DNA of 23,414 nucleotides from a virus. Taxonomy: Duplodnaviria; Heunggongvirae; Uroviricota; Caudoviricetes. Location of the stretch: the IMG/VR virus record IMGVR_UViG_2534682236_000019. The stretch is one strand, 5' to 3'. Made by a program: the position numbers and the translations under genes. Numbering within the stretch: the first letter of the stretch is position 1; every line of letters starts with the position of its first letter. The notes beneath the pieces were generated by a model. That model saw only the letters and a list, made by a program, of their open reading frames with translations. It was not told the origin of the DNA and searched no databases. Below, piece by piece: positions 1 through 23,414 of the stretch.

Positions 1-37
1 CCCCTCACCTGTCAATTCACTCACTGGAAATTTAATT

Positions 38-721
38 ATGAAATTACCTGTAAAGTTATTAATGAGCCTTATATCTCTGGTCAGCGTTATTGCACGTGCC
101 GGGGAATATAAAAATTACAGCCGGGATGAAATAAAATACTGGCGATATACATCATACAAGGGGTGGAAACTTCCGGAAGGTTTCACTGATGAGAAATTTT
201 CCAGCGCCATTTACAACGGAAGAATATTTACAATGAAACGTTTACATACCCTGATGTTCTTTGTGGCTATTCTGTTTACAGGCTTTAACTTTAACGCAGA
301 AGCGGCTACCGTGAAGCAAGCCCTTAGTTGTAACCCGGAAGCCTGGGCTGAACAACCTGGGGCGTGTCCATCAACACACGAGTTGTACGAAGGTGACTCT
401 ACCTACAAAGCTGCTGTCGACAAAGCATTAAACCCTGTTGGATTAAACGGCATGTTCGGTAAAGGCGGCTATATGGATGGCCCTGGCGGAGGTATCACGC
501 CAGTAACCATTAATGGTACGGTCTGGCTCCAGGGTGACGGCTGCAAAGCCAATACTTGCGGCTGGGACTTTATCGTAACACTCTATAACCCAAAAACCCA
601 TGAAGTCGTTGGCTACCGCTACTATGGTTTAGATGACCCGGCCTACCTGGTTTGGTTCGGCGAAATTGGTGTCCATGAATTCGCGTATCTGGTGAAAAAC
701 TACGTAGCTGCGGTTAACTAA
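38..721 (+). CDS. Exported hypothetical protein; start ambiguous (ATG 38 gives 227 aa, in-frame ATG 233 gives 162 aa with signal peptide MKRLHTLMFFVAILFTGFNFNAEA)
   Basis: Uninterrupted ORF. Hydrophobic N-terminal segment ending in AEA-like cleavage site from the internal start. Paired cysteines including CKANTCG. Only weak Shine-Dalgarno sequences before either start. Confidence 0.55.
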   Translation: MKLPVKLLMSLISLVSVIARAGEYKNYSRDEIKYWRYTSYKGWKLPEGFTDEKFSSAIYNGRIFTMKRLHTLMFFVAILFTGFNFNAEAATVKQALSCNPEAWAEQPGACPSTHELYEGDSTYKAAVDKALNPVGLNGMFGKGGYMDGPGGGITPVTINGTVWLQGDGCKANTCGWDFIVTLYNPKTHEVVGYRYYGLDDPAYLVWFGEIGVHEFAYLVKNYVAAVN

Positions 722-736
722 TTTAAGGAGTCTGTC

Positions 737-1147
737 ATGAAAACTTTTATCAAAACTTTACTCGTTGCTGTAACTATTCTGTTTTCTGTCTTCGCTACTG
801 CGAAACAAGTAAAACTGCCAAATAACATCAAATACGTTAATACTACAGAAGCGTTTTCCTGTACCGAAATTGACGGTATGAATTGCCAGACAAAGAATCA
901 GTTCAACTATAAAGATAACAGCTATGTTTTCGTGCTTGAACGTGGCGGTGCCTGGTGCTACGACTACACTGTCTCGGTACTTAACCTGAAAACCGGGAAA
1001 GCACAAATGATTGAATACGGGGACAATCAACTGTGCTCAGGTAGCAACAAACCGTTCTTCGAAATCAAAAATGGCGTATCGACGGTAGGAGTCATTGACA
1101 CATCCGGAAAACCTGTCGTTGTGGCTCTGGACAAACTTAAAATCTGA
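737..1147 (+). CDS. Exported hypothetical protein (136 aa) with N-terminal signal peptide
   Basis: Good RBS (AAGGAG, 6 nt spacing). Signal-peptide-like N-terminus MKTFIKTLLVAVTILFSVFATA. Several cysteines consistent with periplasmic disulfides. Confidence 0.65.
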   Translation: MKTFIKTLLVAVTILFSVFATAKQVKLPNNIKYVNTTEAFSCTEIDGMNCQTKNQFNYKDNSYVFVLERGGAWCYDYTVSVLNLKTGKAQMIEYGDNQLCSGSNKPFFEIKNGVSTVGVIDTSGKPVVVALDKLKI

Positions 1148-1290
1148 GGAGTAAACCATGCGTTTCTCTGCACATTATTAATATCAAAGGTAAATACAGC
1201 CTCGGCCATTGTTACCGGAAAGCCGCTTAATGCGTGGCTCGCCAGTGAAAGGCTTCTCAGACAATAAACCTTATTCATTTCACCCGTCAG

Positions 1291-1326
1291 GCCGCGTCTT
1301 CTCCGGGAGATGCGGCTTTTTTCATT
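1291..1326 (+). terminator. Rho-independent terminator after the two exported-protein genes
   Basis: Stem GCCGCGTC / GATGCGGC (8 bp, one G-U) with 10-nt loop, followed by TTTTTTCATTT. Confidence 0.5.
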
Positions 1327-1367
1327 TATTGCACCAGTAAATCTTAACCACCGATAAGGAGCAAATT

Positions 1368-2186
1368 ATGCGACTAGCCAGTCGTTTTGGTTATGCGAAC
1401 CAGATACGCCGTGACCGTCCGCTGACACACGAAGAACTGATGCACTATGTGCCGGGGATTTTCGGGGAAGATAAACACACGTCCCGAAGCCAGAACTATA
1501 CGTACATCCCCACCATCACCGTACTGGAAAGCCTGCAGCGGGAAGGCTTTCAGCCATTCTTCGCCTGCCAGACCCGTGTGCGCGACCCGGGCCGCCGGGG
1601 ATACACAAAACACATGCTGCGTCTGCGGCGGGCCGGAGAGATAAACGGAGAACATGTCCCTGAAATTATTCTGCTCAACTCTCATGACGGTACCTCCAGC
1701 TACCAGATGCTGCCGGGTTACTTCAGGTTCGTCTGCCAGAACGGATGCGTCTGTGGTCAGTCTCTGGGGGAAGTGCGTGTTCCGCACCGGGGAAATGTGG
1801 TGGACAGAGTCATTGAAGGGGCTTACGAGGTGGTGGGGGTTTTTGACCGGATTGAGGAAAAGCGTGATGCCATGCAGTCGCTAATTCTGCCGCCACCGGC
1901 ACGCCAGGCGCTGGCACAGGCGGCACTGACTTACCGTTATGGTGACGAACATCAGCCCGTCACCACCGCCGACATTCTGACGCCACGACGCCGGGAGGAT
2001 TACGGTAAGGACCTGTGGAGTGCTTATCAGACCATCCAGGAGAATATGCTGAAAGGCGGGATTTCCGGTCGCAGTGCAAAAGGAAAACGTATCCACACCC
2101 GTGCCATTCACAGCATCGACACCGATATTAAGCTCAACCGCGCATTGTGGGTGATGGCAGAAACGCTGCTGGAGAGTATGCGCTGA
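1368..2186 (+). CDS. DUF932-family island protein (YafZ/YfjQ-like), 272 aa
   Basis: Strong RBS (AAGGAG). Length and sequence character match the DUF932 proteins of CP4-type cryptic prophages as I recall them. Stop overlaps the next start (TGATG). Confidence 0.75.
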   Translation: MRLASRFGYANQIRRDRPLTHEELMHYVPGIFGEDKHTSRSQNYTYIPTITVLESLQREGFQPFFACQTRVRDPGRRGYTKHMLRLRRAGEINGEHVPEIILLNSHDGTSSYQMLPGYFRFVCQNGCVCGQSLGEVRVPHRGNVVDRVIEGAYEVVGVFDRIEEKRDAMQSLILPPPARQALAQAALTYRYGDEHQPVTTADILTPRRREDYGKDLWSAYQTIQENMLKGGISGRSAKGKRIHTRAIHSIDTDIKLNRALWVMAETLLESMR

Positions 2187-2431
2187 TGAAACATATCCCT
2201 GAAGGCGTGATTCAGGTACCAGAATCCCCCGACGCCCCGGAAGCGCTGCCGGGGTGTCGTTCCATTTCTGATGATGACCTGTGCGCCTGGTGTACCCGTC
2301 TGCTTTACCGTCCCGGAGAAATCAGTCTGTGCAGACTGAGTACAGGCAATGGCATCTGGCCATCCGTCTGTGACCGGAACGGTTACGCATACGGCTGTCC
2401 GGAATTTCAGCCGAATATCATTCATCCCTGA
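2186..2431 (+). CDS. Small Cys-rich hypothetical protein (81 aa), translationally coupled to the upstream gene
   Basis: ATG overlaps the upstream stop (TGATG). Eight Cys in 81 aa suggests metal binding. Internal start of the listed 94-aa ORF chosen because of the coupling. Confidence 0.5.
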   Translation: MKHIPEGVIQVPESPDAPEALPGCRSISDDDLCAWCTRLLYRPGEISLCRLSTGNGIWPSVCDRNGYAYGCPEFQPNIIHP

Positions 2432-2524
2432 TATTACCGGGTCTCACGGTCAGTGATGAACGTGATGTTGCCAGCTCCCGACCTTTACTCCCTCTCATTT
2501 ATTCACATTACAAGGATTTCACTC

Positions 2525-3004
2525 ATGAAAATCGCTTCTCAGAACACAACTGCTCTTTCTTCAGCCACAGCACCAGGGAGTGACCAGTCCCGACTTGTTG
2601 CCACCATAGTCCCTGATGAACAGCGCATCAGCTTCTGGCCGCAGCATTTTGGCCTCATTCCACAGTGGGTGACCCTGGAGCCCCGTGTCTTCGGCTGGAT
2701 GGACCGTCTTTGCGAAGACTACTGCGGTGGTATCTGGAATCTGTACACCCTGAACAACGGCGGGGCATTTATGGTACCCGAACCGGATGACGATGATGAC
2801 GAAACATGGGTACTGTTCAATGCCATGAACGGTAACCGCGCTGAAATGAGCCCGGAAGCCGCCGGCATTGCCGCCTGTCTGATGGCGTACAGCCATCACG
2901 CCTGTCGTACAGAGAATTATGCCATGACAGTTCATTATTACCGGCTGCGGGATTATGCCCTGCAGCATCCGGAATGCAGCGCCATTATGCGCATCATCGA
3001 CTGA
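2525..3004 (+). CDS. Antirestriction protein, ArdB/KlcA family (YfjX/YafX-like)
   Basis: Motifs WPQHFG..PQW.TLEPR.FGWMDRLC.DYCGGIW.LYTL.NGGAFM.PE and HYYRLRDYALQHPE..AIMRIID, characteristic of this family. Internal ATG at 2525 chosen over the upstream ATG. Confidence 0.8.
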   Translation: MKIASQNTTALSSATAPGSDQSRLVATIVPDEQRISFWPQHFGLIPQWVTLEPRVFGWMDRLCEDYCGGIWNLYTLNNGGAFMVPEPDDDDDETWVLFNAMNGNRAEMSPEAAGIAACLMAYSHHACRTENYAMTVHYYRLRDYALQHPECSAIMRIID

Positions 3005-3019
3005 ATGGAGGCAGGGACA

Positions 3020-3496
3020 ATGCAGCAGCTTTCCTTTCTGCCCGGAGAAATGACGCCCGGCGAGCGCAGTCTCATTCTGCGGGCCCTGAAAACCCTGGAC
3101 CGCCATCTTCATGAACCCGGCGTGGCCTTCACCTCCACCCGTGCGGCACGGGAATGGCTGATTCTGAACATGGCAGGACTGGAGCGTGAAGAATTCCGGG
3201 TGCTGTATCTGAACAACCAGAATCAGATGATTGCCGGTGAAACCCTCTTCACCGGCACCATTAACCGCACGGAAGTCCATCCCCGGGAAGTGATTAAACG
3301 CGCCCTGTACCACAATGCCGCTGCCGTGGTACTGGCACACAATCACCCGTCCGGTGAAGTCACACCCAGCAAGGCAGACCGCCTTATCACGGAACGTCTG
3401 GTACAGGCACTGGCCCTGGTGGATATCCGGGTGCCGGACCATCTGATAGTCGGTGGCAGCCAGGTTTTCTCCTTTGCGGAACACGGTCTGCTTTAA
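3020..3496 (+). CDS. RadC-like JAB/MPN-domain protein (YeeS/YkfG/YfjY-like)
   Basis: JAMM metal-binding motif HNHPSGEVTPSKAD. RBS GGAGG 8 nt before ATG 3020. Conserved position after the antirestriction gene in CP4-type islands. Confidence 0.85.
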   Translation: MQQLSFLPGEMTPGERSLILRALKTLDRHLHEPGVAFTSTRAAREWLILNMAGLEREEFRVLYLNNQNQMIAGETLFTGTINRTEVHPREVIKRALYHNAAAVVLAHNHPSGEVTPSKADRLITERLVQALALVDIRVPDHLIVGGSQVFSFAEHGLL

Positions 3497-3582
3497 CCCG
3501 TCACCGTCACAATCACCTTCATATCACTTCAGTTTCTCTTTCTCAGCTGTTTCTTACTTTCACATTCAGGAGGACTATTCTC

Positions 3583-3804
3583 ATGAAAATCATCACCCGT
3601 GGTGAAGCCATGCGTATTCACCGTCAGCATCCTGCATCCCGTCTTTTTCCGTTCTGTACCGGTAAATACCGCTGGCACGGTAGCACGGATACATATACCG
3701 GTCGTGAAGTACAGGATATTCCCGGTGTGCTGGCCGTGTTTGCTGAACGCCGTAAGGACAGTTTTGGCCCGTATGTCCGGCTGATGAGCGTCACCCTGAA
3801 CTGA
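3583..3804 (+). CDS. DUF987-family small protein (YeeT-like), 73 aa
   Basis: Strong RBS (AGGAGG). Size and position immediately upstream of the antitoxin gene match the YeeT/YkfH family. Confidence 0.75.
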   Translation: MKIITRGEAMRIHRQHPASRLFPFCTGKYRWHGSTDTYTGREVQDIPGVLAVFAERRKDSFGPYVRLMSVTLN

Positions 3805-3878
3805 ATCAGGGCATTCAGATGAGCAGCATTATCGCCACCACCGGACCATTCTTAACTGATTTCTGTGAGGATTTTATC

Positions 3879-4256
3879 GTGTCAGACGCACTCTCCGGGA
3901 CAATGCTTCCCGACGACAATCACGACCGCCCCTGGTGGGGGCTGCCCTGCACCGTGACGCCCTGTTTCGGGGCCCGACTGGTGCAGGAGGGTAACCGGTT
4001 GCATTACCTTGCCGACCGCGCCGGTATCAGAGGCAGGTTCAGCGACGCGGATGCGTACCACCTGGACCAGGCCTTTCCGCTGCTGATGAAACAACTGGAA
4101 CTCATGCTCACCGGCGGTGAACTGAATCCCCGCCATCAGCATACCGTCACACTGTATGCGAAAGGGCTGACCTGCGAAGCCGACACCCTCGGCTCCTGTG
4201 GTTACGTTTATCTGGCGGTTTATCCGACACCGGCAGCGCCCGCAACCACCGTATAA
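3879..4256 (+). CDS. cbeA: Type IV antitoxin, CbeA/YeeU family (paralogues YfjZ and YafW cannot be distinguished here)
   Basis: Core LPDDNHDRPWWGLPCTVTPCFGARLVQEGNRLHYLADRAGI...LDQAFPLLMKQLELML matches the family. GTG start at 3879 with GAGG 8 nt upstream fits the family length (about 125 aa) better than the 145-aa ATG ORF from 3819. Confidence 0.8.
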   Translation: MSDALSGTMLPDDNHDRPWWGLPCTVTPCFGARLVQEGNRLHYLADRAGIRGRFSDADAYHLDQAFPLLMKQLELMLTGGELNPRHQHTVTLYAKGLTCEADTLGSCGYVYLAVYPTPAAPATTV

Positions 4257-4302
4257 CACCGGATATCTCTCCTTTATCACCACCTGTTACAGAGAACTTA
4301 AG

Positions 4303-4680
4303 ATGAATACATTACCCGACACTCACGTACGGGAGGCATCGGGCTGCCCGTCTCCCGTCACCATCTGGCAGACACTGCTCACCCGACTGCTGGACCAGCA
4401 CTATGGTCTCACGCTGAATGACACACCGTTCGCTGATGAACGTGTGATTGAGCAGCATATTGAGGCAGGGATTTCACTGTGTGATGCGGTGAACTTTCTC
4501 GTTGAAAAATACGCGCTGGTACGAACCGACCAGCCGGGATTCAGCGCAGGAGCCCCGTCGCAGTTAATCAACAGCATTGATATTCTCCGGGCCCGCCGGG
4601 CAACCGGCCTGATGACCCGCAGCCACTACAGAACGGTAAATGACATTACCCTGGGTAAACGCACGGAGGCAAAACGATGA
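4303..4680 (+). CDS. cbtA: Type IV toxin, CbtA/YeeV family (cytoskeleton-inhibiting toxin)
   Basis: WQ.LL.RLLDQHYGLTLNDTPFADERVIEQHIEAGISLCDAVNFLVEKYALVRTDQPGF matches the family. Internal ATG at 4303 gives about 125 aa. Directly downstream of the antitoxin. Confidence 0.8.
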   Translation: MNTLPDTHVREASGCPSPVTIWQTLLTRLLDQHYGLTLNDTPFADERVIEQHIEAGISLCDAVNFLVEKYALVRTDQPGFSAGAPSQLINSIDILRARRATGLMTRSHYRTVNDITLGKRTEAKR

Positions 4681-5165
4681 AACTGGCCCTGACGCTGGAA
4701 GCTGACAGCGTTAACGTACAGGCACTGAACATGGGGCGAATTGTCGTTGACGTCGATGGTGTTGAGCTTGCCGAACTGATTAACGTGGTCTGCGATAACG
4801 GCTACTCCCTTCGTGTTGTTGATAAATCTGACCGGACCTCAACAGACAGCATCCCCCCCTCAGTTGCCCTGAGCGGCATACGCTGCAGCACCGCACATAT
4901 CACGGAAACGGACAACGCCTGGCTGTACTCGCTGTCACACCAGACTAATGACGACGGGGAATCAGAATGGATTCATTTTACCGGCAGTGGCTATCTGTTA
5001 CGTACCGATGCGTGGTCGTACCCGGTTCTGCGGCTTAAACGCCTGGGGGTGTCAAAAACCTTCCGTCGTCTGGTTGTCACACTTACCCGACGTTATGGCG
5101 TCAGTCTCATTCATCTGGATGCCTGCGCTGAATGCCTGCCGGGTTTACCCACTTTCAACTGGTAA
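4677..5165 (+). CDS. YeeW-like island protein (162 aa)
   Basis: ATGA overlap with the toxin stop. Conserved position after cbtA in CP4-type islands. Confidence 0.7.
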   Translation: MKLALTLEADSVNVQALNMGRIVVDVDGVELAELINVVCDNGYSLRVVDKSDRTSTDSIPPSVALSGIRCSTAHITETDNAWLYSLSHQTNDDGESEWIHFTGSGYLLRTDAWSYPVLRLKRLGVSKTFRRLVVTLTRRYGVSLIHLDACAECLPGLPTFNW

Positions 5166-5176
5166 CCAGGAGCAAC

Positions 5177-5374
5177 ATGAAATCATTAACCACGGAAAGC
5201 GCTCTGGATATTCTGATTGCGTGGCTGCAGGACAATATCGACTGCGAATCGGGAATTATCTTTGACAACGATGAAGATAAAACGGATTCGGCAGCACTGT
5301 TGCCCTGTATTGAACAGGCCAGGGAGGATATCCGTACCCTGCGCCAGCTGCAGCTTCCAGACCAGAACCGGTGA
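5177..5374 (+). CDS. Small acidic hypothetical protein (66 aa, YpjJ-like position)
   Basis: Internal ATG at 5177 preceded by AGGAGC. Followed by a terminator. Confidence 0.5.
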   Translation: MKSLTTESALDILIAWLQDNIDCESGIIFDNDEDKTDSAALLPCIEQAREDIRTLRQLQLPDQNR

Positions 5375-5403
5375 GTCTCATTCACCACTCTTCATTCCAC
5401 TGA

Positions 5404-5437
5404 CGCCAGCCTGAGCAGGGCTGGCGTTTTCATTTAT
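5404..5437 (+). terminator. Rho-independent terminator closing the island operon
   Basis: Stem CGCCAGCC / GGCTGGCG (8 bp), 6-nt loop, then TTTT. Confidence 0.65.
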
Positions 5438-5456
5438 TTGTAAAAAGGAAATGTAA

Positions 5457-6876
5457 TGAACGCATCCCAACATTATGAAATGAGCCGCTCGGGGATTAAG
5501 TAGATGAGTGTGGAACCCCGCAGATTTCCGGCATCATCGTGCCCAACGGGATGCGTTTCGCTCCCAACAGACTGGAGGATCCACACCATGAAATATATCC
5601 CTGTCGGTGTTGATATTGCAAAACATCTTATGCAGGTGCATTTCGTTGATGAACATACCGGAGAGATTATCGATAAGCAGGTTAAGCGTGAGAAATTCCT
5701 TGAATATTTCAGCAACCGTGAACCCTGCCTTATCGGCATGGAGGCCTGTGGGGGTTCTCATCACTGGGCGCGTGAGCTTCAGAAACTGGGACATAAGGTC
5801 AGATTACTCAAAGGCCGGTTCGTCAAAGCATTCGTGATGGGAAATAAAAACGATGTGATGGACGCCCGAGCCATCTGGCTGGCGGTTCAGCAGCCGGTAA
5901 AATCCGTCGCCGTTAAAAGCGAGGAGCAACAGGCTACGCTGGGGTTACACCGAATGCGCCAGCAACTGGTGAAGTTCAGGACAGCACAAATAAACGCGCT
6001 TCACGGTCTCTTGCTGGAATTTGGTGAAACGACGCACAAGGGGCGTGCTGCTTTGGCGAAGGAGGTGCCGGAAGCCCTGGAGCGTCTGAAGGAGCGGCTA
6101 CCGCTCTACCTGATAAACATGCTGGATGAACAATATCAGCGAATTACTGAACTTGATGAACATCTTGACCACATTGAGAAGCAGCTGCAGGCGGTAGCCA
6201 GACAGAATGAAACCTGTCAGCGGTTACTGAACATCCCAGGCGTGGGGCCGTTAATCGCCACCGCTGCCGTTGCCACGATGGGAGACGCCTCCGCCTTTAA
6301 GTCGGGACGGGAATTCGCCGCGTTTATCGGTCTGGTGCCCAGACAGACAGGCTCAGGAGGAAAAATCCGCCTGCTGGGAATAAGCAAACGTGGTGATAAA
6401 TATCTGCGAACCCTGTTTATTCATGGTGCAAGGGCGGCAGCATTACTGACCAAAGAACCTGGTCCATGGATAACCGAACTGAAAAAGCGTCGTCCGGCCA
6501 GCGTGGCAATCGTCGCAATGGCAAACAAGCTGGCGCGAACGGTGTGGGCAATAGCCGCTCACGGACGTAAATACGACAAAAATCATGTCAGTATCAGGCC
6601 TGATTAATCGCTGATACCGATAAACATAAACTCTTTACAAAAGGGTGAATGCAGAAAGGTTGCTCTGGCAGCCAGCGTGATGACAAAGACAGGTAAGACC
6701 GTGACTCACTAAACCTGGATAATCGATTGGGCCTAAAGCCCGCTGAGGAAATGAGGCGTGAGTCGGCGAATTACATAGGGGCTCGCAGCTTCCGGGCTGC
6801 AATAAAGCCGGATATAAAGCTGCAACCTACCGTCGATGTCAGAACAATGGATGCCTTTGCAAACGGGATGCGTTCA
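5457..6876 (+). mobile_element. IS110-family insertion sequence (about 1.42 kb; IS1111-like size and layout), boundaries approximate
   Basis: A single DEDD-type transposase ORF flanked by a perfect 12-13 bp inverted repeat (TGAACGCATCCC at 5457-5468; GGGATGCGTTCA at 6865-6876). Non-coding arms of about 130 bp (5') and 270 bp (3'). Inserted between the island terminator and the next gene. Confidence 0.6.
5588..6607 (+). CDS. IS110-family transposase (DEDD RuvC-like N-terminal domain plus C-terminal transposase domain), 339 aa
   Basis: N-terminal IPVGVDIAKH...GMEACGG...MDARAI and C-terminal GVGPLIATA...FAAFIGLVPRQTGSGGK...ISKRGDKYLR are hallmark IS110/IS116/IS902-type motifs. ATG 5588 preceded by GGAGG. 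Confidence 0.85.
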   Translation: MKYIPVGVDIAKHLMQVHFVDEHTGEIIDKQVKREKFLEYFSNREPCLIGMEACGGSHHWARELQKLGHKVRLLKGRFVKAFVMGNKNDVMDARAIWLAVQQPVKSVAVKSEEQQATLGLHRMRQQLVKFRTAQINALHGLLLEFGETTHKGRAALAKEVPEALERLKERLPLYLINMLDEQYQRITELDEHLDHIEKQLQAVARQNETCQRLLNIPGVGPLIATAAVATMGDASAFKSGREFAAFIGLVPRQTGSGGKIRLLGISKRGDKYLRTLFIHGARAAALLTKEPGPWITELKKRRPASVAIVAMANKLARTVWAIAAHGRKYDKNHVSIRPD

Positions 6877-6889
6877 TATAATATCGATT

Positions 6890-7738
6890 ATGTCTGATAT
6901 CACAGCCTCCCGTCCGAAAGTGGTCAACGGGCATACGGACGTTATCTGCTCCACCTCAGTCAGCCACATTCTGGCTGTACGAAAGAGTACACTGCTGCAA
7001 ATCGACACACTTATCCGGCAACTGGCTGAAATCTCAGCAATGACGGAAAGCATTGGCGGCAAAACCGCCCGGGACTGGGCCATGAAACAGGATTTTCGCT
7101 GCGGCTGCTGGCTGATGGATAAAACGGAAACCGCAATGAAAGCCATCACCCGCAATCTTGACCGCGAAATCTGGCGTGACCTGATGCAACGTTCCGGGAT
7201 GCTGTCATTAATGGATGTGCAGGCCCGTGATACATGGTACAGCTCACTGGAGTACGATAATTTTCCGGAAATCAGTGAAGCGAACATTCTGAGCACATTT
7301 GAACAACTGCACCAGAACAAAGATGAAGTGTTTGAGCGAGGGGTGATCAACGTCTTCAGAGGGCTGAACTGGAATTACAAAACCAATTGCCCCTGTAAAT
7401 TTGGCAGTAAAATTATCGTCAACAATCTGGTGAGGTGGGACCTGTGGGGATTGCATCTTATCACCGGGCAACAGGCAGATCGACTTGCCGACCTGGAAAG
7501 AATGCTGCACCTGTTCAGCGGCAAACCGATCCCCGACAGCCGGGAAAATATTATTATTCGGCTGGATGATCACATCCGCTCCGTTCAGGGCAAAGCCTGC
7601 TATGAAGATGAGATGTTCAGCATCAGATACTTTAAGAAGGGCTCCGCGCATATCACGTTCAGAAAACCAGAACTGGTTGATCGGCTAAATGACATCATTG
7701 CGAAGTATTATCCAGAAATAATCCCATACAATATCTAA
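6890..7738 (+). CDS. Conserved island hypothetical protein (282 aa; possibly DUF4942-like), integrase-adjacent
   Basis: Long ORF with plausible codon usage. Start chosen at ATG 6890, just beyond the IS right inverted repeat; the upstream part of the listed ORF would be IS-derived. Family name is from memory only. Confidence 0.55.
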   Translation: MSDITASRPKVVNGHTDVICSTSVSHILAVRKSTLLQIDTLIRQLAEISAMTESIGGKTARDWAMKQDFRCGCWLMDKTETAMKAITRNLDREIWRDLMQRSGMLSLMDVQARDTWYSSLEYDNFPEISEANILSTFEQLHQNKDEVFERGVINVFRGLNWNYKTNCPCKFGSKIIVNNLVRWDLWGLHLITGQQADRLADLERMLHLFSGKPIPDSRENIIIRLDDHIRSVQGKACYEDEMFSIRYFKKGSAHITFRKPELVDRLNDIIAKYYPEIIPYNI

Positions 7739-7830
7739 TAAAACTAATCATTTCTTGTTGTGACTGATTTAGTTGAACCATACTGCATGGTCGAGTAGAC
7801 AGGGTATCTCAGACCATGCATGTATTTTTA

Positions 7831-9150
7831 TCATCTGTTCCCAAATTTTATATGAATAACATTATCCGGAGCATTCTGCTGCACAGTAATGACGTTATTC
7901 ATAATAAAATTCCCCCATTCTATAAATAATTTTTTTAATTTTTCAGCTTGTTGTCCGACTTGATATGTTCGTATTAAACGGTCTTTGGGTACATGATTTA
8001 ACAGTAACTCTATTAGGCGCTCTGGAGCATCAAGGTATTCAGCGCATCCAGTCGCAACACTTCTACGCAGATCATGAGGAGAAAATGGAGTAAGTTCGGC
8101 TAGATACTTAGAGCGAACCCTTTCTAACGCGCGAGTCAGAGCGTCATTTGTGATGGGAAAGCCAGGTTTGCTAGTAGAACCAAAAACATATGCACCTTCA
8201 GTGAATTCACGTTGTGTTTTTATTAAAGAAAGCATATACGGATGTAAAGTAACAATATGGCTTTTCCCATTTTTAGTGGCTGGTATGGTCCAACGCTCTC
8301 CATTAATTTGATCCCAGCGCATTTGTGCCGCTTCAGAGCGGCGCACTCCTGTGAAAATAATCAAACGGAGTGCATTTGCGACAGAATGAGATAATACCAC
8401 ACTAGAGGAAATTCCATAGCCACCAGATGCAATGGAGCCTCCTCCAACAGTAGCATCATCCAAAGCCTTCCATAGCATCCGGAGTTCATTCTCAGGAAGC
8501 CATCGCTCGCGAGGTTTATTCATCGATGCACCAAACATTGCTGGTTTGAGCAGTCGTGCTGGGTTATGCTCAAGCATACCCTGTAAGTTGGCATGATCAA
8601 GAGTCATATTTAGAATAATTAATCCTTTACGAACTGCTTCAGAACTGGTTTTTCTTACATTACTGAGATGTTCAAAAATAACGCTTTTGGTAAGTTCGTC
8701 AATGCAAAGGTTTCCTAATGCTTTTTCAAGGTGGCGGTGATAAGTCCCTTCATAATCTGCAAGGGTTCTGGTGCTAATTGGTTTACTTGTCTTTCTGAAT
8801 TCTATCCAATCTTTCCATAATTCAGAGTAAATAATCATTTGTTCATTTTTTTGTTTTTCATTTTTTCTAATATGACGAGGATCTATACCTTTTCTTACTA
8901 ATTCAATTGCATCCGCATGAGCTTTACGAGCTTGAGCTAATCCCATGGCAGGGTAACTACCTAGTGTTAATTTAGCTGGCTTTTGAGCTATTCGATAACG
9001 ATAAATCCAGCTTTTATTGTCGCTACCATAACGAACGCGTATAAAGAGTCCTCCCCCAGCTTTAGATTTTACAGCAAATAAGATTTCTTTTTCTTCTTTA
9101 GTAACGGTCAATGAAGCCAATTGTCTGTCTTGTGTAATAGTAAAAGTCAT
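7831..9150 (-). CDS. P4-type tyrosine integrase (IntA/IntF-like), 439 aa
   Basis: N-terminal arm-binding-like region and C-terminal catalytic region with R...HDLRRS...Y residues (FSPHDLRRSVATG, LLNHV, RTYQ). ATG at 9150 (M13 of the listed ORF) has an AAGG RBS. AT-rich relative to neighbours. Confidence 0.85.
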   Translation of the reverse strand: MTFTITQDRQLASLTVTKEEKEILFAVKSKAGGGLFIRVRYGSDNKSWIYRYRIAQKPAKLTLGSYPAMGLAQARKAHADAIELVRKGIDPRHIRKNEKQKNEQMIIYSELWKDWIEFRKTSKPISTRTLADYEGTYHRHLEKALGNLCIDELTKSVIFEHLSNVRKTSSEAVRKGLIILNMTLDHANLQGMLEHNPARLLKPAMFGASMNKPRERWLPENELRMLWKALDDATVGGGSIASGGYGISSSVVLSHSVANALRLIIFTGVRRSEAAQMRWDQINGERWTIPATKNGKSHIVTLHPYMLSLIKTQREFTEGAYVFGSTSKPGFPITNDALTRALERVRSKYLAELTPFSPHDLRRSVATGCAEYLDAPERLIELLLNHVPKDRLIRTYQVGQQAEKLKKLFIEWGNFIMNNVITVQQNAPDNVIHIKFGNR

Positions 9151-9315
9151 ATCTTCAGCCTTTTGGGTACACAGTGGGGTACACATTTAACATGATATCA
9201 TCAGAAACAAGGCGAAACATCTTGATACTGCATTTGTGTGTATTTTATTGATTTTTATACAATTTTTATTGTATACGGAAACGGCTGTGAACATCTTGAA
9301 TCACTGGTCTCGCTA

Positions 9316-9361
9316 ATTCGTAATGCGAAGGTCGTAGGTTCGACTCCTATTATCGGCACCA
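9316..9361 (+). other. 3' 46 nt of a tRNA-Thr gene (thrW-type), ending in CCA: partial copy serving as att core
   Basis: ATTCGTAATGCGAAGGTCGTAGGTTCGACTCCTATTATCGGCACCA matches the anticodon-loop-to-3'-end portion of E. coli tRNA-Thr (CGU) as I recall it. The upstream sequence does not continue the tRNA, so this is a fragment, not a gene. Confidence 0.8.
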
Positions 9362-9375
9362 TTAAAATCAATAAG

Positions 9376-10539
9376 TTACACATCATTAGTACCTTCCTTA
9401 TTTTTTGACTGGGACAAATTTGGGACCGATGGGTTCAGGATCGAGTCTATTTGCCGTGCGTGTTCGGTAAGGTGATTAGGTGCAAGGTGAGCATATCGAC
9501 GAACCATTTCGATAGACTCCCAGCCTCCCATTTCCTGTAACACTGACAACGGGACTCCGGCTTGAACCAGCCAACTTGCCCAGGTGTGTCTCAAGTCGTG
9601 AAATCTGAAATCATCAATACCAGCCCGTCTCAGCGCCGCTTTCCAGGCTGTGTTTGCGTCATACCGCATCTTCCTTACTGTTGGCGCTTTCGTTCCGTCT
9701 GGTTTGGTACAGCTTTCCTTGTACACAAATACCCAACGGTGATGATTCCCGATTTGTTTTTTCAATACGCGACATGCAGTATCATTCAGCGCAACGCCAA
9801 TTGCGCGGTTTGATTTACTCTCTTCCGGGTTTATCCATGCCACCCGGCGCTGCATATCTATTTGTTGCCATTCAAGGTTGATGATGTTCGAGCGTCTTAA
9901 GCCTGTTGCCAGTGCAAATTCAACAACAGACTTTAATGGCTCCGGACATTCATCAATCAGCCTTTGTGCTTCATGGGGCTCCAGCCAGCGGATCCGTTTA
10001 TTCTTTGGTTGAGGCACTTTAATAATTGGTGCCTTATCCAGCATTTTCCATTCACGCTCTGCGGCTCTTAGTAGGGCCTTTATAAATGAAAGATGCGTAG
10101 CCTTCGTTGCAACGGACGCTGGTTTTGGCGTGTATTCTGGAACAGGTTTCCCTTTTTTTCTGCATGCTTCTGCCCTGAGTTTCCAGTTTTCCTCATGACG
10201 CCGGTTCGTCATTTTCTGCATTGCTGAATAAATTTTTGATTCAGTAATGTCTCTTAGTTGCATTCCTGCGAAATGTTGAAGCCAGAATCCGATCCGGCTT
10301 TTGTCATCGTCCAGCGATTTTTTATGTGCTTTCTCTTCAAGCCACCTGACACACGCTTCCTCGAACGTTATATCAGGTATTTCACCAAGTTTGCTGACCC
10401 GCCATGCTTCAGCCTTTAGCTTGTCATGGAGTTCTGTCGCCTGCCTTTTGTCCTTTGTTCCAAGAGACTGTTTAAATCTTTTACCGTTCGGCAATGTGAA
10501 ACTGGCGTACCATATTTCACCTCTGCGGAAGAGTGACAT
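9376..10539 (-). CDS. int: Lambdoid tyrosine integrase, P22 Int-like, 387 aa
   Basis: [34 protein letters not shown]... and C-terminal [17 protein letters not shown]...RRYAHL closely resemble P22 Int, which uses thrW as its att site. Its 3' end lies 15 bp from the tRNA fragment. Confidence 0.9.
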
Positions 10540-10766
10540 TTTCTTTCCTCTGTTATGCCATCACCCGCGCTCACCTGGACAGTATGCAGCGGAGACTGAA
10601 GAGCCGCAATGCAGGCTTGTCGTGTTGTGAGGTAAGGAGATTTATTCTTAGTGGGATCTTTGCGTGTTGCCTGAAGACGCCCTGTGCGTATCCAGTTAAT
10701 GGCAGTCGGTCTGGATATCTTGAGAAAATGACAGGCCTCATCGAGTGTGAGGCTGTATGGCTCCAT
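10416..10766 (-). CDS. xis: Excisionase (P22 Xis-like), 116 aa
   Basis: [50 protein letters not shown] matches the P22-type Xis. Start at the internal ATG overlapping the upstream stop (TAATG). C-terminus overlaps the int start as in P22. Confidence 0.8.
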
Positions 10767-11071
10767 TATTTCACCTCTTGTTGTGACATTGTTGAAAAAT
10801 GGATACCTGCTCGTTGCTGCCAGACGATCCAACCGAGAGTCATATCCCATGCCATGTATTCGTTATCGCCGTTTTTTGCTCTCCGACGATCTACTAAGTC
10901 ACCGAAACGCTTTTCCATGAATAATTCATAAGCTTCGCGTTCATCTGGTTCTACTTCCAGAGATAGGAGTGCGATTTCATAAGCACGGCGCTCAATATCG
11001 TCTCGCACGTCAAGGCTGCTGATACGCTCTTTAATTTCTTTAATCAGTTCTTTGTCGGTAAAAGTGGTCAT
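10766..11071 (-). CDS. Hypothetical early-left phage protein (101 aa, acidic)
   Basis: Translationally coupled on both sides (TAATG overlaps). Coding-like composition. Confidence 0.6.
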   Translation of the reverse strand: MTTFTDKELIKEIKERISSLDVRDDIERRAYEIALLSLEVEPDEREAYELFMEKRFGDLVDRRRAKNGDNEYMAWDMTLGWIVWQQRAGIHFSTMSQQEVK

Positions 11072-11433
11072 TATGCTCCAGCCTCCGGTGCTTTTGGCAT
11101 TACTGCCCAGTGAGTGATATTGACGTTTTCAAGGTCCCCGACCTGAAATGTCCACTGCCATTCTCCGGTTTCTTTTTGTCCCCAGGTGTACCAGAGAGAA
11201 CGCCAGCCAATTAGCCAGCCTTCTCCGTTAGCATCGAATAACAAAACACTTTCATTTGCTGGTGGCAGTTCAGTTGACACTGGTATTACTTTGTTTTCCT
11301 GTGCTGCACATTTAGCTTCAAGCGCATCGAATTTACGCACCAGGTATTCAGCATCTGTTTCATTCACTTTCAGATCTCGCGGTACACATCTCCCACGAAG
11401 AAACCCTTCCATTTCGAAAACATTCATGCGCAT
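11071..11433 (-). CDS. Hypothetical phage protein, Trp-rich (possibly DUF551-like), 120 aa
   Basis: W-rich C-terminal segment GWLIGWRSLWYTWGQKETGEWQW. Coupled to flanking genes. Confidence 0.55.
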   Translation of the reverse strand: MRMNVFEMEGFLRGRCVPRDLKVNETDAEYLVRKFDALEAKCAAQENKVIPVSTELPPANESVLLFDANGEGWLIGWRSLWYTWGQKETGEWQWTFQVGDLENVNITHWAVMPKAPEAGA

Positions 11434-11960
11434 TTGCGTAACTCCGATAACTCGTTAAAACGTTCCATAAACATCCCGTAGGCATGGCCCGGTGCCTGTG
11501 GAATCACTTTGAACATCTCTGTTGCCGGGATACCTTCCAGTACAGGCCAGAAAGAGCCATCATCAAGCCCGAGATCGCGGCGTTCGGTTGCCAGCATAAT
11601 GAGATCGGCATATTTCACTGGCGTGCTCATAACAGGAGGTAACCCGTATTTCTCACGTATTACGGCGTCTATTTTTTCTTCCATCCGTTTATAGTCAGGA
11701 AGAAGTCGTTTCAGTGGTGCGGGGATGTCCTGGCAATATGCTTCTGTTGCATCATGCATTAAAGCTTCAAAAGCAAATTCCTGTGGCACCAGCTGGCTGC
11801 AAAGCACCGCATGTTGGGCGACACTGTAGAAGTGTGAAAGATGTCCTGCAAAGCGACAGATATTTGAAAGGGAAACCGCGATATCGTTAATAACGATGTC
11901 GTCTTTATTTATCCTGTCATAATAAAAATGCTTCCCGGAAAAAGTTTTAATAAATGACAT
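11424..11960 (-). CDS. HD-domain phosphohydrolase (YfdR-like 5'-deoxynucleotidase)
   Basis: HD motif in ...FEALMHDATEAYCQDIP... plus upstream His cluster (RFAGHLSHFYSVAQH). ATG at 11960 has a GGAG RBS; the listed ORF begins at an upstream GTG without an RBS. Confidence 0.75.
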   Translation of the reverse strand: MSFIKTFSGKHFYYDRINKDDIVINDIAVSLSNICRFAGHLSHFYSVAQHAVLCSQLVPQEFAFEALMHDATEAYCQDIPAPLKRLLPDYKRMEEKIDAVIREKYGLPPVMSTPVKYADLIMLATERRDLGLDDGSFWPVLEGIPATEMFKVIPQAPGHAYGMFMERFNELSELRKCA

Positions 11961-12473
11961 TTTGTTCTCCACGTATATGCGCTGCACCGCGCTGAATTCG
12001 GGTAAAAGGAAGCCCTCACCGTCCGGCGATTATTGAGTCAATTACATTTCCATAAATGCCCCCGTAGGGGCGGTTAGTTTCTCCACAAAACAGAGAAGAA
12101 CACCTGCGGTGGCAGCCGCCCGGATGGATTGGGTTATGAGCCCGTCGTCCGGTGATGCTCTTCTCTGTTTTGTAAAAAGGACGGTACCAGCCGGAAGCAA
12201 GGGTACAAGCTGGTACCGCTAAGACTACACACAGCATAAAGTTGTGGTGCCGGGTGCCTCCCGGTGCCTGGCGAAGGTTGCACACCAGGCGGGTGGGTAT
12301 CCACAGAAGGTCGACTGTCAGCCTCAACCTTAACCCGCGTGCGCTGAGCCGCATTCACCACAACGCTAAGGATTCTCTCTGGTTGAAAATACTTAGCTGT
12401 TATGTGCCTGTCTTTTCACCACTTCAGGCTCGGTGGTATCCTTTTAAGCCCGTATACATAAAAGGAAAATCAA

Positions 12474-12719
12474 ATGACTTTTGATGAAAAAGAACTTGAT
12501 AATGCAATTAATAAAATCATCGTAACGTCGCTCTTTTCCTGTCTCAGCGACACTCAGCAAAAACAGTTCTACGAATCGGCTTTCAACATGATCGAGCGTT
12601 GTTGTTTCTGCGATGCCGACGAGTTACCTGAAAAAATCAGGAAACAGTTGGCTGATGCTCTTCGAGTGCGACTTTCTGACCAATTTTCTGAAATGTACTC
12701 TCCGAATTTGGACAAATAG
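12474..12719 (+). CDS. Small hypothetical protein (81 aa) in an AT-rich insert; reality uncertain
   Basis: Strong RBS (AAGGAAAA, 5 nt). AT-rich. Its 3' end overlaps a convergent ORF by 83 nt, so at most one of the two may be real. Confidence 0.4.
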   Translation: MTFDEKELDNAINKIIVTSLFSCLSDTQQKQFYESAFNMIERCCFCDADELPEKIRKQLADALRVRLSDQFSEMYSPNLDK

Positions 12720-12912
12720 AAAAAGGCCATTTCCATTCAGGGTCTGATGGAAAGACTTCAGCCTGTTCTAAAGCACGGCGTAAAGAGAACACAACTCCAG
12801 CCATAATCTGATGTTTCCCATTGGTCCAGCTATCGCCGCTCTGATCTACAGGGGCGGCTATGTCGTATGACCAAACGACTTCACAGTTATTGTTTAAAAT
12901 CTGGACTTTCAT
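12637..12912 (-). CDS. Small hypothetical protein (91 aa), first ORF leftward of the putative pL/OL; not N-like
   Basis: Internal ATG with AGGTG 6 nt upstream. AT-rich. Not Arg-rich, so not an N-type antiterminator. Confidence 0.4.
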   Translation of the reverse strand: MKVQILNNNCEVVWSYDIAAPVDQSGDSWTNGKHQIMAGVVFSLRRALEQAEVFPSDPEWKWPFSICPNSESTFQKIGQKVALEEHQPTVS

Positions 12913-13119
12913 TTCATACACCTGCTTTAACATGAGTGCCTAGTGGCACAACATGACTCAACGAATCATCCTGGACTTCATATGCCCCAGGCGGCTACTT
13001 CGTGGGCGTCCTGCCTGTTCGTTTTTGACATTTACTGACTGCTTACGACACATGCACCGTGTTGCAACCAGATTTTGTTGTAATCCTGTAGTTGGTCTGG
13101 AATAAAAGATAAAATTAAA

Positions 13120-13156
13120 TTGCGAGATATGCAAGTGGTATTTGCGAGATATGCAA
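13120..13156 (-). promoter_or_regulatory. Putative OL operators / leftward early promoter: two copies of TTGCGAGATATGCAA spaced 22 bp apart
   Basis: A perfect 15-bp direct repeat with dyad half-sites TTGC/GCAA. The same motif family (TTGCGTGATAAGCAA) occurs between cI and cro. On the minus strand the repeats overlap TTGCAT -35-like hexamers. Confidence 0.55.
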
Positions 13157-13165
13157 ATTTATAGG

Positions 13166-13190
13166 TAATAAAAAGCCACCTTTCGGTGGC
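13166..13190 (-). terminator. Rho-independent terminator downstream of cI
   Basis: On the minus strand: GCCACC GAAA GGTGGC followed by TTTTTATT, immediately 3' of the repressor stop. Confidence 0.65.
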
Positions 13191-13210
13191 CGATGGATGG
13201 GATATTGAGG

Positions 13211-13903
13211 TTAATTATGTCTCTTAAGGGTTTGCGACTGACTGATTAAGACCTTTCCAAAGACCATGAATCGGTGTTCGTTTTCGCTAGTAATTCCCCA
13301 TTCACGGTAAATCTGGTTATCAGAAATCACCAGCAGTTTGTCAGGAATCATTTGAAGTCTTTTAACGTATATTTTGTCATCAAAACCAAAGACATATATA
13401 CCATCACCATCAAACTGATTGATGCTGACATCAACGAAGATGAGATCTCCTGGCTCAATGGTTGGACACATACTGTCCCCACGAACGTTGATAACTTTGA
13501 TGTGATTGGCTGGTCGTCCGCCGAACATTGATACAGCATTATCAGTTCTGTATTCGATGGCATGAATCACATCAATGACATCACCGCCCTGGATAAGGCC
13601 ATTTCCCGCACTGGCACTGATATCCAGCATTTCAATACGGAACACATCCTTCACCTGCGCAACATCCTCATTATTACTGTTTTTATATACAGTATTACTT
13701 TTGTGGGCAGAGGTAAAGAGATCAGCAATATCAACACCTAAGCTCTTGGCAATATTACTCAGTGTTTGTTCGGTAAATTGTTTTTGCTTACCCGTTTCTA
13801 AGCGCGAGATGTTCGCCGCATCTACTCCTATCGCTTCAGCGAGATCGGCGATTTTCATGTTCTTCGCTTGGCGAAGTTGTCTGACTCGGTTTCCTATGTT
13901 CAT
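13211..13903 (-). CDS. CI-type prophage repressor: N-terminal XRE-family HTH plus C-terminal S24 (LexA-like) autopeptidase domain, 230 aa
   Basis: HTH segment KIADLAEAIGVDAANISRLETGKQ. C-terminal RGDSMCPTIEPGDLIFVD...YVKRL carries the Ser-Lys dyad arrangement of S24 peptidases. Divergent from cro across an operator region. Confidence 0.9.
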   Translation of the reverse strand: MNIGNRVRQLRQAKNMKIADLAEAIGVDAANISRLETGKQKQFTEQTLSNIAKSLGVDIADLFTSAHKSNTVYKNSNNEDVAQVKDVFRIEMLDISASAGNGLIQGGDVIDVIHAIEYRTDNAVSMFGGRPANHIKVINVRGDSMCPTIEPGDLIFVDVSINQFDGDGIYVFGFDDKIYVKRLQMIPDKLLVISDNQIYREWGITSENEHRFMVFGKVLISQSQTLKRHN

Positions 13904-14000
13904 GCGTTTATTACATTTCTTTATTGCGTGATAAGCAAATCAACTTGCGCAAAATAATTGCGTGAAATAACATGCATAACGCGCAATATTTGGAGGGCGT
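13904..14000. promoter_or_regulatory. OR region: divergent pRM/pR promoters with operator TTGCGTGATAAGCAA and related TTGCG/CGCAA half-sites
   Basis: 97-bp intergenic region between divergent repressor genes. 15-bp operator at 13924-13938 matches the OL repeats at 12 of 15 positions. Further TTGCGC/GCGCAA dyads at 13945-13986. Rightward TTGCGC-N17-TAACAT promoter-like hexamers before cro. Confidence 0.6.
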
Positions 14001-14261
14001 ATGCAATCACCATTACGAAATGTGCGTAAGGCGCATGGTTTCACTTTGCAGCATGTTGCTGCGGGTGTTCAAGTCAATCCAGCGACGTTGAGTCGTATTG
14101 AGAGGCTGGAGCAGATTCCATCTATCGAGCTTGCAGAACGTTTAGCCAATTTTTTTAAGGGTGAAGTCAGCGAAATGCAGATTCTTTATCCGGCACGTTT
14201 TCAATCTAGCCAAAACCAGAATGGGTTTAAACCACAGGAACAGGAGGTGAACCGTGGGTAA
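14001..14261 (+). CDS. Cro-like HTH (XRE family) regulator, 86 aa
   Basis: RBS GGAGG. HTH LQHVAAGVQVNPATLSRIERLEQIPS. Divergent from cI. Confidence 0.8.
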   Translation: MQSPLRNVRKAHGFTLQHVAAGVQVNPATLSRIERLEQIPSIELAERLANFFKGEVSEMQILYPARFQSSQNQNGFKPQEQEVNRG

Positions 14262-14805
14262 GCATCACTGGAAAGTAGAAAAACAGCCTGAGTGGTACGT
14301 GAAAGCTGTCAGAAAAACTATCGCAGCGTTGCCGGGGGGGTACGCTGAAGCTGCTGACTGGCTGGATGTAACAGAGAACGCATTATTTAACCGCCTTCGT
14401 GCCGATGGCGATCAGATTTTCCCGCTGGGATGGGCAATGATTTTGCAACGTGCTGGTGGAACTCACTTCATTGCTGACGCTGTGGCGCAGTCTGCAAATG
14501 GCGTCTTTGTGTCTCTTCCTGATGTCGAGGATGTGGACAACGCCGATATCAACCAACGCCTGCTGGAGGTCATTGAACAGATCGGCAGTTATTCAAAACA
14601 GATTCGTTCAGCAATTGAAGACGGTGTAGTGGAACCGCATGAGAAGACAGCAATTAACGACGAGCTGTACCTCTCAATTTCGAAGCTGCAGGAGCATGCA
14701 GCACTGGTCTACAAAATTTTTTGCATTTCAGAAAGTAATGACGCCCGCGAGTGTGCAGCTCCGGGCGCCGTGGCGTGTCGTGACTGTGGAGAAACTAACG
14801 CATGA
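14254..14805 (+). CDS. CII-like regulatory protein (large CP76/186-CII-type family), 183 aa, GTG start
   Basis: GTG 14254 with AGGAGG 6 nt upstream. Position after cro. Family assignment from memory of lambdoid prophage gene order, moderate certainty. Confidence 0.6.
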
Positions 14806-15140
14806 ACAGTTTAACAACACACTACCGTCGCTCGCAACTGATTGCACTTCCTGTACCGGGTGGAAAAGCGAAGGTGGAGTATTGCTATGCAGTGAATGTA
14901 CCAGGTGACAGGGAAATTGTAACCCACAGCTTTGCAGAGTGGGCTGTGGGTGATTTCAACAGGCAAAAGGAGACAGTCCTTTGCGACAAGTTAACCGCTG
15001 GTTCAAAGATCACTACGGAGTGCCCGTCAGAGTCATTCGTTGGGAACCGGAAACACAACGGGTTATCTACCTCCGCGAAGGCTATGAGCATGAGTGCTTC
15101 AGCCCGCTCGAACAGTTTCGTCGTAAATTCAGGGAAATAG
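14802..15140 (+). CDS. Hypothetical protein (112 aa); coding status ambiguous
   Basis: ATGA-coupled to the upstream gene, but the C-terminal third is low-complexity Ser/Ala-rich. A better-looking 59-codon ORF runs in another frame at 14981-15160. Confidence 0.35.
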
Positions 15141-15149
15141 AGGTCGGTC

Positions 15150-16091
15150 ATGAGCACTAAATTAACCGGCTATGTATGGGATGGTTGCGCTGCGTCAGGC
15201 ATGAAGTTATCCAGCGTGGCAATTATGGCCCGCCTGGCTGATTTCAGTAATGACGAAGGTGTGTGCTGGCCATCAATTGAAACCATTGCCCGCCAGATTG
15301 GCGCGGGGATGAGCACCGTCAGAACGGCTATCGCACGGCTGGAAGCAGAAGGCTGGTTAACGCGTAAGGCGCGTCGCCAGGGTAACCGCAATGCGTCGAA
15401 TGTTTATCAGCTTAACGTTGCGAAGCTTCAGGCAGCGGCATTTTCTCAACTGTCAGATTCTGACCCGTCAAAATCTGACGCATCAAAATCTGACCCGTCA
15501 AAATTTGATGCGTCGAAATCTGGCAAAAAAGCGGGTTTTCACCCGTCAGAATCTGGCGGGGATCCGTCAGTAAAATCAAAACATGATCCGTCAGATAAAA
15601 AACCTTCTCGTCCGGACGCTTCGCAACCGGACACGCAGACGGATGAACAGGATTTTTTAACTCGCCATCCTGATGCGGTTGTATTCAGCCCTAAAAAGCG
15701 CCAGTGGGGGACGCAGGATGATTTGACCTGTGCACAGTGGCTCTGGAAAAAAATCATCGCCCTGTACGAGCATGCCGCCGAATGTGACGGCGAGGTGGTT
15801 CGTCCCAAAGAACCGAACTGGACAGCCTGGGCAAACGAAATTCGCCTGATGTGTGTGCAGGATGGTCGTACTCATAAACAAATCTGCGAGATGTACAGCC
15901 GCGTCAGTCGCGATCCGTTCTGGTGCCGTAACGTGCTCAGCCCGTCGAAGCTGCGGGAAAAATGGGATGAGCTTTCCCTGCGCTTATCGCCGTCCGTCAG
16001 CACGTACACCGAAAAACGCGAGGACCCGTACTTCAAAGCCAGTTACGACAACGTGGACTACAGCCAGATCCCGGCAGGATTCAGGGGGTGA
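15150..16091 (+). CDS. Replication initiator (lambda O-like role) with N-terminal HTH and internal origin iterons, 313 aa
   Basis: N-terminal segment SIETIARQIGAGMSTVRTAIARLEAEGWL is HTH-like. Central Ser/Asp/Lys repeat linker is encoded by DNA iterons. Position after cII. RBS GAGGT. Confidence 0.75.
   Translation: MSTKLTGYVWDGCAASGMKLSSVAIMARLADFSNDEGVCWPSIETIARQIGAGMSTVRTAIARLEAEGWLTRKARRQGNRNASNVYQLNVAKLQAAAFSQLSDSDPSKSDASKSDPSKFDASKSGKKAGFHPSESGGDPSVKSKHDPSDKKPSRPDASQPDTQTDEQDFLTRHPDAVVFSPKKRQWGTQDDLTCAQWLWKKIIALYEHAAECDGEVVRPKEPNWTAWANEIRLMCVQDGRTHKQICEMYSRVSRDPFWCRNVLSPSKLREKWDELSLRLSPSVSTYTEKREDPYFKASYDNVDYSQIPAGFRG
15453..15606. repeat. Origin-like iteron array inside the initiator gene: 5 tandem copies (about 15-bp period) of TCAAAATCTGAC(C/G)CG plus three degenerate CCGTCAGA copies, followed by an A-rich tract
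   Basis: Directly visible: ...tctgacccgtcaaaatctgacgcatcaaaatctgacccgtcaaaatttgatgcgtcgaaatctggc... then ccgtcagaatctgg, ccgtcagtaaaatc, ccgtcagataaaaaacc. Same arrangement as the ori inside lambda O. Confidence 0.7.
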
Positions 16092-16093
16092 GC

Positions 16094-16582
16094 ATGAGTC
16101 TTTTGAATGACGTTCAGAAATTCATTGAAGCCCATCCGGGCTGTACTTCCGGAGACATTGCGGATGCTTTTGCAGGTTACTCACGGCAGCGCGTTCTGCA
16201 GTCTGCAAGCAAGTTACGTCAGAGTGGGCGTGTGGCTCACCGTTGTGAAGGGGATACACGCAGACATTTCCCGCGCCTGACTGAGAGAGCGCAGGAGCCG
16301 GAACCACAACCAGTTCGTGAAACCAGACCTGTGCGCAATTTCTATGTCGGCACTAACGATCCCCGGGTGATTTTGTGCCTGACCCGCCAGGCTGAAGAAC
16401 TGGAGTCCAGGGGCTTATACCGTCGTGCTGCAACGGTGTGGATGGCGGCATTCCGTGAAAGCCACTCCCAGCCAGAACGAAACAATTTTCTGGCGCGTCG
16501 TGAGCGGTGCTTACGGAAAAGCAGCAAGCGCGCTGTATCGGGTGAAGAGTGGTATCTGTCAGGGAATTACGTGGGGGCTTAA
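16094..16582 (+). CDS. ANR/PerC-like transcriptional regulator-like protein, 162 aa
   Basis: C-terminal AEELESRGLYRRAATVWMAAFRESHSQPERNNFLARRERC resembles the PerC/ANR family motif. ATG 16094 with AGGGGG upstream. Stop overlaps the next start (TAATG). Confidence 0.55.
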   Translation: MSLLNDVQKFIEAHPGCTSGDIADAFAGYSRQRVLQSASKLRQSGRVAHRCEGDTRRHFPRLTERAQEPEPQPVRETRPVRNFYVGTNDPRVILCLTRQAEELESRGLYRRAATVWMAAFRESHSQPERNNFLARRERCLRKSSKRAVSGEEWYLSGNYVGA

Positions 16583-17235
16583 TGAGTAATAAATATTGCC
16601 AGGCGCTGGTGGAGCTGCGGAACAAACCAGCCCATGAACTGAAGGAAGTGGGCGATCAGTGGCGCACGCCGGACAACATTTTCTGGGGAATTAACACCCT
16701 GTTTGGCCCGTTTGTTCTGGATCTGTTCACTGACGGTGATAACGCCAAATGTGCCGCTTATTACACTGCGGAAGACAACGCGCTGGCGCATGACTGGTCA
16801 GAACGTCTTGCGGAGCTTAAAGGTGCTGCCTTTGGTAATCCCCCATACAGCCGCGCCAGTCAGCATGAGGGGCAATACATCACCGGCATGCGTTACATCA
16901 TGAAGCATGCCAGTGCCATGCGTGATAAAGGCGGGCGCTATGTTTTCCTGATCAAAGCTGCCACCAGCGAAGTGTGGTGGCCGGAAGATGCAGATCATAT
17001 TGCTTTTATTCGCGGGCGTATTGGTTTTGAACTGCCTGCCTGGTTTATCCCGAAGGATGAGAAGCAGGTGCCGACAGGCGCTTTCTTCGCTGGTGCTATT
17101 GCTGTTTTCGACAAGACCTGGAAGGGACCGGCAATCAGCTACATCGGGCGCTATGAACTTGAGGCATGTGGTGAGGCCTTTCTGGCGCAGGTTCGCCAGC
17201 AGGCAGAAAAACTGGTCAGGGAGATGGCGGCATGA
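16582..17235 (+). CDS. Phage-type DNA N6-adenine methyltransferase (Dam-like), 217 aa
   Basis: Catalytic motif IV GNPPYS, and overall similarity to the phage Dam family. Translationally coupled on both sides. Confidence 0.8.
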   Translation: MSNKYCQALVELRNKPAHELKEVGDQWRTPDNIFWGINTLFGPFVLDLFTDGDNAKCAAYYTAEDNALAHDWSERLAELKGAAFGNPPYSRASQHEGQYITGMRYIMKHASAMRDKGGRYVFLIKAATSEVWWPEDADHIAFIRGRIGFELPAWFIPKDEKQVPTGAFFAGAIAVFDKTWKGPAISYIGRYELEACGEAFLAQVRQQAEKLVREMAA

Positions 17236-17558
17236 CGACGTTAACTCAATGCCAGCAGCAGGTGCTGGATATGCTGATTTCTTATCAGAAAGAACGTGGC
17301 TTCCCGCCAACCAATCAGGAGGTGGCAACCATGCTGGGATACCGTTCAGTGAATGCAGCGGTGGAGCATCTTCGCGCACTGGAGAAAAAAGGCGTCATCA
17401 CGATAAAGCGTGGCGTGGCCCGGGGGATAACGCTTCATACCGCGGTGAAGGACGACGACAGCGAGGCGGTCGGGATTATCCGCGCACTGCTTGCCGGTGA
17501 GGAAAACGCAAGGCTGCGTGCAACCCACTGGTTACATGAGAGGGACCTGAAAGTATGA
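17232..17558 (+). CDS. LexA N-terminal DNA-binding-domain homologue without peptidase domain, 108 aa
   Basis: LTQCQQQVLDMLISYQKERGFPPTNQEVATMLGYRSVNAAVEHLRALEKKGVITIKRGVARGI parallels the LexA winged-HTH domain (LexA: [55 protein letters not shown]). No S24 domain follows. Confidence 0.8.
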   Translation: MTTLTQCQQQVLDMLISYQKERGFPPTNQEVATMLGYRSVNAAVEHLRALEKKGVITIKRGVARGITLHTAVKDDDSEAVGIIRALLAGEENARLRATHWLHERDLKV

Positions 17559-17944
17559 AGCTGATCCTGCCTTTTCCGCCCAGCGTGAACACGTACTGGC
17601 GACACCCCAACAAAGGGGCGTTTGCTGGTAAGAGCCTGATAAGCGCGGCGGGGCGAAAATTCCAGAGCGCGGCGTGCGCAGCAATAGTTGAGCAGTTACG
17701 TCGTCTGCCGAAACCAACGTCGGCACCTGCTTCAGTGGAGATCGTGTTGTTTCCTCCGGATAACCGGATCCGCGATCTGGACAACTATAACAAGGCGCTG
17801 TTTGACGCCCTGACCCACGCGGGTGTGTGGGAAGACGACAGTCAGGTGAAAAGAATGCTGGTGGAGTGGGGACCGGTTATCCCGGAAGGGAAGGTCGAGA
17901 TCACTATCAGTAAGTACGAGAAAACGGCGGGTGCAGCCGCCTGA
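17555..17944 (+). CDS. rusA: RusA-family Holliday junction resolvase, 129 aa
   Basis: LPFPPSVNTYWRH and DLDNYNKALFDALTHAGVWEDDSQV match the RusA catalytic Asp region. ATGA-coupled. Confidence 0.85.
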   Translation: MKLILPFPPSVNTYWRHPNKGAFAGKSLISAAGRKFQSAACAAIVEQLRRLPKPTSAPASVEIVLFPPDNRIRDLDNYNKALFDALTHAGVWEDDSQVKRMLVEWGPVIPEGKVEITISKYEKTAGAAA

Positions 17945-17963
17945 TTAAGAGGAGAAACGAAGT

Positions 17964-18773
17964 ATGAATAATCTGATGGTCATTGATGGTATTGAAGTTC
18001 GTCGTGATGCTTATGGGCGTTACAGCCTGAACGATCTGCATCGCGCAGCAGTAGCATCTGGTGCAAATGCCAGAACCAAGGAGCCGGGAAAGTTTCTTTC
18101 CAGCCAACAAACTGTTGAGCTTGTTCATGAATTGACCAACACCCAGAATTTGGGTGTTGACCCGGTGAGTGTGATTCATGGGGGAAATGAACGGGGAACG
18201 TATGTCTGCAAGGAACTGGTGTATGCCTATGCAATGTGGATCAGCCCGTCATTCCATCTGAAGGTGATCCGTACTTTCGATATGGTAACCAGCGCACCGG
18301 AAAAATTATCCGGACAGGCTGCTGACAAGATGCAGGCTGGCGTGATCCTGCTGGACTTTATGCGCCGGGAGTTAAACCTGTCTAACTCTTCAGTGCTTGG
18401 TGCCTGTCAGAAACTCCAGGAGGCTGTTGGCTTACCGAATCTGGCACCGCGCTATGCCATTGATGCTCCTGCTGACGCGCCTGATGGCTCAAGCCGCCCC
18501 ACGCTATCATTGAGTGCACTGCTGAAGCAGTATGGTATCCGCCTGACAGCTAATCAGGCATATCACCAGATGGCGAAGCTGGGGATCGTTGAACAACGTG
18601 AACGATACAGCCGCACTGCGATTAACAACATCAAAAAATTCTGGTCGCTGACAGCGAAAGGCTGCATGTTCGGCAAGAACATCACCAGTCCCGCAAATCC
18701 GCGCGAGACGCAGCCGCATTTCTTCGAATCCCGATTCCCTGAGCTGTTAAAGCTGCTCGATACCGTTCATTGA
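17964..18773 (+). CDS. KilA-N domain protein (antirepressor-like), 269 aa
   Basis: N-terminal MNNLMVIDGIEVRRDAYGRYSLNDLHRAA... is a typical KilA-N DNA-binding domain. RBS AGAGGAG. Confidence 0.7.
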   Translation: MNNLMVIDGIEVRRDAYGRYSLNDLHRAAVASGANARTKEPGKFLSSQQTVELVHELTNTQNLGVDPVSVIHGGNERGTYVCKELVYAYAMWISPSFHLKVIRTFDMVTSAPEKLSGQAADKMQAGVILLDFMRRELNLSNSSVLGACQKLQEAVGLPNLAPRYAIDAPADAPDGSSRPTLSLSALLKQYGIRLTANQAYHQMAKLGIVEQRERYSRTAINNIKKFWSLTAKGCMFGKNITSPANPRETQPHFFESRFPELLKLLDTVH

Positions 18774-18774
18774 G

Positions 18775-19770
18775 GTGACCGTGAGAGCACTACTGACTCC
18801 TGAAATTGCCCCGCGTATGGGGATCGTATTGTTCAGGCCAGGTTCAGAGCTGATGCCCCTGTTTATGCAGGGGCGTGTCCTGCTGGAGCCTGAGCCGGAA
18901 CGTTATTCATCTTTCGCCAGTGGTGCCGTTCCGGCGGCATCACAACCGCTGGCGGATGATCCTGCCGTTCGGGCCGTGTTCCGCAATGAGGCAGTGATCC
19001 GTCGTGCTGGTGGCGTGGAATGTCTTGAAAGCTGGTTACTTCGTGAAAAAGGCTGCCAGTGGCCTCATTCCGACTGGCACAGCGAGAACATGACCACAAT
19101 GCGACACGCTCCGGGCGCAATCCGTCTGTGCTGGCACTGCGATAACCAGCTGCGCGATCAGTTCACGGAACGGCTGGAATCAATGGCAACGGATAACTGT
19201 GCCCGCTGGGTGTTGTCTGTTGTGCGTCGGGATCTCGGTTTTGATGACAGTCACGTTGTGACAATGCCGGAACTGTGCTGGTGGCTGATTCGTAATGACC
19301 TGGCGGATGCCTTACCGGAAAGTGCAGCCCGTAAGGCACTTAGATTACCGAAGCCTGTTGTGCCGTCTGTTACCCGGGAAAGTGACCTTGTGCCTTCGGT
19401 TCCTGCCACCAGCATCATCCAGGATAAAGCGAAAAAGGTGCTGGCGCTGAAAGTGGATCCTGAGTCGCCGGAGTCTTTTATGTTACGCCCAAAACGTCGC
19501 CGCTGGGTTAATGAAAAGTACACGCGCTGGGTTAAGACACAGCCGTGTGCATGTTGTGGAAAGCCTGCTGATGATCCCCACCACCTGATAGGTCACGGTC
19601 AGGGAGGAATGGGTACAAAAGCGCATGACCTCTTTGTGTTGCCTTTGTGCAGAAAGCATCACGACGAGCTGCATGCGGATACCGTGGCATTTGAAGAGAA
19701 GTATGGCTCCCAGCTGGAGCTGATATTTCGTTTTATCGATCGTGCGCTGGCAATAGGCGTACTGGCGTAA
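18775..19770 (+). CDS. DUF968-family phage protein with C-terminal HNH-like Cys/His motif (YdfU-like), about 330 aa
   Basis: C-terminal CACCGKPADDPHHLIGHGQGGMGTKAHDLFVLPLCRKHHDELH. Sits directly upstream of the Q-like gene, as ydfU does in the E. coli Qin prophage. GTG start; GTG 18781 is an alternative. Confidence 0.65.
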   Translation: MTVRALLTPEIAPRMGIVLFRPGSELMPLFMQGRVLLEPEPERYSSFASGAVPAASQPLADDPAVRAVFRNEAVIRRAGGVECLESWLLREKGCQWPHSDWHSENMTTMRHAPGAIRLCWHCDNQLRDQFTERLESMATDNCARWVLSVVRRDLGFDDSHVVTMPELCWWLIRNDLADALPESAARKALRLPKPVVPSVTRESDLVPSVPATSIIQDKAKKVLALKVDPESPESFMLRPKRRRWVNEKYTRWVKTQPCACCGKPADDPHHLIGHGQGGMGTKAHDLFVLPLCRKHHDELHADTVAFEEKYGSQLELIFRFIDRALAIGVLA

Positions 19771-19783
19771 GTGGAGAACGAGC

Positions 19784-20536
19784 ATGAACTTTGAAGCCTT
19801 ACCGAAATATTACTCCCCAAAATCTCCAAAATTGAGCGATGACGCACCGGCGACAGGCTCTGGTGGTTTAACAATTACGGATGTAATGGCTGCGCAGGGG
19901 ATGGTGCAGTCGAAAGCACCGCTTGGGTTTGCCTTATTCCTGGCAAAAGTTGGTGTTCAGGATCCTCAGTTTGCGATTGAAGGTCTGCTCAATTACGCGA
20001 TGGCACTGGATAACCCGACATTGAACAAATTGAGTGAAGAAACCCGGCTACAGATCATTCCTTACCTTGTGAATTTTGCCTTTGCTGATTATTCCAGGTC
20101 TGCGGCAAGTAAGGCTCGCTGTGAGCATTGTGCTGGTACTGGATTTCATGATGTATTGCGCGAGGTGGTGAAACACTCCAGAAGCGGGGAATCTGTTATC
20201 AAGGAAGAGTGGGTGAAGGAACTGTGTCAGCATTGTCATGGTAAGGGAGAAGTCAGCACAGCGTGCAGAGGGTGTAAGGGTAAAGGTATTGTCCTGGATG
20301 AAAAAAGAACCAGGCTTCATGGCACGCCTGTTTATAAGGTTTGTGGGCGTTGCAATGGAAACCGGTTTAGCCGTTTACCAACCACACTGGCGCGGCTTCA
20401 TGTCCAGAAGCTGGTACCAGACCTGACGGATTATCAGTGGTACAAAGGATATGCAGATGTCATTGATAAACTGGTTACAAAGTGCTGGCAGGAAGAAGCG
20501 TATGCTGAGACACAATTGAGGAAAGTGACGAGATGA
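19784..20536 (+). CDS. Late-gene antiterminator Q-like protein (QuuQ-like size, 250 aa) with four CxxCxGxG zinc-finger repeats
   Basis: CEHCAGTG, CQHCHGKG, CRGCKGKG, CGRCNGN repeats. Located immediately upstream of a promoter and terminator and the lysis cassette. Good RBS. Confidence 0.7.
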   Translation: MNFEALPKYYSPKSPKLSDDAPATGSGGLTITDVMAAQGMVQSKAPLGFALFLAKVGVQDPQFAIEGLLNYAMALDNPTLNKLSEETRLQIIPYLVNFAFADYSRSAASKARCEHCAGTGFHDVLREVVKHSRSGESVIKEEWVKELCQHCHGKGEVSTACRGCKGKGIVLDEKRTRLHGTPVYKVCGRCNGNRFSRLPTTLARLHVQKLVPDLTDYQWYKGYADVIDKLVTKCWQEEAYAETQLRKVTR

Positions 20537-20567
20537 ATGATTTTCGACGAAAATGGCGACATGATGC

Positions 20568-20596
20568 TTGCATTTTTCAAAAAAAATGGATAATAT
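20568..20596 (+). promoter_or_regulatory. Candidate late promoter (PR'-like): TTGCAT-N17-TAATAT
   Basis: Near-consensus sigma-70 hexamers with 17-bp spacer, 30 bp after the Q stop and about 50 bp before a strong terminator. Confidence 0.5.
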
Positions 20597-20641
20597 TTTC
20601 TCAATGATAGGCATTGTGTGTCCGGCTTTAATAAAAAGTAG

Positions 20642-20670
20642 AAAACCCGCTGATGTGCGGGTTTTTTTTC
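20642..20670 (+). terminator. Rho-independent terminator (tR'-like, expected to be overridden by Q)
   Basis: AAAACCCGC TGATGT GCGGG TTTTTTTT. Confidence 0.8.
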
Positions 20671-20691
20671 GGAATTTTAGATGTGTGGCAT

Positions 20692-20721
20692 TGAAATGGT
20701 ATTCGGCGAGTAGGTAGAATT
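20692..20721 (+). promoter_or_regulatory. Candidate autonomous promoter of the cargo gene: TTGAAA-N18-TAGAAT
   Basis: Strong sigma-70-like hexamers located between the tR'-like terminator and the cargo ORF start. Confidence 0.45.
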
Positions 20722-20747
20722 TAAACTTTCGTCTCGTCTGGATCGAC

Positions 20748-21290
20748 ATGATGTTTCAAGCCTTCCAAACAGCAGTATTTAAAAATGTTGCAGAGTATTT
20801 AAAAGGGCGCTTCCCTCATAAGTCGTTAGGGCTCGTATATGCCGACGAGCTGGTACTAAAAGATATGGAGTTCCTCAAGGCTAACAATAAACTGCGGTGG
20901 GATCCCGGACTAAAGTCGCGAGTGTTTATGGATATGATGGAAGAACACCCGATAAAACTAGTTGTTTATTATCGTGGGGAGCCTATTGGATTTGCATTTG
21001 GGTGTTACTGTAAGCCGAAAAATGCGGTGCATATTTGCTGGATGGAAAAACGTAATGATGCACATGAAGACCTAGACCATCAGATGCTTGGTATCGTTTT
21101 GGATTGCTTCTCTGCATATGCACGATTTCTGAACCTTCAGGGTGAATCTATTGATTCGATAGCTTTAGTTAGTCCAGTTGATGGGGCAATAAGATACTAT
21201 ACTGAAAGTGGTTTTGAGTACATTGCTGATTACGAACGAGGTGGTTGCGCAATGGTGCTTAGGAGCGTTTTACCTAACCAATCAGTGTGA
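20748..21290 (+). CDS. AT-rich cargo (moron) protein of unknown function, 180 aa; tentatively GNAT-like acyltransferase fold
   Basis: Clean ORF with lower GC and rare codons (CTA, ATA, AGG) relative to the phage backbone. C-terminal IRYYTESGFEYIADYERGG resembles the terminal strand-helix of GNAT-fold enzymes, but no canonical acetyl-CoA P-loop is visible. Confidence 0.7.
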   Translation: MMFQAFQTAVFKNVAEYLKGRFPHKSLGLVYADELVLKDMEFLKANNKLRWDPGLKSRVFMDMMEEHPIKLVVYYRGEPIGFAFGCYCKPKNAVHICWMEKRNDAHEDLDHQMLGIVLDCFSAYARFLNLQGESIDSIALVSPVDGAIRYYTESGFEYIADYERGGCAMVLRSVLPNQSV

Positions 21291-21481
21291 GTTAGATTCT
21301 TAATTTCTCCAGAATCATTACAAAAGTATTGAAAACCTCTTTTAGTTGATGCAATCTGGATCCACACAAAGCACACACAAAATGTACTACGCTTTACTTT
21401 ATACATCTTCAGGTAACAAACTTTGTTGCCTTTATGCTTCAAAGAAGCAACTACAGCTTAGTGCTGAACAAGGGGATTTTT

Positions 21482-21667
21482 ATGAAACATCATGAGCAGA
21501 TAGAGATTGAGGCAGCTAAAGTCGTCGCCGAACTCTTTGCTGGCAATGCATCTCCAATGGAAACCTTTGGTATTACATGGAGTCAAACTCAGATGTTAGA
21601 GCGTAAGAATCCTGGTGTAGTGATCAAACTAGTACCGGATGACGGTAAAAAACTTGCGTATTGCTGA
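21482..21667 (+). CDS. Small hypothetical protein (61 aa) downstream of the cargo gene
   Basis: Internal ATG with AAGGGGA RBS. Followed 50 bp later by a strong terminator. AT-rich. Confidence 0.5.
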   Translation: MKHHEQIEIEAAKVVAELFAGNASPMETFGITWSQTQMLERKNPGVVIKLVPDDGKKLAYC

Positions 21668-21715
21668 TAATTTTTAAAGATTTTTTCAGCTAGAGAATCG
21701 ATTATTTTACTATAA

Positions 21716-21744
21716 ATCGCGAAGGAGCCCCACATATTGTGGGG
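21716..21744 (+). terminator. Rho-independent terminator closing the cargo module
   Basis: AGCCCCACA TAT TGTGGGGCT followed by TTTTTGTTT. Confidence 0.8.
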
Positions 21745-21924
21745 CTTTTTGTTTCATCTTAGTTAGCCGTTATTCACATTCACTACTTTGCTACTTATCC
21801 ACTGTAAAAATAAATTGTGAATTATTTTGTGGCTTATTGTTAGTGTTCTATCAATTTTGTGTGTGATATTCCATTGGCGTGGTTATTATCTGTGCATCGC
21901 ACTTAAATGTATAAAGCTCACTAG

Positions 21925-22239
21925 TTGAGACAATCCTACCACCAGTTGGTGGTATCTCATGATTCACTGAATTGCAAATCTTCTGAATTGCTGGATGAGT
22001 TTAAATCTCACCGGCGCTATTTCTCCGTATCAGTCTCCGTGCCTTATACCGATGTCAGGACGCATAAGCCCGTTCAGTTCTACCCGGGTAAACATCCGTG
22101 CGAGAAACCGGCGGATATGCTCAGGCAAATAATCAATGCCAGTAGTCGACCTGGTGATCTGGTTGCTGATTTCTTTATGGGATTCGGTTCCACAATAAAA
22201 GCAGCAATGGCGCTGGGGCGTCGGGCGTTAGGTGTTTAA
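21925..22239 (+). pseudogene. C-terminal fragment of an N6-adenine/N4-cytosine DNA methyltransferase (remnant)
   Basis: HPCEKPADMLRQIINASSRPGDLVADFFMGFGSTIKAAMALGRRALGV matches the conserved HPTxKP...DPFxGSGTT...GR region of D12/N4-N6 methylases. No DPPY/NPPY motif and no N-terminal domain upstream; ORF starts at TTG just after an in-frame stop and ends early. Confidence 0.65.
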
Positions 22240-22306
22240 CTTGAGTCAGAGCGGTTTAATCAGACGGTGAAAGAGGTAAGTGAACTGGTGGGGAAATAAT
22301 TCTGGT

Positions 22307-22331
22307 GGCCACGTTGCGTGGCCTTTTTATT
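22307..22331 (+). terminator. Hairpin plus T-run upstream of the holin gene
   Basis: GGCCACG TTG CGTGGCC followed by TTTTTATTT. Lies inside the N-terminal extension of the listed holin ORF, which argues for the internal start. Confidence 0.5.
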
Positions 22332-22375
22332 TCCAACACAGCACCCGCAAATATCGCGAGGTGAGAGATGACGAA

Positions 22376-22711
22376 ATGCCTCATAACCCAAATACCTGGC
22401 CGGACTGGCTGGAGTTGTTTCAGAGCTGGTGGCGTGGAGACACACCGCTGGGTGCAGTGATTATGTCGATCGTTATGGCTGGTTTGCGCATCGCCTATTT
22501 TGGCGGTGGTGGTGGCTGGAAGCGAAAAACGCTCGAGATTTTGCTATGTGGCGCTCTGACGCTGACCTTTGCATCCGCTCTTGAGTATGTCGGATGGCCT
22601 AAATCACTTTCTGTTGCCATTGGTGGTGGGGTGGGGCTGATCGGTGTCGATGCTATTCGTGGGGCTGCAATGCGAGTAATCGGTAACAAATTTGGTGGCT
22701 CTAAGGAGTAA
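22376..22711 (+). CDS. S: Class I holin, lambda S-like (111 aa from internal ATG)
   Basis: Three hydrophobic segments and C-terminal ...GGGVGLIGVDAIRGAAMRVIGNKFGG similar in pattern to lambda S (...[22 protein letters not shown]). Immediately upstream of the R endolysin. Confidence 0.7.
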   Translation: MPHNPNTWPDWLELFQSWWRGDTPLGAVIMSIVMAGLRIAYFGGGGGWKRKTLEILLCGALTLTFASALEYVGWPKSLSVAIGGGVGLIGVDAIRGAAMRVIGNKFGGSKE

Positions 22712-22714
22712 TTT

Positions 22715-23191
22715 ATGCAGGTACTAAATTCCCAGCGTAAAGCTTTCCTTGATATGGTGGCTTGGTCAGAAGGAACGGATAACGGACGACAACCGACACG
22801 TAACCACGGTTATGACGTTATTGTCGGTGGTGAACTCTTCACTGATTACTCCGATCACCCTCGCAAACTTGTCACGCTAAACCCCAAACTCAAATCAACA
22901 GCCGCCGGACGTTACCAGCTTCTTTCACGTTGGTGGGATGCTTACCGTAAACAGCTTGGTTTGAAAGACTTCTCCCCCAAAAGCCAGGACGCTGTGGCAT
23001 TGCAGCAGATTAAAGAACGTGGCGCTTTACCGATGATTGATCGTGGTGATATTCGTCAGGCTATCGACCGTTGCAGCAATATCTGGGCTTCGTTGCCGGG
23101 CGCTGGTTACGGTCAGTTCGAGCATAAGGCTGACAGCCTGATTGCAAAATTCAAAGAAGCAGGCGGAACGGTCAGAGAGATTGAGGTATGA
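22715..23191 (+). CDS. R: Endolysin, lambda R-type lytic transglycosylase, 158 aa
   Basis: [66 protein letters not shown]... is near-identical to lambda R as I recall it, including the catalytic Glu in AWSEGTD. RBS AAGGAG. Confidence 0.95.
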
Positions 23192-23414
23192 GCAGAGTAA
23201 CCGCGATTATTTCCGCTCTGGTTATCTGCATCATCGTTTGCTTGTCATGGGCTAATCATTACCGCGATAACGCCATTACCTACAAAGCCCAGCGCGACAA
23301 AAATGCCAGAGAACTGAAGCTGGCGAACTCGACAATTACTGACATGCAGATGCGTCAGCGTGATGTTGCTGCGCTCGATGCAAAATACACGAAGGAGTTA
23401 GCTGATGCGAAAGC
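23188..23414 (+). CDS. Rz: Spanin inner-membrane subunit Rz (5' part; continues beyond the window)
   Basis: [47 protein letters not shown]... matches the lambda Rz N-terminus. ATGA overlap with the R stop. Confidence 0.9.

What the first reader, a model, noticed from the sequence alone, without database searches (positions are those of the whole stretch)
5440..6890. IS110-family element with terminal inverted repeats and a third internal repeat copy: candidate bridge/seek-RNA locus
The DEDD transposase is flanked by a perfect 12-13 bp inverted repeat (5457-5468 and 6865-6876). A third copy, AACGGGATGCGTT (5545-5557), lies in direct orientation to the right-end copy, 30 bp upstream of the transposase start. 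IS110-family elements are known to encode a structured guide RNA (bridge RNA / seekRNA) in a non-coding arm with loops complementary to the element ends and to the target, so an internal sequence matching an end is what such a guide would contain. The about 270-bp 3' arm (6608-6876) and about 130-bp 5' arm are both long enough to encode it. Joining the flanks across the element gives ...ggaaatgtaa|tataatatcgattATG, a plausible promoter in front of the downstream gene.
Basis: partly seen in the sequence, partly recalled or inferred. Interest (0 to 1): 0.6.

Follow-up and report, generated by a model that had tools for sequence, protein, structure and literature searches.

The report
ISEc11-like insertion sequence with guide RNA

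Summary
The repeats exist as described: a perfect 13-bp inverted repeat (5456-5468 / 6865-6877) and a 13-nt third copy (5545-5557). Two empty sites show the inverted repeats are subterminal, not terminal. The element is 5449-6879 (1431 bp), with a 7-nt left and a 2-nt right extension, as in published IS1111-family elements. Its transposase (339 aa) is 80% identical to that of ISEc11.

The guide RNA is in the 3' arm, about 6688-6836. It forms two stem-bounded internal loops, with 14 compensatory base pairs across 28 relatives. A covariance model built without this copy finds only this site (158.8 bits).

- Loop 1 pairs with the right flank (AUAAUCGAUU) and matches the left flank (AGGAAAUG).
- Loop 2 matches the two element ends.
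- Both track flank or end changes across relatives (target loop: 0 of 10,000 permutations).

The third copy is not a guide. It is one arm of a hairpin in a 5' leader structure that covers the transposase ribosome-binding site. It is 13 nt long only in this element and does not follow repeat variants in relatives.

The "promoter" obtained by joining the flanks is wrong. The uninterrupted site is AAAAAGGAATATCGATTATG, the ribosome-binding site and start codon of a DUF4942 gene. This is a known kind of element. One side observation may be new: most relatives insert between a ribosome-binding site and a start codon.

The parts
5449..6879 (+). Whole insertion sequence, 1431 bp, using the published ISEc11 end convention. 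AA at 5449-5450 is repeated at 6880-6881, so the boundaries can slide by up to 2 nt.
   Evidence: Occupied versus empty sites. Copies 99.2-99.7% identical sit at six other flank combinations (L001, L054, L055, L073, L078, L107).
5449..5455 (+). Left terminal extension AAATGTA, the 7 nt outside the left inverted repeat.
   Evidence: Identical in ISEc11 copies (L070, L095). A 7-bp left extension is stated for the IS1111 family in PMC11187229.
5456..5468 (+). Left subterminal inverted repeat ATGAACGCATCCC.
   Evidence: Conserved in relatives, with matched changes in both arms (L018 ATGAGCACTTCCC, L024 ATGGACGCTTCCC).
5510..5584 (+). 5' leader structure. The outer helix 5510-5519 / 5575-5584 encloses two hairpins (5530-5534/5539-5543 and 5548-5554/5560-5565) and covers most of the tnp ribosome-binding site GGAGGA (5574-5579).
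   Evidence: Across 21 relatives, 88% of cells are paired against 31-51% when partners are slid. Eight pairs show changes on both sides.
5545..5557 (+). The 'third copy' AACGGGATGCGTT. It is the 5' arm of the second leader hairpin and is not a guide.
5588..6607 (+). Transposase gene, 339 aa, DEDD/RuvC-like, with the motif GLVPRQTGSG.
   Evidence: It is 80% identical in protein to ISEc11 Tnp.
6688..6836 (+). Predicted long seekRNA / bridge RNA, two domains.
   Evidence: Consensus structure with 95.8% of cells paired and 14 compensatory pairs. Covariance model R1, built without this copy, gives one hit at 158.8 bits, E 5e-38.
6703..6764 (+). Domain 1, the target-binding loop and likely core of the short seekRNA. 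Stems: 6703-6709/6758-6764 and 6714-6716/6754-6756. Capping hairpin: 6729-6732/6738-6741.
   Evidence: It occupies the same alignment columns as the ISEc11 target matches CAGUAUUU and GUGAAAAU.
6719..6728 (+). T strand of loop 1, AUAAUCGAUU, complementary to the top strand of the right flank.
   Evidence: 9/10 pairs with ATCGATTAT (6883-6891), shifted 2 nt. 10/10 pairs (9 Watson-Crick plus 1 G-T) in register at the IncI1 occupied right flank AATTGATTAT. Across 23 distinct loops: 8.09/10 against 5.48 +/- 0.25 when permuted, 0 of 10,000.
6746..6753 (+). B strand of loop 1, AGGAAAUG, identical to the left flank-element junction 5446-5453, so it pairs with the bottom strand.
   Evidence: Left-flank match across 19 variants: 4.1 against 3.36 +/- 0.17, 0 of 10,000.
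6766..6823 (+). Domain 2, the donor-binding loop. Stems: 6766-6768/6821-6823, 6771-6772/6817-6818 and 6780-6783/6806-6809. Hairpin: 6785-6789/6796-6800.
6770..6776 (+). Loop 2 5' strand, AUUACAU, the reverse complement of the left end ATGTAAT (5451-5457).
   Evidence: Exact in 35 of 44 loci across three sequence variants. Two further variants appear (L006, L018).
6812..6818 (+). Loop 2 3' strand, AUAUAAA, identical to the right end ATAT plus AAA, as in a circle junction.
   Evidence: Relatives show ATATAG with ATATAG and ATACAG with ATACAG.
6865..6877 (+). Right subterminal inverted repeat GGGATGCGTTCAT.
6880..6892 (+). Right half of the target, AATATCGATTATG: the spacer and start codon (6890-6892) of the DUF4942 gene. 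The left half, AAAAAGG (5442-5448), carries its ribosome-binding site.

Best explanation
Region 5449-6879 is an intact, recently active insertion sequence of the IS1111 group of the IS110 family. It belongs to the ISEc11/ISXne4 clade but is a distinct element.

It encodes a 339-aa DEDD transposase. Downstream of it lies a structured non-coding RNA of about 150 nt (6688-6836), homologous to the experimentally defined ISEc11 seekRNA and equivalent to a bridge RNA.

Domain 1 is an internal loop. Its 5' strand (AUAAUCGAUU) pairs with the top strand of the right half of the target. Its 3' strand (AGGAAAUG) pairs with the bottom strand of the left half. Domain 2 is a second internal loop whose two strands match the left end (ATGTAAT) and the right end (ATAT plus AA).

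By analogy with ISEc11 and IS621, the transposase-RNA complex would excise the element as a circle and insert it, in one orientation, at sites resembling AGG-AA-T(C/T)GATTAT. This step is inferred, not shown here. In this window the element sits between the ribosome-binding site and the ATG of a DUF4942 gene in a CbtA/CbeA island.

The internal 'third copy' belongs to a separate 5' leader structure that occludes the transposase ribosome-binding site. That points to translational control (inferred). It is not part of the guide.
For: - **Protein family:**
- **Ends:** fixed by two independent empty sites.
- **Family anatomy:** 13-bp subterminal repeats, 7-nt and 2-nt extensions, and a long 3' non-coding region match the published IS1111 description (PMC11187229; PMC11208160).
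- **ISEc11 recognised:** ISEc11 appears among fetched loci by its published target GTGAAAATACTG (L070, L095). Its published target matches fall in the same alignment columns as the window's T and B strands.
- **RNA structure:** 30 pairs, 95.8% of cells paired, 14 pairs with compensatory change, slid controls 27-44%.
- **Covariance model:** built from 27 relatives without this copy, it gives one hit in 23.4 kb at 6688-6836, 158.8 bits.
- **Guide-target covariation:** T loop 8.09/10 against 5.48 when permuted, 0 of 10,000. Examples: L100 and L003 at 10/10, and L089 against L110 differing by matched substitutions.
- **Donor-end covariation:**
- **Recent activity:** copies 99.2-99.7% identical, four of them with 100% identical Tnp, lie at different sites that all carry (C/T)GATTATG.
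Against: - No expression or RNA data exist for this element, and no sigma-70-like promoter was found on the + strand inside it. Transcription would have to come from tnp read-through or from a circle-junction promoter, as proposed for ISEc11.
- Rfam 15 gave no match, even at E up to 1.
- At this chromosomal site the T loop pairs only with a 2-nt shift or bulge, either 3 + 7 bp or 9 contiguous bp shifted. The IncI1 site is in register.
- The inserted length differs by one A between sites, 1431 against 1432 nt. A strictly conservative 2-nt-core exchange does not predict this.
- The single-sequence fold of 6688-6836 is not exceptional (z = -1.6). The support comes from comparison with relatives.
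Confidence: 0.9

Rival explanations
1. The guide RNA is encoded in the 5' arm, and the third copy (5545-5557) is its end-matching (donor) segment.
For: The 13-nt identity with the right subterminal repeat is real and unlikely by chance. Some IS110-group elements do carry the guide in the left arm.
Against: - The match is 13 nt only in this element and 7 nt or less in 15 of 22 relatives, including six with the identical repeat.
- It does not follow repeat variants in L003, L018, L024 or L027.
- The segment is one arm of a hairpin that shows compensatory changes, so it is a structural element.
- By eye, I saw nothing in the 5' arm that tracks flank sequence. All four flank- or end-matching segments are in the 3' arm.
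- In characterised IS1111 members, the essential RNA maps downstream of tnp.
Confidence: 0.04
2. The third copy is a regulatory anti-repeat. In transcripts that enter from outside and therefore contain the left repeat, 5458-5468 pairs with 5548-5558. This breaks the local hairpin and frees GCUCCC to pair with the tnp ribosome-binding site, so read-through transcripts stay untranslated. This would add to the main explanation rather than replace it.
For: The MFE fold of 5449-5600 forms exactly this 11-bp stem plus a CUCC:GGAG pairing. Duplex energy is -20.0 kcal/mol against -9.1 +/- 1.7 for shuffled queries. In about 10 of 23 relatives the best partner of the left repeat lies at the same place. 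From my own knowledge, comparable protection against outside transcription is known for IS10 and IS50.
Against: The whole-arm fold is not better than shuffles (z = -0.68). Half of the relatives lack the pairing, and in most of the others it is barely stronger than controls. The covarying outer helix already covers the ribosome-binding site without it.
Confidence: 0.2
3. The element is an inert relic, or merely an isoform of ISEc11, with nothing specific to this copy.
For: It is the same family and has the same end sequences as ISEc11: AAATGTAATGAACGCATCCC ... GGGATGCGTTCATAT.
Against: It is 77% identical in DNA and 80% in protein to ISEc11, with different T and B guide strands and a different target. 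The ORF is intact. Near-identical copies lie at several different sites on chromosomes and on an IncI1 plasmid.
Confidence: 0.03

Closest known systems
ISEc11 (IS1111 group, E. coli) and its seekRNA (Siddiquee et al. 2024, PMC11187229)
   Same: Transposase of 339 aa. Identical left extension AAATGTA and identical 13-bp subterminal repeats. A 3' non-coding region with the same two-domain fold. T match 5' of B match, in the same alignment columns. Site- and orientation-specific insertion with no clear duplication.
   Different: 77% DNA and 80% protein identity. Element length 1431 bp against 1442-1443 bp. Guide strands AUAAUCGAUU / AGGAAAUG instead of CAGUAUUU / GUGAAAAU. Target AGG-AA-T(C/T)GATTATG instead of GTGAAAATACTG. 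No experiments exist for this element.
ISXne4-like elements of Xenorhabdus and Photorhabdus (L003, L005-L008)
   Same: 77-82% protein identity. Same architecture. The paper describes ISXne4 as a natural retargeting of the ISEc11 seekRNA.
   Different: Different T loops and different targets, for example AUGAUCCCUU with AAGGGATCAT in L003. I cannot say which fetched locus, if any, is ISXne4 itself.
IS621 bridge RNA (IS110 group; Durrant et al. 2024, PMC11208160; structures 8wt6)
   Same: A DEDD recombinase plus an RNA with two internal loops, one matching the target and one matching the element ends. Each loop reads both DNA strands (for this element).
   Different: The IS621 RNA is in the left arm, with only 2-3-bp subterminal repeats. 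The order of strand matches is reversed (abstract of PMC11187229). The proteins are only distantly related (E 7.6e-9 over the C-terminal half).

Membership tests
IS110 family, IS1111 group | DEDD (RuvC-like) transposase with the PF01548 N-terminal and PF02371 C-terminal domains | tested here: met
   PF01548 at 52 bits and PF02371 at 82 bits. NF033542 'IS110 family RNA-guided transposase' at 341 bits, cut-off 140.
IS110 family, IS1111 group | C-terminal GL-P----S(T)G motif | tested here: met
   GLVPRQTGSG is present in the translation. The motif is as given in PMC11187229.
IS110 family, IS1111 group | Subterminal inverted repeats of 7-17 bp with short terminal extensions (7 bp on the left) | tested here: met
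   A 13-bp perfect repeat, 7 nt from the left end and 2 nt from the right end. Ends were fixed by empty sites.
IS110 family, IS1111 group | Longer non-coding region downstream of tnp | tested here: met
   272 nt downstream against 139 nt upstream.
IS110 family, IS1111 group | Sequence- and orientation-specific insertion without a regular target duplication | tested here: met
   All flank combinations found share AGG / AA..(C/T)GATTATG in one orientation. The overlap is 1-2 nt of A, not a fixed duplication.
IS110 family, IS1111 group | Circular intermediate with abutted ends and a junction promoter | not testable with these tools
   Needs PCR or sequencing. In silico the best hexamers, TTGCAA (6857-6862) and TGTAAT (5452-5457), would be 20 nt apart in a circle, so a promoter is not obvious.
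seekRNA / bridge RNA | Conserved structured RNA in the long non-coding arm | tested here: met
   Consensus fold with 14 compensatory pairs and 95.8% of cells paired. Independent covariance-model hit at 158.8 bits.
seekRNA / bridge RNA | [quoted passage not shown] | tested here: met
   (permutation 0 of 10,000). At this particular site the T pairing is shifted by 2 nt.
seekRNA / bridge RNA | Segments matching the donor (element) ends | tested here: met
   AUUACAU is the reverse complement of ATGTAAT, and AUAUAAA equals the right end plus AAA. Both covary across variants.
seekRNA / bridge RNA | The RNA is made, binds the transposase and is required for transposition | not testable with these tools
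   Shown for ISEc11, ISPa11, ISKpn4 and ISPst6. Inferred here by homology.
seekRNA / bridge RNA | Match to a curated Rfam family | tested here: not met
   No Rfam 15 match at E up to 1 in 5000-7400. Whether Rfam holds a model for IS1111-type guide RNAs is unknown to me.
ISEc11 (same element or isoform) | Near-identity in DNA and protein and the same target (ISfinder practice, from memory: roughly 95% DNA identity or more) | tested here: not met
   77% DNA and 80% protein identity to L070 and L095, which carry the published ISEc11 target. The guide and target differ.

The most novel reading that the evidence does not exclude
This ISEc11-like clade, with ISEc11 itself as the exception, is aimed at translation initiation regions. 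The constant parts of the guide read a Shine-Dalgarno-like AGGAG or AGGAA on the left and the AT of an ATG on the right. The roughly 8 variable loop bases choose the gene. As a result the elements insert between ribosome-binding site and start codon, in the gene's orientation. This places the ATG of the left repeat 7-8 nt behind the host ribosome-binding site. That would silence the target gene and could couple expression of the element to host translation signals. The insertion pattern is shown here. The coupling is speculation.
Probability: 0.45. Interest if true: 0.55.

Novelty: new member of a known kind. Interest (0 to 1): 0.3.

Why it matters
For this window it settles the annotation. 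The report gives the exact ends of an active RNA-guided insertion sequence, its guide RNA with the four guide segments mapped, and the fact that it splits the ribosome-binding site from the start codon of a DUF4942 gene in a CbtA/CbeA island.

More widely, it adds a natural retargeted variant of ISEc11, the experimentally best-studied IS1111-type element. It comes with a set of about 35 natural guide-target pairs from relatives, which could inform programming rules for seekRNA systems, including tolerance of G-T pairs, shifted registers and one-base junction variation.

The tendency of the clade to hit ribosome-binding-site-to-ATG spacers may be a new observation and is cheap to test.

Tried and rejected
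- **Rfam:** a scan of 5000-7400 at E up to 1 gave nothing.
- **First empty-site query:** The alignment exposed the error and I repeated it with corrected ends.
- **Naming the element:** ISfinder is not available. Peptides of this transposase are absent from the transposase FASTA in the supplement of PMC11187229, which keeps one representative per 70% identity group. Paper searches for ISEc11 gave no name.
- **5' leader fold:** RNAalifold on the 5' arm did not return the long-range helix. I specified it by hand and tested it with pair counts, so that structure is less independent than the 3' one.
- **Leader ORF:** an ORF starting at the left repeat's ATG exists in all relatives. Its length (mostly 9-17 codons) is what random sequence gives, and its frame and stop position are not conserved, so I make no claim.
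- **Conserved third-copy pairing:** pairing of the third copy with the left repeat appears in only about 10 of 23 relatives and is weak.
- **Promoters:** the scan found no + strand sigma-70-like site inside the element.
- **Prior reports of ribosome-binding-site targeting:** none found in the searched papers.
Full report
**1. The observation**

- ATGAACGCATCCC (5456-5468) and GGGATGCGTTCAT (6865-6877) form a perfect 13-bp inverted repeat.
- AACGGGATGCGTT (5545-5557) repeats 6862-6874 in direct orientation and ends 30 nt before the ATG at 5588.
- ORF 5588-6607 (339 aa) carries PF01548 and PF02371. It scores 341 bits on NCBIfam NF033542, 'IS110 family RNA-guided transposase'.
- Its nearest solved relatives are the ISCro4 and IS621 transposases, both distant.

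**2. Where the element ends**

Related DNA occurs in 237 of 5,426 complete E. coli genomes. 69 records carry copies at 99% identity or more, and nearly all of the best-scoring rows listed lie in front of a DUF4942 gene.

Uninterrupted paralogous sites read GTAAAAAGGAATATCGATTATG. The best is 97.3% identical over 300 nt with no gap. A second, independent insertion lies in an IncI1 plasmid, and hundreds of IncI1 plasmids carry its empty site, GAAGAGGATTGATTATG.

Both comparisons put the element at about 5449-6879 (1431 bp). The inverted repeats are therefore subterminal, with AAATGTA outside the left one and AT outside the right one. AA is shared between the element start and the right flank, so the boundaries can slide by up to 2 nt.

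The true pre-insertion sequence is the AAGGA ribosome-binding site plus the ATG of the DUF4942 gene, not a promoter.

**3. What kind of element**

Subterminal repeats, a 7-bp left extension, a transposase of 330-350 aa and a long non-coding region downstream of tnp are the published marks of the IS1111 group (PMC11187229; PMC11208160).

I fetched 51 relatives from genomes and 65 loci from metagenomes using the right-end sequence. Among them, ISEc11 itself can be recognised by its published target GTGAAAATACTG (for example L070 and L095).

The window element has the same extension and the same repeats as ISEc11. It is only 77% identical in DNA and 80% in protein, so it is a distinct member of that clade. 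I could not obtain an ISfinder name.

Copies 99.2-99.7% identical, four of them with 100% identical transposase, lie at six other flank combinations. This argues for recent activity.

**4. The guide RNA**

An alignment of 28 non-redundant 3' arms gives a consensus fold of 30 pairs.
- 95.8% of cells are paired, 14 pairs carry compensatory changes, and slid controls reach only 27-44%.
- The fold has two domains, each an internal loop closed by stems and capped by a hairpin. Window coordinates are listed in the parts.
- A covariance model built from the 27 relatives, without this copy, finds exactly one site in the 23.4-kb window: 6688-6836 on the + strand, 158.8 bits.
- Rfam has no match.

*Loop 1 reads the target.*
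- The 5' strand AUAAUCGAUU (6719-6728) is complementary to the right flank.
- The 3' strand AGGAAAUG (6746-6753) is identical to the left junction 5446-5453.
- These sit in the same alignment columns as ISEc11's CAGUAUUU and GUGAAAAU, which match its published target. The order is T before B, as published for IS1111 members.
- Across 23 distinct loops, the T strand pairs with its own reconstructed target at 8.09 of 10 positions. Permuted pairs give 5.48 +/- 0.25 (0 of 10,000).
- The B strand matches its own left flank better than permuted flanks (0 of 10,000).
- Clear cases are L100 and L003 (10/10) and the pair L089/L110, whose loops and flanks differ by matched substitutions.

*Loop 2 reads the element ends.*
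- AUUACAU (6770-6776) is the reverse complement of ATGTAAT (5451-5457).
- AUAUAAA (6812-6818) equals the right end ATAT plus AAA.
- Both change together with the ends in relatives.

This is the target-loop plus donor-loop logic of bridge RNAs. Excision as a circle and RNA-guided insertion are inferred by homology and are not shown here.

**5. Two details that do not fit neatly**

- At the IncI1 site the T strand pairs in register with the occupied right flank: 10/10, counting one G-T pair. At this chromosomal site the flank has two extra bases (AAT-AT-CGATTAT). Pairing is then either 3 + 7 bp around a bulge or 9 contiguous bp shifted by 2. Other DUF4942-type sites show offsets of 1-3.
- The inserted DNA is 1431 nt here but 1432 nt in the IncI1 plasmid. 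L055 and L078 also carry one extra A at the right junction. I have no explanation for this.

**6. The third copy**

It lies in a 5' leader structure that is moderately supported by comparison: 88% of cells paired against 31-51% when slid, with eight pairs changed on both sides.
- The outer helix 5510-5519/5575-5584 covers most of the tnp ribosome-binding site (GGAGGA, 5574-5579).
- The third copy is the 5' arm of the inner hairpin 5548-5554/5560-5565.
- Its identity to the right repeat is 13 nt only in this element, 9-10 nt in 7 of 22 relatives (including ISEc11) and 7 nt or less in the others. It does not follow repeat variants.

It is therefore not a guide segment.

In this copy it can pair with the left repeat in transcripts that include the left end. 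That might block translation of read-through transcripts. The pairing is weak or absent in half of the relatives, so I give this idea low confidence.

**7. Side observation**

- Of 61 unique right flanks of this element and its relatives, 52 have an ATG 3-14 nt after the element end.
- 40 of these are at +8 or +9, and 36 open an ORF of at least 50 codons.
- Left flanks mostly end in AGGAG- or AGGAA-like sequences.

The clade, apart from ISEc11, therefore inserts between ribosome-binding site and start codon, in the orientation of the target gene. I did not find this described in the papers I could search.

**8. Verdict**

This is a real, ordinary-in-kind IS1111-type element with a well-supported seekRNA/bridge-RNA locus in its 3' arm. 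I rate it a new member of a known kind, subject to an ISfinder check, and of modest interest.

Noticed in passing
Right and left flanks of window 5449-6879 and of loci L001-L118: Of 61 unique right flanks of this element and its relatives, 52 have an ATG 3-14 nt after the element end, 40 at +8/+9, and 36 open an ORF of at least 50 codons. Left flanks mostly end in AGGAG- or AGGAA-like sequences. The clade, except ISEc11, inserts between ribosome-binding site and start codon. I did not find this in the searched papers.
   Followed up: partly
window 6879-6882; L001 4437-4440; L055, L078; L119 150-153: The number of A's at the junction varies by one. Inserted DNA is 1431 nt at the chromosomal site and 1432 nt at the IncI1 site. 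L055 and L078 have CATAT-AAATATCG where the window has CATAT-AATATCG. Unexplained.
   Followed up: partly
window 6880-6892: The target here pairs with the T loop only with a 2-nt shift or bulge, whereas the IncI1 site pairs in register. Several DUF4942-type sites with 1-3 nt offsets have nevertheless been hit.
   Followed up: partly
window 5456-5503 and 5504-6607: The left repeat starts with an ATG placed 7 nt behind the host ribosome-binding site and opens a 15-codon ORF (MNASQHYEMSRSGIK). Its stop, TAG 5501-5503, abuts ATG 5504, which is in frame with tnp and gives a 367-aa ORF. Relatives all have a short MNAS... leader ORF, but its frame and stop position are not conserved.
   Followed up: partly
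window 5510-5584: A covarying helix 5510-5519/5575-5584 covers most of the tnp ribosome-binding site. This is a likely translational brake on the transposase.
   Followed up: yes
L057, L059, L071, L096, L111: Only the last ~32 nt of the right end (..TTGCAAACGGGATGCGTTCATA..) are present, without the non-coding arm or tnp. They sit 8 nt before the ATG of a 409-codon ORF (read for L057 and L096), so they look like solo right-end remnants.
   Followed up: no
L010-L037 (Symbiopectobacterium purcellii NZ_CP189882.1): One genome carries 20 or more copies with nearly the same guide at many different ribosome-binding-site/ATG sites. Many pair with the T loop at only 5-7 of 10 positions, which suggests relaxed specificity during an expansion.
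   Followed up: no
window 6857-6882: The right end plus flank creates a perfect TATAAT (6877-6882), but the only -35-like hexamer, TTGCAA (6857-6862), is 14 nt upstream. In a circle, TTGCAA and TGTAAT would be 20 nt apart. No convincing outward or junction promoter by simple rules.
   Followed up: partly
window 3819-9186: Context is a CP4-like island: CbeA antitoxin (3819-4256), CbtA toxin (4303-4680), DUF5983 (4677-5165), DUF957 (5132-5374), a terminator-like hairpin at 5402-5428, then the IS, DUF4942 (6890-7738), and a tyrosine integrase on the minus strand (7831-9186).
   Followed up: partly
L062, L063, L065 and about 20 further metagenome loci: A frequent relative sits at CATAT-AAACAACATGGAGCAGC. 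No left repeat was found 1250-1650 nt upstream, and its loop-2 strand reads ATATAG against a flank starting AA. L082 at the same site has a different T loop, so it may be chimeric.
   Followed up: no

Follow-up and report, generated by a model that had tools for sequence, protein, structure and literature searches.

The segment at positions 9151-9430 of the window (the whole 23,414-nt stretch of DNA that was analysed) is very likely a hybrid attachment site in a tandem array at the tRNA gene thrW, combining the attR of a genomic island with the attL of a prophage that probably came second, entering the distal core of the resident island. As the original prediction had claimed, a single 46-nt fragment of tRNA-Thr is flanked by two integrases of different families, the P4-type Int1 on the left and the P22/SfIV-family Int2 on the right. 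The further claim that the fragment marks a hybrid junction of tandem elements at one thrW core is borne out by genomes that carry either the island alone or the phage alone, with the breakpoints at the core. The main parts of the window are listed below.

1-7738, plus strand: distal cargo of the thrW island, collinear and 99.98% identical with the O22:H8 strain 154 (L002) and with SMN013SH2 (L017)
7831-9150, minus strand: int1, encoding the P4-type tyrosine integrase of the island (Int1, 439 aa), assigned from Pfam domains and the starts of RefSeq homologues
9151-9315, unstranded: island-side arm (P arm of the island attR) with the int1 leader and promoter region, identical in strains 154 and SMN013SH2
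9316-9361, plus strand: att core of 46 nt with the exact sequence of thrW positions 31-76, common to the island attR and the prophage attL
9362-9379, plus strand: conserved flank behind the CCA end, a candidate H' site by the IHF consensus
9376-10539, minus strand: int2, encoding a P22/SfIV-family tyrosine integrase (Int2, 387 aa) and reading towards the core
10416-10850, minus strand: prophage gene for an excisionase-like HTH protein, which agrees with the annotated excisionase of SfIV in 142 of 144 residues
10851-23414, unstranded: early, immunity, replication and lysis regions of a SfII/SfV/SfIV-like prophage, assigned from sequence matches

The left part of the window is the end of a large island. 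Positions 1-9379 are 99.98% identical to the island end of two strains, with two mismatches to strain 154 and with no mismatches and two gaps to SMN013SH2. In strain 154 the order is proA, intact thrW, the island of 76,984 bp, int1 on the minus strand, the core and yagP'/paoDCBA. An insertion between thrW and yagP'/paoD with a repeat of the thrW 3' end beside the integrase is found for this identical island in strain 154 and also in K-12. The island of strain 154 carries genes for an AlpA-like HTH protein, YfjI, a KAP NTPase, a CDI system, Tn10/sul2/strAB, a GTPase, dynamin and a CbtA module. This island of about 77 kb is seen at thrW in STEC strains, where the core is followed either by the chromosomal yagP'/paoD or by another P4-type element; in SMN013SH2 a plus-strand gene for another P4-type integrase comes next. 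The RefSeq annotation of strains 154 and SMN013SH2 names the genes within 1-7738 as DUF932, antirestriction, RadC/JAB, DUF987, YeeU/CbeA antitoxin, CbtA toxin, DUF5983, DUF957, an IS110-family IS (about 5504-6607) and DUF4942.

The open reading frame of int1 extends over 7831-9186, and RefSeq homologues begin at the equivalent of 9150, which gives a gene of 1320 nt. Its product contains the Pfam domains Arm-DNA-bind_3 (PF13356), Phage_int_M (PF22022) and Phage_integrase (PF00589), the architecture of P4-type integrases, and both the translation and the alignment show the active-site motifs GVRRSE, HDLRRS and LLNH...RTY. Against the NCBIfam model PRK09692 the protein reaches 79.9 bits, the cutoff being 434. 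The original prediction had named CP4-6-type islands as users of thrW. For this island the label is correct as to the chromosomal site and the geometry, which the K-12 annotation presents as intF on the minus strand, core and yagP. It is not correct in the sense of orthology: the 24% identity between Int1 and the K-12 IntF of CP4-6 rules out Int1 as an IntF orthologue, and the arm DNA is unrelated as well. Judged by sequence comparison, Int1 is an integrase of the PAI III536 type. Of 5426 complete E. coli genomes, 196-202 have the int1 gene together with its arm, strain 536 among them. Relatives in the phage collection share at most 25% identity, the best being integrases of Stx phages, so that no phage known from this collection is the source of Int1. 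The genome-contig search returned a 23%-identity match from Bacteroidota as its sole result. In the usual layout of P4-type elements, the integrase gene lies downstream of the tRNA gene and is co-oriented with it, as in P4/leuX and CP4-57/ssrA. The int1 gene departs from this layout: it is encoded on the other strand, beside attR and upstream of the tRNA fragment, with the same geometry as intF in K-12.

The right part of the window belongs to a P22-like prophage. Int2 has the same amino-acid sequence (100% identity) as the integrase of Shigella phage SfIV, its identity to that of P22 is 89.9%, and it matches PF00589 with E = 3e-48. The 46-bp core identical to thrW lies right downstream of int2 and the xis gene lies upstream of it, the arrangement of the P22/SfV-family module. 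Many O157:H7 genomes contain a prophage with 100% identity to the window over 14.1 kb (9316-23414), and the match starts exactly at 9316. In O157:H7 this prophage abuts an intact thrW beside proA. The prophage aligns with phage SfII at 76% coverage and 97.9% identity. Integrases of the Int2 type are present at a coverage of at least 80% in 1102 of the complete E. coli genomes, mostly directly on thrW. The use of thrW by P22-type phages, also part of the earlier claim, agrees with the 46-bp thrW core described for SfIV-type phages (PMC3851460). The attP of SfIV was reported as 46 bp, and serotype-converting phages other than Sf6 were reported to integrate at thrW (PMC3851460). In our sequence comparison the 46-nt core of the SfIV attP is identical to that of the window, and its right arm is also the same.

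The core at 9316-9361 on the plus strand, ATTCGTAATGCGAAGGTCGTAGGTTCGACTCCTATTATCGGCACCA, is an exact match to the last 46 nt of thrW (positions 31-76), the references being the annotated tRNA-Thr(CGU) genes of K-12 (L008, 2872-2947) and O157:H7 (L005, 14971-15046). The fragment begins one base 5' of the anticodon loop and runs to the CCA end, and its origin from tRNA-Thr thus holds. A complete tRNA-Thr gene did not emerge on realignment: ARAGORN predicted no intact tRNA gene in the window, and Rfam gave no match to the window at the gathering score and just chance matches to unrelated families at E <= 10. The 30-nt 5' half of thrW has no copy anywhere in the window, and the fragment is preceded by island sequence, as had been noticed before. 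The 165 nt between position 9150 and the core (9151-9315) show no relation to either the thrW 5' half or the P arm of SfIV. On the other side, 14 nt separate the core from the stop codon of int2; both distances agree with the original description.

A four-way comparison of the SfIV attP, the O157 attL, the window and the attR of strain 154 places island sequence up to the core and phage sequence from the core onwards. The switch from island to phage falls inside the 46-nt core and its short conserved flank. What each half is, where these breakpoints lie and that the arrangement recurs elsewhere are direct observations. Strains with only one of the two elements are available for both sides: strain 154 and SMN013SH2 have the island without the phage, and O157:H7 has the phage on the intact thrW without the island. 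The junction thus separates two adjacent elements with their own integrase modules, which for the prophage consists of Int2 and the adjacent Xis, and a 46-nt core lies between them. The comparison delimits the two elements, the island ending at 9315/9361 and the prophage starting at 9316/9362. The ends of the array, namely the intact thrW and the right end of the prophage, fall outside the 23.4 kb window.

The hybrid junction type, consisting of the island arm, the core and the 3' end of int2, was detected in 28 of the 5426 complete E. coli genomes; int2 is full in 18 of these and present as a C-terminal remnant in the other 10. The 28 compare with a total of about 196 genomes that have int1. 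The closest junction match among the complete genomes reaches 97.2%. The exact arm allele of the window occurs in none of the 28, and no record among the 5426 genomes covers at least 80% of the window. By these allele comparisons the junction of the window was probably formed independently of the 28 known ones. In CAVP814, which gives the best match to the whole junction, the flanks are rearranged and disrupted by IS, and neither thrW nor a third core was found within ±45 kb of the junction.

The changeover from one perfect match to the other coincides exactly with a repeat, and the exact allele combination is missing from the 5426 complete genomes. Both facts would also fit a chimeric assembly, in which the contig was mis-joined across the repeated core of 46-63 nt and int1 and int2 truly lie apart. 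Ordinary sequencing reads are longer than a repeat of 46-63 nt, however, the junction of island arm, core and int2 recurs in the 28 independently finished genomes, and the arrangement is the one that site-specific integration predicts. A mis-join is therefore highly improbable.

Tyrosine integrases that target tRNA genes cross over in or near the anticodon loop, and the element supplies a replacement 3' half; the pattern was reportedly set out by Williams in 2002. The anticodon loop is where the identity block common to the island and the prophage begins. A hint in support comes from YDC107, whose junction core carries two substitutions, T50G and A64C, that form a base pair in the T stem. This variant core looks like a functional tRNA 3' half donated by an element, which would place the crossover 5' of position 50.

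We propose that the island was resident first, in the order proA, thrW, the island of about 77 kb, int1, core and yagP'. The P22-family integrase of the phage, together with IHF, would then have recombined the 46-bp attP core with the distal core of the island and not with thrW. Both integrases would use the segment of the tRNA from the anticodon loop to the 3' end, so that either integration would regenerate the tRNA and leave a 3' fragment behind. The resulting junction would serve as attR in the excision of the island and as attL in the excision of the prophage; on this sequence layout, either element could in principle excise alone. Distally, the expected layout is the prophage, the P arm, the core and TTAAAATCAAAGAGTTAC...yagP'. 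For this junction we infer the integration order, the point of crossover, the IHF and arm-type sites and the present-day competence for excision. The half-site of the core to the left of the crossover is island sequence and not the anticodon stem of thrW, and the use of this copy by Int2 is presumed.

The order in which the phage came second is favoured and may be regarded as the probable one. Relatives carrying the island alone are 99.98% identical to the left part of the window, the phage is 100% identical to one that circulates in an unrelated lineage, and a temperate phage is far more mobile than an IS-ridden island of 77 kb. A precedent is the integration of SfI at the attL of a resident SfX, which gave a tandem at thrW by sequential infection (PMC3306764). 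In the opposite order, the phage would have integrated first at thrW, as in O157:H7, and the island would have followed by the action of Int1 on the regenerated thrW, pushing the phage and a phage-derived copy of the core to the distal side of the island. The final sequence would be identical. In such a course each integrase meets a complete thrW with its native left half-site, and a phage alone on thrW is the common state, as the many matches of the type integrase next to tRNA-Thr indicate. Mobility of an island of this kind is also conceivable, PAI III536 being reported to excise and circularise (PMC3202238). Against this stand the size of the island (about 77 kb) and its IS load, with no conjugation genes annotated in the parts viewed, as well as the greater mobility of the phage and the near-identity of the island-only relatives given above. 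In addition, the distal core of the island has repeatedly been taken by different late-coming elements. Arrival of the island after the phage is consequently unlikely.

Integration of the phage into the resident island resembles the SfI/SfX array at thrW (Sun et al. 2011, PMC3306764), in which the elements are likewise arranged head to tail with their own integrases and a copy of the core between them. There, too, the second element entered an att site made by the first, and the two cases agree in integrase family and tRNA target (PMC3306764). Both members of that array are phages, and the incoming one used an attL with the whole tRNA (PMC3306764). In the window, by contrast, one partner is an island of about 77 kb that brings a P4-type integrase, and the two elements share a distal copy of the core without the tRNA.

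The closest counterpart of the island is PAI III536. Over 1485 nt its int1 region and arm share 99.3% DNA identity with the window (NC_008253, 360942-362426), followed by the core at 362427-362472. The geometry of DUF4942 on the plus strand, int1 on the minus strand and core is the same, and the distance from thrW to the core is 68,032 bp. The distal core of PAI III536 is likewise followed by another element, comprising the remnant of an Arm-domain integrase and the vat region. Three integrase modules are found at thrW of strain 536, including an SfX-like integrase that is 56% identical to Int2; this one lies right after thrW, at the proximal end of the island, and not after the distal core. 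PAI III536 carries S fimbriae and salmochelin as virulence cargo. Unlike it, the island of strain 154 carries a CDI system, Tn10 and sul2; the window covers only the last 9 kb or so of the island. PAI III536 is deleted at frequencies of 10^-5 to 10^-6 and forms circular intermediates (PMC3202238), and a P4-like integrase encoded on an island is reported to catalyse the loss of PAIs from strain 536 (PMC3202238). This enzyme is presumably Int1, the only intact P4-type integrase in the parts of PAI III536 that were viewed.

CP4-6 of K-12 occupies the same chromosomal site, with intF on the minus strand, a thrW 3' fragment on the plus strand and then yagP'/paoD. Both CP4-6 and the island contain a CbtA/YeeU-type module, which in CP4-6 has the opposite orientation and lies at the other end of the element. 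CP4-6 further differs in its arm sequence, which is unrelated to that of the island, in the start of the K-12 repeat 3 nt earlier and in having no phage behind it. The attP-int-xis modules of P22, SfV, SfII and SfIV have an identical 46-bp core, an int gene directed towards the core, and the IHF consensus and TGGGAC pairs in the P' arm. The left neighbour alone distinguishes the window from these modules, being the island arm and not the thrW 5' half. O157:H7 has a thrW tandem of its own. In the array of ECP19-598, the same prophage (100% identity over 14.1 kb) is separated from a second element by a copy of the 46-nt core. Here the order is thrW, phage, core and satellite. The P4-like partner has a different integrase of 393 aa in the standard plus orientation, and the satellite carries psu, delta and primase genes.

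The junction is therefore a further instance of the well-known accretion of integrative elements at core repeats of thrW. All of its components, the 46-bp core of SfIV/P22, the PAI III536-type integrase and thrW as a known integration hotspot (PMC7545054), have already been described, and so has tandem integration at thrW. The junction shows with textbook clarity how tRNA genes gather mobile DNA and opens no new biological question. Each integration copies the 3' core of the tRNA and every copy is a new landing pad; with this duplication at each integration, thrW comes to bear strain-specific stacks of islands, satellites and prophages. The practical use lies in the right limits for the island and the prophage and in the proper affiliation of the left integrase.

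The region around the core contains several short motifs that may act as binding sites of the integrases or of host factors.

9165-9173 and 9177-9185, plus strand: tandem GGGTACACA, candidate arm-type sites of Int1, from the repeat search
9216-9225, plus strand: first copy of AACATCTTGA, direct repeat
9290-9299, plus strand: second copy of AACATCTTGA, direct repeat
9237-9258, minus strand: inverted near-copy (19/22) of the flank behind the CCA end, IHF-like, from the inverted-repeat search
9256-9275, unstranded: interrupted palindrome TATACAAT-TTTT-ATTGTATA with a stem of 8 bp, from the inverted-repeat search
9410-9426 (starts at 9410 and 9421), plus strand: TGGGAC twice, within the 3' end of int2 on the P' arm of the phage and shared with P22, candidate arm-type sites of Int2

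The block of GGGTACACA recurs in the same orientation at the left end of the island in strain 154, as TTTGGGTACACA-CAG-GGGGACACA with a spacer of 3 nt, where it lies 54-76 nt downstream of the intact thrW. With such pairs at both ends of the island, the blocks would flank the core in a circular island, like arm-type integrase sites. The sequence AATCAATAAGTTA at 9366-9378 is a perfect match to the IHF consensus WATCAANNNNTTR. This consensus behind the core is kept across five variants, and the differences are confined to its four N positions. These read AGAG in the chromosomal flank, ATTG at the left end of CP4-6 and ATAC in P22, all unlike the window, and TAAG at the left end of the island, identical to the window. 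The reverse complement of 9237-9258, AATCAATAAAATA, has one mismatch to WATCAANNNNTTR. An inverted near-copy of 19/22 was reached in 0 of 200 shuffles, the maximum being 17, and this segment may be a further IHF-like site, across the core from the first. The TGGGAC pair occurs with equal spacing in the P22 sequence (L014), and it may represent P' arm sites for Int2.

The original prediction had pointed to two other features of the leader, a perfect palindrome at 9256-9275 and a duplicated AACATCTTGA, as possible binding sites of an integrase or a host factor. The inverted repeat exists, but it is not perfect, comprising 8+4+8 nt with a TTTT spacer that is not palindromic. The duplication of AACATCTTGA is likewise real, with the second copy at 9290-9299 and not, as had been given, at 9287-9296, a shift of 3 nt. 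When the 165-nt leader was shuffled 500 times with its dinucleotides preserved, direct repeats of 10 nt or more arose in 10 shuffles and hairpin stems of 8 bp or more in 5, so that both features are nominally above chance. Both occupy the stretch from int1 to the core, the expected place of arm sites, and the two copies of AACATCTTGA are invariant in four island alleles, conservation around Int1 being judged from E. coli alleles alone. The palindrome, however, sits in a patch at about 9236-9285 that holds nearly all substitutions between the alleles. Its arms are disrupted in the alleles of CAVP814, YDC107 and 536, by which it was rejected as a conserved site. A AACATCTTGA copy is absent from the other (left) end of the island, and one more copy is present elsewhere in the window. 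Moreover, stronger candidates are at hand: judged by motif recurrence, the GGGTACACA pairs at both ends of the island and the IHF consensus behind the core appear better suited than the palindrome and the AACATCTTGA repeat. A function of the latter two as binding sites of the att site is thus doubtful. A scan of the leader for promoters and terminators gave weak 9/12 matches alone, no more than in shuffles.

The distal core might also constitute a true dual-use att site, chosen by the SfIV-type phage as a secondary attB in the absence of the tRNA and shared by the intasomes of both elements; we assign this only a slight probability. If it were true, two intasomes with one core would affect each other's excision or the expression of int1, and islands would multiply the landing pads of phages and couple their own stability to prophage induction. 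As a secondary attB, the distal core is a copy without the native left half-site. A minor observation concerns the candidate arm motifs of the two unrelated intasomes, TTTGGGTAC and TTTGGGAC, which are oddly alike.

In addition to the window, integrase modules are found at the thrW locus of other E. coli strains. Strain 536 (loci L015 and L016, NC_008253 294319-368426) carries three of them:

Directly after thrW: SfX-like integrase, 56% identical to the prophage integrase int2 of the window
68,032 bp away, at the distal end of PAI III536: the island integrase int1
After the second core: remnant of a P4-type integrase with an Arm domain, followed by the vat autotransporter region

The copies of the 46-nt core also have other occupants. 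The island of SMN013SH2 (L017) is essentially identical to that of the window, with 0 mismatches and 2 gaps over 9.4 kb. In the stretch L017 10486-11911 its distal core is adjoined by a different P4-type integrase (404 aa, plus strand), after which comes a truncated ecp operon. In the O157:H7 strain ECP19-598 (L005 and L006), the intact thrW carries a prophage which is 100% identical to window 9316-23414. This prophage is followed by another 46-nt core copy and then by a P4-like satellite encoding an integrase, psu, an ogr/delta-like gene, an icd-like gene, a primase, and an ABC-three-component defence system.

In CAVP814 (L001 and L004), the prophage adjoining int1 has lambda-like rather than SfV-like head and tail genes. 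IS903B/ISKpn26 interrupt the far end of this prophage, beyond which lies a second island, of the CbtA/Ag43 type and in inverted orientation. Neither thrW nor a third core was found within ±45 kb, which shows that the CAVP814 locus is rearranged.

The core copy of YDC107 (L010) is located at the same junction of the island with an int2 remnant. In the alignment with window 9316-9361 it displays two substitutions, at tRNA positions 50 (T>G) and 64 (A>C). These positions are mutual partners in the T stem, and the change is therefore compensatory, though it lies within a tRNA fragment. Such a compensatory pair suggests that the YDC107 core came from an element that had a variant but functional 3′ half of tRNA-Thr, and that the crossover would have taken place 5′ of position 50.

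Comparison of the island alleles shows that nearly all differences in the leader between int1 and the core are held by a patch of approximately 50 nt (window 9236-9285), with 8-9 substitutions or indels between alleles. The flanks of the patch, about 110 nt leftward and about 90 nt rightward, are invariant. The palindrome at 9256-9275, regarded in the original prediction as a possible integrase or host-factor binding site, falls inside the variable patch.

The features of the window which concern the composition of the island and the candidate arm motifs are the following:

1-7738, plus strand: island cargo genes, part of the island's run from GTPase through CbtA to DUF4942
~5504-6607: IS110-family transposase gene, between the island DUF957 and DUF4942 genes
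7831-9315, minus strand: int1 and its leader
9162-9185: island candidate arm motif, TTTGGGTAC(ACA)
9407-9426: P22-type phage candidate arm motif, (A)TTTGGGAC

The IS110-family insertion is also present at the same place in strains 154 and SMN013SH2. The cargo genes are convergent with int1. In CP4-6 of K-12 the equivalent CbtA module is located on the other strand, at the thrW-proximal end. The G+C content drops from ~50-58% in the island cargo to 38-45% across int1. The module of int1 and its arm may be a mosaic addition and not a part of the original island backbone. The two candidate arm motifs are alike, even though they belong to unrelated integrases; this likeness may be due to chance.

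Follow-up and report, generated by a model that had tools for sequence, protein, structure and literature searches.

We give a probability of about three in four to the reading that the non-coding block at positions 12040-12470 of the window (the whole 23,414-nt stretch of phage DNA analyzed here) is a leftward RNA module of three parts, namely a small RNA (sRNA) ending at an intrinsic terminator (T1), a three-way junction, and a small hairpin, which would act through the mechanism proposed below. The module belongs to the early-left operon of the prophage, which runs from the repressor gene to yfdR, xis, and int, and the sense strand of the block was shown to be the minus strand. In the first-pass annotation this stretch had been described as one highly structured GC-rich block of unassigned strand, with a phage-encoded structured non-coding RNA as the first option offered. 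That option was right; the block is non-coding, its helices covary, and the structured character also stood, while the single unit gave way to several independent elements (Table 1).

Two of the checks proposed there were run, folding of both strands with a covariance-model scan, and alignment of homologous loci in search of compensatory changes. The former returned a structured block with a below-threshold match to the sRNA family STnc100 on the minus strand, and the latter found compensatory changes in the helices of the junction. Folding of 12040-12470 was more stable than shuffled sequences on each strand, the minimum free energy being -182.5 kcal/mol for the minus strand (z -7.1; none of 100 shuffles was as stable) and -163.7 kcal/mol for the plus strand (z -4.1); this difference supports the assignment of the sense strand, as does the strand of the STnc100 match. 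GC content was 0.58 over 12050-12349, against about 0.43-0.49 in the flanks. Furthermore, a repeat search of the window recovered all the repeats first reported: the perfect 15-nt inverted repeat (12085-12099 and 12159-12173, spacer of 59 nt), extendable to 25-nt arms with 84% complementarity; the perfect 10-bp stem, which is the stem of T1 and can be extended to about 12 bp; and the GGTGCC-rich repeats, present as a tandem CCGGGTGCCT / CCCGGTGCCT at 12250-12269.

Table 1. Elements of the RNA module and its border, in window coordinates.
Feature	Position	Strand	Basis or remark
35-nt segment	12403-12437		~94% conserved in lambda, P22, HK629, and VT1-Sakai
Hairpin GCUAAG...CUUAGC	12365-12397	minus	borders the inferred sRNA 5' end on its upstream side
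Predicted sRNA, ~190 nt	12366->12176	minus	STnc100 model match and sRNA-17 ends
Closing helix, 5' strand GUUGUGGUG	12356-12364	minus	perfect 9-bp inverted repeat
Exchangeable multi-hairpin cassette, ~105 nt	12250-12355	minus	enclosed by the closing helix
Hairpin CCGGG-AGGCA-CCCGG	12250-12264	minus	the GGTGCC repeats of the first-pass annotation
U/G-rich linker UUUAUGCUGUGUGUAGUCUUAG	12219-12240	minus	unpaired in the centroid fold
Intrinsic terminator T1	12174-12219	minus	stem 12182-12191 / 12209-12218, then CC and U5 (12174-12178)
tRNA-like three-way junction (Form 1), 97 nt	12173->12077	minus	covariation, RNAalifold, covariance model
Junction P1, basal helix	12154-12173 with 12085-12104	minus	contains the 15-bp inverted repeat
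Junction P2	12148-12152 with 12120-12124	minus	
Invariant 22-nt core GACGGGCUCAUAACCCAAUCCA	12125-12146	minus	columns 28-49 of alignment A2
Junction P3	12141-12143 with 12131-12133	minus	closes loop CUCAUAA (12134-12140)
Junction P4, variable arm	12116-12119 with 12106-12109	minus	
Invariant tail GGAGAAAC	12077-12084	minus	can pair with the U tract
Small GC hairpin GCCCC-UACG-GGGGC	12058-12071	minus	between the junction and yfdR (start 11961)

The 35-nt segment marks the upstream border of the module; in the phages that share it, the segment is flanked by ral and the divergent sieB promoter. At the other end, a hairpin occupies the position of the small GC hairpin in nearly all loci with differing stems (GACCUU..GGGUC, GGCGGU..GCCGCC, and others); it covaries and is followed by the Shine-Dalgarno sequence and ATG of the next gene, with no U tract.

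The absence of a credible open reading frame (ORF) from the block was confirmed by a PHROG search and by the pattern of substitutions against the Salmonella homologue ST64B. No PHROG family was found for the block ORFs, except for a weak 23-residue match of one plus-strand ORF, and their translations are of low complexity and rich in Arg and Cys. Substitutions against ST64B were spread evenly over the three codon phases (12, 11, and 16; p = 0.58), and 22 columns in 187 nt were indels. The block thus shows neither the family homologues nor the codon-periodic substitution by which we would recognize a protein-coding gene, and on these grounds, together with the low-complexity translations, both a coding gene and a pseudogene were rejected. 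In an identical genome, the NCBI pipeline (PGAP) annotates 12043-12362 of the minus strand as a "frameshifted hypothetical protein", a call absent from the first-pass annotation, and hypothetical proteins are annotated here in several phage records; these labels favor a decayed protein-coding gene or a functionless recombination scar, as does the mosaic character of the locus, where cassettes have been swapped and homologues of SfV orf31/orf32 are missing from the window. Indeed, the left edge of the block is the deletion junction that removed these homologues. However, the minus-strand ORFs are among those without a PHROG family or codon periodicity, indels are frequent, a homologous RNA has been detected experimentally, and the helices persist through compensatory changes and through G-U pairs that one strand alone allows. 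Because the helices are kept by compensatory changes, selection acts on RNA structure and the block is not decaying, and we regard decay or a functionless scar as extremely improbable. The related suggestion of a recombination site or the scar of a deleted element gains a little from the swappable sRNA interior and from the deletion junction at the left edge, and is opposed by the selection on the helices.

On sequence comparison, the first part of the module is a new allele of a known family, the sRNA-17/STnc100/PasD superfamily of prophage sRNAs. The Rfam STnc100 model (RF02076) aligned over its full length (1-206) with 12172-12394 of the minus strand at 43.0 bits (E 6.2e-8), which is below the gathering score of 47, so that no match is returned at threshold. 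Nevertheless, the structure is shared, as the cmscan alignment and the centroid fold both contain the closing helix, the hairpins including CCGGG-AGGCA-CCCGG, and the terminator. This last hairpin is the most conserved one of STnc100: CACCGGGAGGCACCCGGCACCA aligns to the consensus in cmscan, and an Stx2a phage has this stretch in its canonical STnc100. For canonical STnc100 the score is 153.8 bits, and the RNA is encoded 75 nt past stx2B in the late operon (for the context, see also PMC12370729), where no junction follows it. The usual setting of the family, a late operon with stx2 or Fels-1-type genes, is thus not that of the window copy, which lies early-left, between the repressor side and yfdR. 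The Stx2a phage carries both canonical STnc100 and the early-left form, which are therefore paralogues. In common with STnc100 and PasD, the window sRNA is prophage-borne and about 200 nt long, and has a UGGUG/CACCA closing helix, a Rho-independent terminator, the motif GGUGAAU, and the hairpin CCGGGAGGCACCCGG, and its interior is akin to theirs; for PasD the likeness is taken from the published description (bioRxiv 10.64898/2026.05.13.724894).

The homologous RNA known from experiment is sRNA-17 of E. coli K1 RS218, 193 nt long, mapped by RACE and Northern blot in an mEp460-type prophage (Sun et al., 2020; PMC7719688). Its sequence was rebuilt for comparison from the primers in that paper, listed with the RACE ends in its Table S2, and from mEp460. 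Both RNAs come from an SfV/mEp460-type prophage locus upstream of yfdP/Q/R and have nearly the same length (193 against about 191 nt). They share the 5' motif CGUUGUGGUGAAUGCG with the closing helix (95% over 21 nt in BLAST) and the terminator GGUACC...GGUACCG with its U tract (89% identity over 47 nt in BLAST), and at both loci the tRNA-like junction follows directly on the 3' side. In contrast, the interior of about 105 nt and the linker are unrelated in sequence, and identity does not extend over the whole 193 nt. The window allele would fall among the "degenerative" forms of the sRNA-17 paper, which reports no Rfam homologue (PMC7719688), whereas the window allele matches STnc100. Expression, control by ArcA, and phenotypes were shown for the RS218 allele only (PMC7719688). 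The genes most changed by deletion of sRNA-17 were yfdR and yfdP, which rise (PMC7719688), and this rise may simply reflect polarity from the resistance cassette.

The 5' end of the window sRNA was placed where the homologous sRNA-17 starts according to RACE (CGUUGUGGUGAAUGCG...), and its 3' end lies within the U tract behind T1, as does the homologous 3' RACE end of sRNA-17 in its own terminator (PMC7719688). Between these ends, the 5' strand of the closing helix, GUUGUGGUG, pairs with CACCACAAC (12241-12249), and this helix is retained in four cassette types with unrelated interiors, all of which adopt one fold of closing helix, hairpins, linker, and terminator. In mEp460 and Stx2c phages, for instance, terminator and junction are 94% identical and the interiors differ. 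The hairpin at 12365-12397 shares its last base with the sRNA, and is absent or shortened in the mEp460-type allele. A promoter scan found no convincing sigma-70 promoter beside the inferred 5' end, which may therefore be a processing site; the only -10-like hexamer read nearby, GAGAAT (12372-12377), has no -35 partner. Downstream, T1 with its U5 tract and the 22-nt single-stranded linker are features of an Hfq-dependent, trans-acting sRNA, as the window RNA is predicted to be. The linker itself is a candidate seed or Hfq-binding stretch, and its motif UGCUGUGUGUAGUCUU recurs upstream of the terminator in loci of Buttiauxella, Enterobacter, and Pseudocitrobacter.

As a functional analogy, the closest is PreS (LPR1) of phage lambda, an Hfq-bound sRNA that acts on host mRNAs (bioRxiv 10.1101/2024.10.31.621285), which likewise lies inside the early-left operon and has the internal terminator tL2a as its 3' end. 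PreS differs in having no sequence similarity to the window sRNA, in its length of 68-88 nt, in the overriding of its terminator by lambda N, and in the lack of a tRNA-like junction on its 3' side, no match to our junction model R1 being found in the lambda locus.

The second part of the module, the three-way junction (Form 1), begins at the base right after the U tract of T1. Its alignment (A2) comprises 26 sequences from at least 12 enterobacterial genera, and in it 96.6% of the cells at paired positions are paired, compared with at most 53% when the partners are slid. Ten pairs vary on both sides, and 0 of 500 shuffles reached the observed score. Moreover, RNAalifold independently gave the same fold, the covariance model R1 gave the minus strand 110 bits against 40 for the plus strand, and many G-U pairs of the junction hold on the minus strand only. 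The core GACGGGCUCAUAACCCAAUCCA, being invariant in A2, shows no covariation. Pairing of the U tract with GGAGA of the invariant tail is present in the minimum free energy fold. The coupling of junction and terminator was shown by its placement after a terminator-like hairpin and T-run in 47 of 49 distinct contexts; in 44 of these 47 a stable hairpin stands directly upstream. No family in Rfam 15 and no paper in the searched literature matched the junction, including in searches with the sequences of the core and the sRNA motif, and we put it forward as a candidate new tRNA-like motif, apparently undescribed.

Several further contacts of the junction were considered and rejected. The invariant AAUCCA could form a pseudoknot of four to five pairs with GUGGAG, but both partners are invariant and the second partner is missing from Form 2 (see below). 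Kissing of the P4 loop with the loop of the downstream hairpin works in some E. coli alleles only, and competition of the linker with the 3' strand of P1 did not produce a consistent extended helix. Pairing of the CAU loop with the start of the next gene (AUGAG) was likewise set aside, as yfdP of K-12 really starts with ATGGCT and has its own Shine-Dalgarno sequence, the yfdR of the window offers AUG alone, and Form 2 has no adjacent gene.

The likely pL lies at 13105-13138, with two TTGCATATCTCGCAA operators, just left of the terminator of the repressor gene. The block structures lie about 730-1020 nt downstream of it, and in all loci the gene downstream of the module is the first of the leftward operon (yfdR in the window). 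Since a strong terminator stands inside the operon, some readthrough mechanism is needed. The first-pass annotation had listed protein-independent antitermination of the type of HK022 put among its possibilities; in this mechanism the folded nascent RNA binds RNA polymerase, acting through the beta-prime zinc-binding domain, and here it would allow readthrough into xis and int. The junction is conserved, and like putL and putR it is a structured cis RNA encoded in the early operon of an N-less lambdoid phage. The remark that no N-like gene is visible held, the 98-aa ORF beside pL belonging to a PHROG of unknown function and not being arginine-rich. Nevertheless, the two differ in where they lie, how they are built, and how often they occur. 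The put RNAs measure about 70 nt, form two stem-loops in a V shape, and come as two similar copies, one per early operon, of which one starts at +1 to +3 from pL and the other about 270 nt beyond pR (PMC9378689). The window has instead a 97-nt three-way junction on a 20-bp basal helix, about 930-1020 nt from the likely pL and downstream of T1, the very terminator to be suppressed, and R1 finds one copy in the 23.4-kb window, none at pR, and none in the lambda and P22 loci. Furthermore, Form 2 in tRNA arrays would make no sense for a put element, and we rejected this reading as very unlikely.

The mechanism we propose for the three-part module starts with transcription initiated at the likely pL (13105-13138), or at a promoter farther upstream that works in lysogens; it would stop at T1 and free the sRNA. 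The released sRNA would act in trans by base pairing, probably with Hfq, by analogy with lambda PreS at tL2a, and T1 would at the same time gate transcription into yfdR...xis-int. Transcripts that read through T1 would fold the junction, locking the U tract in a helix of about 25 bp, a plausible site for RNase III or other processing, which would part the sRNA from the downstream mRNA and leave the latter with a structured 5' end. Outside E. coli, P1 has a C:C mismatch in most genera, and a perfect RNase III duplex is therefore not conserved.

The tip of the junction on the minus strand, GGG-CUCAUAA-CCC (12131-12143), is invariant in 26 of 26 sequences and is identical to the anticodon stem-loop of the bacterial initiator tRNA (tRNA-fMet), as encoded by E. 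coli metZ. It has a 7-nt loop with U33 and a purine at position 37, as in a tRNA anticodon arm, and three G:C pairs, the accepted hallmark of the initiator tRNA. Natural variants were found at loop position 37 (in ST64B) and at stem position 39 (in Form 2), and nowhere else. Form 2, which occurs in Klebsiella and Raoultella phages, has the same core together with an acceptor-like stem and NCCA. It closes a phage tRNA array in 13 of 16 loci, at a distance of 5-7 nt from the final tRNA; it covaries in its own right, and both forms occur on one contig. A true tRNA or tmRNA was rejected, as ARAGORN called no tRNA in the window and did not call Form 2 in locus L003, and the Rfam tRNA model gave no match at E <= 10 for either form. 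Indeed, the junction differs from a tRNA cloverleaf in lacking a D arm and a T loop, and in Form 1 a basal helix of 20-25 bp replaces the acceptor end, P1 continuing as a 20-bp helix with no NCCA, which Form 2 alone has. Like the junction, the Y RNAs (YrlA) combine a long stem with a tRNA-like domain; these RNAs mimic the acceptor, T, and D region of a tRNA, not the anticodon arm. The Rfam models for YrlA and for C4, which stands for the RNase P-processed C4/CI RNAs, both miss the junction.

In this context, the junction may be a trans-acting or decoy tRNA mimic that shows an initiator anticodon arm to a protein recognizing tRNA-fMet, candidate partners being MetRS, a VapC/MvpT-type nuclease that cuts anticodon loops, and the 30S P site with IF3. 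During induction, translation initiation would thereby be protected or redirected. This reading bears on the second part of the module only and is compatible with the sRNA as the first. The invariance of the 22-nt core amid covarying helices, the identity of the tip with the initiator arm, the restriction of natural variants to positions 37 and 39, and the presence of both forms on one contig are in its favor, as is the place of Form 2, with tRNA-like spacing, acceptor stem, and NCCA, as the last "gene" of phage tRNA arrays. However, the junction has neither D arm nor T loop, and neither ARAGORN nor the Rfam tRNA model accepts it; Form 1 lacks a free acceptor end, and the searched literature contains nothing on the junction. 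We therefore regard the mimic as unlikely, and tentatively, at the same low odds, name the junction as the founding member of an undescribed class of D-arm-less phage tRNA mimics. If so, Form 1 would be the member embedded after the sRNA terminator, and the free, CCA-ended Form 2 would be the one closing the tRNA arrays of late operons. Its role could be that of a decoy or sponge for a factor targeting tRNA-fMet, such as the VapC/MvpT nucleases of Shigella, Salmonella, and E. coli plasmids, or, alternatively, the mimic would adjust translation initiation in some other way as the phage develops.

Some part of the block was present in 2788 of 5426 complete E. coli genomes, and the sRNA allele of the window is 100% conserved in many O157:H7 genomes. 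In K-12 the whole module has been lost from CPS-53, so K-12 data could not be used for it. Outside the enterobacteria, 18-mer matches occurred in Acidimicrobiia, Bacteroidota, spirochaetes, and others, most of them lacking the surrounding structure, and were set aside, as by our estimate chance alone would give about 35 matches in 596 Gb. One hairpin from an Acidobacteriaceae locus (L147) scored 36 bits.

In brief, the predicted sRNA of the window brings together three literatures that had been separate, those on sRNA-17, STnc100, and PasD, and its family evolves by the swap of interior cassettes between fixed ends, which would offer a fast route to new targets. Current genome annotation labels this sRNA a frameshifted pseudogene, and the junction, found in at least a dozen enterobacterial genera with clear covariation, is nonetheless missing from Rfam 15 and from the searched literature. 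Finally, because the junction is fixed to an operon-internal terminator that would gate xis and int, it gives experimental access to the switch from immediate-early to delayed-early expression in N-less phages of the SfV/ST64B type, Stx2-converting phages included.

The GC-rich block at 12040-12470 (GC content up to 0.58) had been described in the first-pass annotation as a densely self-complementary region without a convincing ORF, and the repeats listed there were all found in place. Folding of both strands bore out the self-complementarity, with -182.5 kcal/mol (z -7.1) for the minus strand and -163.7 kcal/mol (z -4.1) for the plus strand. The ORFs of the block are low-complexity and those of the minus strand matched no PHROG family; moreover, in comparison with Salmonella phage ST64B, substitutions number 12/11/16 by codon phase (p=0.58), with 22 indel columns within 187 nt. 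Together, these features indicate that the RNA is non-coding and that the NCBI annotation of the block as a "frameshifted hypothetical protein" is most likely a mis-call. Among the origins initially suggested, a structured non-coding RNA agrees with our data, since the minus strand carries a member of a known small-RNA family and a covarying junction. An HK022 put-type antitermination RNA was rejected, because the junction has the wrong size and shape, the wrong distance from the likely pL and the wrong position relative to the terminator, and is present in a single copy in the window. Feature coordinates are collected in the table.

Coordinates of the RNA elements and neighboring features (window positions, except for L-numbered loci, which are other loci or contigs compared)
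Feature	Position	Description
Likely pL	13105-13191	TTGCAT-17-TATCTT; two copies of TTGCATATCTCGCAA overlap the promoter-like site, left of the repressor gene
Terminator of repressor gene	within 13105-13191	GGCCACCGAAAGGTGGC + T5, clean, just before the likely pL
Conserved 35-nt segment	12403-12437	TGTGCCTGTCTTTTCACCACTTCAGGCTCGGTGGT; ~94% identity in lambda, P22, HK629, VT1-Sakai and many P22-like phages
T1	12174-12219 (-)	intrinsic terminator of the small RNA
Junction (Form 1)	12173-12077 (-)	three-way junction
P1		basal helix, 18-20 bp, including the 15-bp inverted repeat
P2		5-bp helix
P3		GGG/CCC around loop CUCAUAA, preceded by an invariant internal loop
P4		variable hairpin, 14 to ~40 nt
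Junction tail		invariant GGAGAAAC
isrK / C4 loci	L001 5964-6152; L170 7895-8083; L125 5232-5308
Form 2 examples	L003 1477-1544 (-); L016 4242-4308 (+); L034 6277-6344 (+)	plus 13 other loci
L100 pair	6047-6145 and 14600-14703	long-stem form 105 bits, loop CUCAUUA; acceptor-stem form 40 bits

No Rfam family matched the window at the gathering threshold. Under an E-value threshold, the covariance-model scan proposed in the first-pass annotation aligned STnc100 end to end at 12172-12394 (-), with 43 bits (gathering 47) and E 6e-8; thus the RNA falls below the score for membership, yet is clearly homologous. In this alignment the 10-bp stem noted earlier forms the hairpin of the terminator, with CCUUUUU after it, and the "GGTGCC repeats" correspond to the most strongly conserved part of STnc100, the hairpin CCGGG-AGGCA-CCCGG. 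STnc100 has been related to the Hfq-bound sRNAs PasD1 and PasD2 of EPEC (2026 preprint, bioRxiv 10.64898/2026.05.13.724894). Furthermore, RNA ends are established for a close homologue, sRNA-17 from a mEp460-type prophage of E. coli K1 RS218, a 193-nt RNA mapped by 5'/3' RACE and detected by Northern blot, whose deletion most strongly altered yfdR and yfdP (2020, PMC7719688). From the published primers its ends are 5' CGTTGTGGTGAATGCGCAGG and 3' ...GGTACCGCTCTTTT (PMC7719688), the window counterparts being CGTTGTGGTGAATGCGG at 12365 and GGTACCGTCCTTTTT at the terminator, so that by homology the window RNA would span ~12366 to ~12176. It belongs to the sRNA-17 locus family by ends and synteny, but differs in the interior; judged on sequence, it is a new allele of this known family with sRNA-17 ends and an STnc100-like interior.

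Across related loci, at least four unrelated interiors of ~90-115 nt lie between constant flanks, formed by a 9-bp closing helix (GUUGUGGUG / CACCACAAC) and one shared terminator, and a predicted fold with the closing helix, several hairpins, a single-stranded linker and the terminator is common to 4/4 cassettes. The STnc100 model recognised only the window-type interior (SfV 39.5, sal3 37.5 and ST64B 35.1 bits), with no match to mEp460-type and Stx2c-type interiors. In one Stx2a phage, the early-left locus coexists with a canonical STnc100, which scores 153.8 bits and lies 75 nt after stx2B; the two are therefore paralogues. A scan beside the inferred 5' end of the small RNA found no convincing promoter, so this end may arise by processing.

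Many E. coli O157:H7 genomes have the block at 100% identity, within a prophage integrated at thrW. Shigella phages SfII, SfV and SfIV and several E. coli phages carry related sequence (95-98%), as do Salmonella phages ST64B and 118970_sal3 (~78%). The minus-strand gene order of an identical genome is integrase, HTH protein, yfdT, phage protein, yfdR (first called an HD hydrolase) and the block, beyond which are a plus-strand 81-aa ORF, a minus-strand gene for a CI-like repressor (13211-13903) and, divergent from it, a cro-like gene. The TTGCAT-17-TATCTT site is likely pL of the leftward early operon, which would place the block ~730-1060 nt into the leftward early transcript, and the two TTGCATATCTCGCAA copies are candidate repressor operators; the site was not among the listed matches of a promoter consensus scan of the window.

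Only the 3' 45 nt of the tRNA-Thr gene thrW (9318-9362) adjoin the integrase gene in the window, which explains why ARAGORN and Rfam gave no tRNA match there. Left of ~9318, the window is wholly unlike strain 7784, where thrW and proA are intact at this point; the prophage of this strain therefore borders a further inserted element, the two forming a tandem insertion at thrW. Two convergent ORFs, 12474-12719 (+) and 12637-12933 (-), overlap by 83 nt and have full-length matches to phrog_3311 and phrog_3195, both of unknown function; NCBI annotates only the former and the SfV record only the latter (orf33), and one of them may be spurious. The conserved 35-nt segment lies between orf28/ral and sieB in lambda, ends 6 nt before the annotated sieB promoter in P22, and is immediately upstream of the sRNA cassette in several genera. 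It contains a hairpin (ACCAC..GTGGT) with a T-run on its 5' side, and may be a mosaic-boundary or linker sequence. The antisense RNAs isrK and C4 (P1-type immI system) occur in the early-right operon of module-bearing SfV, ST64B and Stx2 phages; neither was found in the window at the Rfam gathering threshold.

By BLAST, the segment 12060-12222 travels independently (94% identical in Stx2c phages and mEp460), and the 51-nt junction core also matches Klebsiella and Pantoea phages. Read on the minus strand, the core has the sequence CGGGCUCAUAACCC, which is that of the anticodon stem-loop of initiator tRNA. The 15-bp inverted repeat of the first reading proved to be a portion of basal helix P1. 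Among 26 aligned sequences, standard pairs occupy 96.6% of pair cells, against 36-53% with slid partners, and 10/32 pairs show both-sided changes (e.g., G-C/C-G at 15:11; G-C/A-U/G-U in P2), a covariation score matched by 0/500 shuffles; unguided RNAalifold gave the identical fold. The comparison of related loci thus revealed that the helices are kept by compensatory change. The minus strand is the sense strand: many G-U pairs hold only there, and the covariance model built from this alignment (R1) scored 110 bits on it, against 40 bits on the plus strand, with no further copy in the window and no match in the lambda or P22 loci. The Salmonella ST64B loop reads CUCAUUA.

Pattern scans gave hits on at least 120 viral contigs and at 38 loci in genomes; those with the junction come from Escherichia, Shigella, Citrobacter, Enterobacter, Kosakonia, Mixta, Buttiauxella, Leclercia, Phytobacter, Pseudescherichia, Pseudocitrobacter and Erwinia, and one Pantoea locus has the core beneath a different long stem. 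The junction is fixed to the terminator, starting at the base adjoining the T1 U tract; a T-run precedes P1 in 47/49 distinct upstream contexts, and 44 of these also have a stable hairpin. In the window MFE fold, five U's pair to GGAGA, lengthening P1 to 25 bp. Past the tail come a short GC hairpin, with a stem that differs by lineage, and then the Shine-Dalgarno and initiation codon of the gene that opens the leftward operon, usually a YfdP/SfV-orf32 homologue; in the window this is yfdR, because orf31/orf32 are deleted.

The post-junction hairpin (12058-12071 and related loci) and P4 often have in common a U/G-GCAG loop-to-stem motif (UUGCAG, UGGCAG or GUGCAG across genera), and may reflect a shared ligand or a duplication. 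The 12-mer CTCATAACCCAA of the junction loop and 3' stem recurs, in the same orientation and not as its complement, where the lambda-family holin gene begins (ATGCCTCATAACCCAAATAC; 22379-22390, plus); by estimate ~0.003 such matches would arise by chance in the window, but the match emerged from an open-ended scan. In an Acidobacteriaceae MAG (L147 2544-2623, minus), a Shine-Dalgarno and ATG are immediately preceded by a long hairpin with a GC-rich base of 10 bp, a second helix of 7 bp and a tip bearing the same GACGGGCUCAUAACCCAAUCC as the junction (R1 36 bits); this could be chance, among ~35 expected random 18-mer matches.

A second form (Form 2) was detected in Klebsiella and Raoultella phages, with the core (U at position 39) and P2 under a 6-bp acceptor-like helix, then NCCA. 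At 13/16 loci it lies 5-7 nt past the final tRNA of an array in the late operon, its helices are 95% paired against at most 50% when slid, and its T-like hairpin shows compensatory changes. Both forms occur on one viral contig (L100), on the same strand. The junction resembles tRNA only in the anticodon arm, whereas Form 2 does so also in the acceptor end. The arrays ending in Form 2 comprise Asn, Arg-UCU, Thr, Phe and Met/Ile-CAU; Form 2 has no D arm, is followed by a strong terminator ~90 nt downstream, and was not recognised by ARAGORN or the Rfam tRNA model.

We propose, as the most likely course, that leftward transcripts would stop at T1, giving the small RNA, which once released would work in trans, and that T1 would restrict transcription into yfdR...xis-int, comparable to lambda tL1 and tL2, which limit early-left transcription. 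Polymerases passing T1 would produce the junction, with the U tract sequestered by P1 in a long duplex. Long RNA duplexes are natural substrates of RNase III, and cleavage of P1 would release the sRNA from transcripts that pass T1 and give the downstream mRNA a structured 5' end. This cleavage is the weakest step, because in most genera P1 contains a C:C mismatch and the tRNA-like tip is left unexplained. The invariant tip, as well as the tRNA-array form, would fit a junction that imitates the anticodon arm of initiator tRNA, as a mimic or decoy, a reading that we nonetheless consider unlikely. For the small RNA ending at T1, the working analogy is lambda PreS/LPR1, an Hfq-bound sRNA with its 3' end at the early-left terminator tL2a (bioRxiv 10.1101/2024.10.31.621285).

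In brief, no Rfam family matched Form 1 or Form 2 at E<=10 and the core sequence was not found in the literature searched, the junction being a well-supported and apparently undescribed RNA motif. By homology, the upstream half of the block adds a new member to a known family of prophage sRNAs, and current annotation mislabels it.

Follow-up and report, generated by a model that had tools for sequence, protein, structure and literature searches.

The window, i.e. the whole stretch of 23,414 nucleotides that was analysed, is part of a lambdoid prophage of the e14/SfII type. The 561 bases around the locus described here are 100 % identical to many Escherichia coli O157:H7 chromosomes, and the locus itself is 98 % identical to the ymfM locus of the K-12 prophage e14 and to the active phages SfII and SfIV. 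The segment is widespread, as it matches 2,717 of 5,426 complete E. coli genomes, in 2,031 of them over at least 80 % of its length. The genes and signals of the region are collected in Table 1.

Table 1. Genes, gene parts and translation signals around the ymfM locus (positions in the window)
Feature	Position	Strand	Evidence or remarks
CI-like repressor gene	13211-13903	-	context
Cro-like HTH gene	14001-14261	+	context
ymfL homologue, CII-like regulator	14254-14805	+	Pfam PF06892 Phage_CP76 (E 1.5e-13); phrog_101, CII-like activator; PGAP name ymfL
ymfM (sfiC) homologue, 112 codons, ATG start	14802-15140	+	conserved N-terminal domain, then unconstrained tail
Single-coding part of ymfM, YmfM N-terminal domain of ~60 aa	14802-14980	+	
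Shine-Dalgarno sequence AAGGAG of the DUF4222 gene	14967-14972	+	within ymfM codons K56-E57; read from the sequence
DUF4222 gene, 59 codons, TTG start	14981-15160	+	PF13973; phrog_1343; PGAP CDS WP_001250269.1
Dual-coding overlap, 160 nt	14981-15140	+	
Replication initiator gene, O-like	15150-16091	+	phrog_391, replication initiation O-like (E 4e-135); Pfam HTH_36

The TGA stop of ymfL (14803-14805) overlaps the ymfM start as ATGA, and the initiator ATG, which follows the ymfM stop at a distance of 10 nt, is inside the 3' end of the DUF4222 gene. The latter extends 20 nt beyond the end of the ymfM ORF and terminates at 15158-15160, which results in an 11-nt overlap with the initiator ORF (ATG at 15150). 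Within the overlap, each ymfM codon is composed of positions 2 and 3 of a DUF4222 codon and position 1 of the next one. The initiator gene is preceded by its own GAGG ribosome-binding site, as read from the sequence. A scan of the region 13800-15400 revealed no promoter-like site on the + strand within 14802-15160, and the search of the same region for internal promoters and terminators gave nothing above the shuffle expectation.

A preliminary description of this DNA had drawn attention to a TTG-initiated ORF of 59 codons, concealed in another frame of the 112-codon ORF and overlapping the initiator start. Our ORF listing reproduced it (14981 to 15160), the AAGGAG motif, the 8-nt spacer and the TTG at 14981-14983 are present as described, and the quoted 59-aa translation is correct, except that the initiator Met was given as L. 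Downstream of an in-frame TGA (14951-14953), no other possible start precedes this TTG. The ORF had indeed been hidden from an ORF track with a 60-aa cut-off, but only there: in the 100 %-identical O157:H7 chromosomes, PGAP annotates a CDS with exactly the same coordinates, WP_001250269.1, as a ‘DUF4222 domain-containing protein’. The suggestion that a small gene had been missed is therefore right as regards the existence of a conserved gene, but this gene is already annotated in the RefSeq bacterial genomes.

The 59-aa product matches the Pfam family DUF4222 (PF13973) with an E-value of 8.6e-19 and 67.3 bits (cut-off 27), its residues 2-53 aligning with positions 3-52 of the 53 profile positions, and it also matches phrog_1343 (E 2e-34). 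DUF4222 proteins, of 55-70 aa, are common in Enterobacteriaceae prophages. Their genes occur in a stand-alone form as well, and are always located directly upstream of a replication-initiator gene. Relatives of the window's locus use ATG, GTG or TTG as the start of the DUF4222 gene and retain a GGAG-type ribosome-binding site ahead of it; in most of the diverged lineages GGAG, GGAGG or AAGGGG is found no more than 20 nt upstream of the start.

Pairwise comparisons of diverged loci, which we gathered from the protein database and from viral contigs, gave dN/dS values of 0.03-0.35 for the DUF4222 frame of the overlap, with dS saturated. The 52 haplotypes of the e14 type show a similar picture, as the polymorphisms of the overlap are distributed 1/0/13 over DUF4222 codon positions 1/2/3, and the DUF4222 polymorphisms comprise 14 synonymous changes and a single non-synonymous one, giving only 2 protein variants. 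An alignment of 32 DUF4222 sequences contains 14 invariant columns. The AlphaFold2 model of the product (pLDDT 82) is a small SH3/Tudor-like barrel with five predicted strands. By all these features, the ORF is a real and conserved phage gene, nested in another frame within the second half of ymfM. In the literature we found no description of DUF4222 members embedded in another conserved ORF.

The first half of ymfM is conserved in its own right. The 112-aa ORF matches phrog_1170 (E 4e-70), and its homologues of 46-66 % identity stay within 112-117 aa. Truncated YmfM variants of 76-78 aa occur occasionally. Over the 179 nt that precede the TTG, dN/dS is 0.16-0.62 for the ymfM frame and about 1-2 for the other two frames. 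Among the 52 e14-type haplotypes, the polymorphisms of this region fall 2/6/14 on ymfM codon positions 1/2/3, with 18 synonymous and 7 non-synonymous changes.

The ORFs occupying this upstream position in other lineages all begin with MNSL, MNIL, MSSL or a similar sequence; they represent at least five sequence types, all of which match phrog_1170. Together with phrog_20047 the latter makes up the N-domain family. Its distant members are stand-alone proteins of 59-68 aa, ending just past a WAVGD motif. In an Entomohabitans prophage (L093), DUF4222 is internally deleted and the N-domain ORF is intact, still ending on the initiator start. The N-domain of YmfM is thus an independent unit. Its AlphaFold2 model, of moderate confidence, has a beta-beta-beta-alpha-alpha order, and the model of the whole YmfM protein (pLDDT 53) was too poor for a fold search. 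Large repeat proteins (Flg_new and DUF7507) that the N-domain also matched were rejected as homologues, since the similarity appears to amount to a short beta-hairpin motif. As to the scope of these searches, one contig search using the N-domain yielded just three loci, all identical, and the first search of viral sequences only copies of 97-98 % identity.

The second half of YmfM behaves quite differently. In the overlap the ymfM frame shows dN/dS values of 0.9-6.3 (pairwise, diverged loci), and we found no amino-acid constraint acting on it. The 52 e14-type haplotypes encode 22 variants of the YmfM tail versus the 2 variants of DUF4222, and the ratio of synonymous to non-synonymous changes in the tail is the mirror image of that in DUF4222. 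The tail is rich in Ser and Ala, as had been noticed before, and also in Thr, and the AlphaFold2 confidence over residues 68-110 (pLDDT < 50) points to disorder. Since both the dN/dS values and the polymorphism patterns favour the DUF4222 frame, the Ser/Ala-rich tail is the DUF4222 sequence read in a phase shifted by one base. DUF4222 is the older, sequence-constrained frame. According to the preliminary description, conservation of the 112-aa frame only, or a lack of it in the TTG frame, would speak against its reading. The comparison gave the opposite result in the overlap, where the TTG frame is the conserved one. Nor does the premise hold that one of the two frames must be wrong; the 112-aa frame is conserved upstream and free of stop codons through the overlap.

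This absence of stop codons deserves closer attention. We analysed 122 unique DUF4222 cores of 48 codons, 92 of which are entered from upstream by an ORF of at least 40 codons. In the ymfM phase, all 92 of these contain no stop at all, and the third phase carries 1-9 stops in every one of them. For 21 cluster representatives (< 85 % nucleotide identity), synonymous randomisation predicts 41.7 stops in the ymfM frame, and none is present. For a single sequence, the frame would be open by chance with a probability of 0.01-0.25; as the lineages are related, multiplying these probabilities overstates the significance, though dS between the lineages is saturated.

The way in which stops are avoided can be seen in codon usage. 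In DUF4222 genes linked to YmfM, all 50 Val codons followed by A are GTT or GTC, whereas GTG or GTA is used at 7 of the 21 Val codons followed by C or T (p 9e-5). GTG accounts for 39 of the 56 Val codons in the stand-alone DUF4222 controls (p 7e-16). The same holds for Ile and Leu, as ATA, CTG and TTR are avoided only where a stop would arise. The stand-alone genes carry 2-4 stops in the equivalent of the ymfM phase, compared with a neutral expectation of 2.5-2.9, this control consisting of two clusters only, in which DUF4222 follows an Ant/Rha gene and a YmfM-type ORF is missing. Three further clusters have an N-domain ORF that ends at an ATGA, and in them a separate, ATG-started ORF of 59 aa keeps the same phase open. 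An open +1 frame was also observed in three other layouts, L132, L137 and L255, which have no in-frame N-domain ORF entering it; the N-domain ORF of L137 terminates at the ATG of DUF4222, and L255 is possibly a recent recombinant.

Selection therefore acts on both frames of the overlap, as purifying selection on DUF4222 and as avoidance of stops, and of the codons that would create them, for ymfM. This avoidance is the sole basis on which the ymfM tail can be called coding. Our literature search found no ribosome-profiling or proteomic paper mentioning ymfM.

One could argue that DUF4222 is the only functional frame of the overlap, into which an N-domain gene of about 60 aa runs by accident. 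Such a reading would agree with a tail that is predicted to be disordered and evolves at dN/dS of 1 or more, with the N-domain standing alone as a protein in other phages, and with L255 and the L132 cluster, where the +1 frame is open even though no N-domain ORF leads into it. Nevertheless, we consider it unlikely. Accident does not account for 21 open frames in 21 lineages, nor for codon avoidance confined to stop-creating contexts (GTG, GTA, ATA, CTG and TTR), and stops do accumulate at the neutral rate in stand-alone DUF4222 genes. Moreover, an ATG-started tail ORF has been kept open separately where the N-domain ORF is out of frame.

The preliminary description offered another possibility, namely that a frameshift had split one ancestral gene, in which case the locus would be a decaying pseudogene. 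In-frame fusions of the N-domain with DUF4222 do exist in a few assemblies (protein clusters P0030, P0053, P0060 and P0065). However, these fusions are 92-100 % identical to the window's 112-aa ORF over the part that aligns with it, they are produced by private indels, and they are rare, with 1-14 member sequences each versus 1,295 in the commonest cluster of the 112-aa form (P0006). The layout of two frames without gaps is found in all diverged lineages, down to about 45 % DUF4222 identity, and in several of them a stop codon directly precedes the DUF4222 start. DUF4222 is a complete domain and a stand-alone family, the N-domain is found alone in distant relatives, and both parts are under purifying selection. 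A split gene is therefore extremely improbable, the least probable of the readings that we considered.

Hardly more probable is a programmed -1 frameshift joining the YmfM N-domain to DUF4222, in the manner of lambda G/GT or dnaX. The DUF4222 frame is indeed the -1 frame with respect to ymfM, and in the window CAA-AAG, containing an A-AAG motif, is located just upstream of the TTG. This CAAAAG, however, reads CAGAAG in K-12 and is thus not conserved, and no X XXY YYZ heptamer is present in the ymfM frame near the junction in 25 cluster representatives. The DUF4222 gene also has a conserved ribosome-binding site and start codon of its own, and in several lineages no more than 1-4 codons (3-12 nt) of open DUF4222 frame precede that start. 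Both the split gene and the frameshift fusion were tested for specifically, and the locus has the properties of neither. The observation made in the preliminary description was confirmed, and its interpretation is supported in part.

Taken together, the sequence comparisons make it very probable that 14802-15160, a part of the early-right operon of this e14/SfII-type prophage, holds two protein-coding genes overlapping out of frame. In this arrangement ymfM would encode the conserved N-domain of about 60 aa followed by some 52 residues drawn from the +1 phase of the DUF4222 gene, and translation of DUF4222 would be initiated separately, at TTG 14981, from its own AAGGAG. The ymfM tail would be an overprinted extension, the sequence of which drifts and from which stops are kept out by selection among synonymous DUF4222 codons. 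Upon loss of the repressor, the early-right transcript would be translated as a chain of abutting ORFs, and both products are presumably made once the repressor is inactivated.

Two reasons for keeping the tail open can be proposed, and we favour them about equally: (i) the open frame may provide an unbroken path for ribosomes from ymfL through ymfM to the initiator ATG, i.e. translational coupling, or (ii) the YmfM N-domain protein may need a disordered C-terminal extension irrespective of its sequence. A coupling path would be in line with the unvarying position of the stop in the ymfM frame, with the deletion in the Entomohabitans prophage and with the clusters in which an ATG-started ORF bridges the gap. 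Where the starts could be picked cleanly, the ymfM-frame stop precedes the initiator ATG by 4-10 nt or follows it by 7-10 nt; a stop within 10 nt of this ATG is a geometry common to most lineages, and in the lineages compared DUF4222 ends on or inside the initiator start. Coupling would not be obligatory, since the initiator gene has its own GAGG ribosome-binding site.

The same arrangement is present in E. coli K-12. By both sequence and position, the 112-aa ORF of the window is the orthologue of e14 ymfM (b1148), with 98 % nucleotide identity over 14802-15160 and the same synteny (repressor, cro-like gene, ymfL, ymfM, initiator). K-12 YmfM is identical in 109 of 112 residues, and its 3 differences are all in the tail; the N-domain and the embedded DUF4222 are identical. 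Seven nucleotide differences distinguish the window from K-12. The 4 in the N-terminal region are all synonymous for ymfM, and the 3 in the overlap are synonymous for DUF4222 and alter the YmfM tail. The two prophages differ further downstream, as e14 of K-12 carries a chimeric ymfN and the window's prophage (O157:H7) an intact initiator gene.

The annotations of this locus contradict each other. The K-12 reference gives b1148 as ‘cell division inhibitor YmfM’, with the 112-aa frame only and no DUF4222 feature, and the phage GenBank records that we inspected likewise annotate the 112-aa frame and not DUF4222. In the PGAP-annotated genomes, the RefSeq twins of the window, DUF4222 is annotated and ymfM is not. 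Among the public records examined, none annotates both.

This has consequences for the assignment of sfiC. In their preprint, Ansari et al. (bioRxiv 10.1101/2020.11.19.390815) named e14 ymfM as SfiC, an SOS-inducible inhibitor of cell division, and reported that the effect of e14 on division is independent of SulA, SlmA and MinC. Their experiments used the ‘open reading frame’ cloned in pBAD24 and lambda-Red deletions; the preprint version contains no frame-specific mutant, though the final journal paper may hold one. The original library clone D1-8E comprises ymfL 142-185, all of ymfM and ymfN 1-92, and a UTI89 screen was mapped to the ymfN-ymfK region only. Three studies thus implicate the locus, and every ymfM clone that can be read from the publications carries the ribosome-binding site, start and domain of DUF4222. 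Besides AAGGAG and the TTG, the cloned ymfM ORF includes DUF4222 residues 1-53 and so covers the Pfam domain completely. The plasmid and deletion experiments in K-12, from which the block of Z-ring formation and the filamentation are known, do not separate the two frames; the segment behind the filamentation of the ymfM clones encodes both products, and the sfiC assignment rests on a dual-coding fragment.

Which of the two products inhibits division is therefore a matter of balance. We regard the YmfM N-domain protein as the more probable inhibitor and DUF4222 as a clearly weaker candidate, leaving a small share for both or neither. The N-domain protein is favoured because DUF4222 is always tied to the initiator and because the vector drives the ymfM ATG.

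That the embedded DUF4222 protein, and not the 112-aa YmfM, is the SfiC inhibitor, or that both are needed, is possible, if doubtful. The pBAD24 clone, D1-8E and the UTI89 region all hold AAGGAG, the TTG and at least residues 1-53 with all five strands; DUF4222 is by far the more conserved product; and, judging from the coordinates, both genes would probably be lost in a lambda-Red deletion of ymfM. Several points weigh against it. In pBAD24 the vector's strong ribosome-binding site fronts the ymfM ATG, and DUF4222 would have to start at a TTG and would lack its last 6 residues. Its coupling to the initiator even where the YmfM N-domain is missing suggests a role linked to replication. The fold search with its model returned only a generic SH3/Tudor/KOW barrel without any link to FtsZ, neither this search nor sequence searches of Pfam and PDB matched a known division inhibitor, and searches of PDB sequences gave nothing meaningful for either YmfM or DUF4222. 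In our judgement, it is also the variable N-domain that has more of the character expected of an early phage protein aimed at the host.

Out-of-frame nested or overlapping genes are known from phages, e.g. lambda Rz/Rz1 and phiX174. The e14-type locus resembles them in that a small gene, complete and provided with a ribosome-binding site, occupies another phase of a second gene, and in that one frame leaves its mark on the synonymous sites of the other. It differs from them in three respects: the constrained and older frame is here the embedded one, the overlapped half of ymfM is not constrained in its amino-acid sequence but only in its avoidance of stops, and the embedded gene extends beyond the end of the host ORF, by 20 nt.

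In its position, the locus may be compared with those of lambda Kil, Rac KilR and Qin DicB, which are likewise small products of early prophage operons and whose expression, once the repressor is lost, prevents the Z-ring from forming; this phenotype has also been reported for the e14 segment. These three proteins and the host SulA are the division inhibitors discussed in the preprint cited above (10.1101/2020.11.19.390815).

The DUF4222 gene as such was already annotated. What is new is the selection on both frames, the conflict between the annotations, and the fact that sfiC was assigned on a dual-coding fragment. This is of some practical importance, as ymfM is used as a tool for producing filaments, and half of its ORF is a second, much better conserved gene. 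Annotation pipelines give one gene each and disagree on which, and the locus is carried also by active temperate phages of Shigella and Escherichia, such as SfII and SfIV. If DUF4222 makes the SfiC block, credited to the 112-aa YmfM since 2020-21, or is needed for it, this would be the first function for the family, and the K-12 annotation would have to be corrected. The locus constitutes a clean natural case of overprinting. One of its frames is constrained only to stay open, and this bears on the origin of new coding sequence in phages and on translational coupling into their replication genes.

The stretch that encodes DUF4222 is annotated inconsistently in public records. PGAP, in bacterial genomes, calls only DUF4222 at this locus; NC_000913.3 and the GenBank records of phages SfII and PhiR49_1 carry only the 112-aa ymfM ORF, and PHROGs holds three separate families, for the 112-aa form, a 63-aa N-domain and DUF4222.

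Coordinates of the features discussed (numbering of each sequence)
Sequence	Feature	Position	Strand
Window	ymfM homologue, 112 aa	14802-15140	+
Window	YmfM N-domain, ~60 aa	14802-14980	+
Window	YmfM residues 19-50	14856-14951	+
Window	DUF4222, 59 codons	14981-15160	+
Window	O-like initiator	15150-16091	+
Window	Direct repeats in initiator gene	15438-15560	
L093	Locus with deleted DUF4222	2501-2737	
L137	N-domain-phrog_4439 ORF	752-1204	
L217	Locus with 69-aa N-domain ORF	987-1372	
L256, L257	Region with continuous phase	~1300-2450	

In a prophage of Entomohabitans teleogrylli (L093, KQ947383.1), DUF4222 is internally deleted and its remnant reads VQPVDHFRERFKRVDR. The YmfM N-domain ORF of this prophage (78 aa) is intact, and its end still overlaps the initiator start. 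The two proteins are joined in frame in five clusters (P0030, P0053, P0060, P0065 and P0090; 102-152 aa), of which P0065 has 14 member sequences. These YmfM-N-DUF4222 fusions come from a few assemblies (Logan, ENA, NCBI) and stem from private indels; they could be either sequencing errors or natural mutants.

HMMER matched YmfM residues 19-50 in multiple copies to large repeat proteins (Flg_new/Listeria-Bacteroides repeats, DUF7507), which probably reflects a common beta-hairpin motif rather than homology.

Other arrangements of the N-domain were also observed. In three IMG/VR contigs (L217, L235 and L238), a 69-aa YmfM-type N-domain ORF is terminated by ATGA, and a distinct, ATG-initiated 59-aa ORF (MKTAKTS...), for which no family was found in PHROGs, crosses DUF4222 without stops in the ymfM-tail phase, i.e. 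the +1 phase of DUF4222. In L137, a YmfM-type N-domain is fused to a phrog_4439 domain in a single 150-aa ORF, whose stop falls exactly at the DUF4222 start codon (ATGA). Elsewhere among phages, phrog_4439 forms an 88-aa gene of its own, located 5' of both an Ant/Rha gene and DUF4222, the latter as a stand-alone gene.

Within the initiator gene, five to six direct repeats resembling TCAAAATCTGACCCG, spaced by 15 nt, encode the SDxSKSD repeat of the protein. Their appearance is that of lambda-type origin iterons situated inside the O-like gene.

In two e14-like prophages of E. coli (L256, AP022044; L257, CP074845), the phase of the MNSL ORF continues unbroken through DUF4222 into an annotated ash or Rha family gene; PGAP calls an internal start at 1559. 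The C-terminus of DUF4222 is altered, suggesting a recombination junction within the overlap.

Follow-up and report, generated by a model that had tools for sequence, protein, structure and literature searches.

Results

Organization of the locus

The window, by which we mean the whole 23,414-nucleotide stretch of Caudoviricetes DNA that was analyzed (IMG/VR virus record IMGVR_UViG_2534682236_000019), contains four overlapping genes for a PerC-family regulator, a DNA methyltransferase, a LexA-type winged-helix protein of 108 residues and a Holliday-junction resolvase. Table 1 lists these genes and their neighbors. The TAA stop codon of yfdN (positions 16580 to 16582) shares one base with the ATG of dam at 16582 (TAATG), and the dam/LexA-like gene and LexA-like gene/rusA junctions are ATGA overlaps at 17232 to 17235 and 17555 to 17558, respectively. 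An earlier note on this DNA had described the four genes, with the same overlaps, as an operon. The open reading frames and junctions were as described, and the genes are indeed co-directional; however, they are just the middle of an early-right operon of about 6.5 kb in which all genes from cro to Q point the same way. Phage operons commonly have such stop/start overlaps, which do not set this group of genes apart.

Table 1. Features of the immunity region and the early-right operon
Feature	Positions	Strand	Basis or remark
cI-like repressor gene	13211-13903	minus	HTH_3 and Peptidase_S24
Near-consensus SOS box, TACTGTTTTTATATACAGTA	13675-13694		Inside the linker-coding part of cI, outside the four-gene block
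cro-like gene	14001-14261	+	Pfam/RefSeq
cII/YmfL-like gene	14254-14805	+	Pfam/RefSeq
O-like replication initiator gene	15150-16091	+	phrog_391 (E value, 4e-135); Pfam HTH_36
yfdN-type PerC-family regulator gene	16088-16582	+	PF06069; phrog_1324; RefSeq name
Orphan phage Dam-family N6-adenine DNA methyltransferase gene	16582-17235	+	PF05869; TIGR01712
Gene for the 108-residue LexA-type winged-helix protein	17232-17558	+	PF01726; phrog_362; PDB 1lea; AF2; Foldseek
RusA Holliday-junction resolvase gene	17555-17944	+	PF05866; alignment with 1q8r
KilA-N gene	17964-18773	+	Pfam KilA-N; RefSeq annotation of the identical region
DUF968/HNH-like gene	18775-19770	+	Pfam DUF968; RefSeq annotation of the identical region
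Q antiterminator gene	19784-20536	+	Pfam Antiterm; RefSeq annotation of the identical region

The genes of the operon are tightly packed in the order cro, cII, a small open reading frame, the O-like gene, yfdN, dam, the LexA-like gene, rusA, KilA-N, DUF968 and Q, the last three (17964 to 20536) being the downstream continuation of the operon that holds rusA. The immunity region that controls it (13211 to 14805) consists of the cI, cro and cII/YmfL-like genes; the repressor has the S24 domain previously reported for it, and its gene is 99.6% identical in DNA sequence to the cI gene of SfII. The region is part of the early-right lytic operon of a temperate phage of the SfII/mEp460 type that has integrated at tRNA-Thr of E. 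coli O157:H7.

Two start codons have been assigned to yfdN, GTG at 16088 in RefSeq and ATG at 16094 in the earlier note and in several phage annotations. The gene may start at the GTG, as in RefSeq. This codon overlaps the stop codon of the upstream O-like gene as GTGA, so that the tight packing extends upstream of yfdN. Within the O-like gene, the iteron-like inverted repeats I1 and I2 at 15452 to 15514 are probably the replication origin.

A simple promoter scan called no internal promoter directly upstream of the four genes and one promoter-like site just past rusA, at 17945 to 17972. When the module was searched for a conserved palindrome that could serve as an operator, only the origin iterons and unremarkable short repeats were found. 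Since the four genes lie in a lytic operon and have no promoter-like site directly upstream, they should be silent in the lysogen. That they follow cro, cII and the replication gene speaks against the proposed modulation of the host's SOS response and methylation state by the prophage.

Products of the flanking genes

All four products match curated families, in agreement with the identities originally assigned to them. Residues 98 to 150 of YfdN, in the C-terminal half of the protein, match positions 5 to 57 of the 90-position Pfam PerC profile PF06069 (E value, 3e-9; 37.3 bits against a gathering score of 22.6). YfdN also matches phrog_1324, "transcriptional activator" (E value, 2e-78), and RefSeq labels it "yfdN: PerC family transcriptional regulator." In the literature searched, a yfdN deletion of K-12 serves only as a clean background for tests of Pch (PMC5931665). 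From its family, YfdN would be a PerC-type regulator.

The methyltransferase matches PF05869 (E value, 4e-45) and the TIGR01712 equivalog (253 bits against a cutoff of 97). The NPPY motif noticed at first inspection was still present on re-examination of the translation, as GNPPYSRA, and the enzyme remains classified as an orphan phage Dam-family methylase. A search for a related solved structure found none. The Dam family is known for the GATC target, which may also be that of the phage enzyme, and as a family member it would methylate phage and host DNA during replication. RusA matches PF05866 (E value, 6e-15) and E. coli RusA 1q8r (E value, 4e-18); the acidic motifs RDLDN and DD of the E. 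coli protein align with RDLDN and EDD in the phage protein, which would be expected to resolve recombination and replication junctions.

A LexA-derived winged helix with a helical tail

The 108-residue protein was assigned to phrog_362 and matches the PF01726 LexA_DNA_bind profile over all 65 model positions (E value, 2.9e-19) and PDB 1lea, E. coli LexA, with an E value of 6e-16. Its N-terminal domain is 45 to 51% identical to that of E. coli LexA. Against the TIGR00498 LexA equivalog it aligns with positions 1 to 91 of 203 and scores 70.6 bits, below the cutoff of 110.95. The chain ends at residue 108 and has no match to the Peptidase_S24 profile; it stops before the S24 domain, as had been stated.

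Structure prediction by AF2 from the single sequence was poor (pLDDT, 58), and a rerun with a 40-sequence alignment gave a pLDDT of 83. The second model has helices at residues 6 to 22, 28 to 35 and 40 to 52, strands at 56 to 58 and 66 to 68, and then helices at 75 to 88 and 93 to 103. Foldseek superimposed it on 3jso_B, from a LexA-DNA complex, with an rmsd of 1.0 Å over 68 columns at 50% identity. Pfam, PDB and Foldseek comparisons therefore agree with the LexA-type fold first suggested for the protein and did not point to another one. As modeled, the protein is a LexA-derived winged helix (residues 1 to 70), and conservation across the family shows that a two-helix C-terminal tail (residues 75 to 103) stands in place of the protease and dimerization domain. 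The tail pattern persists in family alignments down to about 40% identity. Family members are intact open reading frames of 104 to 118 residues, ranging from 97% to about 40% identity and found in varied phage backgrounds, and the largest sequence clusters hold thousands of members.

We then compared residues important for LexA function. Where LexA is cleaved, the aligned residues read LLAGE in the window protein and LLANE or LLVGE in its relatives. The Ala-Gly pair varies among the relatives, so the cleavage site is not under constraint, and the idea that LLAGE is a conserved site cut in trans by host LexA or by cI was rejected. Since the protein also lacks an S24 domain, RecA-stimulated cleavage is not expected.

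The DNA-contact residues of LexA are given as Ser39, Asn41, Ala42, Glu44 and Glu45 in PMC3091678, a second-hand source for this list, which does not come from the LexA-DNA crystal-structure paper itself. Four of the five contacts named there, Ser39, Asn41, Ala42 and Glu45, are retained in the window protein; Glu44 is replaced by Val and Arg28 by Asn. Nearly all true LexA proteins have Arg28. Of 100 other LexA_DNA_bind hits, 77 had Arg28 and 73 had Glu44, and neither residue was present in any of nine diverged members of the tail family (0/9 for each); within the enteric subgroup, position 28 is Asn or Tyr and position 44 is Val. In the recognition helix of the family, Ser39 is invariant and Asn41 near-invariant. 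With the sequence SVNAAVEHL, this helix falls into the beta/gamma-proteobacterial LexA type, and the wing motif Arg64-Gly65-Ile66 (RGI) is conserved. Since the whole family has other residues in place of Glu44 and Arg28, it is doubtful that the protein binds canonical SOS boxes, and it probably no longer recognizes the normal SOS box.

Distribution of the module and conserved neighbors

Of 5,426 complete E. coli genomes, 2,697 carry the yfdN-dam-LexA-like-rusA block at 95 to 100% identity, as do 51 phage records. O157:H7 chromosomes match the region at 100% identity and hold it between the immunity region and Q. The module is common to SfII, mEp460, phi1720a-02 and the Stx2a and Stx2c phages, and its carriers include Stx2k phages and Shigella serotype-converting phages. 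At 95 to 100% DNA identity, the window holds simply another copy of the SfII/mEp460/CPS-53-type module, with no difference from it. The module itself is routine and is already annotated gene by gene in RefSeq and phage records.

In all five diverged relatives that were compared, rusA lies downstream of the LexA-like gene; it is directly adjacent with a 4-nt overlap in four of them, and in the fifth a 67-residue open reading frame lies in between. The upstream neighbor varies and may be a PerC-like gene, a replication gene or an unrelated methyltransferase gene. A functional pairing of Dam with the LexA-like protein was rejected, since dam is missing upstream or swapped for unrelated methyltransferases in several relatives. 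The linkage of the LexA-like gene to rusA is conserved, and rusA, not dam, is its conserved partner.

Two proteins join LexA-type winged helices to nuclease-related domains. P0210 combines one with an HNH_3 domain, and in P0158 one is fused to the C-terminal half of DUF968. P0158 was given little weight as a Rosetta-stone link, as it occurs on a single contig from a decayed prophage and is probably the result of a deletion.

An SOS box inside cI

The SOS box in the cI gene agrees with the consensus 20-mer in 18 of its 20 bases, and no other perfect CTGT-N8-ACAG occurs in the window. When viral contigs were scanned, first with the cI protein and later with four aligned cI proteins, near-identical copies alone came back, and cI diversity was drawn from an annotated phage collection instead. 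There, the box is kept at the same position in cI genes down to 51% protein identity. The LexA-like gene occurs without an SOS box in Kati, PhiR29_1, L010 to L016 and L018 to L020, and a cI-internal box occurs without the LexA-like gene in ST64B, Klebsiella phage 1 LV-2017 and Flotzy. With box-only and gene-only phages both found, we rejected the possibility that the LexA-like gene travels with phage-borne SOS boxes.

Discussion

We consider it about an even chance (roughly 0.5) that the 108-residue protein is an early-lytic, RecA-insensitive, tail-dimerized regulator derived from LexA that acts on phage targets, through a site shifted from CTGT-N8-ACAG. The four genes would be transcribed only once the S24-type cI repressor has been inactivated, or upon infection, and the overlapping stop and start codons probably couple their translation. 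The architecture suggests that the two-helix tail provides dimerization; if so, early lytic growth would yield a sequence-specific DNA-binding dimer that is insensitive to RecA. With Arg28 and Glu44 lost and a different dimer module, its target site would most likely be related to CTGT-N8-ACAG but shifted from it. By analogy with gp6 of phage GIL01, such a protein may be directed at phage genes, a role that we regard as likelier than that of a stand-in for host LexA. Several points count against this reading. The four retained contacts of the second-hand list, together with the RGI of the wing, could allow binding to CTGT-type half-sites, the palindrome search of the module gave no target site, and lytic-only expression is deduced from gene order and a simple promoter scan.

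The closest studied analogue, gp6, is a truncated LexA homologue of the Bacillus thuringiensis tectivirus GIL01, which was found by experiment to bind a distinct palindrome, GaCACAnnTGTGaC, and to activate the late promoter P3 (PMC6182141). Both proteins are phage encoded, are essentially LexA winged helices without the protease domain, are encoded in early lytic transcription units, that of gp6 being read from an early lytic promoter, and have a host-type LexA origin and a diverged recognition helix. Unlike the 108-residue protein, with its conserved two-helix tail of about 35 residues, gp6 is a winged helix only, whose 14-residue C-terminal extension forms the wing, without a helical tail (PMC6182141). 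The hosting phages also differ: GIL01 is a Gram-positive tectivirus whose P3 is activated by gp6, whereas the 108-residue protein is encoded beside rusA in a lambdoid operon with its own Q antiterminator for the late genes. E. coli LexA (1lea, 1jhh and 3jso; TIGR00498) has the same fold over the N-terminal 70 residues, but the phage protein has no S24 domain, no Ser119/Lys156, no conserved Ala-Gly and replacements of Arg28 and Glu44, and it would have to dimerize through an element of another kind. Stand-alone phage LexA_DNA_bind proteins (phrog_362; BFVD, for example from Mycobacterium phage Wildcat and uncultured Caudovirales) are likewise small LexA-type winged helices of 65 to 150 residues, most of them without the two-helix tail, and no functional characterization was found among these hits. 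In the literature searched, the work on gp6 alone turned up and none on the enterobacterial tail family, so that the LexA-derived protein has apparently never been studied.

On the other hand, a non-cleavable LexA-like protein might bind canonical SOS boxes and re-repress the SOS regulon after induction and cleavage of host LexA, and with it functions that LexA controls in competitors, such as colicin operons and the antirepressors of other prophages. The damaged cell would thereby come under the control of the phage. The resemblance to LexA (45 to 51% identity in the N-terminal domain; rmsd of 1.0 Å to the DNA-bound form), the conserved Ser39, Asn41, Ala42, Glu45 and wing Arg64-Gly65-Ile66, the recognition helix of the beta/gamma-proteobacterial type, the expected resistance to RecA-stimulated cleavage and the strong SOS box in the prophage are all consistent with this. 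We nevertheless regard it as unlikely. Glu44, a contact according to the second-hand list, and Arg28, each found in about three-quarters of the other LexA_DNA_bind hits, are replaced family-wide; a dimer module unlike that of LexA may give a different half-site spacing; and SOS boxes are often absent from phages with the gene, as the gene often is from phages with the cI-internal box. The potential SOS-box binding raised in the earlier note is doubtful on the same grounds. In a bolder form, which we judge quite improbable, a RecA-proof LexA surrogate, held as a dimer by its tail, would re-occupy SOS boxes after induction and end the SOS response for the rest of the lytic cycle. If this were true, host SOS functions and the LexA-controlled antirepressors and bacteriocins of competitors would be shut down, and a phage switch for ending the SOS response would reside in half of the sequenced E. 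coli genomes.

The conserved linkage to rusA invites a different explanation, that the protein targets or loads RusA, and perhaps the DUF968/HNH-like protein, or bends DNA for them. This would resemble the nin region of lambda, where the small Fis-like NinH is encoded beside the gene for the Rap resolvase. The linkage, usually with the 4-nt overlap, holds in relatives as distant as about 40% identity, whose upstream genes vary, and LexA-type winged helices are joined to nucleases in P0210 and P0158. However, the P0158 fusion resembles a deletion, RusA is known as a homodimer that acts without partners, and gene order kept in mosaic phage modules need not mean physical interaction. The invariant Ser39 and near-invariant Asn41 argue instead for sequence-specific recognition, and a role as accessory to recombination appears rather improbable to us. 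The protein also aligns with LexA to about residue 86 to 91, including a remnant of the cleavage region (VG...AGE), as would a decaying fragment of a captured lexA gene without a function of its own. That explanation is disfavored and is very hard to reconcile with intact reading frames, a conserved tail unrelated to LexA, a spread from 97% to about 40% identity in different phages, clusters of thousands of members, and the conserved position and rusA overlap.

Regulation of phage genes, interference with the SOS response and work with the resolvase would each matter for induction and for competition between prophages. The module is present in about half of the complete E. coli genomes, including those of Stx2a, Stx2c, Stx2k and Shigella serotype-converting phages, and the role of the LexA-like protein could possibly bear on Shiga-toxin output. 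Three features offer concrete starting points for experiments: the replaced Arg28 and Glu44, the tail of two helices, and the constant association with rusA. As for the immunity region, the conserved SOS box within cI suggests that host LexA feeds directly into an immunity gene whose repressor is already RecA cleavable, and this box may be a more unusual feature than the module.

Organization of the four-gene block

The genes yfdN, dam, the LexA-like gene and rusA overlap one another, and the junctions TAATG, ATGA and ATGA reported in the earlier note were all seen in the sequence. A purine-rich stretch precedes the start of each gene. If yfdN starts at GTG 16088, the RefSeq choice, it also overlaps the stop of the gene upstream (GTGA).

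Features of the early region (window coordinates)
Feature	Product	Coordinates	Orientation	Basis or note
cI	S24-type repressor	13211-13903	minus strand	HTH_3 + Peptidase_S24
Near-consensus SOS box		13675-13694		TACTGTTTTTATATACAGTA
Perfect CTGT-N8-ACAG		13677-13692		within cI
112-aa ORF	112 aa	14802-15140		called YmfM-like in phage PhiR29_1
DUF4222 ORF	59 aa	14981-15160		RefSeq call
O-like replication gene		15150-16091
Iteron-like inverted repeats		15452-15514		within O-like gene
yfdN-type gene	162/164 aa	ATG 16094 or GTG 16088 to 16582	co-directional	ORF list + sequence
dam	217 aa	16582-17235	co-directional	ORF list + sequence
LexA-like gene	108 aa	17232-17558	co-directional	ORF list + sequence
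rusA	129 aa	17555-17944	co-directional	ORF list + sequence
Promoter-like site		17945-17972	plus strand	TTAAGA-16-AATAAT

Curated family searches bore out the domain calls. The yfdN product matched PerC (E 3e-9), the dam product matched phage Dam PF05869 (E 4e-45), the 108-aa protein covered the full LexA_DNA_bind model (E 2.9e-19), and the rusA product matched the RusA family (E 6e-15). The dam product also scored 253 bits with the TIGR01712 equivalog (cut-off 97), and its NPPY motif was read in the translation as GNPPYSRA. The rusA product aligned with E. coli RusA 1q8r (E 4e-18), including the acidic motifs RDLDN and DD. The S24 domain attributed to the phage repressor was likewise found.

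The prophage of the annotated copy lies at tRNA-Thr, adjoining proA. Rightward beyond the divergent cI, the order is cro-like, cII/YmfL-like, DUF4222, O-like replication gene, yfdN, dam, LexA-like and rusA, followed by KilA-N, DUF968, Q antiterminator, lysis genes, and HK97-type head and contractile tail genes. Thus, the four genes, taken earlier for an operon of their own, form the middle of the early-right operon. In a simple promoter scan, nothing promoter-like was called immediately upstream of these genes. From the gene order, the natural expectation is that they would be silent in the lysogen and turned on after induction or infection.

Several E. coli O157:H7 chromosomes contain the 1,851-base block at 100% identity. 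A match at 95% identity or more was found in 2,697 of the 5,426 complete E. coli genomes, and at least 80% of the block was present in 1,636 of these 2,697. It also occurs in 51 phage records, including mEp460, phi1720a-02, and Stx2a, Stx2c and Stx2k phages, and in Shigella phage SfII. RefSeq names the four products "yfdN: PerC family transcriptional regulator," "phage N-6-adenine-methyltransferase," "LexA family transcriptional regulator" and "RusA family crossover junction endodeoxyribonuclease." The block is therefore a very common, previously annotated part of the lytic early operon.

The 108-aa protein has a LexA-type winged helix and a conserved tail

Structure prediction upheld the proposed LexA-type fold of the 108-aa protein, and the protease domain was indeed missing, as no S24 domain was present. 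The AF2 model from a 40-sequence alignment (pLDDT 83) contained three helices and a two-strand wing, then helices 75-88 and 93-103. Foldseek placed residues 1-68 on DNA-bound LexA (3jso) with an rmsd of 1.0 Å and 50% identity. The best solved-structure match was the E. coli LexA DNA-binding domain 1lea (E 6e-16), with an alignment extending to about LexA residue 86. The protein scored under the LexA equivalog cut-off. Its LLAGE sequence aligns with the LexA cleavage region VAAGE; since relatives have LLANE or LLVGE, a maintained cleavage site was ruled out.

The tail follows the pattern E-A-x3-h-R-x-L-h-A-x4-A-R-x2-A-x2-a-L (approximate; h, hydrophobic; a, aromatic), which is kept in the enteric subgroup and, in an exhaustive profile-free search, also in relatives at 40-50% identity. 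We infer that the tail is a dimerization element in place of the LexA C-terminal domain. A winged helix with a separate dimerizing tail is a layout known from other winged-helix repressors.

DNA-contact residues in the 108-aa protein family

The published E. coli LexA DNA contacts are Ser39, Asn41, Ala42, Glu44 and Glu45 (PMC3091678, PMC13416735). Four of these five are kept in the 108-aa protein, Glu44 being replaced by Val, and the wing residues Arg64-Gly65-Ile66 are also kept. We then tabulated positions 28, 44 and 45 in representatives from the exhaustive search. Among 100 other LexA-domain hits, Glu44 was found in 73 and Arg28 in 77, and position 45 varied freely (E, D, Q, T, S and others). 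None of nine diverged tail-carrying members had Arg28 or Glu44, with A, F, T, L or Y in place of the latter; members of the enteric subgroup have Val at 44 and either Asn or Tyr at 28. The family-wide loss of Arg28 and Glu44, together with the different dimer module, argues for an operator changed in sequence, spacing or both. A CTGT-like half-site is possible, because the recognition helix still belongs to the beta/gamma-proteobacterial LexA type.

Gene neighborhood in relatives

The neighborhood was looked up in five relatives at 40-65% identity. rusA lay downstream of the LexA-like gene in all five: in four the two genes overlapped by 4 nt, and in the fifth a single 67-aa ORF came between them; after rusA usually came KilA-N or ANT, then DUF968, then Q. 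The gene on the upstream side differed among them: a PerC-like gene in Citrobacter, a replication gene, an 82-aa ORF, a PF00145+PF02086 methyltransferase, or PF05869 Dam followed by a PF00145-like methyltransferase. Thus, it is with rusA, and not with Dam, that the LexA-like gene forms a conserved pair. Methyltransferases of differing families recur upstream of the LexA-like gene, and varied methyltransferases recur elsewhere in lambdoid "nin"-type regions. In ST64B, yfdN, dam and rusA follow in that order, and the LexA-like gene is lacking.

The representative search also returned LexA-type winged helices as tandem pairs and fused to nucleases. Six proteins (P0130, P0148, P0155, P0187, P0211 and P0213) have two tandem LexA-type winged helices per chain and no S24 domain, which would make each of them a single-chain "dimer." P0155 is also fused to a PTPS-like domain, and in P0210 a LexA winged helix is combined with an HNH_3 nuclease.

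SOS boxes and the box within cI

The sole perfect CTGT-N8-ACAG of the window lies inside cI, within a near-consensus SOS box matching 18 of 20 positions of the 20-mer consensus, in DNA encoding the linker that connects the HTH and S24 domains. ST64B, Klebsiella phage 1 LV-2017 and Flotzy carry the SOS box without the LexA-like gene, and the reverse holds for Kati, PhiR29_1 and most diverged loci. Since box and gene do not travel together, the comparison gave no support to the idea that the 108-aa protein targets an SOS box carried by the phage.

In cI genes with as little as 51% protein identity (SfII, ST64B, Klebsiella phage 1 LV-2017, Flotzy, Citrobacter phiNP and Fels-1), the box sits at an unchanged position; relatives at 43-49% identity lack it. 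The linker is the most variable part of the cI protein alignment, and its only invariant residues, Thr71, Val72 and Ser76, are always encoded by ACT GTA ... AGT, the two half-sites of the box. This points to selection on the DNA. The predicted box suggests a binding site for host LexA within the immunity gene, where LexA might be a transcription roadblock or control an internal promoter, e.g., the weak sense TTTACC-17-TACTGT. The promoter scan called no clear promoter next to the box, and a literature search found no mention of it.

In two phages, vB_EcoS-569R4 (L006, 12739-12758) and a Stx2c phage (L008, 14735-14754), both with the yfdN-dam-lexA-like-rusA module, a second, larger DNA adenine methylase gene is found beyond Q, with a good SOS box, TACTGTAAAAATAAACAGTG, right at its start. 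A contig of GCA_011752865.1 (L017) encodes P0139, a diverged relative of the LexA-like gene product (about 40% identity), and has two boxes (3562-3581 and 8166-8185): a strong one, ACCTGTACATTCATACAGTA, about 150 bp upstream of the small ORF preceding the P0139 gene, and TACTGTTTTTATATACAGTG further downstream. Host LexA may directly control the lexA-like/rusA/DUF968/Q block in that phage.

Proposed role of the 108-aa protein

The only characterized analogue found in the literature search was GIL01 gp6 (PMC6182141), a LexA homologue in truncated form; it binds a palindrome of its own and is an activator of the late promoter P3. No experimental work on the enterobacterial family was found in the literature searched. 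A "bully phage" study of phi1720a-02, which carries the four-gene module, explained its effect on a co-resident prophage by Cro and did not address the LexA-like gene. Many phages have annotated LexA-domain proteins of the stand-alone kind (phrog_362; BFVD hits).

The earlier suggestion that the prophage modulates the SOS response and methylation of its host is only weakly supported, the block being part of the lytic early operon. In the best-supported reading, Dam and RusA would serve phage DNA replication and recombination, YfdN would be a regulator, and the LexA-derived protein would bind specific DNA sequences as a dimer insensitive to RecA. Produced early in the lytic cycle and with its specificity shifted from the SOS box, it would be a gp6-like phage regulator. 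Two rivals are live. The protein could be an SOS mimic, for which the retained LexA contacts have to be weighed with the loss of Arg28 and Glu44; or it could be a RusA accessory, in line with the conserved pairing.

Other features of the early region

The promoter-like site past rusA was the sole plus-strand site in the scanned 13100-18100; it lies in the 19-nt gap before KilA-N, over the KilA-N ribosome-binding site, and may be a chance match. Two overlapping candidate genes at 14802-15160 are annotated differently between records; likely, either one alone is real or both overlap in different frames. The iteron-like repeats (GTCAGATTCTGAC, GTCAAAATCTGAC and GACGCATCAAAATCTGAC/GTCAAAATTTGATGCGTC) coincide with a repeated peptide, DPSKSDASKS. 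In lambda, the replication origin is located within the initiator gene, and the repeats here are probably the phage replication origin inside its initiator gene.

What the first reader, a model, noticed from the sequence alone, without database searches (positions are those of the whole stretch)
20537..21760. AT-rich two-gene cargo module with its own promoter and terminator, between the Q antiterminator and the holin
The slot between Q and the holin is the classic lambdoid cargo site (Shiga toxin genes sit there in Stx phages). Here it holds a compositionally foreign module: a 180-aa protein (20748-21290) and a 61-aa protein (21482-21667), with a TTGAAA-N18-TAGAAT promoter in front and a strong terminator behind. 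The large protein has a GNAT-like C-terminal signature but no recognisable acetyl-CoA P-loop, and I cannot assign either protein to a named family. Plausible roles are a lysogenic-conversion or host-fitness factor, an anti-defence or superinfection-exclusion function, or a toxin with a small partner (GNAT-fold toxins of the AtaT/TacT type normally have the antitoxin upstream, so the gene order here would be atypical). This is my best candidate for an undescribed function in the window.
Basis: partly seen in the sequence, partly recalled or inferred. Interest (0 to 1): 0.7.

Follow-up and report, generated by a model that had tools for sequence, protein, structure and literature searches.

The report
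Orphan GNAT-fold two-gene phage moron
Downstream of the prophage's Q antiterminator, where Shiga-toxin phages carry their toxin genes, sits a self-contained mobile cassette encoding an unclassified acetyltransferase-like enzyme and a tiny obligate partner; it moves between accessory slots of many temperate phages and is a good but untested candidate for a new phage-versus-phage conflict system.

Summary

Comparison with a sister prophage sets the true cassette at 20668-21929. It replaced a small ORF and the 5' two-thirds of a DNA methyltransferase gene. 20537-20667 is phage backbone.

- **Small protein:** a three-helix domain with a disordered tail and no structural match.
- **Linkage:** in 19 distinct loci, down to 27% identity, the small gene always lies 82-226 bp downstream. 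A terminator followed it in all 16 loci scanned.
- **Selection:** both genes are under strong purifying selection (dN/dS about 0.05).
- **Location:** the cassette occupies Q-holin slots of several lambdoid backbones, a lysis-terminase slot, a tail-gene slot, a prophage edge, and the P2 gpA-gpQ defence hotspot.

It is a textbook moron and a sequence-orphan family. My best guess is a prophage-expressed enzyme plus restraining partner acting in exclusion or defence. That is inference. Classic AtaT/TacT membership fails.

The parts
19784..20536 (+). Q antitermination protein (context, phage backbone)
   Evidence: PF03589 E 8e-53. 96-97% identical in the sister prophage L048, which lacks the cassette.
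20568..20596 (+). Putative Q-dependent late promoter region (TTGCAT-N17-TAATAT), backbone
   Evidence: Read directly from the sequence. Shared with L048. Below the scan's threshold. Assigned only by position, by analogy with lambda pR'.
20642..20669 (+). tR'-like intrinsic terminator (AAAACCCGC-TGATGT-GCGGGTTTT plus T-run); the left recombination junction lies in its T-run
   Evidence: Hairpin reported. T8 run read. Homology with L048 ends at 20667. Sub-threshold Rfam leader/sRNA-like hits only.
20668..21929 (+). Cargo-specific segment (moron cassette plus 180 bp AT-rich tail) absent from the sister prophage
   Evidence: blastn window against L048: homology 19001-20667 and 21930-22998 only. 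Present intact at >=99.6% identity in 98 of 5426 complete E. coli genomes.
20691..20720 (+). Promoter-like site TTGAAA-N18-TAGAAT in front of the large gene
   Evidence: 10/12. Hexamers conserved with a variable spacer in L021 and L023. Promoter-like -10 elements lie 30-60 nt upstream of the gene in other loci.
20748..21290 (+). Large gene: sequence-orphan GNAT-fold protein (180 aa; probable start 20751)
21329..21355 (+). Conserved intergenic box TTGAAA-N15-TGCAAT (extended -10 TGaTGCAAT): probable promoter for the small gene
   Evidence: TTG and ATGCAA are invariant in 8 intergenic regions that are otherwise 52% identical. Coordinates.
21411..21431 (+). Conserved hairpin in the intergenic region or leader of the small gene (weak terminator here, strong terminators in other loci)
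   Evidence: Three of 8 pairs show compensatory changes among 4 sequences.
21482..21667 (+). Small gene: 61-aa partner protein (three helices plus a disordered C-terminal tail)
   Evidence: SD AAGGGG upstream. phrog_11292, unknown function. AF2 pLDDT 77. No Foldseek or Pfam hit. Homologous small gene downstream in all 19 loci. dN/dS 0.04.
21722..21750 (+). Strong intrinsic terminator closing the cassette
   Evidence: A non-homologous terminator lies 10-90 nt after the small gene in 16 of 16 loci.
21925..22239 (+). 3' remnant of an N6_N4 DNA methyltransferase gene truncated by the cassette
   Evidence: PF01555, profile positions 156-209 only. Pseudogene in RefSeq. Intact 350-aa gene in L048. 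Homology resumes at 21930.
22376..22711 (+). Lambda-family holin (context, backbone)
   Evidence: PF05106 E 6e-27. RefSeq start 22376.

Best explanation
Anatomy (shown). This is a moron: a self-contained, horizontally mobile transcription unit (promoter, 180-aa gene, structured intergenic region with its own promoter-like box, 61-aa gene, terminator). It was dropped just behind the first late terminator of a lambdoid prophage. There it is also read through by Q-modified RNA polymerase during lytic growth. The large protein has a GNAT fold with candidate catalytic residues by analogy with GNAT enzymes (E100 at the end of strand 4; Y150/Y151 on helix 4 in an A-x-x-Y-Y-x-x-x-G-F motif). It has a degenerate cofactor loop (R102-N-D-A105-H-E in place of Q/R-x-x-G-x-G/A). 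The small protein is an obligate, co-diverging partner.

Mechanism (inferred). The enzyme is an acyl-CoA-dependent transferase acting on a protein or small-molecule target, not on tRNA. The small partner, made in excess from its own promoter, binds and restrains or directs the enzyme. The pair, expressed from the prophage, serves in inter-phage conflict: superinfection exclusion or abortive-type defence with toxin-antidote logic.

I put the anatomy at about 0.9. The confidence given below is for the mechanism and role.
For: Moron anatomy:
- Promoter and terminator.
- AT-rich relative to every enterobacterial backbone.
- Presence/absence polymorphism with exact junctions.

Mobility between slots:
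- Behind Q in backbones with different Q families (window; L003 and L025 with PF06530 Q; L021-24).
- Methyltransferase-holin in Photorhabdus.
- Lysis-terminase in Pragia.
- Between tail genes in Erwinia, judged from ORF sizes and order only.
- Prophage edge next to the integrase in Citrobacter.
- P2-like gpA/Ogr-portal locus.

GNAT fold. Conserved E100, Y151 and related residues.

Obligate pairing:
- 19 of 19 loci carry the small gene.
- Identities of the two proteins co-vary (r = 0.94, n = 16).
- The large gene was never seen without the small one, whereas small-only remnants exist in Xenorhabdus.
- All 98 E. coli copies are full-length at >=99.6% identity, and both genes are annotated in every record listed.
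- Purifying selection on both genes.

Conflict role:
- The P2 gpA-gpQ locus is an experimentally supported defence hotspot (PMC9122126, PMC13586616).
- There the cassette neighbours putAbiC and AHH-nuclease cargo. In L025 it neighbours a HicB-like antitoxin.

Separate promoter-like box before the small gene. The RnlA/RnlB precedent for a downstream antitoxin with its own promoter is from my memory, not checked here.
Against: - There is no phenotype and no expression data.
- No hit to any PADLOC model, even at E<=1.
- Hotspot location is only guilt by association. PMC13586616 reports that only 15-32% of unknown P2 proteins score as antiviral.
- The cofactor loop lacks both glycines, so acyl-CoA binding is not assured.
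- The 82-226 bp intergenic region with terminator-like hairpins is unusual for toxin-antitoxin pairs.
- The small partner has no recognisable DNA-binding or antitoxin fold.
Confidence: 0.4

Rival explanations
1. Lysogenic-conversion or host-fitness enzyme. The GNAT-fold protein acylates a small molecule (toxic metabolite, antibiotic, microcin-like compound) or a host protein to the lysogen's benefit. The small protein is a regulator or specificity subunit. Neither is toxic.
For: Most GNATs are benign modifying or detoxifying enzymes. The structural neighbours are spread evenly over such enzymes: RimI, Naa50, ArsN, streptothricin and phosphinothricin acetyltransferases. The protein is acidic. 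An own promoter and terminator fit expression from the prophage.
Against: It does not explain the obligate small partner (19 of 19 loci), the absence of large-only loci, or the separate regulation of the partner. The family is very small and seen almost only in prophages or prophage-like islands: 25 hits among 1.84 billion representatives. That is unlike useful resistance enzymes, which spread to plasmids; only 1 plasmid hit was found.
Confidence: 0.2
2. Counter-defence factor. The enzyme is made mainly during lytic growth by Q read-through and inactivates a host or rival immune protein by acylation, as the GNAT anti-CRISPR AcrVA5 does (from memory).
For: Position inside the late operon behind Q in several lambdoid backbones. 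GNAT fold. Phage hotspots hold both defence and counter-defence genes (PMC13586616 abstract).
Against: Counter-defence genes usually act early. Here the cassette keeps its own promoter and terminator in all contexts, including prophage edges and a tail-gene slot. The pair is found only in temperate elements, with a single record among 50,697 phage genomes.
Confidence: 0.12
3. Member of the classic type II GNAT toxin-antitoxin family (AtaT/TacT/KacT/ItaT). The toxin acetylates aminoacyl-tRNA and the antitoxin neutralises it, with mainly an addiction role.
Against: - No GNAT Pfam hit: 2 of 29 members at E 0.11.
- The partner has no DUF1778/RHH hit and lies downstream after 82-226 bp. The family pairs GNAT toxins with DUF1778 antitoxins (PMC9177977 abstract), and type II antitoxin genes are usually upstream (PMC11869752 abstract).
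- The enzyme is acidic, median pI 5.7.
Confidence: 0.06
4. Peptide-modification pair. The 61-aa protein is the substrate (a conserved leader-like helical domain plus a variable Lys/Cys-containing C-terminal tail) that the GNAT-fold enzyme acylates.
For: Conserved N-terminal 45 residues and a variable, disordered tail that often ends K-x-x-A-C-C/G. GNAT maturases of ribosomal peptides exist (from memory).
Against: No protease, exporter or immunity gene travels with the pair, since the neighbours differ in every context. The tail Cys and Lys are not universal. The two genes appear to be separately transcribed.
Confidence: 0.07

Closest known systems
Phage morons (Juhala et al. 2000; Cumby et al. 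2012, as cited in bioRxiv 10.1101/2024.10.15.618418), including stx in the Q-S slot of Stx phages
   Same: An autonomous promoter-gene(s)-terminator unit, compositionally distinct, present or absent between otherwise homologous phages. It sits behind Q and the first late terminator, so it is also read through during induction.
   Different: The cargo is not a known virulence, Bor/Lom-type or Stx-type gene. It is a two-gene unit of unknown function that also occupies P2-type, tail, lysis-terminase and prophage-edge slots.
GNAT (Gcn5-related N-acetyltransferase) superfamily, e.g. RimI (5isv), Naa50 (2ob0), NatD (4u9w)
   Same: Same fold and strand/helix order. A helix-4 motif A-x-x-Y-Y-x-x-x-G-F resembling motif B. 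A conserved Glu at the end of strand 4.
Type II GNAT/DUF1778 toxin-antitoxin systems (AtaRT, TacAT, KacAT, ItaRT)
   Same: A GNAT-fold enzyme plus a small partner on mobile DNA, with possible toxin-antidote logic.
   Different: The partner is unrelated, downstream and separately promoted. The enzyme is acidic and not recognised by GNAT HMMs.
Cargo of the P2 gpA-gpQ defence hotspot (old, tin and others; Rousset et al. 2022, PMC9122126)
   Same: Distant homologues of the cassette sit in that locus in Vibrio and other P2-like prophages, next to AbiC-like cargo.
   Different: Not detected by PADLOC, and no anti-phage phenotype has been shown.

Membership tests
Phage moron | Own promoter upstream of the cargo | tested here: met
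   TTGAAA-N18-TAGAAT at 20691-20720. Hexamers conserved with a variable spacer in L021 and L023, and promoter-like -10 elements in other loci. This rests on sequence only; activity was not measured.
Phage moron | Own factor-independent terminator downstream | tested here: met
   21722-21750. 16 of 16 diverse loci have a strong, non-homologous terminator 10-90 nt after the small gene.
Phage moron | Composition differs from the surrounding phage genome | tested here: met
   GC 0.41 against 0.52/0.49 here. The same direction holds in L021, L023, L007, L026 and L028.
Phage moron | Present or absent between otherwise homologous phages | tested here: met
   L048 shares 96% identical flanks but has a 67-aa ORF plus an intact methyltransferase instead. 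Junctions at 20667 and 21930.
Phage moron | Expressed from the repressed prophage | not testable with these tools
   Needs RNA-seq or 5'-RACE of lysogens.
GNAT superfamily | GNAT fold (b1-a1-a2-b2-b3-b4-a3-b5-a4-b6) | tested here: met
GNAT superfamily | Motif A pyrophosphate loop Q/R-x-x-G-x-G/A between strand 4 and helix 3 | tested here: not met
   The loop reads R102-N-D-A105-H-E. Only the Arg and a small residue at the first Gly position are kept, and distant members diverge further. The placement is inferred from the model's secondary structure.
GNAT superfamily | Match to a GNAT-clan sequence profile | tested here: not met
   No Pfam hit for the window protein. 2 of 29 family members hit Acetyltransf_1 at E 0.11. 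The PDB profile search found nothing.
GNAT superfamily | Binds acyl-CoA and transfers the acyl group | not testable with these tools
   Needs biochemistry.
Type II GNAT/DUF1778 toxin-antitoxin (AtaT/TacT type) | RHH/DUF1778 antitoxin | tested here: not met
   No Pfam hit for any of 31 small-protein homologues at a meaningful E-value. The model is three helices, not ribbon-helix-helix. The family definition is from the PMC9177977 abstract.
Type II GNAT/DUF1778 toxin-antitoxin (AtaT/TacT type) | Antitoxin gene upstream, tightly coupled to the toxin gene | tested here: not met
   The small gene is downstream with an 82-226 bp spacer in all loci.
Type II GNAT/DUF1778 toxin-antitoxin (AtaT/TacT type) | Toxin acetylates aminoacyl-tRNA and arrests growth | not testable with these tools
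   Indirect only: an acidic enzyme (median pI 5.7) argues against tRNA binding.
Known anti-phage defence systems | Match to a model of a known or candidate system | tested here: not met
   PADLOC-DB v2: no family at E<=1 for either protein.
Known anti-phage defence systems | Located in a recognised defence hotspot | tested here: met
   Distant homologues lie between gpA/Ogr and the portal gene of P2-like prophages. That locus is defined as a defence hotspot in PMC9122126 and PMC13586616. This was not shown for the E. coli Q-holin slot itself.
Known anti-phage defence systems | Protects against phage infection | not testable with these tools
   Needs plaque assays.

The most novel reading that the evidence does not exclude
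The pair founds an undescribed family of temperate-phage conflict systems. It would comprise a sequence-orphan GNAT-fold acyltransferase with a non-canonical cofactor loop, kept in check or directed by a new three-helix 60-aa partner that is separately transcribed behind a structured leader. It would confer superinfection exclusion or abortive defence on lysogens, including E. coli O157:H7, from the same late-operon slot that carries stx in Stx phages.
Probability: 0.35. Interest if true: 0.7.

Novelty: new variant of a known kind. Interest (0 to 1): 0.52.

Why it matters
If the pair is a defence or toxin-antidote system, it adds a new enzymatic effector class to the phage-borne immune repertoire: a GNAT fold that is not tRNA-directed, with a new kind of partner. 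It would also show that the Q-holin slot of lambdoid prophages in Shiga-toxigenic E. coli lineages carries conflict genes as well as toxins.

The cassette is compact (about 1 kb), intact in all 98 E. coli genomes that carry it, and comes with its own control signals. Cloning and testing it is straightforward. Even if it proves to be an ordinary modifying enzyme, it defines a GNAT subfamily that current profile libraries do not detect.

Tried and rejected
Sequence-family searches found nothing useful:
- Pfam, NCBIfam and PADLOC on both proteins, and Pfam on all family members.
- PHROGs gave only unknown-function families.
- PDB sequence searches with the single protein and with the profile.

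Structure:
- Foldseek of the small-protein model against the PDB gave no match.

RNA: Rfam on 20400-22400 gave only sub-threshold terminator-like hits at the backbone terminator.

Literature: searches for the accessions, the PHROG ids, and GNAT plus prophage defence found no description. None of the new P4/P2 systems in PMC13586616 resembles it.

Ideas dropped:
- The small protein as an Xre-like HTH regulator: it is acidic, with no HMM or fold support.
- The intergenic box as a sigma-54 promoter: the spacing does not fit and the GG is absent in E. coli (read directly).
- Chance ORFs: excluded by dN/dS about 0.05 and by conservation down to 27% identity.
- I first assumed the whole window equals the O157:H7 record. 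This is wrong for 1-9315.
Full report
**1. Observation**

The two ORFs are real and sit at the stated coordinates. RefSeq annotates them as hypothetical proteins WP_021519681.1 and WP_000680348.1 in E. coli O157:H7. GC drops to 0.34-0.43 over 20450-22100, against 0.48-0.58 in the flanks.

The consensus scan finds TTGAAA-N18-TAGAAT at 20691-20720 and a 13-pair terminator at 21722-21750. The promoter match by itself is not more than chance gives (2 found against 4.9 expected). What supports it is a footprint. In cassettes 76-82% identical (L021, L023), both hexamers are kept while the spacer changes.

The upstream gene is Q (PF03589). The downstream genes are a lambda-type holin and an endolysin.

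**2. True boundaries**

A sister prophage (E. coli GPEC1240, L048) has the same Q and holin at 96-97% identity. Between them it carries a 67-aa ORF and an intact 350-aa N6_N4 DNA methyltransferase. Homology to the window stops at 20667 and resumes at 21930.

- The left junction lies in the T-run of a strong terminator (20642-20669). This follows a promoter-like TTGCAT-N17-TAATAT (20568-20596).
- By position these correspond to the lambda late promoter and first terminator (pR'/tR'). That assignment is an inference, and they are backbone, not cargo.
- The right junction truncates the methyltransferase gene, leaving the pseudogene at 21925-22239.
- The cargo segment is therefore 20668-21929.
- Between different phage backbones, the shared cassette DNA is about 20713-21673.

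The window's prophage part (9316 onward) is 99.95% identical to an O157:H7 record. The first 9.3 kb matches a different island found in E. coli O22:H8 strain 154.

**3. The large protein**

It has no Pfam, NCBIfam, PADLOC or PDB sequence hit. PHROGs places it in phrog_11949, of unknown function.

The family is tiny. There are 28 clusters among 5.8 billion proteins. A full HMMER pass over 1.84 billion representatives gave 25 hits. One of 50,697 phage records and one of 72,556 plasmids carry it.

The secondary-structure order is the GNAT order with an extra N-terminal helix. Several residues are conserved:
- E100 at the end of strand 4.
- Y74, Y75, G81 and G85.

The strand 4-helix 3 loop reads R102-N-D-A105-H-E-D-L. 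It keeps the Arg and a small residue but lacks both glycines of Q/R-x-x-G-x-G/A. This is a GNAT fold with a degenerate cofactor loop, so activity is plausible but unproven.

The family is mildly acidic, with median pI 5.7.

**4. The small protein**

PHROGs places it in phrog_11292, of unknown function. Pfam gives nothing for any of 31 homologues.

AF2 (pLDDT 77) predicts helices at 2-18, 25-28 and 33-47, followed by a disordered tail at 48-61. Foldseek finds no PDB match.

The conserved core is L-F-A-x-G-x-x-P-M-E-x-F-G-x-x-W-x-x-x-x-x-L-E-x-x-x-P. The tail varies and often, but not always, ends K-x-x-A-C-C/G. Median pI is 5.1.

**5. The pair is one unit**

Nineteen distinct loci were examined. 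They come from Escherichia, Erwinia, Citrobacter, Proteus, Photorhabdus, Limnobaculum, Pragia, Vibrio, Psychrosphaera and metagenomes. The large protein's identity runs from 100% down to 27%.

- In every locus a homologous 58-65-aa gene lies 82-226 bp downstream.
- The identities of the two proteins co-vary (r = 0.94, n = 16).
- Both genes have dN/dS of 0.04-0.05 at dS about 1.
- All 98 E. coli copies, out of 5426 complete genomes, are single-copy and full-length at >=99.6% identity, and both genes are annotated in every record listed.
- I never saw the large gene alone. Truncated small-only copies exist in Xenorhabdus behind Q.

**6. Transcription signals**

All 16 loci checked have a strong, non-homologous terminator 10-90 nt after the small gene. 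Most have a promoter-like site 30-60 nt before the large gene.

The spacer between the genes is not neutral. Eight spacers that are only 52% identical share an invariant TTG...ATGCAA block. This is TTGAAA-N15-TGCAAT with an extended -10, at window 21329-21355.

A hairpin follows 50-100 nt later. Here it is a weak terminator (21411-21431). In Erwinia, Photorhabdus, Limnobaculum, Pragia and others it is a strong one. Three of its 8 pairs show compensatory changes among four sequences, which is a thin sample.

The simplest reading is that the small gene has its own promoter and a structured leader.

**7. Mobility and neighbourhood**

The cassette occupies several kinds of accessory slot:
- Behind Q in backbones with different Q proteins: PF03589 here, a 36%-identical Q in L021-24, and PF06530 Q in Proteus L003 and in L025.
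- Between methyltransferase and holin in Photorhabdus.
- Between the lysis genes and a pyocin-S/terminase block in Pragia.
- Between ORFs whose sizes and order match lambda tail genes K and I/J in Erwinia. I did not run a family scan on those ORFs.
- At a prophage edge beside the integrase in Citrobacter.
- Between gpA/Ogr and the portal gene in P2-like prophages, for the distant homologues.

That last locus is the P2 defence hotspot that holds old and tin (PMC9122126; PMC13586616). In Vibrio it also holds, variably, putAbiC, an AHH nuclease and DUF4760 next to the cassette. In L025 the next gene is HicB-like.

**8. Interpretation**

Shown:
- It is a moron in the strict sense.
- It carries a sequence-orphan GNAT-fold protein and an obligate partner.
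- It is mobile among accessory slots of temperate phages of Gammaproteobacteria.

Inferred:
- Because it sits behind tR' in the late operon, Q-modified polymerase should read through its terminators. It would then be expressed both from its own promoter in lysogens and strongly on induction, as stx is.
- The strict dependence of the large gene on the small one, the separate promoter-like box for the partner, and the company it keeps favour enzyme-plus-restraining-partner logic used in phage-phage conflict.
- I put this at about 0.4.

Rivals are a benign modifying enzyme (0.2), counter-defence (0.12), a peptide-modification pair (0.07) and a classic GNAT/DUF1778 toxin-antitoxin (0.06). The last fails every testable membership feature: no GNAT HMM hit, no DUF1778 partner, reversed order with a long spacer, and an acidic enzyme (family features from the PMC9177977 and PMC11869752 abstracts).

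**9. Novelty and score**

Nothing in the searched literature describes either protein. As a moron it is a known kind of thing. As a GNAT-fold enzyme with this partner and layout it is a new variant.

It is a well-defined candidate that is easy to test, not a surprise in itself. Interest is 0.52. It would rise to about 0.7 if a defence or toxin-antidote phenotype were shown.

Noticed in passing
window 21291-21481 (box 21329-21355; hairpin 21411-21431; second hairpin about 21437-21449): The spacer between the two genes carries an invariant TTG...ATGCAA promoter-like box. It is followed by one or two conserved hairpins, which are strong terminators in several other loci. This suggests a separately promoted small gene with a structured, possibly attenuating, leader, or a small RNA.
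   Followed up: partly
window 20568-20669: Backbone element right after Q: a promoter-like TTGCAT-N17-TAATAT and a strong hairpin plus T8 terminator. By position it resembles lambda pR'/6S RNA/tR'. The cassette's left junction lies in the terminator's T-run. Rfam gives only sub-threshold leader/sRNA-like hits.
   Followed up: partly
window 21925-22239: 3' third of an N6_N4 DNA methyltransferase gene, truncated by the cassette. The sister prophage L048 has the intact 350-aa gene plus a 67-aa ORF in the same slot.
   Followed up: yes
window 1-9315: The left 9.3 kb does not match the O157:H7 record that shares the prophage. It matches E. coli O22:H8 strain 154 and a few others, and the features under that match include a second integrase, IS110, DUF4942 and DUF932 genes. 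The same prophage is therefore flanked by different DNA in different lineages.
   Followed up: partly
window 22280-22711: The holin ORF can start at GTG 22280 (143 aa) or ATG 22376 (111 aa, RefSeq). A terminator-like hairpin at 22307-22323 lies inside the longer version, which favours the shorter gene.
   Followed up: no
window 21751-21929: About 180 bp of very AT-rich (about 34% GC) non-coding cargo DNA after the terminator. It holds a minus-strand promoter-like site (21913-21885) and a hydrophobic 33-codon TTG ORF (21827-21928). Its meaning is unknown.
   Followed up: no
L049/L050 4001-4237 (Xenorhabdus hominickii) and proteins P0096-P0101: Small-protein homologues with replaced or truncated C-termini sit behind Q and before an intact methyltransferase and holin. 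No detectable large-protein gene is present; an unrelated 104-aa ORF lies upstream. They look like decayed or re-partnered copies.
   Followed up: partly
L041-L043 about 2900-6200 (Vibrio P2-like prophages); L025 3254-3661: The slot next to the cassette carries variable conflict-type cargo: an AHH nuclease with a downstream gene, putAbiC, DUF4760, and a HicB-like antitoxin.
   Followed up: no
L037 9444-11037 (Pragia fontium prophage): A Pyocin_S-domain protein and a 100-aa downstream gene lie between the lysis cassette and the terminase, directly after the GNAT-like pair.
   Followed up: no
plasmid CP044351.1 39590-40100: The only plasmid hit to the large protein is split into three pieces at 67% identity on a conjugative E. 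coli plasmid. It may be a frameshifted or error-rich copy.
   Followed up: no
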